From positions 97,823,300 through 97,887,299 of the forward strand of contig NC_057718.1 of assembly GCF_004010195.1 (NCBI RefSeq): DNA of 64,000 nucleotides. Direction: 5' to 3'. Below the pieces are notes generated by a model. The model was not told the DNA's origin. It saw nothing but the letters and a program-made list of their open reading frames with translations, and searched no databases. Source of the DNA: Chiloscyllium plagiosum (lineage: Eukaryota). Below, one piece after another: positions 1 through 64,000 of this stretch. The translations under genes were made by a program, and so were the position numbers. Each line of letters starts with the position of its first letter. Within the stretch, counting starts at the first letter, position 1.

Positions 1-359
1 GAGCTCATTGGCAAATCACCCATAATCTATTGACAGATCAGGCTCATTTGGAAGTTCCTCTTCCTATCTTTGTAAAATGGTTGAATCACAGAGATTTTTA
101 GATGTTTCGCCAATTCCTTACGGATCAAGCCAACTGTCTCCTGGGATGTTGATTCTGAGGTGAATGCTTCAGCAAAGAACCAAAAGCAGTGTTGATGCCA
201 GACCTGAAAAGTTAGTATTTGTTGTGCCTGATATTTGTCTCAGTTTATTTAATGTCAATCTGCTCAAAGATATCCATAGGAGTCACATAAACCTCCAAAA
301 CGTTTGGACTTGTGGATATTTATAGGGATTGTATTTTTTTTTTCAATTGTTCTTTCAGT

Positions 360-1030
360 TATTTATTAGCTTTTGAGATGTGAGCAATGCTGCCAAGATA
401 ACATTTATTAACCATCGAAATTGTTTTTGAGATGATGATAGTGAGTCACCTCCTCGAGGCACTGTAGTTCATGGGGTGTAGCTACACCTGCAATGCAGTT
501 ATTGTGAGACTTCCAGGATTTCAATCCAATTACTGAGAAGAAACGGTGATTTAACTCCAAGTTAAGATAGTGTGCTACTTGCAGAAAAACCTGTGGAAGG
601 TGTTTTTTGTATGTATCTCTGGGCCTTGTCCTTCTAGGTAGTTGTCTATTGAACAGTGCTTTTGAAGAAGGTTTCATGCAGATCAGCTTCCAAGCGGGGT
701 ATGTAAGCATTGGTAGCTGTGGAAGTAAATGGAATGCTGTTTGAGGGAGTAGCTTTCAACAGAAGGATGCTGAGCTCCTTGAGAGAGCTGTTGCAGCTAC
801 TTTCATGCAGGTAAGTGGAGAGTATTCCATCAGGCTCCTCACTTGTGTCTTGTAGATCATAGATAGGCTTGGGGGAGTCAAGAGGTATGTTCCCAGCCAC
901 TGACTTGATTTTGTAGTCACAAGATTTATACAATGGGTCCATCTCAGTTTCTGGTCAATGGTAACCACTGAGATGTTGATGATGGGGCATTCAGTGATAG
1001 CATTGCTATTGAATGTTAATTATGGTTCTG
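360..1030 (-). mobile_element. Decayed non-LTR retrotransposon 3' end (LINE family B, CR1/L2-group)
   Basis: Minus-strand frame reads VTIDQKLRWTHCIN...LLTPPSLSMIYKTQVRSLMEYSPL, a post-RT C-terminal LINE motif; frameshifted; related sequence recurs at 6860 and 1955. Confidence 0.8.
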
Positions 1031-1337
1031 ATGTTGCATCATCCATCTTTCCTGCAAAATACCAGGACAGGGCTTTTATTTTGAAAAAGTCACGTTTGCA
1101 GTTGCTGAACCTCTTTTAAGGATTTTTCCACTCATTAATGATGCTCATTACTGGACTTTGTAACTCCGAGGGCAGGGGTGGAGTGTGGAAAGGGGGCAAT
1201 GTGAAATCCAAGGTGCCTAGGTAACTGAGAGGGTGAGGTGGTGTGGGAGGGGGTGCAAGTACATGGGGTGTGGTGGGGAAAGTTGGTTCACTCAGTTGGC
1301 TTGATGGCTAGTGTGTGATATGGAGTAAATCAGTCAT

Positions 1338-1553
1338 GATTTGGAGATGCCGGTGTTGGACTGGGATGTACAAAGTTAAAAATCACACAACACAAGGTTA
1401 TAGTCCAACAGGTTTGTTTGGAAGCACTAGCTTTCAGAGTGCTGCTCCTTCATCGGGTGGTCGATCTGATGAAGGAGCGTCGCTCCGAAAGCTAGTGCTT
1501 CCAAATAAACCTGTTGGACTGTAACCTGGTGTTGTGTGATTTTTAACTTTGTA
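1338..1553. mobile_element. PLE family-2 pLTR fold-back cassette
   Basis: Inverted arms GTACAAAGTTAAAAATCACACAAC...TTCATC / CTGATGAAGGAGC...GTTGTGTGATTTTTAACTTTGTAC; same sequence terminates the GIY-YIG remnant at 44186-44917. Confidence 0.85.
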
Positions 1554-1954
1554 CCACCAGTGGTTGTTCAAAGAGGTCCTGACTCCACATTTAGCCCACG
1601 TTTGTGGAGTGATTATTCTCAGGCTTTAAATGACACTTGTTTTAATGGACTCTGGCTCCTTATCATAGCAAACTGACATTTACTCTTGTAGGGAGTAAGC
1701 ACATTGTAGCAATTAACTCCAAGGTCTGCCCTGTCTTGCTTTGTGATTGTTTGATAGAGTGCCTTGGACAATTTGGAAACAAAAATAATTCTTTTGTGTT
1801 CATGACAAACGGAAGCAATCAGAACTGAAAACTAAACAAAGCAAATTGCTTCCGGTAATGCATGTCCAGACCTACTCAGTGTACAGATGCAAAATGATGA
1901 GCAACTTTGAAAAGTAAGAATAACTCCAAACACGGGGCTTCAGAATTGTAAAGC

Positions 1955-2250
1955 TTGGTTGCACCAAGACAACTGCAGTGTATATGTGTACTGCAGGAAC
2001 TCAGCAAGATTCTCTTTACAGTATCTACCAAACCTGTGAAGTCTACCCCCTTGCTGGATAAGGGCAGCATACATGATGGGAACATCTGATGTGTGATTAT
2101 AGCACTATCCCATCACTATCATTGAAACATAATCTTGGCAATACAACACTGCGGGAGTACCCACACCACAGGGGTTCAAAAAAAGGTACTCACCACCACC
2201 TTCTCAATAAATGCTGACCTTGCCAATGATTAATGAATTAATTAATGAAT
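1955..2250 (+). mobile_element. LINE family B 3' fragment
   Basis: Similar to 7050-7130/8225-8480; ends in AATAAATGCTGACCTTGCCAATG tail. Confidence 0.6.
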
Positions 2251-2475
2251 AACACAGTAAAACAATACCTGTCCTGAGGTACTTGCACCTAAGATGGCGC
2301 CATAAGACGTAGACATTGGAAAAGCTTTTTAATGTACTTCTACTATGGGCACCTGACAATAAAAGATATTCTGATTCTGATATCTGATGAAATCTTCAAC
2401 CAAGAGGAAAATTTGGGATAAACAGATCTGAAATTTTGATTATTTTCATGGAAAGGTTGTTATAGAGTCATATAG

Positions 2476-2697
2476 GAGAAAGTGAGGACTGCAGATGCTG
2501 GAGGTCAGAGTCGAGAGTGTAGTGCTGGAAAAGCACAGCAGGTCAGACAGCATCTGAGGAGCAGGAGAATCGATGTTTCAGGCATACACCCTTTATCAGG
2601 ACTTCATCATGATTCCTGATGAAGGGCTTATGCCCGAACGTCCATTCTCCTGCTCCTCGGATGCTGCCTGACCTGCTGTGCTTTTCCAGCACCACAC
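2476..2697. mobile_element. PLE family-1 pLTR fold-back cassette inserted in a CR1 tail
   Basis: Arms GCTGGAAAAGCACAGCAGGTCAG / CTGACCTGCTGTGCTTTTCCAGC; TSD ATAGAGTC(A/C)TATAG at 2462-2475 and 2699-2712. Confidence 0.88.
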
Positions 2698-2698
2698 G

Positions 2699-3305
2699 AT
2701 AGAGTCCTATAGCATGGAAACAGACACTTCGGCCTAATTAGTCCACACCAACCATGTTCCCAAACTAAACTGGTTACATCTGCCTGCATTTGGCCCACAT
2801 CTCTCCAATATTTTCCTATTCATGTACTTATCCAAATGTCATTTAAATGTGATTTTTCCCACATTCACCACTCCCTCTTACAGTTCATTCCACACATGAA
2901 CCACTCGCTGTAGAAAAATCTTGTCCATTGTGTCCTCTTTCTCCTCTCATCTTAAAAACATGCCTCCTATTTTTGAGCTCCCCCACCTTTGCTATTCACC
3001 TTATCTATGTCCCTCATGTTTTGATGAACCTCTATAAGGTCATCCCTCAACCTCCTATGCTCCAGTGAAAAAAGTCCCAGCCTTTTCAGTCTATTTTAAT
3101 AACTCAAACCCTCCATTCCTGGCAACATACTGGTAAATCTTTTCTGAAGCCTCTCCAGTTTAATTATATCCTTCCTATAACAAGGCATCCAGAACTGCAT
3201 ACAGTGTTCCAGAAGAGGCCTCACCAATGTCTTGTACAACCTCAACATGACGTCCCCGCTCCGATACTCAAAGGTCTGAGCAATGAAGCCAAGCGTGCTA
3301 AACTC
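2699..3305 (-). mobile_element. CR1/HER1-type LINE 3' fragment
   Basis: ORF 3096-3329 has LRLYKTLVRPLLEHCMQFWMPCYRKDIIKLERLQKRFT, the typical CR1 ORF2 C-terminus; octamer-type tail. Confidence 0.9.
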
Positions 3306-3469
3306 TGACCTTGAGAACGCAAAGTGCAAATCTCACAACCTAAGACATTTTGTCTTAAGACACATTGTCACTTTAGCATTTTAAGTATTTCCTGAGAGAC
3401 CTAATAAAAGCTAGACTTCCTGGTTCAAAACCAGATGCAATAGCCTTTCCAAGATCAATATTGATTTAA

Positions 3470-3650
3470 AAAAAAACACTAAAGAACTGCAGATGCTCGA
3501 AATCAGAAACAAAATCAAAAGATGCTGGAAAAGCTCAGCTAGTCTGTGAAGAGAAGGCACAGTTAGCATTTTGGATCCTTTTTTTTAACTCAGCTTTTCC
3601 TCCACAGATACTGCAGAGTTTTGCTTGCAATTTCTGATTTTGTTTCAATT
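3470..3650. mobile_element. Older PLE family-3 fold-back remnant
   Basis: AAGAACTGCAGATGCT...AATCAGAAACAAAA mirrored by TTTCTGATTTTGTTT; related copies at 6320, 11310, 12390, 26625, 54300. Confidence 0.6.
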
Positions 3651-3894
3651 TTGACTTGATACAACAGGACTGAATAATGGGACAGATGAGAATGTTTGTG
3701 CATAACTACATTTGCTGGATGGGCTTAACATAAAATCTGCAGTTAGATTGAATTTATCAAACTGCTCTGGACGCCAGAGTTGAACACAACAAACAGAATG
3801 AAAACTCCTTTGAAAATGACTGCGTCATTTCCTTTTCTACTTGCCCTTTCTCTGAAGCTACAAGCTCTGTGGCTGCCAGCAGTTATTTCACACA

Positions 3895-4198
3895 AGTCGA
3901 GAGTGTGGTGCTGGAAAAGCACAGCAGCTCAGGCAGCATCCAAGGAGCAGGAGAATCGACGTTTCGGGCATAAGCTCTTCATCAGGAATGAGGCTTGTGG
4001 GGTGAGAGATAGGTCCTCTCCGACATATCACCTTCTCCCCCACATTTATCTACCTATCACATTCTCATCTACCTTCCACCCAACCCCACCCACACTCCCA
4101 TTTATCTCTCAGGGCCCCAGCCCACAAGCCTCATTCCTCGTGAAGGGCTTAAGCCCGAAACATCGAATCTCCAGCATCCATGGTCCTCACTTTCTCCT
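3895..4198. mobile_element. PLE family-1 insertion, inverted pLTR plus direct 3' segment
   Basis: Minus arm 3895-4010, plus arm 4012-4198 matching the reverse complement of 13130-13270; TSD AGTT(A/G)TTTCACA at 3881-3892 and 4199-4210. Confidence 0.85.
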
Positions 4199-4266
4199 AG
4201 TTGTTTCACATGTGTCTAGATGGCGAACATTGGCAGGTTATGGCATTGTGACTAATGTCAAATCAT

Positions 4267-4604
4267 GATTAGATTAGATTAGATTAGATTAGATTACTTA
4301 CAGTGTGGAAACAGCCCATTCGGCCCAACAAGTCCACACCGACCCGCCGAAGTGCAACCCACCCAGACCCATTCTCCTACATTTACCCCTTCACCTAACA
4401 CTACGGGCAATTTAGCATGGCCAATTCACCTAACCTGCACATTTTTGGATTGTGGGAGGAAACCGGAGCACCCAGAGGAAACCCACACAGACACGGGGAG
4501 AATGTGCAAACTCCACACAGAGAGTCGCCTGAGGCGGGAATTGAACCCGGGTCTCTGGCGCTGTGAGGCAGCAGTGCTAACCACTGTGCCACCGTGCCGC
4601 CCAC
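4267..4604 (-). mobile_element. HE1-type tRNA-derived SINE, full length, young
   Basis: Reverse complement begins GGGCGGCACGGTGGCACAGTGGTTAGCACTGCTGCCTCACAGCGCCAG with B box GGTTCAATTCC; (GATTA)n tail; CpGs retained. Confidence 0.92.
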
Positions 4605-4929
4605 GGCATTGGCTAATTTTCCTAAGCCTATTCTTGGAACAATGAAGCCAATTGTTTGCAGTTGCATCACCATATGGCTGAGATTAACTAAATCAACAGA
4701 ACTAGACATTCCATGACTATGGGGCTCTATGTAGAATCATAGAACATAGATAGAAGACATTGTTTTTGTTTGCATTGCAATCTTGATACTCTGCATTTTT
4801 TTTAACTAAAGTTCGTTCACTTGGGAACATTTTTGCTTCAGAATTCAAAGGTTGTGGATTGAAGTGCCCACAACGAGGATAAAAATCAAAGTTGTTCTGA
4901 AGTGGGTGCCACACTTTTGAAGATGCTGA

Positions 4930-5165
4930 CCCTCAGCTTGTTGCAAAAACCCATCTTATTCTCTGCTTCAGGGAAAGAAAATAAGCCTCCATGTGACCAA
5001 TCAGACCTCCATGTGACTCCAGACCCACGATGATGTTAATGACTCCTAACTGTCCTCTGAAATAGCCCAGCAAGCTCCTCCCCAGCATCTGCAATCCTCA
5101 CTTTTGCCCAGCGAGCTACTCAGTCCAGGGGCAATTAGGAATGGGTTAGCAAATGCTGACCCTCC
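4930..5165 (+). mobile_element. SINE family C 3' part (shares tail with LINE family B)
   Basis: ATGTGACTCCAGACCCAC...GGGCAATTAGGAATGGG...AAATGCTG; related to 26445-26860 and 54085-54570. Confidence 0.65.
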
Positions 5166-5227
5166 CAAAACACACACACACACACACGCACACATACCTT
5201 GTTAATGAGTGAAATGCTATGGCACTA

Positions 5228-5779
5228 CAGGTGTCCCCTGCTATCCGAAAGTAAAGCATTCCTATGAAACCTTACGTAAGCCGAGATGGCCTAAAGCAAG
5301 GAAGCATTTATTTATATGGGATCAATTTTTGAGTATTTCCAGGACCAAACAATAATCCACCAAATCATACCAATGATCCACAAAACCTAAACTAACACTA
5401 ACATGTAGTAAAAGCAGGAATGATATGATAAATACACAGCCTATATAAAGTAGAAATAATGTATGTACAGTGGAGTTTCACTCACCAGAGTCGTGAAAAC
5501 AGCAAGCACACTGGAAGGCTGAGAGGTGATGGTGGTGATGATGGTATGTTAGGCTGAGTCACCAGAGGTTAGGGTGGTGGGAGGTACAGGAGACTGGGGA
5601 TGGGAGAGAGAGGAAGAGGGTAATTTATTAACATTTCTGGTGAAGTCGCCACTCTTGCTGCGCATGCTTTTTCATAAAAGCGAAAATCCTCTTTCAGTTA
5701 GTGAAAACAAACACTAATATAGGCCTTTCGTAAAAGCGAATCGGCATAAAGTGAATGTTCGAAAAGCAGGGGGTACCTG
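5228..5779. mobile_element. Tc1/mariner (pogo/Tigger-like) non-autonomous element
   Basis: TIRs CAGGTGTCCCCTGCTATCCGAA / TTCGAAAAGCAGGGGGTACCTG; left flank TA, right flank CA. Confidence 0.8.
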
Positions 5780-6314
5780 CATTTCAAAGTGATGTCCCAA
5801 TACTTAACTCAAAATGAACATCTCTAAAGATTATCAAGCAAATTTATCTGACCATTTTCACATTGCGGTTTGAGGGAGCTTGCTGTGTGTAAATTGGCTG
5901 CCATATTTCCTACACTTGCTTTGGTTTCTTTTAACTTTGATAGTTTTTGCCACAAAGAGAGAGCAGTTTCCTGCAGTGGACTCAGACCCAGTATCAAAAC
6001 TGTCAAATCTGCTTTGTGTAGGAATCCTTTTTATCTTTGTCAATCTGAGGCAGACTCAAATTCAGGTTTCATAAGGATTGCGTAACGTCCCAAAAAGTTT
6101 GGAAATCCTTTGTTTTTCCTGTAACATGGCTTGCTCTATTTTTTTTCCATTTCTTTTCTCCTTTTGTTTCACACTAGCTTTCAAGAGAGAATTTGTTTTT
6201 TTTTCTGTCTCTGCATTGCTACCTCATTTGTTTCTTCAGATGCTGCATTGACTGTGTCCCTAAGTGAACTCTGAGGTGCATTCAACTGCAGATCAAGTTC
6301 ATTGAGATTAGAAA

Positions 6315-6515
6315 CAAAACACAAAATACTGTGAATGTTGGAGATCTGGTACAAAAATAGAAAGTGCTGGAGAAACTCAATAGTTCTGGCCAGATCTATG
6401 CAGAGAGACCAGAGTTAACGTTTCAGGACTAATTAGAGTCCCATATTGGACTTGAAATGTTAATCTGTTTCTCTCTCTCCAGATGCTGCCATACCTACTG
6501 TTCTTTCTGTTTTCA
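6315..6515. mobile_element. PLE family-3 fold-back remnant
   Basis: GAGAGACCAGAGTTAACGTTTCAGG mirrored by TTGAAATGTTAATCTGTTTCTCTC. Confidence 0.65.
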
Positions 6516-7132
6516 CAAAGTATATTTTCTAATTATTTAGAAACTGGAATATGTTAAGGTTGTGCCCAAGAGAACCACCCATCCTTCTTATTGGGATTAG
6601 TCTAAGTTACTGATACCAAGTGGGGAAGGATACCACATAATGTAGAAGGAAGGCTCAGTCTTGTTGAACAAAATTAGTTTATTTCACAGTACTTAATAAC
6701 TGGTTGTGTTACATTTCAGTCTCTTGTGAAACCTCGGGCTAGGTTTAAGAATAAATCTACATTACAGTCCACCTACATAGAACTTAGAGCTTAGAACAAC
6801 AGCTGAACTGGTAACAAACAAACTGGTGGACACAGGCGAGGATTACTGTAGCTAGTAACTCATCTCCTGACACCATAAAGCCTATCACCATCTACAAGGC
6901 ACAAGGCAAGAGTGTGATGGAATACTCCCCACTTGACTGGATGACTGTAGCTCCAACAAGACTCAAGAAGCTTGACACCTTCCAGCACAAAGCAGCTCAC
7001 TTGACTGGCGCAACATCCACATGCATGCAGTCCCTCCCCCATGAACATTCAATAGCAGCAGTTTGCATCACCTACAAGGTGCACTGCAGAAATTTGCCAA
7101 AGATCCTCAGATAGCACCTTCCAAACATATGA

Positions 7133-7316
7133 AAGTGAGTACTGCAGATGCTGGAGATCAGAGTCAAGATTAGAGTGGTGCTGGAAAAGCACAGCAGGTC
7201 AGGCAGCATCTGAGGAGCAGGAGAATCGACGTTTCAGGTAAAAGCCTGGTGAAGGGCTTTTGCCTGAAACATCGATTTTTCTGCTCCTTGGATGCTGCCT
7301 GATCTGCTGTGCTTTT
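7133..7316. mobile_element. PLE family-1 fold-back cassette
   Basis: Inverted arms; perfect 16-bp TSD CCTTCCAAACATATGA at 7117-7132 and 7317-7332. Confidence 0.9.
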
Positions 7317-7344
7317 CCTTCCAAACATATGACCACTCGAAAGA

Positions 7345-8228
7345 ATTCTGGTCTCCCTTCTATAGGAAGGATGTTGTGAAACTAGAAAAAGTTCAGAAAG
7401 GATTTATGAGGATGTTGCCAGGTTTGGAGGGTGTGAGCTACAGGGAGAGGCTGAGTAGGCTGGGGCTGTTTTCCCTGAAGCATCGGAGGCTGAGGGGTGA
7501 CCTTATAGGCCTTTATAAAATCTTGAGGGGCATGGATAGGCTAAATAGACAAGGTTTTTTTTTCCCTGGGATGGGGGAATCCAAAACTAGAGGGCATAGG
7601 TTTACGGGGGAGAGGGGAAAGGTCGAAAAGGGACTTAAGGGGCAATCTTTCCACGCAGAGGGTGGTATGTGTATGGAATGAGCTGCCAGAGGAAGTGATG
7701 GAGGCAGGTACAATTATAGCATTTAAAAGGCATCTGGATGCGTACATGAATAGGAAGGGTTTGGAGGGATATGGGCCAAGTGCTAGCAAATGGGACTAGA
7801 TTTATCTAGGTATAGAATTCCTACAGTGTGGAAACAGGCATTTAGACTCAACAAGTCCACACCGACCCTCCAAACAGTAACCCACCCAGACCCATTCCCC
7901 TACCCAATTACTCTATATTTACCTCTGACTAATGCACCTAACCTACACATGAACACTCCTGGCAATTTAGCAGGGCCAATGCACCTAACCTGCACATCTT
8001 TGGATTGTGGAAGGAAATCAGAGCACCCTGAGGAAACCCATGCAGAAATGGGGAGAACGTGGAAACTCCACACAGACAGTCACCCAAGGCTGGGATCGAA
8101 CCCAGGTCCCTATCGGTGTGAGACAGTAGTGCTAACCAGTGAGCCACTGTGTCACCCTATCTGGTGGGCATGAACGAGTCGGACCGAAGAGTCTATTTCC
8201 GTGCTGTATACCTCTATGACTCTATGAC
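7345..8228 (+). mobile_element. CR1/HER1-type LINE 3' fragment (HE1 nested at 7812-8158)
   Basis: FWSPFYRKDVVKLEKVQKGFMRMLPGLEGVSYRERLSRLGLFSLKHRRLRGDLI; (CTCTATGA)n tail at ~8212-8228. Confidence 0.9.
7812..8158 (-). mobile_element. HE1-type SINE
   Basis: Matches 4267-4604 along its length. Confidence 0.9.
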
Positions 8229-8477
8229 AAGGGCAGCAGATACATGAGAATACTATCTCTTGTAAATTCCCCACTAAGCCACTCATCATCCTGATTTGGA
8301 AATACATTTCTGTTTCTTCACTGCTGTTGAGTCAGAATCCTGAAATTCCCTTCCTAACGGCATTGTCGGTCTACCTGCAGCACATGGACTGCTGTGGTTG
8401 AAGATGGCAGCTCACCACTACCACCTTCTCATAGGCAACTAGGGATTGGCAATAAATGCTGGCACAGCCAATGATGG

Positions 8478-8637
8478 TCAAAAGTGAGGAACTGCAGATG
8501 CTGGAGATCAGAGTCAAGATTAGAGTGGTGCTGGAAAGGCACAGCAGGTCAAGCAGCATTCGTGGAGCAGGAAAATCAACATTTCGGGCAGAAGTCCTTC
8601 ATCAGGAAGGCCCATCCTGATTGAAGGGCTTTTGCCC
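8478..8637. mobile_element. PLE family-1 pLTR with short fold-back
   Basis: Long minus arm plus CCTGATTGAAGGGCTTTTGCCC; TSD CAGCC(A/C)ATGATG at 8465-8476 and 8638-8649. Confidence 0.82.
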
Positions 8638-9445
8638 CAGCCCATGATGCCTACAGCCCAAGATTGAAATCAAAACTGGCTAGTTTCCCCCTACCCACCA
8701 CCCCTCCAGAGTTTGCCTTGTCAGGAAACTCTTTCAGGTACTGACAACAGAAACAATCCAGGAACTTGGCACAAAGATAGAGGAAAAATATGAATATAAA
8801 CTGAGAAACAGCATGTCTGGTATGCTGACAAATTTTCATAACTTACACCAAAGTGGCCAATAGAGTATAACATCTCACTCTGGAAGGAGCTACTGGAAGC
8901 TGCCCGTGTGTATGATCAAGCCCCTACATATAGACACAAATTTTATCAAGTTTCTGGCATTATGACTTGTTTATAGTCATCAAATCTGAAAGTGTAATTG
9001 AGAACTGTTTTTCACTGAGTCAAAATGATATCTTTACATCTGATAGTCTTGATATAATTTGAGGGATAAACACAATTGCCTTGAAAACTGCCTGTTATCA
9101 ATTTTGCATCTGTTAACAAGGAAAAACATTTCTTATCGTGCCAATATTTTTTATGGCAAACTCCTTGTTTAGCATTCGTGTTTTGCAGCAAAATTACAAC
9201 AGTTTCTTTCTTGAAGCTATTTGTGTGGTAACGTGTCTAATGCAATTCGATCACATGGAAACGCTGGATGATATAATCTGCTACCATTGTCTTCATCTAT
9301 GAAATCAATGCTGACCTCTTATTCCAATCGACCTGGTCAATAGTTACTCCTCAATCAACATTGCTGGAACAACTCTTCGGTTATTGCAGTTTCCAGGAGT
9401 TTGTTGCAAGCAACTTGCCCATTTCCTGTCTTCCAACAGTAACTA

Positions 9446-9650
9446 CAGTCGGTTCTGCAATAATGCGGTTTCTTCAATGTGAATTGGCTATAACGTGATT
9501 GAAGAATTTAGACTATTATTTGTAGAACACAAACTTTCCTTATCTGTATTGGTTGTAACACAATTCTGGTCCCATTAGTTTAAATGGTGCTGCTATTGCA
9601 CGATTTTCTTATAATGCAGGATTGCACGGGAATGGAACTGTTATGTTATG
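9446..9650. mobile_element. Tigger-like MITE, right end eroded
   Basis: Starts TA|CAGTCGGTTCTGCAATAATGCG; recurring TATAAC-like subterminal motifs; inserted at a TA of the Deu SINE. Confidence 0.55.
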
Positions 9651-9689
9651 TACATTGCAAAAGTGCTTCATTGGCTGTGAAGTGCTGTG

Positions 9690-9757
9690 GGATGACCAGT
9701 AACTGTGGATGACCAGTAACTGTGGATGACCAGTAACTGTGGATGACCAGTAGCTGT
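9690..9757. repeat. 17-bp tandem repeat x4
   Basis: GGATGACCAGTAACTGT three times exactly, fourth copy with one substitution. Confidence 0.95.
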
Positions 9758-10369
9758 GAAAGGTGCTGCATAAATGCAAAATTTTCTTTCTACTTTCTCT
9801 ATTCTTTAATCCACCGGTTTGGATTTAAATGATTTTATTCAAATCCAGTGAGTTTTAATTGTTAGCACAATGTATGGATTCAGAATAATAAGTACAATCA
9901 AATCATTGTTGCCTCAGCTTTGTCATTCTAAACCAATTCCATCATCTCTTCCACTTTTTGTGTTGTTGTTGTGTTTGCATTCTCAAACTGCCTAGTCTCC
10001 CATAGAATTGCTAGTGGAATTTTTTACAAACAGCTTGATCCCTCCATACACACATTCCCTCCACACAAGGTTAGACAGGTTCTTCCCTTGCAGCCTGTTC
10101 TATGTAAGTGACCATGACATCCTCACTACATCACCATCGTCATTATGTGTACTTCAGGTGTACATCCCTTTATTCTACACCCTTCCTATTGTCTCCTGTC
10201 TCTCATGCCAAACCCCTCCCTTCCAAACCCATCCTACCGATCAATCTTTTCCCATGCCTCACAGAAAAGATTTTCATGACAACTTTGTTGGGCTCCACTT
10301 TTACCTCCTTTCCTCTATAGAACATCCCCTTTCCAACCTGCCTTCACTGTACCCACCCATTGGCAGCTA

Positions 10370-10925
10370 CCATTTCAAGGCTAGGGGGCATATTTTTAAG
10401 GTGAGAGGACAGATATTTAAAAAAGACATGAGGGGAGGTTTTTTTACACGGAGAGTGGCTTGTGTGTGGAATGGACTTCCGGAGGAAGTGGAGAATGTGG
10501 GTACAAATACAGCATTTAAAATACACTTAGATGAGTATACGAATAGGAAAGGTTCGGAGGGATATGGCAAAAGTGAGGACTGCAGATGCTGGAGATCAGA
10601 GTCAAGATTAGAGTGGTGCTGGAAAAGCACAGCAGGTCAGGCAGCATCCGAGGAGCAGGAGAATCGATGTTTTGGCAAAAACCATTCATCAGGGCTTTTG
10701 CCCATAACGTTGATTTTCCTGCTTCTTGGATGCTGCCTGACCTGCTGTGCTTTTCCAGCACCACTCTAATCTTCACTCTGATCTGCAGCATCTGCAGTCC
10801 TCATTTTCGCCTTGGAGAGATATGGGTCAGGAGCAGGCAGGTGGAATTAGTTTAGTTTAGAATTATGTTTGGCATGAACTGGTTGGACCAAAGGGTCTGT
10901 TTCCATGCTGTATGACTCTATGATT
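10370..10925 (+). mobile_element. CR1/HER1-type LINE 3' end
   Basis: ARGHIFKVRGQIFKKDMRGGFFTRRVACVWNGLPEEV; TATGACTCTATGA tail. Confidence 0.88.
10568..10813. mobile_element. PLE family-1 fold-back cassette with ~120-bp arms
   Basis: Near-complete palindrome; TSD GGAG(G/A)GATATGG at 10556-10567 and 10814-10825. Confidence 0.9.
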
Positions 10926-11487
10926 TGACGTCCATGCTTACGGCCAAAGTAGTGCAGAAGGATGACATTGCCTTCAATGGGATAGACCAACAACCGCCTT
11001 GCTTTATCACTTGATGTTTGGACTTATAGATTGATAGTAAACCTGCTGGTCATGTGATGAATGCACCTTGAAGGCCAATGGGTTCTGGTGTGGGGCTTGA
11101 ACCCAGAGCAGCTGTCTCAGAGGTGGAGACGCTACTCATTACAAATCAAGGCCCATGTATTCTACAGATTTTATCAAATGAACGTAAATATGTCATGGCC
11201 TTTCATTTACTTAGGAAATGGAAATATGAGCTCACATTTACAAACAAAATATACTTCAGAATGTTGGAACTCTTCATGAAGTGAGGATTGCCTATAATTA
11301 GCGCAAAATATACAGAAGCAGATGCTGGAAATCTGAAAATAAGTTAGAATATTCTGGTCTAGCAGGATCTGTGGAGAGGGAGAAACAGATAATGTTTCAG
11401 CTTGTGACGTTTCATCAGAACTGGGCAACCTTAGAGATAAACTATCTTCCAAAGAAGTGAAATATTCACGAGGTGACAGAAAAGGGG

Positions 11488-11785
11488 AAACATGGTGGCT
11501 CAGCAGTTAGCACTGCTGCCTCACAGTGCCAGGGATGCAGGTTCAATTCCAGCCTCGGGCGACTGTGTGTGTGGAGCTTGCACATTCTCCACGTGTCTGT
11601 GTGGGTTTCCTCCCACTGTCCAAAGATGTGCAGGTCAGGTGAATTGGCCATGCTAAATTGCCCATGGTCTTAGGTGCATTAGTCAGAGGGAAATGGGTCT
11701 GGGTGGGTTGCTCTTCGGAGGCCCAGTGTGGGCTTGTTGGGCTGAAGGGCCTGTTTCCGCACTGTAGGGAATCTAACCTAATCTA
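11488..11785 (+). mobile_element. HE1-type SINE
   Basis: A/B-box head, conserved body, AATCT tail. Confidence 0.9.
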
Positions 11786-12389
11786 AAAAAAAGAAATCAA
11801 ATGAAGGAAGGACTGTGTTTGGGCTGGAATGGGGAAGTCTATAGATGAAGAAAGAGTTGGTGGCAACATCCGAAGAAAATGGCAATTAGACAAGTAAAGA
11901 AACAATGGAGAGGAGGTGGAAATGCCAGAAAAACGAACAGCTATCTGCTGAAAATAAAACCAATAAAGACAAAACGGAGCCTAAAATTTGAAAAGCAAAC
12001 AAAATAAAATGGGAGGGAAGGATTTGGTGTATGAGTGGGAGAGCTTTCAGCTTGCAAAGCACTTTGAGACAACGAGAAAGCATGATATGAGTGTCTTTTT
12101 AATGTTTCAGTCCCGCTGGTAACTTCAGACATTGTACAGGGTGTGGTTTAGTAATAAAGTAGCATAGTGAACATCAAACAGCAAAATATCAAAACCAGCA
12201 TTTACACAGAAAGGGCCCATTTCTTGAATGTTGTCCTCTGCCAGGAAAAAGTGTGGCCTTTGAAATCATGGACGAGTTTTGCACTGGGTATTTGAATAAC
12301 ACTGGAAGTACATGGCAGATCTCATGAAAGCAAATATGGCAGCCAATTTTTTTTTCCACATCAAAGTTCCTATGACTAAAGGGGTCAAT

Positions 12390-12580
12390 GTCTTGTTTTG
12401 GAGAGAGTTAAAGTTTCGAGCCCAGACTGAGTCTGCTTCAGAACAGACTCCAAACAAATCATAACAAAGTTGGAAAGTTAACTCCGTTTCTGTCTCCACA
12501 GATGCTGCCAGACCTGCTGAGTTTCTCCATCACCAACTGTTTTTGATTCACATTCCCAACATCCGCAGTATTATATTTTT
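12390..12580. mobile_element. PLE family-3 fold-back remnant
   Basis: GAGTTAAAGTTTCGAG...CTTCAGAAC then GAAAGTTAACTCCGTTTCTGTCTCCACAGATGCTGCCAGACCTGCTGAG. Confidence 0.65.
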
Positions 12581-13071
12581 ATTGTTTTGTTTAGCTTTGA
12601 TTGTTTCGCCTGTTTAAATGGATGCAGAGGACAGATCAGGGTAAACAGTTTAAGAAGCAGCCACAGTTCAGATGCTGTTATAATGTTAAAAGTGTCAACG
12701 CACAAGTTACAGACTGGGAAGAAAGATTTGTCAAATGTGAAGAACACTTTGATTGTTTCAGTTGGCACATGACTTGCAGTTCCTTTTAAATCTGAGAGGT
12801 AGGATAATGAAGAAATTGCCAATAACCCTCCACTGCGATATGAAAGAGATGCTGTGTTCAACTAAAAAGAGTCAGTTTTTCAAAACTGCTCAAATTGAAC
12901 TGTTGAGAGAGAAAATCCAAGGAACATTTGGAATGACTTTGTGGTAATAAATTCAAGGAAGAGAAACACTGCCATCCAAAAATGCTTCACAACTGAAGAA
13001 CATAACTCTCAGAGATGAGGATGTTTTATTATTTTGTCGATTGGATAATCAATATATGGAAAGTGAACAGT

Positions 13072-13572
13072 GTCGAGAGTGTGGTGCTGGAAAAGCACAG
13101 CAGGTCAGGCAGCATCCGAGGTGCAGGAGAATCGATGTTTCGGGCAGGAGCCCTTCATCAGGAATGAGGTTTGTGAGTCGGGGCTGAGAGATAAGTGGGA
13201 GGGTGGGGTGGGGTTGGGGGGAGGTAGCTGGGAAAGCGATAGGTGAATGATGGTGAGGGAGGTAGGTCAGAGGGGCCAGTGATGGACGGGTCCGGAGGGT
13301 GGTGCCAAGTTGGAGGCTTGGGAACTGGGATAATGTGGGGGGAGGGGAAATGAGGAAGCTGATGAAATCCACATTGATCCCGTGTGGTTGCAGGGTCCCA
13401 AGGCGGAATATGAGGCATTCTTCCTCCAGGCGTCGGGTGATCATGGTTTGGCGATGGAGGAGGCCCAGGACCTGCATGTCCTTGACAGAGTGGGAGGGGG
13501 AGTTGAAGTGTTAAGCCATGGCGGGGTGGGGTTGGTGGGTGCGAGTGTCCCAGAGATATTCTCTGAAACATG
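13072..13572 (-). mobile_element. 5'-truncated Penelope-like element family 1: GIY-YIG endonuclease C-terminus plus pLTR
   Basis: Minus frame FREYLWDTRTHQPHPAMA*HFNSPSHSVKDMQVLGLLHRQTMITRRLEEECLIFRLGTLQPHGINVDF; hammerhead motif at ~13128-13165; TSD AGTGAACAGT at 13062-13071 and 13575-13584. Confidence 0.88.
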
Positions 13573-13649
13573 AGAGTGAACAGTCCTATAAAAATTTACA
13601 GAAACAGAAAAGAAAGGATAGGGCTTTTTCTTGACCATTGGGCAAGTCA

Positions 13650-13990
13650 GAATGCTTTCTACACAACAAATTATATTTCAAAGTGTTGCTGAGTGGAAAA
13701 CATGTTAGGAATTTGCACACAGCAAGATCCCACAAATAGCAAAGTGATAATGTCTCGATAGTCCATTTATTGTCATTGTTGATTAAGGGAGAATTTTGAC
13801 CAGGCCAGCTGGATAATTCTTTGTGTTTTCTTTAAAAAACGTGTCATGGGATTTTTCACATCCAGTTAACTCGGCAGATGGAGCCTCTGTTTAACCTCTC
13901 ATCTGAAAGGTGGAACCTCAGAGAGTGTGGCACTCCTTCAGTGTGGCACTACGATGCCAGCCTTGGTTTACATTCTCAAGCCCTGGGCAC
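13650..13990 (-). mobile_element. Deu-domain SINE
   Basis: AATTTGCACACAGCAAGATCCCACAAATAGC...CATGGGATTTTTCACATCCA...GTTTAACCTCTCATCTGAAAG. Confidence 0.75.
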
Positions 13991-14006
13991 CTACTGGAGA
14001 TGAATG

Positions 14007-14322
14007 GTACGCGGTGGTACAGTGGTTAGCACTGCTGCCTCACAGCGCCGGAGACCCGGGTTCAGTTCCTGCCTCAGGCGACTCTCTGTGTGGAGTTTGC
14101 ACGTTCTCCCCGCGTCTGCGTGGGTTTCCTCCGGGTGCTCCGGTTTCCTCCCACAGTCCAAAGATGTGCAGGTCAGGTGAATTGGCCATGCTAAATTGCC
14201 CGTAGTGTTAGGTAAGGGGTAAATGTAGGGGTATGGGTGGGTTGCGCTTCGGCGTGTCGGTGTGGACTAGTTGGGCCGAAGGGCCTGTTTCCACACTGTA
14301 ATGTAATCCAATCTAATCTAAT
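14007..14322 (+). mobile_element. HE1-type SINE, young
   Basis: Close match to 4267-4604; CpG-rich; (AATCT)n tail. Confidence 0.92.
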
Positions 14323-14559
14323 ACTTCAGTGTTTGTCTTCTGCTTCATAAACTCATTTGGTGTTTTTAAACTGAAGTGAGTATGTGATCTTCCACTGCAT
14401 CAAAAGGCTAAAGTAAGACCTCACAGCAGTCCGGTCTATTCGGCTGGCTACACTTCATTGCCCTGGTTCATCAACAATAGTGAAACCTACATAATGGCGT
14501 CTTCAGATATGGCAACATATCTGTCTCCTTCCATGCCTGTTCATCAGATCCTTTCAGCA

Positions 14560-14998
14560 TATCAACCCATAAGAAACTGCAGCGAGTTGTGAACACAGCT
14601 CAGTCCATCATGCAAGCCATGGACTTCACCCATTGACTCCACCCACACTTCTCACTGTCTGGGAAAGGCAGCCAGCATTATCAAAGACCCCGCCCACCCC
14701 GGCTCTAATCTCTTCTGACCTCTTCTGTCAGGCAGAAGATACAAAAGCTTAAACACATGCACCAACAGATTCAAGAACAGCTTCTTCCCCGCTGTTAATA
14801 GAATTCTGAACTGACCACCCAAAGTTCAAATCTAACATTGATCTTGCATTTTCTGCACCTTGTTTGCAGCCGTAACTTTGTATTCCTCGCTCTGTTCAAT
14901 CACCCAATGACCTTTGTATGGTTGGATCTGTCTTACTGCATGCAAAACAAAACTTTTCACTGTATCTAGATACATGTGACTGTAATAAATTAAATCAG
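14560..14998 (+). mobile_element. Rex1/Babar-type LINE 3' end
   Basis: KKLQRVVNTAQSI...GKAASIIKDPAHPG..LF*PLLSGRRYKSLNTCTNRFKNSFFPAV. Confidence 0.8.
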
Positions 14999-15929
14999 TG
15001 GATGCTGGAGAAACACAGCAGCATCTGTCGAGAGAAAAACAGAGTTAATGTTTTTTGAGTCTATCATGATTTTCTTCAATGGAAGCTCTTTCCCTATGGG
15101 CTAAAGTCTCTGGATTACAAACTGAGCAACATCATAAATGGACCACTGTTGCTGACCAAGTGGAAAAGTGCTTTCTAATTAACATGTTCAAACCTGGTAA
15201 CACACTTATCTGGTACAGATGGGGTTTGAATCTGGGTCTCCCACCTCAGAAATAGGGACTGTACAGCCACAGCCCCCGATTAAGCGGCAGAGGTTAACGC
15301 AGAGGGAGTGGGGATTTGGAACTAAATGACTTGCTCTTTTGGAGATGGGCTCAATAGCCTCCCTCTGCGCTGTAAGATTGCCTTGAATTGCAGGTGCCAG
15401 CAACAACACTGGAATCTCAGTTAATGAAACCGGAACTTTGGTTATTCAGTAACCACAATGTAATTACTCTGGTAACAGCCTCCGATATTAGAATTGGTTT
15501 TAAGTTGGCGCTTGCTTTCTGAATGCACCGACCTTTCTACGGCTCTTTTCTGCAGCAAATCGATCTGCGTTTGCGAACATCATGAACAAATTCTGCACAG
15601 GGATTAACAAACAAAAACCCAAGAGGCCACTGTTGGCAAATGCAGAATGCAATGAAGTTTCTGTTCAATAATGGTAATGTCAAGGACATTTGAAAACAGC
15701 AAGGGGCTGGAGACAGGCTCACAGTCTGTGTGATGTTGGTTTACCGTGCACGGTGACAACAGGAAGATTTACCCGTTTGCACAGGAATGTAACATTTTTT
15801 TAAAAAAAAGCAACCCCTTGTTATTCCTTTATTTTCGAAAATGTGCAGAGCAATCCTAGACTTCTAGAACTGGAAATAAGTTTGTAAAAAATGTAATTTC
15901 TTTCAATATTAGATTAGCAAGTGCAATTT

Positions 15930-17860
15930 TAAATCACAAGACGTTAATTACTCGGGGTTAGTAATATGCTGCAGCGTTTCATTGCAACACGAGAGACCGG
16001 GATAAAATGCACACTGTACAGATGACGGTCCTGAATACACAATACGGTACTGAATTCTCTTTATATATCGCTAAGATAGCAAATCGTGTAAGGCAATGAC
16101 GTATGTATTTCCCAGTAATAGTGGTCACATGGCGTTTGAAAGGGAAAGGGGGACGGTCCAATTGGATTTCCTCTGCCGACTGCAGAGTTCCCACCGACGG
16201 GAGGATTTACAGTGAGAATTTCATTAACCTTGGCCGTGCAAGCGCTGTTTGCACCCAGCTGCTATAGCGCTGCATTCCCCGTCCAATCTTGGTGCATACT
16301 TAATACCAGCCCCGACCTCTTCCCTGGTCCCGTGAAGAAAAAGGGAAGGTTGGCACTGGGGGCTCCCAGATAAGGCGAGGGCGGCGGGATGGCTTTGGAA
16401 TCTAAGCCCTGGAATAACGTTAGTCCGGGATAATATAATCTTAGCCGGAATAATAGAATCTTAATCGAGGATAATAGAATCTTAGCCCAGGAATAATAGA
16501 ATCTTGGCCCGGGATAATAGAATCTTAGCCCAGGAATAATATAATCTTAGCCCAGGAATGATAGAATCTTAGCCCGGGATGATAGAACATTGGCCCGGGA
16601 TAATAGAACTTGGCCCGGGATAATAGAATCTTAGCCCAGGAATGGAACGTGGCGGTGCAGAGTGAAGCGAATCGGCAGCGGGCGCTTCTCTCAATATTTT
16701 GCAAGTCTTGGTACATCCCCCCCCCCTCCCCCCTCCGGTAGCGAGGAAAGTGCACGCTTTCCTTCATCATTTCCCTCTCCTCCTAACTTCTCCTGCTAAG
16801 ATTTTTTTTTTGCGTGTGTGTGGGGGGTGGGGGCGGGTGGGGAGTTTTGTGTGGAGGGGAAAGTCCGCTTCTCCAGTATGAGAGTGTGACTGAGGACAAC
16901 GTGTGTGACTGGGCAGCAGCCCTCCCATCACCACAGCAACCGGCTCCGCTGGAGTACGCCCACATCATCTCTCCCTGTCTGTTTGATGTAAGAAATCAGT
17001 TTTGTTTTACACTCTCTCTCTCTTTGTAATGCACGCCTATGTTTATGTATTAGTTCCTTCCTGACGCGGTGTCATTTGAAGCATTTTTTTTTCATGAACA
17101 GAGCAGTCTGCTGGGTGTGCGCGGCAGCTGCCTGTTTCTTGGGTGGGATTTTGCCGAATGCAAAACAGGACGGACCCAGCAGCTGTGTGGTTGACAGGTA
17201 GGCAAGCGTCTCTCCCTTCCTTCCTTGCCCCAGCCTCAGTGACCCGGTCAGCAATCGGCCACAGCGACGAGAGACCTAATCAATCCCCCCCCCCCCCTCC
17301 CCTCCTGTATTTTGCAAACTATAACTCAGTGCAATGCTGGTGTTGCTGCTCCCGTGGTCGAGGGCAGTGGAAAGTGCATGTTGCACGGCAGAGGTTGTCC
17401 AGACAAAGCCAAATCAATAACCCCTTCCTATTTTTGTTTTACTGATTGTTTTGGTGCAGCTACAACGAGATGGGTTTTTTTTTCCTTGCAACGATTAGCA
17501 ACCCCACAAAAAAAAAAGTCCCAGAGAGAGGGAGCTGCGTTGAGAGATAATGGGGCGAAGTTGCTGCAAAATGGTTGGTGACTGTTTGGCATCGTGGGTT
17601 AAGCAGGAGCCGGTTTGCCAATGAGTTTCAGACAGGGAGACACTATCAACTTGACAGCGCCGCCAGTGTTCTGGCTTGTGAGCCCCGTCCCCGTGCAAAG
17701 CCCGCACTTGATGACACTTTGTATTGACAAAGGATACTGGTCTGATTCCCTTCCCGCTTTAACTGCAGCCAGCGGCTCTCCACGACAGTTATTGCATAAA
17801 ATTTCATCATGCAACCGCCAATATTTCAAGCTCCAGTCAGACTTAGCCAGTTAATTCTAA
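15930..17860 (+). promoter_or_regulatory. CpG-rich promoter/first-exon region of an unidentified gene
   Basis: CpG visibly enriched relative to the flanks in non-repeat DNA; CACATGGCG (~16126), CCAATTGG (~16158), GGGGCGGG GC box (~16830), TGACGC (~17062); candidate donors GAT|GTAAGA (16988) and CAG|GTAGGC (17198); strand inferred from downstream exons. Confidence 0.65.
16398..16643. repeat. 20-22 bp minisatellite, about 10-11 copies
   Basis: Unit GG(A)ATAATAGAATCTTAGCCC(G/A) head-to-tail, no unique spacers. Confidence 0.95.
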
Positions 17861-18089
17861 CGTGTTTTTGCTTCTGATGGATTGACGTTTGCAAAATAAA
17901 AAAAAAACTGACTCTGGCAAGTTCACCTGAATAGTGAATTGGAAGAATTAATATTTAAAGTGCCTTGCAGTGTTTGAGAGATGCGTGCTGCTTTCTTAAC
18001 AATACATTTCAATTCAAGAGTCCTTAGTTTTAGTGTTTAATGGGTGATGTAACTGCCCAGGAGGCAGTTCAGATGGGGTTTTAAGACCA

Positions 18090-19925
18090 AAAGAAATAGG
18101 CATTGGAGTAGGCCATTTGGCCCCTTGACCTGCTCCACCAATCCATAGGACCATGGCTGATCCAACCACATTCCTTGCGTCCATTTTCTTGGTGTTGAGG
18201 AAGCAGGAAGGCTGCAGAAAAAACTTAGGGAGAGCGGGCAAAGACACGGCATATCTAATGCAACGTGGGAACGTGTGAGGTTATGCATTTTGGTGGAAAG
18301 AGTAGAGGCATAGAAATGGGGGAAATCTTCAGAAATCTGAAGCGCAAAAGGATTTGTGGTCCTAGTTCAGATTTCTATGAAGGTTAACCTGCAGGTTGAA
18401 TTGGCAGTTAAGAAGGCAAATGCAGTGTTCGCATTCAAGAGGGTTAGAATAAAAGACAAGAGATATACTGCTGAAGTTGGTTAAGGCTCTAGTTAGATTG
18501 TATGAGGAATACAATGATGAGTTTTGGGCCCTGTATCTAAGGAAGGATGTGCTGGCATTGGAGGGGTCCAGAGGAGGTTTACAAGAATGACCCGGGGATG
18601 AAGGGCTTGTCCTGTGAGGAACGGTTGAGGACTCTGGGTCTGTACTCGATGAATTTTAGAAGGATGAAGGGGGGAGTCTGTTTGAAACTTACAGAATACC
18701 GAGAGGCCTGGATAGAGTGGACGTGGAGAAGGTGTTTCCACCAGTAGGAGAGACTCGGACCTGTGGGCCCAGCCTCAGAGTGAAGGGATGACCTTTTAGA
18801 ACTGAGGAATGTCTTCAGCCGTTTCTTCCACCAATCTGTGAAACTCATTGACTTTCTAGGCTATGGAGGCCAAGCCATTGAATGTCTTTAAGGCTAGGAT
18901 AGGTTATTGATTATTGAGAAGGTCAAAGGTTATGGGGACAAGGCAAGAGAATGGGGATGAGAAACATATCAGCCATGATGGAATGGCAGAGCAGACTCAT
19001 TGGTCTAATTCTGCTCCTATTTCTTCCCCGTAACCCTTGATTTCCCGATCGATCAAGAATCGATCAACCTCTGATTTAAGTATACCCAAAGACTCTGTCT
19101 CCATAGCTCTGTGTGTCATAAGGAGTTTGAAAGACTCGCAACCTTTTGAGAGAATAAATTCCTCCTCACCTCAGTCTGAAATTAATGTCCCTTTGTTCTG
19201 AGACTTAAGGCTTCTGGTCCAAAGTTAAAAAATCTCACAACACCAGGTTATAGTCCAACAGGTCCAGGACTCTTCGATAAGGCAGGGAGCCTAACTTGCT
19301 GTGCTTTTCCACCACCACTCTAATCTAGACTCGGGTTTCCAGCATCTGCAATCCTCGTTTTTACCACGCAGATGTAAGGGGGAAACATCATCTCAGCATT
19401 TACCTTGTCAAGCCCCTTCAGAATCCTCTACCTTACAATGGGATCACCTTTCATTCTTCGAAATTGCAATGAGTAGGCTCCCAGCTTGGTTAACATTTGC
19501 TCCAAAGACAATTCCTGCATGCCATGGACCATCTCACTGAACTTTCTCCAGAACTGCCTCCAGTGAAAGATTATTTTCAGATTGATGCCTGGAATGAACG
19601 GCAAGTCTTTGGAGGATAAGTTGGATAGGCCGGGCTTCTTCCCACTGCAGTTTAGAAAAGTGAGAGGTGACCCGATGGAAGTGTAAATGCTCCTGAAATG
19701 CCTCCATAAGGTGGACGTGGAGTGTTAGTGGGTTGGGAAATCTCTGCCTCAGAAAATGGGATCATTGAATATTGTAAAAACAAAGATCGATTTGTGTTTG
19801 GGGGGGGCTGGGGGGGGGGCGCGGAGGTGGAGGCGTGGAAATGTGGCATTCAAAGCCCAAACAGATCCGCTGTGTTTTTCTAGAATGGTGAATCAAACAT
19901 GATGGGCTGAATGGTCTACATCTGC
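18090..19925. mobile_element. Cluster of CR1-type LINE fragments in both orientations
   Basis: Plus copy ~18250-19020 (PGMKGLSCEERLRTLGLYSM) inside a minus copy (18090-18170, 19020-19560); another plus copy ~19585-19925. Confidence 0.75.
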
Positions 19926-20091
19926 GTGGTAAAAACGTGGATTGCAGATGCTGGAAACCCGAGTCTAGATTAGAGTGGTGGTGGAAAAGCACAGCAAGTC
20001 AGGCTCCCTGCCTCTATTCCTGATGAAGGGCTTTTGCTCGAAACGTCAATTTTCCTGCTCCTTGGATGCTGCCTGACCTGCTGTGCTTTTC
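19926..20091. mobile_element. PLE family-1 fold-back cassette
   Basis: Inverted arms; TSD CATCTGC; hammerhead motif at 20016-20051. Confidence 0.82.
20016..20051 (+). ncRNA. Minimal type I hammerhead ribozyme motif (PLE family 1)
   Basis: ATTC CTGATGA A GGGC TTTT GCTC GAAA CGTC AATT: core complete, helix II with one G-U pair, palindromic ACGU helix III, GUC site; helix I weak; activity untested. Confidence 0.6.
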
Positions 20092-21189
20092 CATCTGCTC
20101 CTATTCTAAAATGTTTGTATGTAGACTGCTGTCTTTGCTGCATTTGGAATACCTGTTGTTCATTTTTCACTTGTGTTTCTGTAAGCTGGTATTTTTCCAG
20201 TGGCACTTCCATTAAATGCAGTGGTGCTCGTCATTCAATCAGAATATTGGTTATATTTTTAGGCCAGAATAGGTACAGAGATATCTTTGTAACTTTCCCA
20301 TGTTCCAGAGGCAATTGTTCATGTGCAAAGTAAATTAGGATTGTCCACAATGAAGTTTCATTTTCTATATTCTAGTTTTTCTATAGGATGAAACTTGGAG
20401 TGCTGAAATCAGCACCTTAAAAAAGATGTAGACGACTTTATTAAATGGAAGGACCTTTTGTAACAATTGAAAGTGCCTCAAGTTACTGAATTGCAATTTA
20501 GTCAAGTCACTCTTTCATTTTCAGACAGTTCACTTTCAAACAGATAGCAAAATGGAGTTTCTAACTGAAAATGAATCTCGCTCAGTGAAGGCTGTGCCCT
20601 TGTCATTGGCACCAGACTTTGTAATGCCTGTTGTGTTTTTTTTTCTTGTCGACTATAATTTTCAAGAGCAAACCAAAACAGCTGACAACTCTTAACATTT
20701 TGAGAATATATTTTGAAGTTTTTATTTGAGTCATCACTTCAGGTCAGATGGAGCTGTTAATAGTGAAGCAAATAAACACCATAATGTAAATATTACCAAG
20801 CTCATTCCTGATGGAAACCTTGTTTTGAAAAATCAATTTCAACCTGCTAATTTCAGGCCTGAGCTTACGGGAAAGTCCAGTCATAATGAAAGATTGCAGT
20901 AAACTAATTACTTTACACTGTGCTCTGAATGGACCAAATGTGGGTACCCGTGCATTTAATAGTTCGCATTATTTTGAAAATAGCTAAGTCAAATATAAAC
21001 ATTGGACAGAAAAAAAATTACATCAAGTTCTGTGAACCTCAGGTGCTATATTTCCTCATGACCAAAAAATCTGTGTAAAGTGTAAATAGCATCAAGCCTT
21101 CTGACAGTAATATTTGTGAGATCTTTTAGGGACAGCACTTAATTATAACAGAATTTATTGCTGTTTATTATAATTTAGTTAAATCTAAA

Positions 21190-21970
21190 CTTGACCCACA
21201 TCATTGTCTATTGCTGTCTTTCCCCATGTAATCCTCTCTCACTGTCTGCCCACCATTCTCTCTCCAAACTCTGTCACCACTCTGGCCCATGCTATCTTTC
21301 CCCTCTGCTCTTCAATTACAGTGTCTTCCCCTTTCCTCACTACTGTCCCTCCCTCTGCACTTCACTGTCTCTCTTCCTGCTTCTTTCTTACTGACTCTCT
21401 TGCCCATTCCTCGGTCACACTCTCTCCCTCCTCCCGACCCGTTTCTCACTCGCGCTCTCTCCCCTGTTCCCTACTCACTCTCTCTCTTGCCCAATGTTCC
21501 CCACTTGCTCTCTGCACCTCTCTCCCCCTGCTCCTCACTTGTGGTTCTCTTATCTTTTCCTCACTTGCTCTGTTTTCTCCTCACCATTCCTCACTCGTCT
21601 CTCTCTCTCTCTCTCTCTCTCTACTCCTTCTCATTTGTTCTCTCTCTGTTTCCCCACCCTTCTCCTCTTGCCTTCCTCCCTGTCTCCCTGTGAGCTGTGT
21701 GGCTGCATTTCTTGTCCCGCTCCCTTCACCCACCCTGGACTCCCCTGAAATCCTTTCCCTGCTTCTCTTATGCATGCTGTCTCCTCCTGCATGCACTCTC
21801 CCCACTCCTTCACACTCTCCTCCCTCTGGTCCTGTGCACTCCTCTGCCTTGCACCCCTCTCTCCTGCACACACTCCTCCTGCTCTCCCATTCTCCCCACA
21901 CCTATCTGTTGTGCACCATCTCTCCACTACCCTCTCTGCCTGTCCCTGTCACATGCTCTTCCCTCCCCCA
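21190..21970. repeat. CT-rich low-complexity tract with (CT)n core
   Basis: Strong pyrimidine bias on + strand; (CT)n at ~21599-21622. Confidence 0.92.
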
Positions 21971-23039
21971 GCCAAATTTAGGAATGCACAATCTTCTGTA
22001 ACAGATTTGTGGAAAAATCTGTCGTTCATAACTGGTGAACACCGACGGGAAAAGCTTAGACTTAAAAGCAACTGGTCAGAGTTGAGTCTGATTTTGTGGA
22101 TGCTGTTTCCCGATGCAGTGTGAAATATGACTTTGCCATGATCGCTGCAGTTTATCTCAAAGGATGAGTGCAGTTGCTGAAACACTTTCCCAATAAGAAA
22201 GGACGTTGGTATGATTTGACCCATTCTTGTCTGTTGTGGGGGGAAACTAGAATTGGTGGACACAGTTTAAGAATTAAATGCCTCTGTTTTTAGACGCGGA
22301 TTTTAAGCACTGTCTTGTCTCAGATGGTCATTAGTCCATGGAACTCCCCAGAAAGTAACAGAAGCTGTGTCATCTAATTAGATAGAATTTTGATAGACCG
22401 AGGGAGTTCAGAACTGTGAAGAAAGCAGGAGAGTGGGGATCAGACCACAAATAGCTCTCATTGAACGGTGGAGCAGGTGTACTCCCGCTCCCAAAGCCTC
22501 TGTTCCTTTGTCTAAATCTCTCACTGTATCCTTCAAACCGACCTGCAATGAATAAAAAGGGTAGATTAGTCACTGTGTTTCCAACTTATGATATTATTGG
22601 TACCTGTCGGACTCTACATCTGCAACTTTGCTTATTTGTAGTCAATTACATTACGGTTGAAACAACGTATTCATAATCAAATTAAGCAAAACAGCCTTCA
22701 AAGAAATTGCATCCAGATAACAGTGGGGAAAAAAAGCATGAAAGAGAAGCTTGCTTATTTACAAACCACAATCTGCTTCAATATTTGTTTTAAGTACTCC
22801 ACTAGCTGGCTTTTTGTTCCCTTAATAGCTGATGTAAAAATACTTGCATTAAAATTACTTGCGTCATTTACTTTTGTAATTTCACTTGCAGAAGGTATTT
22901 TTGGCTGAGAGTGTTTCTTGGTTTTATAATGGTGGTCGGAAATGCTATTTTAGAATTTTGTGATCACTGCAAGTAAAGTTGTCCTGATTGATACCGGTGC
23001 TAATAACATTGTCACTATATATGGTCTTTCCTTTTGCAG

Positions 23040-23127
23040 TGTATCAGTTTATAGCCAAAAGATACCAGAAGTCTGTGCCTTGATGTCTACTTTCTGATTT
23101 GATAAATAGCACTGTGGTGTAATATCA
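23040..23127 (+). other. Probable non-coding (5'UTR) internal exon, 88 nt
   Basis: Branch-like CTAATAAC at ~23000, acceptor TCTTTCCTTTTGCAG|, donor TCA|GTGAGT; stop codons in all three frames; unique sequence. Confidence 0.5.
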
Positions 23128-23389
23128 GTGAGTGTCCAGTTTTAGATGTCCCAGTTTCATTTTGCTTCCTTTGCACGCCTTTACTGCAATTCACCTTCAA
23201 AATGAAAATTACAAGGGCCCTTCTGTCAGTCGGAGCAACTATTTTGGAAGGAACATAGGAACAGGATTAGGCCATTCAGACCATCAAGACTTCCCCGCCT
23301 TTCACCACAATCACTGCTGATCAAAAATTTCAAGTGCCTTTAACCCCCCTCTTTCCCCCCCCCCCCCCCCCCCATCAGAAATCTATCAG

Positions 23390-24097
23390 TCCTGGGACCT
23401 TGGGTGCAGGTACATAGTTCCTTGAAAGTGGACTTGCAGGTAGACAGGATGGTGAAGGATTTGTATGCTTGCCTTTATTGGTCAGTGCATTGAGTATAGG
23501 AGTTGGGGGGGTCATGTTGTGGCTGTACAGATCAATGGTTAGGCCACTTTTGGAGTACTGCTTTCAATGCTGGTCTCCCTGCTATAGGAAAGATATTGTG
23601 AAACATGATAGGGTGCAGAAAAAAATTACAAGGATGTTGCCAGGGCTGGAGCATTTAAGGTGTAGGAGAGAGGGTGAATATGTTGGGGCTATTTTCTCCG
23701 GAACATCGGAGGCTGAGGGATGACCTTACAGAGGTTTTTAAAACCGTGAGGGGCATGGATGTGGTGAATAGGCAAGGTTTTTTCCTCAGGGTAGGGCTGT
23801 CAAAAATTAGAGGGCATAGGTTTAAGGTGAGAGGGGAAAGATTTAAAAGGAACCTAAGGGGCAACTTTTTCATGCAGAGGGTGGTGTATCTATGGAATGA
23901 GCTGCCAGAGGAAGTGGTGGAGGCTGGTATGATTACAACATTGAAAGAGGCATCTGGACGGGTACATGAATAGGAAAGGTTTAGAGGGATATGAGCCAAA
24001 TGCTGGCAAATGGGATTAGATAAATTTAGGATATCTGGTCAGCATGGACGAGTTGACAGAAGAGTCTGTTTCCTTGCTGTACATCTCTATGACTCTA
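23390..24097 (+). mobile_element. CR1/HER1-type LINE 3' fragment
   Basis: LYRSMVRPLLEYCFQCWSPCYRKD...RRLRDDLTEVFKTVRGMD...WNELPEEVV; tail. Confidence 0.92.
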
Positions 24098-24752
24098 CAT
24101 TTTTATTACACCCTTGGTTTGGTCAGTGAAGCTCCAGTGTGTTGAGAATAAGCAAGGATCCATAATTTACTGAATGTTTGACAGAGTCATAGGGTTTTAC
24201 AGCATGGAAAGAATCCCTTCGGCCATTTGAATCTGCACTGTTTCATCTGCTCTGATCCCATTTCCGGGCATTTGGTCCATAGCCTTGCCTTGTGTGCTGT
24301 GGTATTTCATCGGAATATTTCTGAAATGTCGGCATAATTCTAGCCTTTCTCACCCTTTCAGATAGCGAGTTCCAGATACCTCCCAAAGTTTGTCCTCCAG
24401 TCCCCTCTAAACGTCCTGCCCCTTCCCAGAAATGTATTCATTTCTGCAATTTTATCACAAAATCGGTGATGCTCTTGTGTGCGGGCAACAATGCATAATA
24501 AGTCTTTTAATAAATATTTTGTCTTAATTCAGAGGTGACTCGGGTCTTGTTGTAGTTGGAAAGACACGTTCTGTGGTATTTGGGGGGTCTGTGTTTTGGT
24601 TGGCAGGACCTTTTACAGGATTTAAGGAAACTACGTTGTCTTAGTATCTGCCAAAAATGACATCCTTTTTTTGTGAGATTTATTGCAAGCAGTTGACTCG
24701 ATGCAATGATTTTGCATTTTCTCCCCTAAAACATTGCTTTCCTTCCTCCCAG

Positions 24753-24802
24753 GGAAAGAAGACATTTCTTTGCAATGAGAATGGAGAAGTAATTTGGGAC
24801 AG
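24753..24802 (+). other. Probable short internal exon, 50 nt
   Basis: Branch-like CCCTAAA, acceptor TTGCTTTCCTTCCTCCCAG|, strong donor CAG|GTAAGC; purine-rich body; one open frame GKKTFLCNENGEVIWD, another holds a minimal ATG..TAA (MRMEK*). Confidence 0.65.
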
Positions 24803-25169
24803 GTAAGCAGTCAGTCATTTTGTATTAGCTCTGTGTTTGTGACTGTGCTGTCACTTGCTTCTCCTGCATTTCAGCCATTTAAACCTTCTAAACTTGTAGC
24901 GTAAAGGATGTAGTTCAGCTGTGGTCAAATGTCCTTTTGCTGGAACCGGGGTGGTCTCCGGGAAGGTGTAGATTTCCGTTCCCAGTGCAATTTGGAAATG
25001 AGAGATTCTGCTTGTCGGATAAGTTTATTATCATCTGCCCCAGGTTTAAATCTAAACAGGTCTTTAAATGAAGTGAATCATTCCAGCTTCTTAACATGCT
25101 TTGCATTAACTGGTTCATCTGTTGCTGCTCTTGCTGAAGCAGTTGCATTGCTTTAATGCAAATCAAATT

Positions 25170-25312
25170 GTCCATGCTAAATTGCCCGTAGTGTTAGGTG
25201 AAGGGGTAAATGTATGGGAATGGGTCTGGGTGGGCTGCGCTTCGGCGGTTGGTGTGGACTTGTTGGGCCGAAGGGCCTGTTTCCACACTGCAAGTAATCT
25301 AATCTAATCTAA
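25170..25312 (+). mobile_element. HE1-type SINE 3' half
   Basis: CCATGCTAAATTGCCCGTAGTGTTAGG...(TAATC)n. Confidence 0.88.
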
Positions 25313-25445
25313 AAATGATGCTTTTGAAGGTACTTTCTTGCTTGTTGAACTGTTTGTTTTGCAAGTCAATTTATGGTTTGGAAGGACATTTATATATATT
25401 CCCTCTTTGTCCCTACTAGATTTGCTTTTCTCCTCATCCGTGATA

Positions 25446-25872
25446 TGGCACGGTAGCACAGTGGTTAGCACTGCTGCCTCACAGTACCAGGGAACTGGAT
25501 GAACCTTGGGTGAAATTGTCAGTGTGGAGTTTGCACATTCTCCCTGTGTCTGCGTGGGTTTCCTCTGCGTGCTGTGGTTCCACCCCACAGTCTAAGGATG
25601 TGCAGGTTAGATGGATTGGTTGGGTGCATGACCAGGAAGGATTGCAAGGAACATGGGCCAAATGCTGACAAATGGGACTAGATTAAATTTGGATATGTGG
25701 CCTGAAGGGTCTGTTTCCTTGCTGTACATCTCTATTACTATAAGTTGCCCATAGTGTCGAGGGATGTGCAGGCTAGGTGGATTAGCTATGGCAAAGGGTG
25801 GGTTTCTGTGGGATGTGGGTCAGTGTGGACTTGAAGGGCCAAATGGCCTGCTTCCACACTGTAGGGATTCTA
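25446..25872 (+). mobile_element. HE1-type SINE interrupted by a short CR1 tail
   Basis: Head 25446-25620, CR1 tail ~25620-25740, SINE 3' part to 25872. Confidence 0.82.
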
Positions 25873-26444
25873 GGATATGTTTACTTTCACTCTGAAGCCC
25901 CTTGCACACTATGTGGTTCTCCCCCAGTTGTTTTCCTGTCCATTGTGAAGGGGAAGTCTGAGTTGCGCTCAGTAATACATGTTGCTATCATGACCAAGGC
26001 ACTGAGCTTCTTGTATGGGAGCCGTACTTGCATTGTGTGGCATTGACTCAGCAGGGGGTACCAATGTGTGCTGCCCTACTGAACACACCAGGTTGGATTT
26101 ATTGATTTGCTGATTGTATACAGCATGTGGAAAGCCGAGAGCATGAGCCATCAGACTTAGGCCAAACTTATTCCCGAGTTCTTCCCAATCCTGTATTCTC
26201 TTTGCAGGTGGAGAATGTTTCCATGCACTGGGTTACTGTAAATTGTATGGGAGAGTTCCAATTGAAAGGGGTTAGATGAGTTATCAAAACCTTAAAAAAT
26301 AGCAAATTAAAGCCTGAAGGTCTGCTTCTAGAGGGATGGAACTTAAAAGTATTGGATATTGATTGAACCTTGGTTAGAGCTGAACTAGAATATTCTGCAC
26401 ATTTTTGATTGGTGCATTATAAATGTTTATGTTTAGGGTGAGAT

Positions 26445-26860
26445 GCTGGTGTCATGGTAATGTCATTGACCCCTGATCTGTGTAGAGGTGTACCATGACC
26501 GTTTGGGGTCTCAGGGCCTACAGCATAGTACACCAAACCAAATGGCAGAATTTATATTGTATTGACTTAATAGACTGGAGTTAACACCAAGTTTCAGTAA
26601 TACTGACCATGAAGCTGTCATGAACCGGTTCTGAAGAAGGTTCGTTGGACCCAAAATGTTAACTCTCCACAGATGTTGCCAGAACTGCTGAGCTTTTGCA
26701 GCAAGTTCTGTCTGTGTTTTGGATTTCCAGCGTCCATAGTTCTTCGTGTTTTGTTTTAAAAATCCATCTGATTCACTTTACAGGAAAATTTGCCACCCTT
26801 ACTTGTATTGCCTGGCTGAAATGTAACTCTAGATCCACAGCAATGTGCTTGAGTGTGGGT
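26445..26860 (+). mobile_element. SINE family C interrupted by PLE family-3 pLTR (26625-26760)
   Basis: TGGTGTCATGGTAATGTCATTG head; insert TTCTGAAGAAGGTTCGTTGGACCCAAAATGTTAACTCT is a decayed hammerhead. Confidence 0.6.
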
Positions 26861-27086
26861 TTGATTCCCATACTAGACTGATGTTACCTCCTCTGCAGCT
26901 TTTCGGCTGTGATCAGATATTGCAATACTGACTTTTCTCATTCTGCAGTTCAGTTTTTTGAGTGACTGCTGTTTTTGTAATTTCAAGCACCTCTTCATTT
27001 GTTCTGTCGTTGATATATAGATACCCCAAATCTTAGTGCTCACACTTCAAAGGCCTCTGTTTATTTCCACAAACCTTTAATTATTC

Positions 27087-27560
27087 ATAGAGTCATAGAG
27101 TCCTACAGCAAGGAGATATGCCCTTTGGCCCAAACCGGTCCATGCCGACCAAAATGCCTATCCACACTAACCCTATTTCCCTGCACTTGGTCCATGTCCT
27201 TCTAATCCTTTCCTGTCCATGTATTTGTCCAAATGCCTTTTAAATGTTGTTAATGTACCTGCCTCAACCATTTCCATTGGCAGCTCATTCCATATGTGTA
27301 CCACCCTCTGTGTAAAAAAGTTACCCCTCAAATTCACTTTTATTCTTTCCCCTCTAACCCGAAACTGATAACCTCTTGTCCTTGATTACCCAACCCTGGG
27401 AAAAAGACTGACTGTATTCATCCTATCCATGCCTCTCATGATTTTATACACTTCTGTAAGATCCCCCTTCAGTCTCCTATACTCTAAAGAAATCAGACCT
27501 AGCTTGTCCAACCACGCCCGATAACTCAGACCACAGGCAACATCCCTGTAAATTTCTTCT
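27087..27560 (-). mobile_element. CR1/HER1-type LINE 3' fragment
   Basis: (CATAGAGT)n tail and reverse-complement match to 23700-24097. Confidence 0.88.
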
Positions 27561-27911
27561 ATTGTCTGGGTTTCTGAGGGTGCTCAGGAAAGGGATGGAG
27601 TTTGGGACCTTTGGAGCTTTTCCTTTGCTACAAACTTCAGTTTTCTTGTTGATAACACGTCCTTTATTTGCACAAAATTACATCTAGCTGCATCTTTACT
27701 TCTAATGTCTTCATCACATCCATCATCTTTGTTATTGTTTGCCCCACATAGAAAAATGTATCTATTGTTCCATAATAGCACTATTTCACTTCAACCTTCA
27801 CTCTAGTCTATTTCTAAGGACTCAATCTTTCAAACTGCTACTGCTTTTATCTTTCTGGTGTTCAGTCTTAATCCATATTCTAAACCTGTACTTTACTTGC
27901 TATTTTGTGTA

Positions 27912-28350
27912 ATAGAAAAAGAAGTAGGCCATTCAGCCCCTCTGAGGCCGTTCTGCCATTCAGTGAGATCATGGCTGATCTGTGACCTCACTCCATCAAC
28001 CTGCCTTTGGTCCATATCCCTTACTAACTTCGCTTAACAAAGAAAATCTATCTCAGATTTAAAATTAAGTACTGATTGAGCGTCAACTGCTGCTTGTGGA
28101 ATAGAGTTCCAAACCTCTACCACCTTTTGTGTGTAGAAGTGTTTCCCAACATCGCTCCTGAATGGTCTGGCCCTTATTTTTAGGCTAGTTTCCTCATTCT
28201 AGAATTCCCAAAGTGGAAATAGTTTATATTTATCTACTCTGTCTTTTCTTGTTAATATCTTGAAGATTTTGATCAGACACTTTCAAGAAAACAGGTCTAA
28301 TTTATATAATCCCTCCTCATGACCTAACCTCTGAAGTCCCAGTATATTGT
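27912..28350 (-). mobile_element. CR1-type LINE 3' fragment (second subfamily)
   Basis: GTAGGCCATTCAGCCCC...GAGATCATGGCTGATCT tail. Confidence 0.78.
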
Positions 28351-28809
28351 TGACATGTTTGCAATATTCTTGACTCCAATTTTGACCATGTGCATTTAAT
28401 TCTAGGGATATTTGTTCAGCTTACATATTGATAATTTTGGTGTCACATGCATGAGTTTGTTGTAACCAAGATCCATAAATTTGAGACACTCGCCACTATA
28501 GCTCGCAGGCAGTTCCAGAGAAGTCTCTTGACGTGGAGAGTGATTGGAATGTGGGACTGACTGAGGTTGAGATGAGCGGATGCCTTTTATTGAAGAGAAG
28601 TAAATACATGTGAGAGGGAGGAATCAAAGGACTGCCTGATAGTGGGGAGGTTAAGGAGAGAGGTTCATGTGGCACATTTATAGGCTGGGAGGCCTGTTCA
28701 CACGCGTAAGAAACTAGAGTAGGCCACTCGACCCTTCAAGCCTGTTCTGCCCATTCAGTATGATCATGGCTGCTCTGATGTTAACCTCAAATCCATATTC
28801 CTGCACAAT

Positions 28810-29096
28810 GTAGAAAGAATCCACACTGAACTAACCCCCATCCTATACATATCACCCCACTTTTACTGTGGCTAATCCACCCAACCTGCACAACTCTGGT
28901 CACTGAAGTATGGCCAATCCACCTAACCTGCACATCTTCGGACTGTGGGAGGAAAACAAAAGCACCCAGTGAAAACCCACGCAGACACGGGGAGAATGTG
29001 CAGATTCCACGCAGACAGTCAGCCAAGGCTGGAATCGAACCTAGGTCTGTGGCATTGTGAGGCAGCAGAGCTAACCACTGAGCCACTGTGCCACCC
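28810..29096 (-). mobile_element. HE1-type SINE within a CR1 tail
   Basis: Matches HE1 body and head. Confidence 0.88.
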
Positions 29097-30429
29097 AATG
29101 CCTTTAATAACCTTCCATCCCCTTGGTAATGAAGAATCTGTTTACCTCTGCCTTGGAAATATTTAAATATAATTTTGCTGTACATTCTGGGTAAGGTTAT
29201 GCATAAAATGGATGAAGGTTATCCTGATGCGACTTTTGCAATGTTTGCTGGAATTGTACTATTTTTCCTGATCAGACTGTTCCAAGCAGGTTTAAATAAC
29301 GTTCCACAAGCAAAAGGAAAAGAACTGACAATTTGTACAGAATTTCCTCCCCTACCACACCGTGCTTCGATACCACAATTTGAAGACACTATTTTGAGGT
29401 TTTTCCCAATATTTTGCTATTTGTTTTTAGTACCATTTGGTGACTGGGGAGCATTTCATTTACCAGTAGTAAAGATTTCTCTGCACTTTTCAAAAAAAAA
29501 AATTGTGGCCCATTAGCATTTTGGAACATTGGAACACTGACAGCATGTGAAGCATTTCCAGAATCTCCAAAGAGAGGGACTGTAATCATTAAAAAGAGCT
29601 TGGGGAGATGGTGAAGAGCAAGTTTCATAAACCTTGGTGATTAGCAAATTAAGTAGACTTCCATTGATTTGAAGGAACACAAATCTGTTACCTGTCGGTT
29701 GAAGGAGGAAGAAGTGAGGAAGTTGGGTCTGAAATAAGAATAGGAAATGCTTGAGCAATGCACAGGTTTGGCTCCCTCTTTGAAGGCAGAAACAGGGTTA
29801 ACATTTCAGGTCCTAAATGACCCTTCTTTGGAAGAGTTGTCACTTTATTTCAGGAGGCAAATTTGTTGGAATTGATACCACACTTGCTTGTACCCTCTAT
29901 TAAATCACAACTGTATTTATGAGGCACACGGAGTTACAAAACTCAGGGAAATTAGCTGTTTGTTACAAATACTTGTGTAGCACAATTGCAGCATGGAGCT
30001 AACATTGGCCATAAAGTTGCCTATCAGTGACAATCTGAAATTCATAGCTTGTTCCAAACTCAGGGGTTTCTGTTCATGAGCAACCCATGCATATGAAGTA
30101 GGTAGCCAGTGTATTGTTCAATGTGGCTATCGTGATTCTGTCCTCTTCGGCCGAGCAGCATCAGGATCCCCAGCGTCACTGCCCAGTTTTACCAGGCTGT
30201 TTCGTTTCCCAAAATGCAAAGGACCTTTGTGGCAACATTTGCATCTCTCCAGAGCAGTCTTGACTGGCCTGATGCCTAATCAAGTTCATTTTACTGCCTT
30301 TGTTGATATATGCACTATTACACTAATAATAGCAAACTTCTATGAGAAACCGAGAAGTAAAGAATTGTATTTTTGTCATACCTTTCATGTCTGCAGGAAT
30401 TCATAGAATGCATTGGGGCAGTTACCAAG

Positions 30430-33072
30430 AGCAGTATGTCATGGAGTTGACCAGGGAGCAAGCTATCTTGGATCTAATAATGGGTAATGAGGCAGGTTTC
30501 ATGAATGACCTCTGATTAAAAGATCCTTGAGGAAGTAGTGATCATAACATGATACAATTTAATATTCAGTTTGAGAGTGAAAAACTTGGGTCAGAAGCAA
30601 CTGTGTTTAACTTAAATAAAGAGAATTAAAATGAAATAAGGAGAGAGTTAGCTGAGCTAAATTGGGAAGATAGATTAGGAAGAATGACTGAGAATAAGCA
30701 GTAGTGACAGATATTTAAGGAGGTGAATTATGACTGTCAGCAAACGCATTCCAATAAGAGGAAAGATTCTAAGATAGAGATAAACCAACCATGGCTAACT
30801 GTATAAATTAAGGAGAGTATTAATTTGAAATAAAAAGCACATAGGAGACCAAAATGACAGCCTCAAAGACTGGGAAAAATTCTGAACCCAGCAAAGGAAA
30901 ACTCAAAAGAAAATAAAGACAGAAAAAAAACTGAGGGCAATCTAGAGAGGGATTATAAAGACTGACAATAAGAGCTTCTTTAAACATATCAAAAGGAGGA
31001 GAATGGTCAAAGAAACATCGACCTCTTAGAAAATGAATCTGAGGGGATAGTTTTGGGAAACCAAGGAAATGGCAGTGGAATTAAACAGATATTTTGCATC
31101 AGTCTTTACGGTAGAAGCACTCCATTAATATTAAAGAATAAAGGGGAGGAATTAAGTACCATCACCATCACGAGAGAGGTAGTTTTAGACAAACTAATGA
31201 GATGAAAGGCAGATTAGGTTAGTTTCCCTACAGTGTGGAAACAGGCCCTTCGGCCCAACAAGTCCACACCTACCCTCCGAAGAGTAACCCACCCAGACCC
31301 ATTTCCCTCTGATTAATGCACCTAACACTATGGGCAATGTAGCATGGCCAATTCACCTGACCTACGCATTTTGGACTGTGGGAGGAAACCCATGCAGACA
31401 TGGGGAGAATGTGCAAACTCCTTACAGACAGTAAGGAATTAAACCTGGGACCCTAGTGCTGTGAGGCAGCAGTGCTAACCACTGAGCCACCATGTTGCCC
31501 CTTTTCTTTCGCTGTGCCAATAGATCCCCTGGCCCTGATGGTTTTCATTCTAAGATCTCAGCGACAGAGACAAGGGATGCATTGATTCTGGAGTGGTTCC
31601 AGAGAATTGAAAATCTGCTAATGCGACATTCTGTTCAAAAAGGGACAGAGGCAAAGAGTGAGTAAATATAGCCCAATTAACGAACATTTATTGTTGGAAA
31701 GGTATTGGAATCAATCATTAAGTAATTAATAATTAATGAAGTAATAGCAGCACATTTGGAAAATCATAATCTCATCAAGCAGAGTCAGCATGGCTTGATG
31801 AAAGGAAAATTGTGTCTGACTAATTTCTTAGAGTTTTCTGAGGAACTCTCAACCAGAGTGGATAGGAGGGAGGCAGTCGATGTGTTGTCTTTGGATGTCC
31901 AGAAGGCATTCGGCAAGGTAGCTCACAAAAGTCATAAGATTGGAGGTAGGATATTAATGACAAAATAACTGCAGATGCTGGAATCCAAAGAAGACACACA
32001 GAAGGCTGAAAGAACACAGCAAGCCAGGCAATATCAGGAAGAAGGGTTATACTCAGAGGGAGGATACTGGCATGTTTAGAGAATTAGTTAACGGGCAGGA
32101 TTCAGCAAGTGGGGAGAAGGGGCTCAGGTGGTGACCTGTGACCAGTGAGGTTCCAAAGGCAACTGTTTGCAATAAATATTAATGACTTGGAGGAAGGAAG
32201 TGAATGTACTGCAGCCAAATTTGCAGACAACATCAAATAGATGGAAAGGCATGTTGTGAGAGGGATACAGTTTACAGAGATATTAGTAGGTTAAGTAAGT
32301 GGGCAAGATGTCGGCAGATGGAGTATATTGTGGGGAAAATGCAAATTTTGGAAGCAGACGTGGAGAACGGCATTATTTAAATGGAGTAAAGTTGCAGAAA
32401 ACTGCAACATGAAGGGACTTGGAGGTATTTGTGCATAAAACAAAGCAAGCACACAGGTATAGCAGGTAATCAGGAAGGCTAATGGAATGTTAGCCTTTAT
32501 TTCAATGACTTAGGAGTGTAGGAATAGGAAAGTCTGACTACAACTGTACAAAGTGACGGTGAGACCACATGTGGAGCACTGTGAGCAGTTTTGGTCCCCT
32601 CATTCAAGGAAATGTATCATTTCATTGGAGGCAGTTTAGGGAAGGTTCATTAAGATGGTCCCAAGTATGGACAATGGTTTTATGTGCAGATGTTAAACAG
32701 TTTGAGAAAAATGAGAGGAGATCTTATTGAAACATACTGAGTTCTTCAGGAACTTGACAGGGTAAATGCCGAAAAGATATTTCACCTCACAGCAGAGTCT
32801 GGGATCAGTGGGCATAGTCTCAGACTAAAGGGGAGTCAGTTCAAGACTGAGATGAGGAGGAATTTCTTCTCTGAGGGTTAAGAGTCATTGGAACTCCTTG
32901 CCACAGAGAGCTCTGGGGGCCAGAGTCCTTGCGTATATTTAAGGCTGAAAGAGAGAGATTCTTGATCAGCTGGGGAATCAAGGGTTACAGGGAAAGGGCT
33001 GGATCAGCCATGATCCTGTTGAATGGTGGGGCAGGGTCAAGGGGCTGAATGGCCTACTCCTGTTCTGTTTTG
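30430..33072 (+). mobile_element. Long decayed CR1 ORF2 remnant (endonuclease C-terminus to RT to tail)
   Basis: TREQAILDLIMGN..GSSDHN, SPGPDGFH, HLENHNLIKQSQHGLMKGKLCLTNFLEFSEE..D.QKAF.KV, INDLEEG..AKFAD, LYKVTVRPHVEHCEQFWSP; many stops and frameshifts. Confidence 0.92.
31212..31500 (-). mobile_element. HE1-type SINE nested in CR1
   Basis: Matches HE1 consensus seen elsewhere in the window. Confidence 0.9.
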
Positions 33073-34324
33073 TTACAGCCTTCTGGTTTTATGAACATTC
33101 CAATGCACCTTCCAACTAATGGAGGACTTGTAAATTGGAGTCACTGTTGAGGAGGGCAAATGATTTGAATGCGATCTTCTGAGGACCTGGTAAATAGTAT
33201 AATGCTGGCTATTGTGTATATGTTGAGATATGACAGACCAATGTGTATTGTTCTTGTGCATGGCAAGAGAAGAGTGATAAATGTGGGTGAGCCTTAAGAA
33301 CAGGATGTATTTGACTGGAGAGCAAGGTGAGACCATGGTTTCATATTTGCTGAGGTTCCCCATTCTGTTATGTGCGGTCATTCAAGATATGGCCCTGCAA
33401 GGAAATTAAGCTCCATGATGCTAAGCTCACCTGTAGATCTGCTCCTTATATGGTTAACCTTGTGAGGCACATTAACAGGCAGACATTGAGTGTTGCTGAG
33501 AAACCCAACATTTTCTCAAAGGTTTTTACTTTGCATTCATCAGGACAGATTGCAAGAAATACTAATGTAAAGGGGAGCCAACATTTTATGTTGTGAGTGT
33601 TGATTGGTTGGCATGTGGACTCTGGTAGAGGCATTTTCTTAGGGAGTGCATCAGTTAGATGACAACTGACAGTTAACTGCCAAGCAATGGATGTAAGAAA
33701 ATCAGTAACAAACAGTTCAGGATGATCATTTAGGCTCTGCATGTCTCACTTACACTTGCGTATATTCAGATATAGGGATCTGTCCTCTGCAGGCAAAAGG
33801 AACATGTTCAGGCGTTGCGCCTTTTTTGAATTTTGCATAAGCACAAGGGGATAATAATTCTGCAGTGCATCCTCCATGGCAAGGCCTTGACTAGTCACTA
33901 CCCTTTCCCTGCCCAGCAGAACTTATTGCTTCCTTCAAGATTTGTCATTCAGGCATCTGTACTGGTGAGTGTAAGATGAAAAACTTGGACAAAATGTTGT
34001 CTTTTACAATAATACTGCAGTTCTATGCAACAGAGGGTTAAGATGTTAGAATTGGAGTGATCCAATGCACAGTGACAAAATATGCCCAACACCTGCAGCT
34101 TATTGTGGACGATGAGTGAGTGACCATGCATCAATGCATTTGGGTGGTTTTAGAACAATTCTAATGCGTCAGACCCCTGGATGATATGAATGTGCTGAAG
34201 TTTTCAATTGTAAGCTGCGGTTTAAATGTGATGGGTCGGATTAAAATCAAGATTGTGGGGAAGTCTTGATTGTATGTGAAGACAAATGGAACTTTTGACA
34301 GGTTTGAGTCAACAAAGTTGCATG

Positions 34325-34520
34325 AGTCGATGAAGTGTGGCACTGGAAAAGGCATAGCAGGTCAGACAGCATCCAAGGAGCAAGAGAGTCAACATATCAG
34401 GCATAACCCTTCTTCAAGACTGGTAGGGGAGGGGAGGGGGTTGAGAGGTAAATGGGCGGGAAGGGCTGTGGGGCTACGGGAAAGGTAGGCGATGGGTGGG
34501 CGAAGGTGGGAGGTGATGAT
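34325..34520 (-). mobile_element. PLE family-1 pLTR/3' segment
   Basis: CTGGAAAAGGCATAGCAGGTCAGACAGCATCCAAGGAGC...CCCTTCTTCAAG followed by G-rich segment like 13170-13280. Confidence 0.75.
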
Positions 34521-34744
34521 GGTTGCTGCATTTGTTTGAAGTGTGCTGCCTTTTCCTGCAACCTATTCCCAGATCCTGCAAGTATTGAGTGGCAGAGCAG
34601 ACTCAAAGGGCTGAATGGCTTCCGCATACTCTTACGTCCTTTGTTTGCAGAAGTGATCCTGGCCATTGACATGTGCCAGGCATTGCTGGCCTCTGCGGAG
34701 ATGGCTGGAGTGCCCAGGCAGTGCAATTGTCCTTTTATGCACAA

Positions 34745-35708
34745 TGTTAGGGACTAAACTAGCATTCCCCAAATTATATTATGGAGACCCCGACTCTTAT
34801 TGTATATTAGAGGTAAATGTTCCAGATATGATTTGATTGGTCCATCTCTAAACATCAATCAAAACACACTTTATTCTTACAGTGCAATTAAAATGTAACG
34901 AAATGAAGGGTTGGTATAACTTTACACCATTGTCATACTCAACAAGACAATGCATTATCTAACCACGACTCATAAACTGTTCCAATAGTGGCAGCATCCC
35001 ATAAACACACCCTTTGGTAAAAATACAAGGCAGCAAATTAGTTATTATTCTCACACGCTGTCTGTCTTCAGTCCAGTAGAACAAGATACTGAAGGAAACA
35101 ATCTGTCCCTTTTGACTTCTAAGAGGAAACCTCTGTGTCTACATGTTTGATCTCACAGCAGAGAGAGCTCCAGTAGCGAGCTAACAAAAAATAACAATTG
35201 AAAGCAAAACTAAAGTCCCCAGGGTGTGTGAGAGCTCTGACCGTGCCCACTCATGATTCCTTTGTCTTACTATTAAAACCAAAACCACCCAGGGAGAAAC
35301 CCAAAGCCATTTACAAAGTGCCTGCTGGGACAAGACACCTCAACACCATTGTGGCAAAACCCTGCTGCAAGAGAAACAGGAGAGAACTCATCGCTTAAAG
35401 TTAAAAATCACACAGCACCAGGTTATAGTCCAACAGGTTTAATTGGAAGTGCTAGCTTTCGGAGCGTCGCTCCTCCATCAGGTGGTTGCATGAGTTGATC
35501 AAGTATGGCACTGGAAAAGGCACAACAGGTCAGGCAGCATCCAAGGAGCAAGAATCCACAACCACCTGATGAAGGGGCAGCGCTTCGAAAGCTAGCGCTT
35601 CCAATTAAACCTATTGGACTATAACATGATGTTGTGTGATTTTTAACTTTGTACACCCCAGTCCAACACCAGCACCTCCAAATCACATCTCTTAAAAGCA
35701 GAGTAACA
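34745..35708 (-). mobile_element. Possible solo LTR interrupted by a PLE cassette
   Basis: Terminal TGTTA...TAACA, AATAAA on the minus strand at ~34870; no clear TSD. Confidence 0.4.
35397..35685. mobile_element. PLE family-2 fold-back cassette with captured family-1 loop
   Basis: Inverted arms with hammerhead motifs; TSD-like CATC(G/T)CTTAAA on both sides. Confidence 0.85.
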
Positions 35709-36149
35709 TCAGAAAAGGGGTTTCCATTCACTCTCTATCAATCAGTGCTCTATCAGACTGTATTTTCACAACCTAATGTTTCTGTTAGCTGAGTATCCAT
35801 GTTTTTATGATAGAGGAATGCTAGAAACGTAAATGTGTTGATCAGCAAGAGTTTGAAGTGGATGTTTTCTTGAAACTAAACAAAGCACAGTGCCTGACCT
35901 TGTTGGAAGATTCAGTTTCAGAGAGGAATTTGCCTTGTTCAATACAGGACGGACTGTTAACATTTAAGGATTTGTAGCCAAAAGTGTGACTGGGTAGATG
36001 ATTCAAAGACGCATTCGTCTCTGATGACCCGCTATCACTCCCAGTCCTTCAGCAGATCTGCTTCCGCAGTCAGAGGGACTAGACTGCAGAATGAGTTGTC
36101 TCTGCAGTGTGACCTGATTCTATAGTGATGGGGATTAGATTAACATGTT

Positions 36150-36732
36150 ACCCACTGTTTTCATCTTCTCTCTCTCTTTCTCTCCTATCTCTTCCTCTTT
36201 GCCTCTCTCTTTCTTTCCATCTCTGTCATTCATCTTCTTTCTCTGTGTCTTTTCCTGGATCTCTTATTTCTGTCTGTTTCTATCTTGTCTCTATCGCTTC
36301 CTTGTCACTATCTCTTCCTTGCCTCTTTGTCTCCCTTTGTTTCTCTTTCTCTCTCTCTGTGTCTCACTCTGTGTCCCTTCTCTCTATCTCTCCCTTCTGT
36401 TTCTATCTGTCTCTGTCTCTCTCCTGACTGTCATTCTCCTTTCTGTCTCTCTCTCTCATCGATCTCTCTCTCCCTCTATCTCTCTGTGTCTCTTTCCTTT
36501 GTCTCTCTTTCTCTCTCTTTTCCCTCTTTCTCTGTCTCTTTCCTATCTCTCTCTTCTTTCCTATTTCTCTATTTCTCCATCTCCCTTGTCCCTCTCTCTC
36601 TCTCCCCCTCCCTTGTCTCTTTCTCTCTCTTATCACTGTCTCTCTGTCTCTCTCTTTCCTCTCTTTCTCTCCCTACCTCTCTCGCTTGCTTATTCTCTTC
36701 TTCCTCCTCCTCATTCCTCTCTCTCTCTCTCT
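36150..36732. repeat. Degenerate (CT)n polypyrimidine tract
   Basis: Almost entirely C/T on the + strand over ~580 bp. Confidence 0.95.
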
Positions 36733-37469
36733 GATCTATGCACACCAGTTATAAGATATTGGAGACGCTTACTGCAATGCAGTTTCATCAAAATAATTTC
36801 AAGCTTCAGTTGCCAATTGGAAACAGTGTTTGGAAATCTACTTTTTAATTCACAGCTAGATGGCTTTATGTGAAACAAAAAAATCGATAGCCTATCAAAG
36901 CTAAAATGGAAGATCTGAAAGTTCTCCCCTTCCTATAATATTGTCAAGGTAAATGGAGCGAGTGGGACTCACCACTGCATCCTGGAGCAGCTCAGTCCAG
37001 AATGGCTCAGAGTTGTGAGAATTTAAACAAAAGGTCTGACCGTGTTGAAATTTTTTGGAGCATTTAATTTCTCTAATCCACAGCTCCAGGGAGGGCACGC
37101 CCTAATGGGGAGAGGGTGGAATGCAGGAAATCGCAAAGTGCAGGATGTTCAGAAGAACATTGCCATTTAAAGACAAGGATGCAAACTTTTGTCGCCATTA
37201 GAAAAATTTGCCATGTGTCTGCTCCCATTGGGGATGCTTTCAAAATTGGATGGGCAAGCATGTGCAAACAAAGTGAAAGAAAGCTGTCCTGGAGAAATGA
37301 AGTGGACTCTCTGGTCTAGTCGTTCAGGCCTCCTTGTTACCTGCCCTTGGTTGGTAGAGCCAGGCCTGTAGTGCATGCAAGGTGAGACATTATGATAGCA
37401 CTTCAGGGCTCCAAGTTGTCATCGTGCAGTTTACATGCAACATGCTCTTTCTTAATCACTGGCAAGAAC

Positions 37470-37760
37470 CAGCACCAGAGACCCAGGTTCGATTCCAGCC
37501 TTGAGCGGCTGTCTGTGTGGAATTTGCACATTCTCCCAGTTGTCTGTGTGGGTTTCCTCACAGAGTCCAGAGATGTGCAGGTTAGGTGGATTGGCCAGAT
37601 TAAATTGCCCCATCGTGTCCATGGGTGTGCAGGCTAGGTGGACTAGCCATGGGGGTTGCAGGGTTATAGGGTAAGGGGATGAGTCTTGGTGAATGCTCTT
37701 TGGAGGGTTGGTGTGGACTCAATGGGCTGAATGGCCAGTTTCCACACTGTAGGATTCTAA
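37470..37760 (+). mobile_element. HE1-type SINE, 5' clipped
   Basis: B box GGTTCGATTCC, body and tail. Confidence 0.85.
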
Positions 37761-38399
37761 GTGTGTTTGCTGGCAGTAAGGCAAGGACACCTGATGTGGT
37801 TCTGGGGTCTAATGTTCCTTGTTGTACCTTGTATGATTTTGACCCTGGCATGCAAGTGTTAGTCAGCATCCAAAGGGAACAGGCATTTTAAACATGGCTC
37901 TCGCTTTCCACCTGTGGTGCAGCTTTGTACTTGGCTGTCCCACTAGCCTTTGAAATGATTTGGAAGTCAATAAATGGAACTGGATCTTAAACCTCCATTG
38001 GTACCACTGAGAGCCTGTCAATGCTTTGGTTTCACGTCTTGCAGGTGGCTTAGTAAACAATAATATTTGGTGGAAATTTTAATGCAGTCTTCCTGTGGTG
38101 TTTATGAAAGATTAGACTTGGAAAAAGCATGCCACAAGTTTTTGTTCACAGGTTCAGAAATATTATCGAAGGCAATGTAGATGGCAAAAGAAAATCAAAG
38201 TGGTTTCCAGTTTAAGGGCTAACTTGCACACCAAGCTTCTCCTATACCCATTAGCAACAGTCTTCGTAGACTCGCACACCGTTTACAACGTGGAAACGTG
38301 CCACTATTCCAAGTGTTTATCTGCACTCTGATTATCAAATTTCTTACATTGCAGACATTACTTACATCAACAGCAATTATTCAGCTGTAAAATATCGCT

Positions 38400-38585
38400 A
38401 TTCCTTCACTGTCGCTAGGCCAAAATCCTGGCATTCCCTCCCTCAAGGCATTGTGGATCACCCATGGCAGGGGGACTGCAGCGGTTCAAGAAGGCAGCTC
38501 ACCCCCACCTTTTCAAGGGGCAACTAGGGACGGGCAATAAATGCTGGGCCCAACCAGCGACACCCCCATCCCACAAAATGAATTT
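38400..38585 (+). mobile_element. LINE family B 3' tail inside a Deu-SINE tail
   Basis: GGACTGCAGCGGTTCAAGAAGGCAGCTCACC...GGGCAACTAGGGACGGGCAATAAATGCTGG. Confidence 0.75.
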
Positions 38586-38749
38586 TTAAAAAAGTGTTTT
38601 GCAATGTCAAAGGTTGTGAAAACTGCTTCATAGTGTCCTGAAGTTGTGGTAGGTGCTATATAAAAACAATCTTTTCTCTCCAATTTGCCCTGAATTGCTC
38701 TGTTTCTTCAGGGATGCGCTGGGTTTCCCCTTGAATTTGAAGCTTGCTT

Positions 38750-38922
38750 TCTCTCATTAGAGAGTGATGATTGGTGGTGGTTTGACCTGAGGGTCACCGT
38801 GCCTCAGGGACAGGGAGGGATTGAGAGGGAGAATCCATTGTGGTGACCACAGCTGGTGCAGGAATTGAACCCATCCTACTGGTATCACTATGCATTGCAA
38901 ACCAACCAACTGAGCTAGTCGA
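38750..38922 (-). mobile_element. Further tRNA-derived SINE (family D)
   Basis: Reverse complement TAGCTCAGTTGG...GGGTTCAATTCC; related remnants at ~1285/1555-1680 and 56535-56670. Confidence 0.6.
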
Positions 38923-39049
38923 TTCCCTGAATGTAAGGGTATTCCTCTTAAAAGTGTTTTTCCTTGAACATTTCTTGATATATTGAGAATATGTGCTAAA
39001 TTGCACCCTTTCCAGTGGTATCACATCTCTGCTACAGTTCTGGATTCCA

Positions 39050-40350
39050 GAGCTGCAATTGCAAAATTTCAGTCCTCTAGCTGTGGCCTATTGCAGAGGA
39101 ACCTCAATAATCTGAACATTGATTATCCGAACCTTGGATTATCCAAACAAGATTGCGAGGTTCCGATGCTTGGCTAAACTGTGTTATCGGCATTCAATTA
39201 TCTGAACAAAATATGTATTGGAGAGGTTCCTCTGTACATTGTCAATACCTGACTGTGAGTCTGAAGTCGCATGGAGGATACACTGGATATGGATGGCAGA
39301 TTTTCTTCCCTAAAGGGATGAACCAGATGATCGACATTAGCTTTATGATCAGCATTACTGACGTTAGCCTTCAGTTATGGTTTTCTTTTATGAACTGAAT
39401 TCACATTCCACCAGTTGGCATGCTGGGATTTGAACCACTGTCAACAGTGCATTAGCCTGTCTTTCTGTATTGATGGTGGAAGTCAAGTAAGGACCTAGTC
39501 TGTAGGGTTGTTGTTACTCGCGCTCCCATACTGTACAGTAACTCGGGGCAGCATGGTGGCTCAGTGGTCAGCCCTGCTGCCTCGCAGCTTCAGGGACCTG
39601 CGTTCAATTTCAGCCTTGGGTGACTGTCTGTGTGTGGAGCCTGCACATTCTACCTGTGGCAGATGTGGGTACTGCAGATGCTGGAGATTGAGTCAGAATG
39701 AGCTGCAATTGCAAAATTTCAGTCCTCTAGCTGTGGCCTATTGCAGAGGAACCTCAATAATCTGAACATTGATTATCCGAACCTTGGATTATCCAAACAA
39801 GATTGCGAGGTTCCGATGCTTGGCTAAACTGTGTTATCGGCATTCAATTATCTGAACAAAATATGTATTGGAGAGGTTCCTCTGTACATTGTCAATACCT
39901 GACTGTGAGTCTGAAGTCGCATGGAGGATACACTGGATATGGATGGCAGATTTTCTTCCCTAAAGGGATGAACCAGATGATCGACATTAGCTTTATGATC
40001 AGCATTACTGACGTTAGCCTTCAGTTATGGTTTTCTTTTATGAACTGAATTCACATTCCACCAGTTGGCATGCTGGGATTTGAACCACTGTCAACAGTGC
40101 ATTAGCCTGTCTTTCTGTATTGATGGTGGAAGTAAAGTAAGGACCTAGTCTGTAGGGTTGTTGTTACCCGCGCTCCCATACTGTACAGTAACTCGGGGCA
40201 GCATGGTGGCTCAGTGGTCAGCCCTGCTGCCTCACAGCTTCAGGGACCTGCGTTCAATTTCAGCCTTGGGTGACTGTCTGTGTGTGGAGCCTGCACATTC
40301 TACCTGTGGCAGATGTGGGTACTGCAGATGCTGGAGATTAGAGTCAGAAT
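39050..40350. repeat. 650-bp direct tandem duplication
   Basis: 39050-39699 equals 39700-40350 except three substitutions and a 1-bp indel that I could see. Confidence 0.95.
39094..39234. mobile_element. Tigger-like MITE (duplicate at 39744-39884)
   Basis: TIRs CAGAGGAACCTC / GAGGTTCCTCTG|TA; internal ATTATCCGAAC repeats. Confidence 0.75.
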
Positions 40351-40695
40351 TAGAGTGGTGCTGGAAAAGCACAGCAGGTCAGGCAGCATCTGAGGAGCAG
40401 GGAAATTGATGTTCTGGGCAAAAGCCATTCATCAGAAATCAATTTTCCCTGTGTCTGCTTGGGTTTCCTTTGGGTGCTCTGGTTTCCTTCCACAATCCAA
40501 AGATATGCAGGTGAGGGTGAATTGGCCTTGTTAAATTGTCCATAGTAATCAGGGATGTGTAGGTTTGGTGCATTAATCAGGGGTAAATGTAGAGTAATAG
40601 GGTAGGGAAATTGGTTTGGGTGGGATGACTCTTCAGAGGGTCGATTAGGACTTGTTGGGCCAAAAGGCCTGTTTCCACACAGTAGGGATTCTATG
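40196..40695 (+). mobile_element. HE1-type SINE interrupted by PLE family-1 pLTR (~40310-40437)
   Basis: SINE head to ~40305, PLE minus arm, SINE resumes at ~40445. Confidence 0.85.
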
Positions 40696-40699
40696 GAAA

Positions 40700-41165
40700 C
40701 TGTGCTGTCTGGCCGTGTCACATTAAAGGCCTTCGGATCTTCTAATAGTTGCCTGTTTGATGTCCTGGGGGAGGTACCAGTGGGATGACCACATGATCAT
40801 GCAGGTATCCTCCAGGAAGCCACGTCTGCCCAGTATTGAAACCCTGTGCCTGAATAACAGACTGCAATGGTTTGGCCATTGCATCTGGATGCCCAAACAC
40901 ACACCCCTCTCCAAATCCCCCCCAAAAATTGACTGGGTGGAGAAAGCTGGTCATTGCTTGGCATGGCACTTCTGATCAATCAAGGCACAAGGTGGCAGAG
41001 GAAGGAGAAGGAAGCCTCTCCACATTTGCCCACATAATAGCGTGTCTGTGGGAAAACTTGTGGATCCAAACTGGGCTCCTCTGTCATCTGAAAATTCATC
41101 CAGCCCAACAGCATCATTCTGAATTCTGAGGGATGGTCGACAGATTGACATTACTGCCACACAAC
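40700..41165 (+). mobile_element. RTE-clade LINE 3' remnant
   Basis: LPSIETLCLNNRLQWFGHCIWMP resembles the RTE RLRWxGHxxRM motif; downstream Cys/His-like remnant. Confidence 0.65.
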
Positions 41166-41744
41166 CGTGTCTCCTAAAACAGGAACATAAATGTGAAGTT
41201 TATAGCAATTGGAGAATGACCTGTTGAATAATATCACTCTAAGGATTGTAGGAGTTCTGAGAGGTGACTCTCTCCTCCAGCCAACTAAAGATTGAAAAGC
41301 AAAGTGATCTTGACTGTATCAGACACATCACTAAGCCATGTTATTGGTGACTAAAAGCTGTAACTCTTACTTCAGCAGATCATTTGAGTAGATATATTTT
41401 GAACTTGTAGCATGACAAAGTAATGATAACTCTGAGTAATGCTCCATATTCCAGCTAGAAATATCAATCTTAGCTTCCTACGTGACAAAATGTTCAAGAA
41501 GGTCAAAGGTAAATCTTGAGCTGTGCTGATTCTGTCCATCAGGAAAACTTTGTTATTGATGTGGTATTATTGGAAATCAGGAAAGGATCCACAATGAGCA
41601 TCTGCAAGTCAGAGAAATGGCATTACTATCCCACAGCATTTATGAAGAATTGCTTTGAAAAAATACTTTATTGTCCTACTTTCTCTGCTTTTAGACTGCA
41701 GCGTTTTTTTTTAATGCATTGAGAACAGAGTATGAATTATTTTA

Positions 41745-43230
41745 AAATGGATGGAGTGTTGGTTAAGGGTCAGGAAGCAAGGGATAGCCATAAATGGGAC
41801 ATTTTTAAGTTGGCAAGCTATGACAAGTGGACTGTGTGACAAGGATCAAAATGAGGCCCCAGCTATTTGCAGTCTATTTGAGTGACATTGGCAGAGAACC
41901 TGAGAGTAATGTATCCACGTGTGCTGACAGTACAAAGCTAGGTGGGAATATAAGCTGTGAGGGCACAAAAGCTGCCAGGGCTAAAACCATATTTATTCAA
42001 TGGGCAGATGGTGATGGAGAAATGCGAGACTATTCATTTTGGCAGTAGGAATTGAAAAGCAGAATGTTTTATAAAAGGCCAATGAACTTGGCACTATCAA
42101 AAGAATGTGTGTCAGCTGCTGCAATGGCACACTGGTCATGTCGTTGGACAACAATTGACAGTGATTGCATGGTCACCTGTAGACACTCTTTTAATCCTCG
42201 ATTTTATTTTTACTTAATTAAAAGTGCACCATCTGCCATGATTTGAAGGAGCCGGTGTTGGACGGGAGTGTACAAAGTTAAAAATCACACAACATCAGGT
42301 TACAGTCCAACAGGTTTATTTGGAAGCACTAGCTTTCAGAGCACTGCTCCTTCATCAGGTGGTTGTGGAGCTTCCAGATAAACCTGTTGGACTATAACCT
42401 GGCATTGTGCGATTTTCACCCATCTGCCATGGTGGGATCTGAACACACATTCCAAGAGCATTTGCATGTGGTTCTAGGATTACTCATCCAGTAGCATTAC
42501 CACTACACCACTAAGTGTTGATGCCCAGAAGAGCGTGGGTGTGTTTACACAAGTAAACACTTGTAAACCGTAACCAGTTGAAGAAGGCACATGGCATGTT
42601 GACTATTGTTTTGCAATGCACTTAGACTGCAGAAATAAGCAGGTCTTGCTACGGTTATAAATATGTTTGATGAGCCCATGTCTGGAATGCTTGTATCTTG
42701 AGTTTTGCTCCTCACGTCTAAGGAAGGATGGACACACTGCTAGAGATGTTTACGAGATTGGTCCCTGAGATGAGAAGGTAGTCTGTGATGAAAACTGAGC
42801 CCATACTCTCTGGGTTTTAGAAGAGGTGACCTCACTGAAACATATTGAAACGGCTTGAAGAACGCTAAGCGAGGATGTTAAGATTCTGCAAACAGATGTA
42901 CGACCTCCTCCACCACCTGAGCTACAAATCTTTTCAAAACCTCTGATGTTTGCTCTGGCATGGGAATCAAGAACCTGGGAACCCAGTCTCCGGGTAAAGG
43001 GGCTGACTGTTTAGGACAGGGATGAGAAATCTCCAAGACTGTCAAAGACTTTACTCAGAGTTGTGGGTGCGCTAGCACTGAGTATCTATACGGCTGAGAA
43101 CAACAGATCTTTGGCTCCTCATGGAATCAGGGAATTGGAGAGTGGTTCGGAAAGTGGAGCCAGGACCATAGATTGTACTGAATGGGGCAGCAGGCTGCGG
43201 GGTCTTTTCCTACCCCCTTTTCTTAAATGC
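41745..43230 (+). mobile_element. Highly decayed CR1 RT region with nested SINE C and PLE
   Basis: PQLFAVYLSDI...SNVSTCADSTKLGG (RT FADDTKL region); CR1 3' tail at ~43060-43230. Confidence 0.7.
42240..42417. mobile_element. PLE family-2 fold-back cassette
   Basis: Long minus arm, short plus arm; TSD CCATCTGCCATG at 42229-42240 and 42420-42431. Confidence 0.85.
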
Positions 43231-44185
43231 TCAGGAAAAGCTTATGCGTTTTCAGCTGAAGCTGCAGTTGAATGCAGCTCTTAAATTCAAATGGATAGAG
43301 AGTTAAAGGCAGAGTAAGGAGCCTATGATATTCCGCTTACAGAATTAAGACCCACGCTGAATCAAGTAAGGAAAATAATAAGAATAATCCTCATTGCAAA
43401 CGTGATTTAAGTGTCATGAGTAATTGCTCTTTCATAACTGTTAAACTTGAAGCTGGATGAGGAGCTCATGAAGCAATACATTTTGTTTTAACCTTGTTTT
43501 TCAAACTAGGCCTTGATTGATGGGATAAAAGCTGCTGTCTCTCTGATGCTTGATAGGTTTCTATTCAGATTGAATTTGGACAATGCCAGATTAGTGATCA
43601 AGGGACACAGATCATCATGATTCAGTAACTAATGCACTGTATTCATAACCCAGGAGCTAAGATGTGTCAAATGGTTTTTCTCATTTTTAATTACTTGCTG
43701 ACACAGAAATGGCTACAAATGAGGAGCAAAAATATCTCCGTTCTCTATTGCTGCTCTTAAAATTGAGATTAAGCAGTTTGAGGAGCTCTTGACTCTGCCT
43801 CTAACTCCAATTCTCACTTGGATTCCTGCACCATAATAACGATTGTTCTCGCTGCAAGTGTGGTGCTAAAATTAATAGGTTTTATGCTAACCTTGCATAG
43901 AAGCCTGGTGAGACGATACTTGGTCTACTGTAACCAGGATCTGCTCTCCGCCTTATGAAAAGAATATAGAAGTGCTAAAAAAACGGTTTACTAGAATGGT
44001 CCTGGGTCTGAAAGGTTGGACCAACTGAAAAAGATCAGGCAGGTTGGTGTTGGGGAAGAGACTGAGGGGTGACCTATTAGAGATCTCCAAGACACTGAAA
44101 GGGATGAATAATGTAAAGATAGAGATGATGTTTCCACTTGCAAGTAAGACCAGAATAAGATCGAAGGTAAGTATGAATAAATGTT

Positions 44186-44917
44186 ACTGCGCACTAATCG
44201 CCAGATAAGAACGTTCCTTTCCAATCGGGGAACGCATCAGCAGTTAAGGGGCTTCAGCCTCGGATCTTCGGGTAAGCACCTTACAAGGCGGCCTTCAAGA
44301 TACATAACCACGCAGGATCGCTGAGCAGAAACTGATAGCCACGTTCCGTACCCATGAAGATGGCCTCAACCATGATCTTGGGTTCATGTCGCTCTCCATG
44401 TGACCCGACCACACTTCTGTATCTGTAAACTCTTCCTCCCTGTCCTGGTTTGACACCATCACCTTGATAACTTGTTATGATCTCTCTACCTTAATTAGTT
44501 TGTGCAGTTTTAGATTACTTGTTACTTTGGTTTGACCCTTGGCATGTAACTCTTATACCAATCATGTGATTCCAGCCTCCTTGCCTCCAGCACCACCTTA
44601 TTTTTAATTTTTTGTATTTGCTCTCTGCCTCATTTAATCGGATTATAGGTCATCCCTTCTCTTGCTATTCACCTGTGACACTTCACTCACACCATTGGAC
44701 ACTTTCAGTCACCTGCAGAGACTTATTATTCAGCCTGTAGGCACTCCACTGACACCATTTAATCTTTTTGCTCTCTCTGCCCATTGATCTCTCTGCGTCT
44801 AACTGATATATCTGTGTGTTTCTCTTTACTCCAGCAGATGAAGGAACAGTGCTCCGAAAGCTTATGATTTGAAATAAACCTGTTGGATTATAACCTGGTG
44901 TCATGTGACTTCTGACC
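44186..44917 (+). mobile_element. 5'-truncated Penelope-like element family 2: GIY-YIG C-terminus, 3' region and pLTR
   Basis: Frame 44191-44403 SFPIGERISS*GASASDLRVSTLQGGLQDT*PRRIAEQKLIATFRTHEDGLNHDLGFM; ends CAGATGAAGGAACAGTGCTCCGAAAGCTT...AATAAACCTGTTGG; TSD ATGAATAAA at 44173-44181 and 44918-44926. Confidence 0.85.
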
Positions 44918-45159
44918 ATGAATAAAGCTAACCAGGGTAAACCATTTTGTCCAGAGTGAGTCAGTTATAGAAATTGATACCTTGAGGGAGTGTGAAGTGA
45001 ATAGTATGGAGTTGGGGAGTTAGTGATGATGGTACTGGATGAGGAATGGACCAGGTAAACAGTCTAGGACCATGCGTTTGAATCCCACCATGGTGGGCAG
45101 ATAATGAAATTTTAATTAAATAAAAATAAAATCTGAAATTCAAAACTTGCTGACAGGTG

Positions 45160-45465
45160 ACTGTGCAACCCACATCCACCACTTCCTCAGGAAGTTCATT
45201 CCACATGTCAACCACCCTCTGTGTAAATCATTTGCCCCTCATGTCCTACTTACACCTCTCTCCTCTCACCTCAAAAATGTACCCCCTAGGGAAAAGGCGC
45301 CTACCATTAACCCTATCCATACCCCTCATGATTTTATAAACCTCTATCAGGTCGCCTGTCAACCTCCCATGCTCCAGTGAAAAAACTCCCAGCCTATTCA
45401 GCCTCTCCTTATAACTCAAACCTTCCATACCTGGCAACATCCCGGTAAATCTCTCCTGAGCCCTA
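45160..45465 (-). mobile_element. CR1/HER1-type LINE fragment
   Basis: MLPGMEGLSYKERLNRLGVFSLEHGRLTGDLIEVYKIMRGMDRV. Confidence 0.88.
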
Positions 45466-45519
45466 GTCAGAGCTGTCAGACTGAAATGAGAACAAAAGAT
45501 GTTCTTTTTTAATGGCCCA

Positions 45520-45900
45520 TTTTATGAAGCTCATCCCAAACTGTGCTACAGCCAAAGAAGTGCATTTTTAAAAAAAAAGTGTAGTCACTGTGGAAATCTA
45601 GAAAGTTTAGCAGCCAGTTTCTGCACAGCAATGTGATAATGATCAGATAATCCATCATGGTGATGTGACTGTCTTCCAGGACACTAGGGAGAACTGTGCC
45701 ACACTTTGAAAAATTGCCATGGAATGGCCATTCAGGAAGAGAGATGAAGGGCCTGCACTTTACATTTCATTTGCAAGACACCAACGTTTGGTAGAACAGT
45801 GCACCAGGGAGTCAGCTTTGATTTTTGACTGGAGAATTTGGAGTGAGACTTGAACGCAGTCTCCTGAATTCAAGGCAAGATTGCTGCACGACGAGCCTCC
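45520..45900 (-). mobile_element. Deu-domain SINE, near full length
   Basis: ACAGCCAAAGAAGTGCATTTT..GTGTAGTCACTGT..GCAGCCAGTTTCTGCACAGCAA..GAGTGAGACTTGAAC. Confidence 0.7.
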
Positions 45901-48900
45901 CTTTACATTGTTTAACTTTGTCCTGAACATTTGGCGGTTTAATCAATATGCTCAACATTATTAATCACTGTTTGCTTAATGCTGCTGCGTTGAGCTTGTG
46001 GGTTTGTGCACAAGTTAAAATCCCTTACGACCGGTCAGAATAATTGTGAGATGGCTTTATCAACAGGGCTGCAAAATTTAGACTTGCACCAAGTCGTGAA
46101 AGGCTTTTGCAGAGGATTGTCAAAAGTCATTGGGTTGTGAGTTGCAAATAAAGAATAATTAAACTTGTAAGTGGTTTGTACATTGGCTGTAAATGAGATA
46201 ATTGAGGAATAGGCAATAAATGATGGCCCAGCCAGTGACGCCCACATCCCACAAGTGAATAAAAAAGTTGTATTGAAGTGCAGCTATCGTTGTACAGGGA
46301 TATCGTTAATCAATATACATATTGATTAATGATTGCAAATGGTTTATGTGAAAATGAGCTTTGCTTTCAAGCAAGTCAATGTGGAATTCTTATTGCTTAA
46401 TATGTTTTGATACATTTCCTTTGCGCATTATTACATCAATTGGTTGTATCATTATTTCTTGAGTTAACATATGTTTTCGAGCCGAGCTCACAGCAACCTA
46501 CATTTCTGTGGTGCTCATTAGTCACAGAGAGGAATTAGAATGGTTTACTGGATGGTTGTTAAATGATGAGAGGGGTGTCAGAGAGGAGAATGACAAGTTC
46601 CTTTCAAATGGACATGTCATTCTGACTAAACGGTACCAGCACTGTTCTGTGGAACTGATCAGCAATCTCAACAGGGTTTTATTTTCATTCAATTTTAATT
46701 GCACTTGCTTGGGGAGCTTCTCTCCTCCCCTTAATGTATTCGTTCTTTGACAGGAAGCGTTTGCTTTCATTTCAGAGAGCATGTGGCTGGCTCCAAAGGT
46801 CTGTACATTTGCCTGAAAGCACTAAATGTCACTTTAATTAATAATGCTTCATTTGAACTGCACTGATCTTTCTGTAAATGGCTTCCTCTCATTAGACTTT
46901 AGATTCTTTTTCAGAGGGGAACAGTTTACTTTATATCTGATGCTTCAATAATACTAATTTAATTAATCCTTAGACTGAGGTAAGGGTTCTGAAAATAGAC
47001 TCAAGTCATGACTTTGTTTTACACATTTGTGTCTGTGTCCACATGGACGTCGATTCTGGGTGTGGTTCCATGTTTTGAGTCTGTTATGTAAGGTCTTCAG
47101 GAACCTGGAGTAAGCTGGTGATGATGTCACAGCACTGCTCTTCACTGGGGCATAAATAGCACAGTGTGGGCGGAGCCACGGGAATAAGGAGGGAAACATA
47201 TAGAGAGCCGGATTGAAATCTGAAGTCCATTCATGTGAATATCAGAAACACATACAGAAAGAAGCATATGGAGTTGACTGTCATTAGATGAGAGAGTTTA
47301 TAGAATAGAGTTTTATTTATTTAACAATAAGGTTAGAGCCTGATATACCTCTGAAGGATAACATGTATTCGTATTTAATCTTAATATATAATCAACATTG
47401 TTATAAAGAAGGCTAAGCATAAAGGCATTTCTTTGACCTTGCTTTCCCATCAGTCAGCCCAAACTTGTGAATATGAGCATAAACGCACACAAAAAAGGGC
47501 CACATTAATCTTCAAAAAAAAGCTAAATCCTAAATGGCTTTTTTGCTTGATCACACTTTCTCCATAAATATTAACTTAGAACACAGCTGATTGATCCCAT
47601 GAATGTTTCTTTTCATTCTTAAAGGTGTGACAGTGCTGATTATAAATGGAGTGCGCTTAGTGATCAGTCAAAGCTTGATAAGTAACATAAAATACAGTAC
47701 TAAATTCCGGCCTGACAAATATTTTATCAGTTAATTGATTTCATTACGTCAACTGTTGTTTGTCAATGTCAATGTAGGCCCAGGGTTAAAAGCAAAAGCT
47801 TGAAAATTTAGATGAAGTCACATCTTTTAGTTAGCTATGTGGCTGGTTTGAATTCTTTGAATGGTTTTCATGAATCCTTGGATCTCAGTCAAATAAGTCT
47901 TGTGTATCTTGCCACTATCAGTGCTTCAGTAAAATTTGTTATCAGCTGATTTTAATTCTCTCTACAAAAGCATACTTTTGTAATGATGAAATGTGTTTTT
48001 GAAGACAGTTAGTTTGCAAATGGGCCTGTCTGTTTTCTAGGCCACCGTTTTTCAAGTGAATATTATTCCTACCTGTCAGTGAATTGTCTTGTGCTGTTGT
48101 TTGACTGAGAAGCAGGGTTATGAGTATAGTTTTTGCATTCTGCCAATGGTATTGTTGTTTCAGCTGCAGGAAAGTGCTTGAGAGAGAGGCGTAGGGAGAG
48201 GTGTGCATTAAATCACGTTTGCCTCCCACAGTAGAGAATGCATTGATCGTAATGAGGTCACCTTGGTGGATCTTGTAGAATATGAGTTCCCTGACTGGGG
48301 CTGCTAACCTGGTCCCATCAGGGGAGTCCTGGCTGACACACAAAAACAGGGGGCCCTGCTCACTCTGAGAGCTGGCTCTGAGGAAGTTGGATCAGTGCCA
48401 AAGATTTTCCACATGCAAGTGAAGAATATAATCGCAATTTATTGTCACGTGTGCTTTTACCTGAAATATACAGTGATAGGCTTTACAAATCGTCCCACCA
48501 CAGTGCCTGTAATATTGACAGAAGTCATATATATAATAGTTAAGAAGAGTTAAATTGAGAGAATGTTTGTCACAGCTCCTGGTCTGGGGAAAGCTGATTA
48601 TGGAACGATGGAATAATCTGAAGATGCAGTGCACATGAGACCATCATTCTGGGACAGAACCACACACCGGGAGATGTCCACGCTGCTATTCTCCTCCTTT
48701 TGCCTTTAGAAGGTGAGACATATGCTCGAGACTGAGATCAATAGATTTCTACATCATATTGACATCAAGGGATCTGGGGATAGGATAGTAAAATGGCATT
48801 GAGGTAAATGATTTGCCATGAACTAGAATGGTGGAGCGGTGTCAAGGGGCTGAATGGCCTAAACTGGCTCCTTTGTTCCTGTTGCTCCTCTTTTTTCCTA

Positions 48901-49017
48901 CTTTTCCTATGTTCCCTCCAATCCTTGTATCATTACAGCAGACCAACCAGAAGTAAAACTATAGTTAGCCCTGAGGAAGTATTGCAGATAATTCCCAAAA
49001 ACCTCAACAGAGGTTTG

Positions 49018-49340
49018 GGGAGGCACGGTAGCTCAATGGTCAGCACTGTTTCCCTCCCAGCGCCAGGGACCCGGGTTCACTTCCACCCTTGGGCGACCGT
49101 GTGGAGTTTGCGTAATCTCCCTGTAGGTTTCCTCCCACAGTCCAAAGATGTGCAGGTTCGAGTGAATTGGTCATGCTAAATTGCCCATAGTGTCCAGGGA
49201 TGTGCAGGCTAGGTGGGTTAACAGTGGGAAATGCAGGGTTATAGGGATAAGGTGGGTTGGTGGAACTGGGTGGGATGCTGTTTGGAGGCTGAGTATGGAT
49301 TTGATGGGCCGAATGACCTGCTTGCATAGAGATTCTATTC
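49018..49340 (+). mobile_element. HE1-type SINE
   Basis: Head, body and tail recognisable. Confidence 0.85.
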
Positions 49341-49937
49341 ATGATTATAACTATGTGAGAAAACAGTTTCCTGTTTTAATTTGAAGTGTTTCACTCCGTG
49401 AGAATGTGTTTATGTTCATCCTTTTGGAAGAGTTTACCAATTTTGAATGTAGAACCAGAAAGTATTCCTGGTCACTTGCTGTGTGTGGCAGCTTGCACTT
49501 GGTTTGAGTCTGGGGAGTGTGGGTGACAGTAATAAATACAGAGTTGATGATGTGGTCTCGGATTGCACAAATGATCTGATTTGATATCTTCCATAGGCTT
49601 TAGCTATCTGTTCAATTGTTGAACACTTTCAGGAAGAGATTCGCTACAGCATGTCCCAAACTTGTTTTGGCTGAATTAATACTTCCTGGAACTGTGCTGT
49701 GACGCATGTTAATTATATGTTAATTTGATGGACAGGAGCAGAAGTGTTGTGCAATTTTGGACACCTCACACAAGTAAGGATTTAATGGAAGTCAGAGTAC
49801 TTCAGTGAAGTTTCTCTGAACAGATTCCTGGGATTTGGGGCCATCTTACGAGGGAAGGTGGCCATATTGGATTTGCATCCTTTGGTGTTTTGTGGATTCA
49901 AAGCTGGTTAAAATGTTGAAGATTCTGAGGGGAATTT

Positions 49938-50144
49938 ACACAACACCAGATTATAGTCCAACAGGTTTAATTGGAAGCACTAGCTTTCGGAGCGCTGCTC
50001 CTTCATCAGGTGGTTGTTATTGTACCTGATGAAGGAGCAGCGCTCTGAAAGTTAGTGCTTCCAATTAAACCTGTTGGACTATAACCTGGCGTTCTGTGAT
50101 TTTTAACTTTGTCCACCCCAGTCCAACACAGTCATCTCCAAATC
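49938..50144. mobile_element. PLE family-2 fold-back cassette in a CR1 remnant
   Basis: Inverted arms; TSD CTGA(G/C)GGGAATT. Confidence 0.88.
49978..50012 (-). ncRNA. Minimal type I hammerhead ribozyme motif (PLE family 2), best-preserved copy
   Basis: Minus strand reads CAC CUGAUGA A GGAGC AGC GCUCC GAAA GCUA GUG: helix I CAC/GUG, 5-bp helix II, palindromic AGCU helix III, CUA site. Confidence 0.75.
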
Positions 50145-50730
50145 CTGACGGGAATTGGCAGAGTAAATACTGAGTGTGATGCTCACTCTTGGAGGAGGGT
50201 CTAGAGCTATGAAACGTCATTTAAAAATAGGGCATCTCTGATTTAATGGGGAGAATTGTTTTTCTCTGTGGGTTGAAGTCATGGAATTTTCTTCCCCAGA
50301 GAACAGGGGTATATTTTTATGGCTAAGTTAGGTTCCTGGCAATGGAGTCCGAGGGTATAAGGGAAAAGTGGAGCTGAGACCACCAATCTGATTCCAGCAA
50401 ATACTGGAGCAGGCTTTATAGATTCATAGAATCCCTATAGTGTGGAGCACCCAGAGGAAAGCCTTGCAGATACGGGGAGAATGTGCAAACTCCACACAGA
50501 CAGTCACCCAAGGCTATAATCGAACCCACGTCCCTGGTGCTGTGAGGTAGCAGTGCTAACCACTGAGCCACCATGCTGCCCATATTGTTGAGCAGAAGGA
50601 CCCATTCCTGCTACTACTTCATGTAAGTTTGTTGTCCCTGTGTGTCTGCCCTGACAAAGGGCAAAGTTGCTGCCCTGATATTAATCTTGAGTGAGATTTG
50701 GCGAGGTGAAGTGAACATCCGCCAATGCCG

Positions 50731-50870
50731 TGGGCGGCACAGTGGCACAGTGGTTAGCACTGCTGCCTCACAGCGCCAGAGACCCGGGTTCAATTCCCGC
50801 CTCAGGCGACTGACTGTGTGGAGTTTGCACGTNNNNNNNNNNNNNTAATCTAATCTAATCTAATCTAATC
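50731..50870 (+). mobile_element. Young HE1-type SINE spanning an assembly gap
   Basis: Head GGGCGGCACAGTGGCACAGTGGTTAGC, N-run 50833-50845, (TAATC)5 tail. Confidence 0.85.
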
Positions 50871-51966
50871 TTCTCTGGGTAAACAGCCCAACATCAATAC
50901 CACAAGGCCATCACCTTCCCATCCTGTTCTGAGTAGGCCATGGGGAAAGACTGGAGGGTTTCTCTCTAAAAAAATACTGCAAATCAGTATTATGAAGTTA
51001 CCACTGACACCTAGCTGCTAGTTTAGCCTGGAAGACCGAGCAGAGAAGATGCCAAGGTGACCGACTGCAGGAACCTCGAGTTTTGTTGATCCCCCAGAGT
51101 CTCAAATGACACACCCACTTCTCCATTCCAAACCATCCCCACATACCAAGACAAACTCCTTTGTTTCCCCAGATGCCAGACACTGGCCTCTTGAGCCTCA
51201 ATTCTGCCCCTGACCAACTGTTGACCTGGTCTACACAAACAAGGCCCGGAAGGTGGTGAGAGGGATTGACGTGGCAAAGACCGAGCAGGTAATTTCTCTT
51301 TGTGGGGGGATATCTAGATCCAGGGGCCAGAATTTCAAAACGAGGGCTTTCTCATTTCAGACAGACATAAGGAGGAATTTCTTCTCACTGGGCATCACTG
51401 AGATTTGGATTCTCTTCCACAGAAAGCAAAGTGGGTTTTCACACTGAATACATTTGGAGCTGAGTTAGCATTTAGACTGAGGAAGGAGTAAAGCGTTACA
51501 GAGAGATAGGCAAAAAGATAGTGTTAAATGACAATCAAATCAGCCCTAATCTTATATAATTGTGGAGCAATTATCCCTTATCAATGGAATTCCCTGCCCA
51601 GTGAAGTAGTTAACACTACTTCAGTAAATGCTTTTAAAACTAAGATAGATTTTATTTGAACAATAAAGGAACCAAGGGTTACGGTGAGATTGCAGGTAAA
51701 TTGAGCTGAGGCCACAAAAAGATCAGCCATGATCTTACTGAATGGCAGAGCAGGCTCAAAGGGCCAGATGGCCTACTCATACTCCGAGTTGTTATGCTGT
51801 TATGTTCAAACTCCAGGCATCAAATCATCTGCTCCCTTTACCTTAGATTAATATCACTCAAGATTAATATCAGGGCAGCAACTTTGCCCTTTGTCAGGGC
51901 AGACACACATGGACAACAAACTTACATGAAGTAGTAGCAGGAATGGGTCCTTCTGCTCAACAATAT

Positions 51967-52280
51967 GGGCAGCATGGTGGCTCAGTGGTTAGCACTGCTA
52001 CCTCACAGCACCAGGGACGTGGGTTCAATTATAGCCTTGGGTGACTGTCTGTGTGGAGTTTGCACATTCTCCCCGTATCTGCAAGGCTTTCCTCTGGGTG
52101 CTCCGGTTTCCTCCCACATTCCAAAGATGTGCAGGTCAGGTGAATTGGCCAAGCTAATTTACCCATAGTGTTCATGGATGTGTGGATTAGGTGCATTAGT
52201 CATGGGTAGGTTACTCTTCTGCGGGTCGGTGTCAACTTGTTGGGCCGAAGGGCCTGCTTCCACACTATAGGGATTCTATG
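51967..52280 (+). mobile_element. HE1-type SINE (deleted mirror copy at ~50422-50581, minus)
   Basis: Full head, body and tail. Confidence 0.9.
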
Positions 52281-53162
52281 AATCTATAAAGCCTGCTCCA
52301 GTATTTGCTGGAATCAGATTGGTGGTCTCAGCTCCACTTTTCCCTTATACCCTCGGACTCCATTGCCAGGAACCTAACTTAGCCATAAAAATATACCCCT
52401 GTTCTCTGGGGAAGAAAATTCCATGACTTCAACCCACAGAGAAAAATAATTCTCCCCATTAAATAACTAAATTCTGCCATTTGCCATAGGGATATTTGAA
52501 CCCAGGTCCCCAGAATATGACTAAAGTCTCTGGATTAACAGTTCAACAATGGGCTTGATGCTGTACTGCAGAGAATTCTATTCAAAGAATAATGTTAGAA
52601 CACTTGCTGATTGTTTCATCGTTTTTATTTTTCCTTCCACCAGTTTTGGATGGGAGCTGTGAACCGGGGGAGGGATTGAAGGGAGGGAATGGAGCGATTG
52701 AGTCAAAACGCTTAATGGGGATGGAGCTACTTAGTGCTTCTTGCCTGATCTGAACTCACTGATCGTACCTTGCTTGGAATGTGCAATTTAGTCTTTAAAA
52801 TTGACCCAAGCCTTATTTTGAAATTCCAATTCGTATATTTGCTCATATCTTTTCCCGTGACTGTGAAGACATTTTTGCACCAAACATGGGCACAAATTGT
52901 GAAAAAGGATAAAACCACAGCCATAATATCACAAGGTTTGCTGGACTCTCTGTTAGTAATTTTAGTACGTCAAGCCAGGAGCATTATAAAATAATATTCG
53001 GGTAAAAACTGCACCAAACGCATTTAGTAGAACAGCATTAGACATACACATCAGTTTTCTGAACACAGTGGTCTCATTGTTGATCTGGTTGATTTTGAGG
53101 GGTTTCAAAGATTTATTAACAATTAAAGCCTACGTTTCCTGAAACATGACCACTTTGGTTTC

Positions 53163-53441
53163 AGATTACATTAGATTCCCTACAGTGTGGAAACAGGCCC
53201 TTTGGCCCAACATGTCCACATGACCCTCCGAAGAGCAACCCACCCAGACCCATTCCCTACCTTTACCCCTGACTAATGCACCTAACATTACGGGCAATTT
53301 AGCATGGCCAGTTCACCTGACCTGCACATCTTTGGACTGTGGGAGGAAACCCACGCAGACACTGGGAGAATGTGCAAACTCCACATAGACATTGCCCGAG
53401 ATGGGAATTGAACCCGGGTCCCTGGTGTAACCACTGAGCCA
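53163..53441 (-). mobile_element. HE1-type SINE
   Basis: Tail, body and partly deleted head. Confidence 0.88.
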
Positions 53442-53762
53442 TATTTTCATGGCATCCGGGCATTGTTGGGATTATGAGTTAGAACTGATGTTCATCTTCT
53501 TTTCTGTTCAGTTGGTGGCGTTGTATCCAAAATTAGAAAGTGATAGCTAGCCCACAGGCTTCAGGACAGAATGTGCTTTGCTTTCCCTGAGCTCTCAGTT
53601 GTGGGTACATGGATTCAATTGTTCAGCCGGAATTTGTGTTACTGCAGTTACTTAAAGGCAAATTCCCTCTGCATCCATCACGTTATTAGTCCATCTCCCT
53701 GGAACATAAATTAACCCCAAGCTCTGTTTGTCATACTATGCCTGGAGTTAACCCTTTTTCCA

Positions 53763-53958
53763 GGCAAAAGTGAGGACTGCAGATGCTGGAAATCAGAGTC
53801 TAGATAAGAGTGGTGCTGGAAATGCACAGCAGCTCAGGCAGCATCCGAGGAGCAGGAAAATTGACATTCCAGATGGAAGGGCTTTTGCCCGAAACGTCGA
53901 TTTTCCTGCTCCTCGGATGCTGCCTGACCTGCTGTGCTTTTTCAGCACCACTCTAATC
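53763..53958. mobile_element. PLE family-1 fold-back cassette
   Basis: Inverted arms; imperfect TSD TTAACC(C)TTTTTCCA. Confidence 0.85.
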
Positions 53959-54084
53959 TTAACCTTTTTTTTCCAATCAAGCTATTGTTCCCATGTTGAT
54001 CGTCCATGGTCTCGTCCCACCTCCATTTCTTTAAGCCCAGTGGATGTAGAATGGGACAATTCCTTGCCCTCACGCTGGTTGACA

Positions 54085-54570
54085 TTGTAATTTTGTTTCC
54101 TCATTCTTTCATGGTGTCCCTGGCAACGATCAGCATTTGTGGCCCACCCCTGATTGCCCTGGAACTGAGTGGTTTGCTATGGCCATTTCAGAGGGCAGTT
54201 AAGATTCGGTCATGTTGGTGTGGACCTGGAGTCAATGTCGGCCAGACCAGGTGAGGACAGCAGATTTCCTTTCATGTCAGTGAACCAGGTAGGTTTACTA
54301 CAACAAAAAAAAACAGAAATTACTGGAAAGGCTCACCAGGTGTGGCAGCATCCGTGGTGAGAATGTGTGGAGCTGTGGAAACCTGCTGAGCCTTTACAGC
54401 AACTTCTGTTTTTGTTTCTGATTTCCAGCATTCGCAATTCTTTCAGTTTACTGCGGCAATCGATGAGAATTGTCAGCAATACTCAGGGACGTTCCAGATT
54501 TATGAATTGATTTGGATCCACACCCCCGCAGCGTTGGTCTTGGCCTTCCTGTGACATTACTACAATGACC
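54085..54570 (-). mobile_element. SINE family C interrupted by a PLE family-3 fold-back (54300-54445)
   Basis: CAGCATTTGTGGCCCACCCCTGATTGCCCT...CAGAGGGCAGTTAAGA...GTGACATTACTACAATGACCA. Confidence 0.7.
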
Positions 54571-55436
54571 ACATCTTTCCTTAGATGCACTCTCTGCCTG
54601 CTTCATAAATGCAGTGAACTGTATCCTCACCTAATAAACTCCAGCACCATATCATTGAGAAAGGGTAACCTCTCCTCATCCTCCTTTTACTCCTGATGCC
54701 TTGACCTCCTGCATCTCTGCATGACCTTTGGTACGGCCTTCCATCAGTGCCTGTCCTGTTGGACTGCCCTCACTCGATTCTGTTTATTGGATCACTTCCT
54801 GGTCCCATTTGCTTAGTCGCATGACAAATATCATTTGAAAACAAGGGGCATAGCTGTCACAGTAGGAGTTGGCCAAGTGTGTGGATTACAACAACTGTCA
54901 GGCCAATAGGGATTCACATTTTGGAAAAATTATGTTCTTCCTTTCCTAACTTTCTGCTCATGATTCAGTGGAGATGTGACTGTAGATGGTTGTGGGACAC
55001 CAATGCACATTGAATGAAGCATTTGGAAAATTGTTCTAACGGAATTCAATTCAGTTTGTTGGTTCTGATTGAAGTGGTTAGCACTGACACCTCACCAGAC
55101 CAGGGGCCTGAGTTCAATTCCAGCTTCGGGTGAATGGCTTTGTGGAGTTTGCACATTCTCCCAGTGCCCACGTGGGTTTCATCCCACAGTCCAAAGACTA
55201 ATGGCCGGTCCTTGGGTAGTGTTGCAGACCAGAGGGACCTAGGGTGCTGGTACATCATTCTTTAAAGTTTGCGTCACATATAGACAGGGTGGTTAAGAAG
55301 GCGTTTAGCATACTTGCTTTCATTGCTCAGTCCTTCGAGTATAGGAGTTGGGCCGTCATGTTGATGTTGTACAGGATATTGGTGAGGCCTCTTCTGGAAT
55401 ATCGTGTCCAGTTCTGGTTGCCCAGTTATAGGAATG

Positions 55437-55637
55437 TGCTGCTGGAAAAGCGCAGCAGGTCAGGCAGCATCCAAGGAACAGGAGAATCGACGTTTCGGGC
55501 ATAAGCCCTTCTTCAGGAAGGGCTTATGTCCGAAACGTCGATTCTCCTGTTCCTTGGATGCTGCCTGACCTGCTGCGCTTTTCCAGCAACACATTTTCAG
55601 CTCTGATCTCCAGCATCTGCAGTCCTCACTTTTTCCT
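55437..55637. mobile_element. PLE family-1 fold-back cassette, young
   Basis: ~75-bp near-perfect stem; perfect 15-bp TSD CCAGTTATAGGAATG at 55422-55436 and 55638-55652. Confidence 0.92.
55485..55518 (-). ncRNA. Minimal type I hammerhead ribozyme motif (PLE family 1)
   Basis: Minus strand UUC CUGAAGA A GGGC UUAU GCCC GAAA CGUC GAUU: intact core, 4-bp helix II, ACGU palindrome, GUC site. Confidence 0.7.
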
Positions 55638-57651
55638 CCAGTTATAGGAATGATATTATTAAGCAGGAGAGAGTTCAGAAGAGATTTACCAGGATGTTGC
55701 CAGGTATGGAGTTATAAAGAAAGGCTGGGACTTATTTCACTGGAGTGTAGGAGGTTGACAGGTGACATGATAGAAGTTTATAAAATAGTGAGGGGTATAG
55801 ATAGAGTTGATGGTAATGGTCACTTTCCCAAGATGGGGAATTTCAAGATTAGGGTGCACATTTTTACGATGAGAGGAGAGAGATTTAAAAGAAGACGTAA
55901 GAGGTATGTTTTTTACACAGATGGTGGTTTGTGTGTGGAATGAACTTCCTGAGGAAGTGGTGGATGTGGGTACAGTTACAATATTTAAAAGACATTAAAA
56001 GATGGATACATAAATCGGAAAGATTTGGAGGGATATGAGCCAGGAGCAGGCAGGTGGGACTCTTTAGTCTGGGGTTATGTTCGATGTGGACTGGTTGGAC
56101 CGGAGGGTGTGTTTCCGTGCTGTATGACTCAATGGCTATTTGTGCAGGTGAGGTGGATTGGCCATGCTAAATTGTACACAATGTCCAAGAGTGTGCAGGC
56201 CAGGTGGGTAAACCAGTTAAATGTGGGGTGATGGGGATATGTTGAGGGATGGATCTGAGTGGGATGTTCTTTGGATGGTCGGTACAGACTCGATGAGCCA
56301 AATGGTCTCTGTTGGCATGGTGGGGATTCTGTGAAGTCACGGGAAAAGATATGAGCAAATATACAAATTGGAATCTTCAAAATAAGGCTTGGGTCAGTTA
56401 TAAAGTCTAAATTGCACATTCCAAACAAGGTACGATCAGGCAAATACTGAAGGCAAGGCACACTAAATAGCTCCATCCTCACCAAGAGGTTCAACTCATT
56501 ATCTGTTGATCTGTTTATACTGAGCAATTTTAAGTGGTGAGGTTTGTCAGTGATGGTTTGCTGTTGCCCTGCACTCTCAGGGTCAGCTCCTAAGTTGGCC
56601 TCAGCTGGAACAGGACTCCAGCCGCACTTTCTGCATTAATCTGTCTTACCCAGCTGGCTGAGATGTCCGGGCCCCATTTATACAACAGGCACTTCAGAAT
56701 TGCTTTTCAGTACCGTTCCCTTAACCCGTTTTGACAGTTGTGTCAGCCCTGACATTTCTGGGAGAGAGAGCATCGTGACTGCAGTTGAGAGGTTAGCTCA
56801 GGAATGAATGGCCTTCCGCAGTTCTGTGGTCACATTCCGATCAGCAGGACACCTCTTAATCCAGAGCATGAGGTCTCATAAACTCTAAAACTCGTCAATG
56901 ACACCGGTTAAGAAATCACATCAGCTTTATGGGGCCCAATGCGAAAGGTTAATTAATTAATAAAAATTAATTTCAATCAGATTAACGGCCCAAGTAAAGA
57001 ATGAAAGATTTGACATTTTAACTTTAGTTTCCTGTTTATATACGAAGAAAACTGTAGTACTGGACTTTTTAACTTACTTCCTCATCTCTTCAGTCCTGTA
57101 ACTAAGATTTTGCACCTTGGCACTTTATTCCTAAAATAGGACCGTGTGTGGTGACATTTCACTGTCCACCTGTACCCTGTATGTGTATGTGTGACAATAA
57201 AACTGAAATCTAAACCTAATATTTCATGTGCTGTATGAGCAGAATAAGTGGAGATCATTGGGATTATGACTTATGCACTTGCAAATTTGTCGCCATGGCT
57301 TTATGAGCTTAGACTCTCCATAAGCACCACAGTTTAATAGCACATGGCTAAAATGAATACAGTGATCAGCTGAATGTGAAGCGCAGGTTTCCCTCGGCAG
57401 CTGAATAATCAAAATAAGTTGCAGCTTCATTAGTATGGTTGGCCTGTGGCAGGGACGTAGTTAGATGGGGTGGGAGGAAGCAAACTGGCAAACGGGCAAA
57501 TTGTTTGTTGCTTTTTTGGGGTCACTTATGCTTACTGTGTATAAACGTTAATGGCATCTAATTGACATGAAATTTGAAAACTTATGAACCGTAATTTCCC
57601 AGACCCCAGTGTTTTAAGCTGCTTTACATCACTGTGTAGCTGCTGCTCTCT

Positions 57652-57840
57652 GAAGTGGTAGAGGCTGGTACAATTGCAACATTTAAGAGGCATTTGGATG
57701 GGTATATGAATAGGAAGGGTTTGCAGGGATATGGGCCGGGTACTGGCAGGTGGGTCGAGATTGGGTTGGGATATCTGGTCGGCAAAGACGGGTTGGACCG
57801 AATGGTCTGTTTTCATGCTGTACATCTCTATGACTCTATG
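57652..57840 (+). mobile_element. CR1/HER1-type LINE terminal fragment
   Basis: VVEAGTIATFKRHLDGYMN plus (CTCTATGA)n tail. Confidence 0.88.
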
Positions 57841-58069
57841 CACGCAACTGCTGTTGGTGAGATTGGCATCGATTTGAGTCCGAGTGTGTCACAGGTTAAG
57901 TTGAGGAGGTTCCAACATATTAAGTCAATACGTGATTAGGTTAGCACATTTATAACCAGCATCTGTTAAAGCATTTGAATAGATGATACAATTGAACATT
58001 CCACTCCCTACTGTAGTTACCCACAGTCATGGGGAATATGGTCCTTGTCATCTGCCTGAAGGGTAACTA

Positions 58070-59182
58070 GGGTGCCTCAGTGGTTAGCACTGCTGCCTGA
58101 CAGCATCAGGGACCTGGGTTTGGTTCCACCGTTGGGCAACTTTATTGGTCAGAGTATTGAGTACAGGAGTTGGGAGGTCATGTTGCGGCTGTACAGGACA
58201 TTGGTTAGGCCAATTTTGGAATATTGCATGTAATTCTGGTCTCCTTCCTATCGGAAGAATGCTGTGAAACTTGAAAGGGTTCAGAAAAGATTTACAAGGA
58301 TATTGCCAGGGTTGGAGGATTTGAGCTACAGGGAGAGATTGAATAGGCTGGGGCTGTTTTCCCTGGAGCATTGGGGGTTGAGGGGTGACCTTATAGATGT
58401 TTATAAAATCATGAGGGGAGCATGGATACGGTAAATAGACAAAGTCTGTTCCCTGGGGTGGGGGAAGTCCAGAACTAGATGGCATAAGTTTAGGGTGAGG
58501 GGGAGAGATATAAAAGAGACCTAAGGGGCAACTTTTTCTCGCAGAGGGTGGTACGGGAATGGAATGAGGAAGTGGTGGAGGCTGGTACAACACTAAATAG
58601 ACAAGGTCTTTTCCATGGGGTGGGGGAGTCCAGAACTAGAGGGCATAGGTTTAGGGTGAGAGGGGAAAGATATAAAAGGGACCTAAGGAGCAACATTTTC
58701 AATCAGAGGGTGGTGTGTATATGGAATGAGCTGCCAGAGGAAGTGGGTGAGGCTGGTACAATTGCAACATTTAAGAGGTATCTGGATGGGTATATGAATA
58801 GGAAGGATTTAGCGGGATATGGGCCAAGTCCTGGCAGGTGGGACTTGATTGGGTTGGGATATCTGGTCAGCATGGAGGAGTTGGACCGAAGGGTCTGTTT
58901 CTGTGCTATACATGTCTATGACTCTATGACTGTGCAAACTTCACACAGATATTCTCCGTGTCTGTGTGGGTTTCCTCCGGGTGCTCCGGTTTCCTCCCAC
59001 AATTCAAAGATGTGCAGGTTAGGTGGATTAGTTATGCTAAATTGCCCGGAGTGTTCAGGGTTGTGCAAGCTAGGTGGAGTAGCCATGGGAAAGTCAGGGA
59101 TAGGGTAAGTGTGTCGGGGTAGGATACTCTTTGGAGGGTTAGTATGGGTCAAATGGCCTGTTTCCACACTGCAGGGGTTCTA
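58070..59182 (+). mobile_element. HE1 SINE split by a CR1 fragment (58140-58930) with an internal ~160-bp duplication
   Basis: SINE head 58070-58140 and remainder 58930-59182; CR1 segment starting TAAATAGACAA occurs twice (58432, 58594). Confidence 0.88.
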
Positions 59183-60129
59183 AGAGTAGTTCTGATTGAA
59201 GCTTTCAAAACATGAAGGAGCTGAGTAGAGTAGATAGAAACTGGCCTGCTGTAAAAGTTTAAATAACGAGGGGACACGCGTTCAACATGGTTTGAGAAAG
59301 AAGCTAAAGTGATGTGAGAAAGTACTTTTTCACCCAACGAGTAGTTAGGGTCTAGAATGCACAACCTAAAAAGGTGGTAGAGGCACATTGAACAGAGGCA
59401 TTCGAGAGGACCTTGGATGACTGTGTGTTTTGAGTCAAACAAGCATGAATGGTATGTGGAAAAGGTAGAAGAATGGCTCAAAACCATGATGCTCGTTTGG
59501 AGAGCTGGTGCAGACATGATGGGCTGATTGGCCTCATTCCCCGAATCTGTGATCCTTTTATGGATTTGCAATGATGGTTGCTTGTAGATTTTCTGCATTG
59601 TTCAGAACTAAATAGCTTAATAGGGCAAGGCTGTAGCCATGCTTATTGGAACAATTGGATTCAGGTAGTGCCATCATCAGCACCCTTCTGTCTACATGAA
59701 GATGTGGCAAAACATGGCAATGGGTTGGCTTCAGACAGTGCACATTTGCGAATGGCTAAAGAGACCAATCCATGAAAGGATTGGTAGGTTTTGGTGCAAG
59801 TGCTGCTTTTTAAATTAAACAATGCTGCTCGGGGGATGTGGATTGTACTGCGTTTATTGCCCATCCCTAAATGCTCAGCAGTGTGTGGTGGTTTGTTGCC
59901 TTGGCTGCGATGGGGCAAGAGGGTAGGTGACCCACAGTACTGTCTGGGAGGGAGTTCCAAGACTTTGACCAGCGACAGGAAAGAAGGGACATTAATGTTC
60001 CAAGTGTGTGTATGTATTGTGGCTGAGAGGGGAACCTGTGTTTAGATGCCTCTGCTCCCCTAGACCTTCCAAATAGATAGAGGTGTCATTGTGGATCAGG
60101 GTTTTTCAGTGTTGACGCCTGTTGCCTAG

Positions 60130-60450
60130 TTGCCATAGCTACCGTCACAGCGATCCAGAAGTTGCCTCTGTCTTTGGCTTGTGCCTGTGAGCTGTGAAAC
60201 TTGGATGTTGAGAGCTTTCATGTCCCATCAATAAGCATCCTGGTGGTGGAGCTTTGTGCGTCTCACTGGTCAGACTGACTCTGGTCTCCATACAGAACGT
60301 TTTCAGGCATGTGTCCACTTTCTGTCCTGTGAATATCGCCAAGCCAACAATGTTGGCTGTCTGTTTGGTGAACGCCAACATATCGGGGCCAACCACATTT
60401 GTCATTTTTTAATAGTGTTGTCCTTGGGATGATCAGTGGTTCAATGTTGA
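60130..60450 (-). mobile_element. RTE-clade LINE 3' remnant
   Basis: Minus frame WLGDIHRTESGHMPENVLYGD resembles RTE WLGHVxRMxDGRIPKxVLYGE. Confidence 0.6.
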
Positions 60451-60804
60451 CTATGATTACAACAGTCGGACTGGATTGCCATGTTGGTACCCATCGAACC
60501 GCATTGGAGAAGAATCGTCCTCAATCTTGAATCTAAGGAGGGAGGTGCCAATTGTCACCAACACCAGGAACCCTTCTGTGCTTACTGTTGAGATTTCCAT
60601 ACTTCTCACCAGTGTTCTGAGAAAGCTGGTGGTGAAACAATATTGGCGGCGGAGGAAGACATAATTTGCACCACCCTGTGCCAGACTCCCGATGTATTGA
60701 TCACATGGGAGGGCATGAGTGCAAGATTGTGAAAGCACTGTGCAGCTTAGATTGTGCTGGAGCTAAAGATATAGAGTATGCCTTCCTAGTTGATTTTTAA
60801 TTAG

Positions 60805-61040
60805 AGAGTCATAGAGATGTACAGCACAGAAACAGACTTCGGTCCAAAGTGTCCATGCTGACTAGATATCCTAAATTAATCTAGTCCATTTGCCAGCATT
60901 TGACCCATATCTCTCTAAACACTTCCTATTCATGTACCCATCCAGATGTCTTTTAAACATTGTAATTGGACCAGCCTCCACCACCACCTCTGGTAGCTCA
61001 TTCCATACACACACCACCCTCTTCATTAAAATGTTGCCCA
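60805..61040 (-). mobile_element. CR1/HER1-type LINE terminal fragment
   Basis: GAGTCATAGAGATGTACAGC tail, reverse match to 23870-24097. Confidence 0.88.
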
Positions 61041-62159
61041 AATGTAAAAGGAGACCTGGACGACTCGACTGTCAATGTCACTGAAATAGTGGCAACCAGA
61101 AATTGGATGTTTGACTAGATGCTGGGATTCCTTAAGCATTGTTACCAGGTTACATGAAGGAACCCAAGGGATGGATTGAAAGCTCATTCCACTTTTGCTC
61201 CCCAGATGTTTGGACATTTCCTAATCAGATTCCAGTTGATACAATGTGCAAGGTTACCACAGGGAGAGCTTTCCACACGATTACTAGATGTTACTGCGTG
61301 CGTTGCCGCACGTGGTCTGACAGTACAGGTCCTCCCCGATATTTCATGTGACTTTCATGGTTTCAGAAAATATGAAGTAGAGAAAAGAGTGATGGCTCTG
61401 TCTTTCTAAGGTCCGTGCTCCGCCACAAGAGTTGCACGTACTGTCGTGCATCGTAATCCCCTCTGGCTCCCCAGACAGATGGTGTTGTGATGCATTCAAA
61501 CTTTTTCACTCCTGTTGCCAATAGTCGGGACTTGGAGTCCAACTACATTTCATTTGCATTGCTAATGGCATACTGACTTGTGCAGCTTAATTTCTAGCAA
61601 AGTCTGAATAAATATTTAAATACCTTGGGCATAGTTTTCGCACTGAACTCCTGCTATTGACAGTTTATTGAAAGCCCATTGTTGGTTTAGCTGCGTTTTT
61701 GGATTGAATTCAATCTGAGCTAAAAGATGTAGCGTTACCTTAATTTTATCGACCAGAACCTTCCCTTGGGGAAACTAAACTGATTATTCCTTCAGTCATC
61801 TTCAACCTCTGGTTTCATAATTGTCTTTCATTGCTCACAGCTGAGAACTATTAAAAGTTTGCTGAAGTAACATAAGGTAATGTTTCCAATTACCCTACTG
61901 ATCCTAACCTTCAATGCCTCTCCTCAAGGATTTATTGCAGAAATTCTTCCTGATATGCTATAGGACCATTGCAGAAATGTTACTATTAATATGGACAAAT
62001 TTTATATAAATCGGCAAACCCTTGGGGGAGAAAGATTTTAAAATAAATTGTACATCGGGTAAACCAGAGATTGGGTGTAAAGGTTTTGTAACGGTGGTAT
62101 CAAAAGCAAGGAACTAATTAAAACATAACGTTGGCCTTATTTATCTGAATGTGTCAGAG

Positions 62160-62450
62160 AATCATAGAATCCTTACAGTGTGGAAAGAGGCCATTCGGCC
62201 CATTGAGTCTGCACCGACCCTCCAAAGAGCATCCCACCCAAACCCACTGAGACACCTGCCTGCCCTATCCCTGTAACCCTGCATTTCCCACGGCTAACCC
62301 ACTTACCCTACACACTGCTGGTCACTATGGGGCAATTTAACATGGCCAATCTACCCTAACCTGCACATCTTTGGACTGGAGGAGGAAACCGGAGCACCCG
62401 GTGGAAACCCACGCAGACACTGGGAGAACGTGCAAACTCCACACAAACAG
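62160..62450 (-). mobile_element. HE1-type SINE lacking the tRNA head
   Basis: Tail and body present. Confidence 0.85.
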
Positions 62451-62619
62451 TGTGGAGACGGTCAAATCTATCTAGTCAATTGAGTCATATTATAAATTAT
62501 TTCCAGTGACCCGTCTCACGTTAAAAAATGATCCAACTTGCTGTGTGGAATCTTTTGACATCTCAGCCTGGGAATCGTTTGAAATAATCGTTTGTGCGAA
62601 AGCGCGTAAACTATTTTCT

Positions 62620-63160
62620 TAATTTAGCTGACTGTACTCACCATTCACAACGCGGCTTCCTCTATATTGGAGAGGCCAGACACAGATTGGGTTACTACTT
62701 TACAAAACACATTGACATTTCTGTCCTCAGCTGACTGCACTGTTCCAGTGTGAGCTTCCGGAACAGCTTGGCTTAGACACTTTACAACTTTCTGAACTCA
62801 ACATTGAATTCAATCATTTTACCTGGAAAACACTGCCCCCATTTTTATTTTCTATTCTTCCACCTGCTTTTGACGCATCTTTTGTACCTATTCTGACCCC
62901 AATCTCTGTTCCCCTTTGTCCTCGAGATGTAGTGTTTCTGTTACTCCATCACCCCTGTTGCCCACCCTGTCATAGCCCTCACTTTATCCTTGGCGTGCCT
63001 GCTCATCCTCTTGCTGAAAATCCATTACGTTTCTAATGCTTCCCATTTTAAAAGGAAGGTCACATAGCAGAGACTTTGACTCTGTTTCTGTCCCCACCTA
63101 GCTGCTGCCATAATCCGCTGCTTTTTCAGGTTTCCAGCATCCTCCGTATTCTGCTTTCCT
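62620..63160 (+). mobile_element. Decayed Penelope-like element family 3 (GIY-YIG remnant plus pLTR)
   Basis: FLYIGEARHRLGYYFTKH (YIG motif) at ~62656, TLQLSELNIEFN at ~62778, family-3 type terminus at 63050-63160. Confidence 0.7.
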
Positions 63161-63829
63161 AGCACAGCGCTTGTGTATAGCTGAAAGGAAGGCACCATTT
63201 TGTCAAGGCTTTACTGCCTTTGCATACATCAGGAAATACTAAATCAAAAGGGTTGGGGGGGGGGAAGCCATCATTATACGTCATGGAAGGAGAATGAATC
63301 TGATTGATAGAGCCATTCACTCATTTATTTCTCAGAACTGACTTGGAAATATTACACTCAACCATCTTGACATAAAATTTAAATAAAACATGGCTGTTAA
63401 CTGTCTATCAGTATTAACAGGTACATTCTCTATGACAATGCCCCGACCAGTCAGTAGCATTGCCTTGTCTTGAAGCATATTCCACTTTTTGCATGTCCGT
63501 GTGTCTCACAAATGTTTACATTTCCAAATAGCATCTTTCACCCCTCCAGGACACCCCCCCAAAAAACTTGTAGCCAATTAAGTATTTTAACGTGCATACA
63601 GTTAATTTGTACATTGGAAGATCCCACTAGCAGCATCGGTGTACATGAGATTACTTTGTTTTGGTGATGTGGATGGAGACAGCAATATTAGGCATTGAAT
63701 TTTTAGTATCCCATCCTGATAAAGGGCTTTTGCCTGAAATGTCAATCTTCCTGCTCATTGGATTTTTAATGTCTCAATCATGAATCGGTGATTGATTTCT
63801 TAAACTATTATTCATTCATTGGATGAGCT

Positions 63830-63975
63830 TTGCTGATTAGCCCCAGCTCTAGTTGCCCTTGAGAAGGAATGGGGGAGCTGCCCTCTTGAACTGCTGAGGT
63901 CCATTTAGAGTAAATGCATCCACAATGCGGTTAGGAGAGGGTTGCAGGATTTTGACCTAGTGACACTGAATGAAC
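63830..63975 (-). mobile_element. LINE family B tail, followed by the start of an HE1 SINE at the window edge
   Basis: CTAGTTGCCCTTGAGAAGG...GAGCTGCCCTCTTGAACTGCTG; GGTGGCACAGTGACTCAGTGGT at 63979-64000. Confidence 0.7.
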
Positions 63976-64000
63976 AGGGGTGGCACAGTGACTCAGTGGT

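Follow-up and report, generated by a model that had tools for sequence, protein, structure and literature searches.

The locus at 49978-50057 raises the question of why motifs with the fold of a self-cleaving hammerhead RNA lie scattered, in families unrelated in sequence, over one region of a shark genome, what carries them and whether they act there as ribozymes. We addressed it in the window, that is, the whole 64,000-nucleotide stretch of Chiloscyllium plagiosum DNA that was analysed. At the locus itself we resolved the following features, pLTR denoting the terminal repeat that is assigned below to Penelope-like elements and TSD a target-site duplication:

49922-49936 (+), left TSD copy of the focal insertion (15 bp, 13/15 match)
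49937-50017 (-), short arm without tail, putative 3' end of a family-2 Penelope-like pLTR
49978-50012 (-), intact minimal type I hammerhead of family 2, predicted cut between 49981 and 49980 (after CUA)
50018-50023 (no strand), 6-nt filler at the head-to-head junction
50024-50143 (+), long arm with tail, putative family-2 pLTR end
50024-50057 (+), second hammerhead with intact core and two G-U wobbles, predicted to be cut between 50054 and 50055
50064-50069 (+), poly(A) signal AUUAAA (AAUAAA in about 41% of DNA depth)
50110-50143 (+), optional tail of about 35 nt, predicted to pair back with 50072-50080
50142-50156 (+), right TSD copy of the focal insertion

Two unrelated repeats carry minimal hammerhead sequences

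The minus strand at 49978-50012 reads precisely as the first-pass annotation gave it, with helix I CAC/GUG, CUGAUGA, an extra A, helix II GGAGC/GCUCC closed by the loop AGC, GAAA and GCUA. A strict descriptor of the minimal hammerhead (core CUGAnGA, helix II of at least 4 bp, GAAA, paired 15.2/16.2, UH and helix I of at least 2 bp) found five perfect matches in the window, at 1466 (+), 42358 (-), 50009 (-) and 50026 (+) in family 2 and at 55516 (-) in family 1. Seven matches were obtained when one mismatch in helix II was allowed and eleven with one core plus one stem mismatch, while 30 dinucleotide shuffles searched under the same three settings gave 0, 0 and a mean of 0.17 matches; the claim that two sequence-unrelated repeats keep the same hammerhead core thus holds on five strict matches against none in the shuffles. 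By the descriptor, CUGAnGA, GAAA and UH are present in the five perfect copies, all of which also have the extra unpaired A between positions 9 and 10.1, and the 10.1-11.1 pair is G-C in three of them and G-U in two. The palindromic 15.1-16.1 positions, which lack a helix III loop, read AGCU or ACGU, and AGUU in the 50026 copy.

Between families the stems are exchanged with pairing kept: helix I is CAC/GUG, UC/GA or, in a decayed third family at 26631, GUU/AAC, helix II is GGAGC/GCUCC in one family versus GGGC/GCCC in the other, and the palindrome is AGCU versus ACGU, so that the helix III swap reported earlier is indeed seen between families. The variation described for loop II stood in part, UUUU and UUAU occurring in several copies but UUAA and UCCU in one copy each. 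Likewise, of the individual copies named at first pass, those at 49978-50012, 50026, 1466, 42358 and 55516 are intact and six others are damaged (35566, helix II broken and G1.2 changed; 44835, U4>A; 20020, G1.1>A; 13161, palindrome lost; 2616, one A of GAAA missing; 3985, helix II mismatch). The motif is as abundant as had been supposed, since 35,165 contigs of one DNA run match the 468-bp stretch 50013-50480. Exact-pattern scans gave no match for family 2 in viral and metagenome contigs and none for family 1 in prokaryote genomes. The 10 matches that Rfam 15 returned at E<=5 included no hammerhead; they were miRNA look-alikes of hairpin type, all scoring below gathering. Judged by core, stems and shuffled controls, the motifs are confirmed as real minimal type I hammerhead-ribozyme sequences.

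Decayed ends of the third Penelope-like family were also noticed at 26627-26735, 11370-11420, 54305-54430 and 3494-3646. In common with family 1 it has a downstream motif and, shortly after the hammerhead, a pyrimidine tract that ends in CAG and resembles a 3' splice site.

The hammerheads lie in putative 3' terminal repeats of Penelope-like elements

The repeat extends 80-130 nt downstream of each motif, and upstream DNA is kept in two copies, 13161 (family 1) and 44835 (family-2-like), whose surroundings are as follows:

13077-13164 (-), putative family-1 pLTR end, solo copy, palindrome damaged
13331-13567 (-), broken C-terminal GIY-YIG remnant (76% to P0002, a protein with RT and GIY-YIG)
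44197-44403 (+), broken C-terminal GIY-YIG remnant of a Penelope-like ORF (71% to P0004)
44831-44912 (+), family-2-like pLTR end with damaged hammerhead (80% to the focal arm)

The first remnant lies about 180 nt upstream of the family-1 hammerhead 13161 and aligns over 63 aa to P0002, which has a YIDD RT motif as well as GIY-YIG; the second lies about 430 nt upstream of the family-2-like hammerhead 44835, and its match P0004 is from Mustelus asterias. Since GIY-YIG remnants stand upstream of both families, both would be 3' ends of EN+ Penelope-like elements, and since the two remnants give no significant pairwise alignment with each other, they point to two distinct families. For family 2 the link to the ORF comes through the 44835 copy, which is just 80% identical to the focal arm. 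The window holds no RT domain or whole element, the RT part having been truncated away here, and the RT motif YIDD is seen only in the homolog P0002. The CX2-5CxxC linker that Neptune elements have between RT and EN is complete in the homolog P0004 (C-X4-C-X2-C), partial in P0002 and P0005 and absent from the fragments in the window. The homologs, which are shark proteins, have Pfam GIY-YIG matches under the curated cut-off (E 0.0046 and 0.15). On these coding remnants we identify families 1 and 2 as the 3' terminal repeats (pLTRs) of endonuclease-bearing Penelope-like elements, in keeping with the Penelope connection drawn in the first-pass annotation. The clade is probably Neptune, as judged from the linker motif of one homolog. 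A weak N-terminal GIY-YIG remnant (62621-62713, E 8e-4 to P0001) was noted about 1 kb upstream of the family-1 copy 63713.

Minimal hammerheads have been described in the pLTRs of metazoan Penelope-like elements (Cervera and De la Pena 2014, PMC4209133), so that the ribozyme class and its Penelope link have been known since 2014 and, as a ribozyme find, the present motifs are ordinary. According to the accessible text of that report, they share with ours the core, the extra base between 9 and 10.1, the G10.1-C11.1 pair, the palindromic 15-16 positions and a short helix I, as well as the occurrence of several sequence families per genome, mostly as dispersed single motifs with some close pairs on opposite strands. 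In the Schistosoma families described there helix II spans 7-8 bp, against 4-5 bp in ours, and the same text names no cartilaginous fish and mentions no poly(A) signal. By sequence, then, the copies show the testable defining features of metazoan Penelope-like minimal hammerheads. In the literature searched, from which subscription journals were mostly absent, we found no paper on shark Penelope-like hammerheads, though the supplements of PMC4209133 and of a 2026 preprint may list some.

Most copies are inverted, 5'-truncated insertions

Most copies, the focal one included, are head-to-head inverted pairs. The focal arms 49933-50011 and 50024-50102 are 91% complementary, and the whole 49978-50057 region belongs to a single insertion in which the 15-bp TSD 49922-49936/50142-50156 encloses the short arm, the 6-nt filler and the long arm with its tail. 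Other insertions in the window are:

1332-1553 (no strand), family-2 head-to-head pair, loop II AGC versus GUC between arms, TSD not found
26627-26667 (+), decayed hammerhead of the third family (helix I GUU/AAC)
35400-35685 (no strand), three-piece insertion of a family-2 arm, a family-1-type piece and a family-2 arm with tail, 11-bp TSD (10/11 match)
42241-42417 (no strand), family-2 pair with 12-bp TSD, hammerhead 42358 (-) in the hairpin loop
55437-55637 (no strand), young family-1 head-to-head pair with perfect 15-bp TSD and intact hammerhead 55516 (-)

Nine of the 11 pairs are flanked directly on both sides by a TSD of 11-16 bp, versus 0.3% of 3000 random pairs, in a test for which the insertion limits were placed by eye after the candidates had been seen, with 4 nt of slack. 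The 3' ends of copies in the DNA run pile up at 50108-50109 and at 50144, about 35 nt apart. Folding predicts for both families that a segment behind the hammerhead pairs with the tail, while whole arms mostly fold no better than shuffles. By their sequence limits, the dispersed copies are short and 5'-truncated. An inverted duplicate of a family-1 variant end plus flank was also seen at 19270-19390 and 19915-20010, about 550 nt apart, each joined to another arm.

Much of this architecture is known from EN+ Neptune/Penelope elements, for which the accessible texts (Craig 2021, PMC8557442; Arkhipova 2013, PMC3846280) describe a C-terminal GIY-YIG, 5' truncation, TSDs, an inverted 5'-truncated head-to-head copy and an optional tail of 30-40 bp; the TSDs are 11-16 bp here versus 8-10 bp in their rotifer examples. 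Long terminal inverted arms with target duplications are also what MITE-like DNA transposons would show, in which case the likeness to a hammerhead would be incidental. The arms are, however, unequal, the junctions and the TSD lengths (11-16 bp) vary, solo arms lead on into a GIY-YIG ORF and unrelated families share the core, and we regard such an origin as extremely unlikely.

No same-strand (head-to-tail) tandem units were found within the window, and the focal arms are not a tandem dimer but inverted, head-to-head. This bears on the further idea that the short repeats are non-LTR retrozyme monomers, amplifying via self-cut circular RNAs. Retrozymes related to pLTRs have been reported in vertebrates, including one chondrichthyan, in the accessible part of a preprint (bioRxiv 10.64898/2026.07.22.740005), but besides lacking tandem units here most copies run through the cut site rather than begin at it and end at two tail positions, and two directly follow an ORF, so that we hold retrozyme amplification to be very unlikely.

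Mixed arms hint at two templates per pair

On the pLTR reading, published work on Poseidon_Ac of Anolis (Frangieh 2024, PMC11167929) and other Penelope-like elements suggests how such insertions may form. The element protein would nick both strands, reverse transcription would start at one of two sites flanking the tail, and uncut RNA would be copied through the hammerhead; copying would usually stop near the hammerhead's 5' edge, where a second, opposite cDNA would be joined. As far as its accessible text goes, Poseidon_Ac shares with our elements two RT start sites bounding the tail, an AC-rich tail with a predicted stem, uncut RNA as template and the absence of RNA-seq ends at the cut site. 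It differs in belonging to another clade, and the elements here are known as fragments, from sequence alone.

Self-priming, as proposed in 2013 (PMC3846280), leads one to expect arms that are identical at insertion. In the 1.4-kb pair, for which no TSD was found, loop II is AGC on one arm and GUC on the other; the two changes that make up the GUC loop are both frequent in DNA, at 10% and 8%, and this loop is also seen in a read consensus. In the TSD-flanked insertion 35400-35685 a family-1-type piece separates two family-2 arms whose loops differ. In two family-1 pairs the arms carry different letters at a site where other copies are polymorphic as well (8 versus 6), while in the 50.0-kb and 55.5-kb pairs the arms agree at such polymorphic sites except for one CpG change. 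Arms of different subfamilies in one insertion favour two templates over self-priming, in line with the extension from both strands by PAc, and though the numbers are small there are hints that pairs are built from two RNA templates. Mixed-subfamily arms can therefore tell self-priming from two-template priming, and a genome with so many copies offers many pairs to count. At 35400-35685 we also observed that pieces of two Penelope families are joined, apparently via short microhomologies, a possible template jump between families.

Dispersed copies are predicted to be masked, and their cores decay like their flanks

The transcript of the focal pair is predicted to form a hairpin of -144.9 kcal/mol (z -17). 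Because the pair is inverted and not tandem, one transcript contains one sense hammerhead together with its antisense, and RNA of inverted pairs such as 49978-50057 would fold into a hairpin of about 80 bp that hides the ribozyme. The predicted probability of helix II falls from 0.99 for the 50009 hammerhead alone to 0.0 in context. The same value of 0.0 results when 50026, 1466 and 55516 are folded within their surroundings; the only hammerheads that stay open are 42358, partly exposed at about 0.7, and 13161, a damaged solo copy. With these two aside, the inverted-pair context abolishes helix II in prediction and the motif is masked. Minimal hammerheads of Penelope-like elements are thought to need a dimer to act (PMC4209133), and the PAc hammerhead needs protein and is dispensable for insertion (PMC11167929), both as stated in the accessible texts. 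The best cofold (-26.9 kcal/mol) is more stable than the dimer as modelled (-17.7), and the dimer activity expected of these genomic copies found no backing in an inverted pair with a predicted helix II probability of 0.0. From these folding models the genomic copies probably do not work as ribozymes; the ribozyme may work weakly, as a dimer or with the help of protein, only in tandem master transcripts.

Conservation was counted in 23 window copies of mixed age, the copies 44835, 34419 and 8640 having been dropped as divergent or misaligned. At 11 core positions 12 of 229 cells were off the majority (5.2%) versus 60 of 991 (6.1%) in the downstream flank (p=0.76), and with CpG sites removed the counts were 9 of 206 versus 46 of 946. 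Contrary to the expectation that the core would be more conserved than its flanks, no such difference appeared among these 23 copies. In one DNA run, genome-wide, G12>A accounts for 10.5% of depth versus 12.0% at non-core CpG. As the core is no better kept than the flank, the conservation across families reflects selection on master elements and not on these copies; it is likely that selection acted on master elements only, although 23 copies are few, so that weak selection on some is possible. We rejected the excess of C11.1>U over G12>A as evidence of selection, because the reference itself carries U there.

Taken together, we consider it very probable that the hammerheads come from at least two Penelope-like families, likely Neptune, in whose 3' terminal repeats they sit, scattered as short 5'-truncated copies that are likely inert and decay neutrally.

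Family-2 ends serve as poly(A) sites

RNA reads and DNA contigs were aligned to 50013-50480 (468 bp) at 85% likeness, the RNA coming from one poly(A) single-cell run of which about 2% was read. Of 2832 aligned RNA reads just 89 were at least 99% alike, so the reads stem from other copies. Behind 50081 and 50084, respectively, 577 and 768 reads continue into poly(A), where the genome has no A-run, and these ends, 27-30 nt beyond the predicted cut, precede both RT start sites. With the RNA strand inferred from poly(A) lying behind on the plus strand, the ratio of sense to antisense depth in this run is about 6:1 over the hammerhead and 1.1:1 beyond 50084. Within 50062-50080 the sole listed variant, T>A, toggles the hexamer 50064-50069 between AUUAAA and AAUAAA; a GU-rich tract follows, and the predicted cut lies 9 nt before this signal. 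Thus, family-2 ends serve as poly(A) sites in RNAs from some copies. The literature searched, which mostly excluded subscription journals, yielded no description of a Penelope-like hammerhead with a poly(A) signal at its side.

The polyadenylated family-2 RNAs contain the motif uncut. Their loose upstream ends (997 and 216 reads) look like 3' UTR of the element itself, and the listed strand-change joint occurs in only 17 RNA reads, which indicates that the source is mostly longer copies and not the short pairs. At the cut site, 50054/50055, a 2-nt GT insertion is found in 458 of 2186 RNA reads (21%), whereas in DNA 32 contigs, or 0.12% of contig depth, carry it. A slippage subfamily at highly expressed loci would explain this most simply.

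These RNAs bear on the reading in which the dispersed copies actively cut host RNA, family 2 acting as a self-cleaving poly(A) switch that strips the tail from transcripts ending in the element. The two poly(A) ends, the strand bias over the motif, the toggling of two canonical hexamers and the enrichment of the GT insertion in RNA would fit it, and there is a precedent in the Clec2 3' UTR hammerhead, which in the accessible text (PMC6765202) is likewise predicted to cut upstream of a poly(A) signal; the Clec2 ribozyme is discontinuous, specific to a single gene and of demonstrated activity, whereas the motif here is minimal, transposon-borne, multi-copy and predicted only. No pile of read starts or ends was seen at the predicted cut, a weak test since poly(A) selection loses the 27-30 nt product. 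Variants with a dead core are not enriched in poly(A) RNA either (G12>A 11.9% versus 10.5% in DNA), the core is not conserved among the 23 copies, the GT variant also exists in DNA and may come from a few highly expressed loci, and all RNA support derives from the one informative run; we therefore judge cleavage of host RNA by such a switch quite unlikely.

Polyadenylation just behind the hammerhead, upstream of the RT start sites, suggests a role of the motif in the choice of 3' end. A broader scheme, which as a whole we think unlikely, would make the family-2 end a mobile cassette of hammerhead and poly(A) signal that has seeded very many alternative 3' ends in a cartilaginous-fish genome, with a tail removable by a protein- or dimer-gated ribozyme 9 nt before the signal; in the element it would divide the RNA between a polyadenylated message and a read-through template, the latter alone holding the RT start sites, and head-to-head pairs would arise from two RNAs primed on the two nicked strands.

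Host context of the window

That some motifs lie inside a probable pre-mRNA, as had been suggested, was not confirmed, and no host gene was found in the window. Pfam searches of 246 non-repeat ORFs of at least 52 aa gave no host domain, although short exons would escape them, and scans of the window for splice signals gave weak candidates only. RNA depth over the focal flank 50157-50428 was 0 in the poly(A) single-cell run, a weak test at about 2% read, and 46500-56000 had no RNA record among the matches listed.

Three further features were noted. The 246 ORFs gave a single Pfam match, to RVT_1 (E 6.7e-5, below cut-off) at 31726-31965; it is an RT fragment that probably derives from an old LINE. 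The segment 16200-17800 is CpG-rich (observed/expected 0.6-0.7), includes a short tandem repeat (about 16430-16640) and may be a promoter. Identical 91-aa frames lie 650 nt apart at 39123-39398 and 39773-40048, reflecting either a recent tandem duplication or an assembly duplicate.

Follow-up and report, generated by a model that had tools for sequence, protein, structure and literature searches.

Head-to-head Penelope-like element ends in a 64-kb window of the Chiloscyllium plagiosum genome and their probable origin by double target-primed reverse transcription

Cassettes in the window

The window (the whole stretch of 64,000 nucleotides that was analysed, contig NC_057718.1, positions 97,823,300 to 97,887,299) contained 13 head-to-head pairs of Penelope-like element (PLE) ends without an ORF. 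These cassettes belonged to two families, A and B, and spanned 139-306 bp between their target-site duplications (TSDs; Table 1). TSDs of 6-16 bp (6, 7, 11, 12, 14, 15, and 16) bracketed 12 of the 13 cassettes; the cassette at 1339-1554 was without one. About five further fold-backs in the window were older and more diverged and came from related families. Profile searches of the window gave 33 arm matches like family A and 10 of family B, plus older relatives. The original prediction had counted at least a dozen ORF-less inverted-end insertions, and all eight of the direct repeats that it had placed around such insertions were recovered (three exact, five with one mismatch).

Table 1. Features mapped in the window. 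Positions are those of the window; arm positions are relative to the first hammerhead core base (+1).
Feature	Position	Strand	Description
Cassette B1	1339-1554		Family B; TSD not found
Cassette A1	2462-2712		TSD 14 bp (2462/2699, 1 mismatch); long arm left, short right; about 10 nt filler
Older fold-back	3455-3654		
Cassette A2	3881-4210		TSD 12 bp (3881/4199, 1 mismatch); two arms, both passing upstream of the hammerhead
Tail-only insertion	5065-5117	+	29 bp (+98 to +126); TSD 12 bp
Older fold-back	6318-6500		
Cassette A3	7117-7332		TSD 16 bp (7117/7317, exact); non-nested, long +10 to +124, short -1 to +73; 2-nt microhomology
Cassette A4	8465-8649		TSD 12 bp (8465/8638, 1 mismatch); long -3 to +126, very short -2 to +20
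Cassette A5	10556-10825		TSD 12 bp (10556/10814, 1 mismatch); two long arms; junction snap-back-compatible
Older fold-back	12389-12592		
Copy A6	13059-13584	-	Unfolded, 5'-truncated family A copy; GIY-YIG C-terminal end; TSD 13 bp; 3' end +89
Cassette A8	19919-20098		TSD 7 bp (19919/20092); strongly non-nested, long +52 to +125, short -19 to +73; 4-6 nt microhomology; upstream identity taken from the read loose-end consensus
Older fold-back	31943-32066		
Cassette B2	35389-35696		Family B; TSD 11 bp (35389/35686, 1 mismatch); 69-nt filler matching 34317-34385
Cassette A10	40303-40453		Within a SINE; TSD 6 bp (40303/40448); long arm and second arm of about 13 nt, by eye
Cassette B3	42229-42431		Family B; TSD 12 bp (42229/42420, exact); short arm begins just 3' of the predicted cleavage site
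Cassette B5	49925-50156		Family B; TSD 12 bp (49925/50145, 1 mismatch); non-nested arms; 6-nt filler
Cassette A11	53748-53970		TSD 12 bp (53748/53959, 1 mismatch, partly inside arm); non-nested
Older fold-back	54293-54452		Related family; TSD 7 bp
A12, left TSD copy	55422-55436		Focal cassette; 15 bp, within a LINE-like host repeat
A12, short arm	55437-55519	-	-3 to about +84; tail absent
A12, hammerhead motif	55489-55516	-	Minimal type I motif in the short arm, core intact; motif scan, no Rfam match
A12, inversion junction	55517-55519		3-nt microhomology
A12, long arm	55517-55637	+	+6 to +126; tail-terminated
A12, right TSD copy	55638-55652		15 bp, exact
Solo hammerhead fragment	63693-63768	+	50 bp; TSD 13 bp; begins at about -2

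The interior of the focal cassette, A12, measured 201 bp and consisted of two inverted arms, of which 79 nt could pair with 97% complementarity. Its predicted fold was a single long stem (-170.2 kcal/mol, z = -21.9), and none of 200 shuffled sequences was equally stable. Cassettes of this kind would scatter predicted stems of 50-120 bp through shark genomes.

The lowest score among the eight listed TSDs (10) was reached by 2 of 395 random position pairs in the same search. A 7-bp repeat by itself is weak evidence, with 28 of the 395 random pairs scoring at least 7. As a proxy for empty sites, 16 insertions, each reduced to flank, single TSD copy and flank, were aligned to paralogous host repeats in the window; these host repeats we take to be of CR1 LINE and HE1 SINE type from their resemblance. 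Junction-spanning alignments were obtained for six insertions (55422, 10556, 8465, 49925, 40303, and 5065), the best of them ungapped over the TSD, and the other ten found no spanning match among these repeats. In all six cases the host paralogues held one copy of the duplicated motif, so the repeats arose by duplication at insertion. The tail-only insertion at 5065-5117, whose TSD site is single-copy in the host paralogue, is compatible with a cDNA that began at the distal start and stopped shortly before the proximal one (see below).

Arm ends and inversion junctions

All 13 cassettes had the same polarity, with the arms head-to-head and the element 3' ends abutting the TSDs. Every cassette had an outer end at +118 to +126. 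The second outer end fell at +72 to +93 in 10 of the 13 and at +20, +37, and +124 in the remaining three; one long and one shorter end were thus present in 12 cassettes. The spacing between the two outer-end classes, about 30-50 nt, is that of the PLE tail. Unfolded copies also ended at the short site (A6; A9 at +84), so this site is better read as a priming site than as a random terminus. Two cassettes from different families (8615-8637 and about 32038-32055) had a second arm ending at about +20, where stem II of the hammerhead has its 3' end.

Inner ends were concentrated at the hammerhead: 19 of the 26 lay within -12 to +10 of the core, the original prediction having placed the inversion axis usually at or just 5' of the core, and the furthest-reaching arm of each cassette stopped at -12 to -1 in 11 of 13. 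Breakpoints were accordingly far from uniform relative to the hammerhead (P about 1e-13 against a uniform or a best-fitting geometric null), a value that is only descriptive because the -12 to +10 interval was picked post hoc and several ends were called by eye. Solo fragments with no partner arm began at -2 to -4 as well (63714, bracketed by the 13-bp TSD, and 44831). One of the cassettes, A2, had an internal deletion in its long arm.

Ribozyme cleavage was rejected as the cause of the axis, since the stop coincides with the 5' edge of the ribozyme and not with the cleavage site (+28/+29): 3 of the 26 inner ends lay at +23 to +32, and most arms spanned the cut site. A by-eye check for a cap-derived extra base at the inner ends gave inconsistent results.

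Junctions were distinct in all 13 cassettes, so that identical breakpoints across loci were not seen in the window. An inverted microhomology of 2-6 nt was present at the junctions of A3, A5, A8, and A12, while filler of 4-10 nt occupied those of A1, A4, B1, and B5 and 69 nt that of B2. With A5 left out, the short arm reached further 5' in five of the 12 cassettes, the long arm in five, and the two tied in two. Five of the 12 were non-nested, with either arm carrying sequence missing from its partner. Among the cassettes mapped, no family A arm was paired with a family B arm inside one TSD.

Sister arms were about as diverged as unrelated arms in eight of the 10 cassettes compared, and general gene conversion between arms was rejected on this ground; in A12 and B5 the two arms were nearest neighbours. 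Wherever they could be read by eye, the subfamily letters matched between sister arms, and both templates may therefore be one RNA or sister RNAs. A one-base difference between arms recurred in A3 and A5 and was judged compatible with chance.

Link to Penelope-like elements

In both families, a motif scan found the CUGANGA...GAAA core and stem II as in minimal type I hammerheads, and the pLTRs of A and B are predicted to carry such a ribozyme. Rfam returned no ribozyme match at the gathering score, and folding z-scores of short hammerhead fragments were not significant.

The unfolded copy A6 runs upstream into a frame with a GIY-YIG nuclease-like ending. The best homologue of its peptide was P0003, an uncharacterised Chiloscyllium punctatum protein (82% identity over 80% of the length), and tblastn gave 76% over 63 aa (E 3e-24). 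Three homologues of A6 matched the Pfam GIY-YIG family at E 0.0004-0.016, under the curated cut-off. The frame and its homologues together tie family A to endonuclease-bearing (EN+) PLEs. Because A6 is unfolded and has a TSD of its own, TSDs are a trait of the family rather than of the fold-backs. P0003 has a YxDD-like RT motif by eye, yet no Pfam RT match, and no RT remnant was found in the 64-kb window.

The cassettes are PLE remnants, with the link to EN+ PLEs established for family A. No ORF-linked copy of family B was found in the window, and family B and the older families are assigned to PLEs on their common predicted hammerhead and tail geometry. Pfam searches of 10 of the 36 window ORFs of at least 110 aa and a PDB sequence search with the A6 peptide gave no match. 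No match was obtained when metagenome and viral contigs were scanned for exact patterns.

Read evidence outside the window

Reads from four public runs, representing three species, were aligned to the unfolded copy A6 at 80% likeness. In the raw reads of run X19, the arm was covered to a depth of 132,000-135,000; coverage was 104,000 and 68,000 over the hammerhead and stayed level at 20,000-29,000 along the ORF end. Peak arm depth was 4.6 times the peak ORF-end depth in both X19 and X22, which come from two species. In X19 the reads passing upstream of the hammerhead comprised 5,000 aligned reads and two loose-end classes, one of 15,191 and one of 9,814, giving a ceiling of about 30,000, close to the ORF-end depth. 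These depths indicate that most arms halt at the ribozyme and that those passing it continue, with the qualification that clipping at variants of A6 itself may contribute to the drop at the hammerhead and that other families may inflate the ORF depth. Depth from -8 to -150 was excluded because the subfamilies diverge there.

Strand-switch joints, among the 15 listed of 975, were supported by at most 28 reads (X19) and 30 reads (X22), against an arm depth of about 100,000-135,000. One side of the listed joints lay at -3 to -8 and the other at +29 to +45. They are not a breakpoint spectrum, because the 1% listing rule favours low-depth positions; they do argue against a single dominant junction. 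Together with the distinct junctions of the window, this upholds the claim that each cassette was formed anew and is no fixed MITE. No empty-site joint was among those listed for the reads aligned to A6, whose unique flanks had no raw-read depth.

Family A arms occurred at densities of at least 70 and at least 54 per Mb in two species, and the 64-kb window was about five times denser. In both raw-read species, loose ends at 13020-13620 fell into at least three family A subfamilies with distinct tails and upstream sequences. Contigs had tandem joints that go back from 13113-13120 to 13081-13084.

Origin of the cassettes

The cassettes are probably dead-on-arrival EN+ PLE insertions made by double target-primed reverse transcription. 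By this mechanism the GIY-YIG nuclease would nick the two target strands with a stagger of 6-16 bp, and the 3'-OH of each nick would prime a cDNA on element RNA. In the usual pair, one cDNA would begin at the distal start (+118 to +126) and include the tail, and the start used by its partner, the proximal one, would lie at +72 to +93. The hammerhead's 5' edge would usually be the point where both cDNAs stop. Joining of the cDNA 3' ends would then rely on inverted microhomology of 2-6 nt or on short filler, and the TSD would result when the gaps were filled. Head-to-head polarity within one TSD would be the expected outcome of two staggered nicks priming inward. The two priming events and the joining step are what we infer from copies about 10% diverged in a single 64-kb window.

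In L1 twin priming both nicks likewise prime, and the products join head-to-head through microhomology inside a TSD, the two arms being adjacent, non-overlapping parts of the RNA. The cassette arms, in contrast, overlap on the element in most cassettes, for which two templates, or one read twice, would be needed. As both arms copy the same stretch, L1-style twin priming does not fit as it is.

Self-priming is the strongest rival and an unlikely one: a single cDNA or antisense RNA would fold at the inverted repeat of the hammerhead and copy itself, and the hairpin would be resolved into the target. It was proposed for head-to-head PLE palindromes of rotifers in passages of PMC3846280, and the inverted microhomologies at A3, A5, A8, and A12 speak for it. 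A5 and the five nested cassettes suit it as well as they suit double priming. The A12 sister arms, 2.7% apart, also have two variants in common that no other arm compared contains; however, these may be subfamily marks, and the subfamily of the A12 long-arm tail is a major loose-end class in the reads (34,237 reads). With a single folded cDNA, the short arm cannot extend beyond the sequence of the long arm, so simple snap-back fails for the five non-nested cassettes of 12. Short outer ends that cluster at the 3' ends of solo copies, and filler in place of microhomology at A1, A4, B1, B2, and B5, count against it too. The original prediction offered twin-priming or snap-back; of these, L1-style twin priming does not fit as it is and simple snap-back cannot make the five non-nested cassettes, whereas priming twice, at two PLE starts, fits.

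Long palindromes are prone to deletion, and the cassettes could be what was left of inverted PLE insertions that were longer at first and later lost their centres through repair at the palindrome, an explanation that we consider less likely again. Such deletions could produce non-nested arms, one A2 arm does have an internal deletion, and rotifer PLE copies disabled by microhomology-mediated deletions are described in part of PMC3846280. Central deletion would not be expected to place the furthest-reaching arm at -12 to -1 in 11 of 13 cassettes, however, nor does it account for partnerless fragments that begin at -2 to -4 (63714, 44831).

Two independent insertions, adjoining or nested in opposite orientation, are very improbable: PLE endonucleases are able to target their own pLTR (PMC11167929, in the passages compared), but a single TSD surrounds both arms in 12 of 13 cassettes, the arms are always head-to-head, and the two families are never paired inside a TSD. 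The least credible explanation is a MITE or non-autonomous palindromic element with fixed ends copied as a unit, which would suit short, ORF-less, many-copy inverted arms with almost fixed long outer ends but is contradicted by 13 different junction pairs, TSDs of 6-16 bp, unequal arms, and listed strand-switch joints of at most 28-30 reads.

Double target-primed reverse transcription leaves two points less well explained. The second outer ends of three cassettes (+20, +37, and +124) fall outside the proximal cluster, and agreement in subfamily letters between sister arms would not be assured if two RNAs were taken randomly from a mixed pool.

Three causes of the inner stop were weighed. The leading one, held tentatively, is run-off at an RNA 5' end located at an initiator-like motif around -4. 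Family A carries a match to YYANWYY, the initiator consensus, with its A at -4, and this match and the solo fragments beginning at -2 to -4 are the reasons for favouring run-off. Initiator-like motifs are common, however, and the same bases form helix I. In a Drosophila element, the transcription start lies further upstream; it precedes by 46 nt a 75-nt intron ending at helix I (PMC2377424, in the part compared). A block at the ribozyme or its protein complex is rather doubtful as the cause, and trimming back to microhomologies within the ribozyme stems is slightly more doubtful still.

A fuller version of run-off is conceivable and is put forward with some reserve. The transcript would start about 4 nt 5' of the core, both subunits of a dimer would usually make short cDNAs that meet head-to-head, and long ORF-containing copies would need priming by one subunit in the downstream pLTR. 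The paired cDNAs would be short because RT starts internally, 85-125 nt from the RNA 5' end. If true, a single mechanism would account for three general traits of PLEs, their inverted 5' copy, their one-sided tail, and their TSD, and the second half of PLE integration would have left a very large in vivo record in shark genomes.

Comparison with known systems

An inverted 5'-truncated pLTR, a one-sided tail of 30-40 bp, and a TSD are given as the typical PLE layout, of undefined origin, in PMC8557442. Passages of PMC3846280 describe Adineta Pen2/Pen2a with inverted pLTRs, a one-sided tail, TSDs of 8-10 bp, and head-to-head palindromic junctions. The cassettes have in common with EN+ PLE units the head-to-head inverted ends, one-sided tail, variable TSD, pLTR hammerhead, and, for family A, the GIY-YIG ORF. 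They differ in that both copies stop within about 125 nt, that no ORF or direct pLTR remains, that the short form is present at about 4.6 per ORF end, and that inner ends are piled at the hammerhead 5' edge. The cassettes are thus the shortest form of a published PLE layout, and the original claim of a systematic hairpin-generating route overstated its novelty. What appears to be new here is the sharp inner stop and the two-site outer-end geometry; neither these nor ORF-less, TSD-bounded pairs in sharks were found in the literature searched, a weak negative given thin coverage of subscription papers and Repbase reports.

The closest biochemical parallel is the Poseidon PAc protein of the green anole lizard. 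According to the passages of PMC11167929 compared, this protein cuts and extends both strands, is a predicted dimer, and uses two internal RT starts that bound the tail; ribozyme cleavage is dispensable, and 5'-truncated RNA gives shorter products, with in vitro length following the RNA 5' end. The stated start, ORF 111-118, corresponds to hammerhead +117 to +124 by our own count on the printed template, and the long ends of the cassettes appear by analogy to match it. The short outer ends might, at a guess, match the second lizard start, which we place at an AC-rich run at about +77 to +88 of the printed template. Joining of the two cDNAs was not reconstituted in that work as far as those passages go, and its preference for AT-rich cut sites contrasts with shark TSDs of only 58% A+T.

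Opposite-strand pairs of minimal hammerheads 100-700 bp apart were reported in Schistosoma (PMC4209133). These are probably the same sort of ORF-less inverted remnant; TSD, polarity, and breakpoint analysis are absent from the passages of that account compared. Non-LTR retrozymes, as set out in part of bioRxiv 10.64898/2026.07.22.740005, are non-coding, PLE-derived, and carry a type I hammerhead, as do the cassettes; they form direct tandem repeats, whereas every cassette pairs two inverted arms at a junction of its own.

How PLE integration is completed, with its inverted ends and one-sided tail, is called unresolved in the passages of PMC8557442 and PMC11167929 compared. The cassettes reduce the PLE product to two priming sites, one junction, and one TSD. 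With two-site outer ends, non-nested arms, and a sharp inner stop, they put this open step within reach of a test by genome census.

Other rearrangements in the window

The 69 nt of B2 filler (35485-35553) reproduced, at 91% identity and in the same orientation, a family A end located 1.1 kb upstream at 34317-34385. This filler was entered via a 4-nt microhomology and could reflect either repair from a local template or a switch of template to a related RNA. At 19217-19377, a family B arm was joined to 100 nt that repeated the left part of A8 (19917-20017) in inverted orientation with about 97% identity. This copy, about 550 bp away, included the A8 flank and junction, and no TSD was found around it.

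Two segments of about 300 bp (39401-39702 and 40051-40353) formed a direct duplication at about 98% identity that ended in the A10 tail; the duplication is either local and recent or an artefact of assembly. Two SINE copies faced each other beside a short N run at 50471-50830, and 228 bp of this region were repeated in inverted orientation at 51850-52077 (98.7% identity, 1.4 kb apart), possibly at an assembly join.
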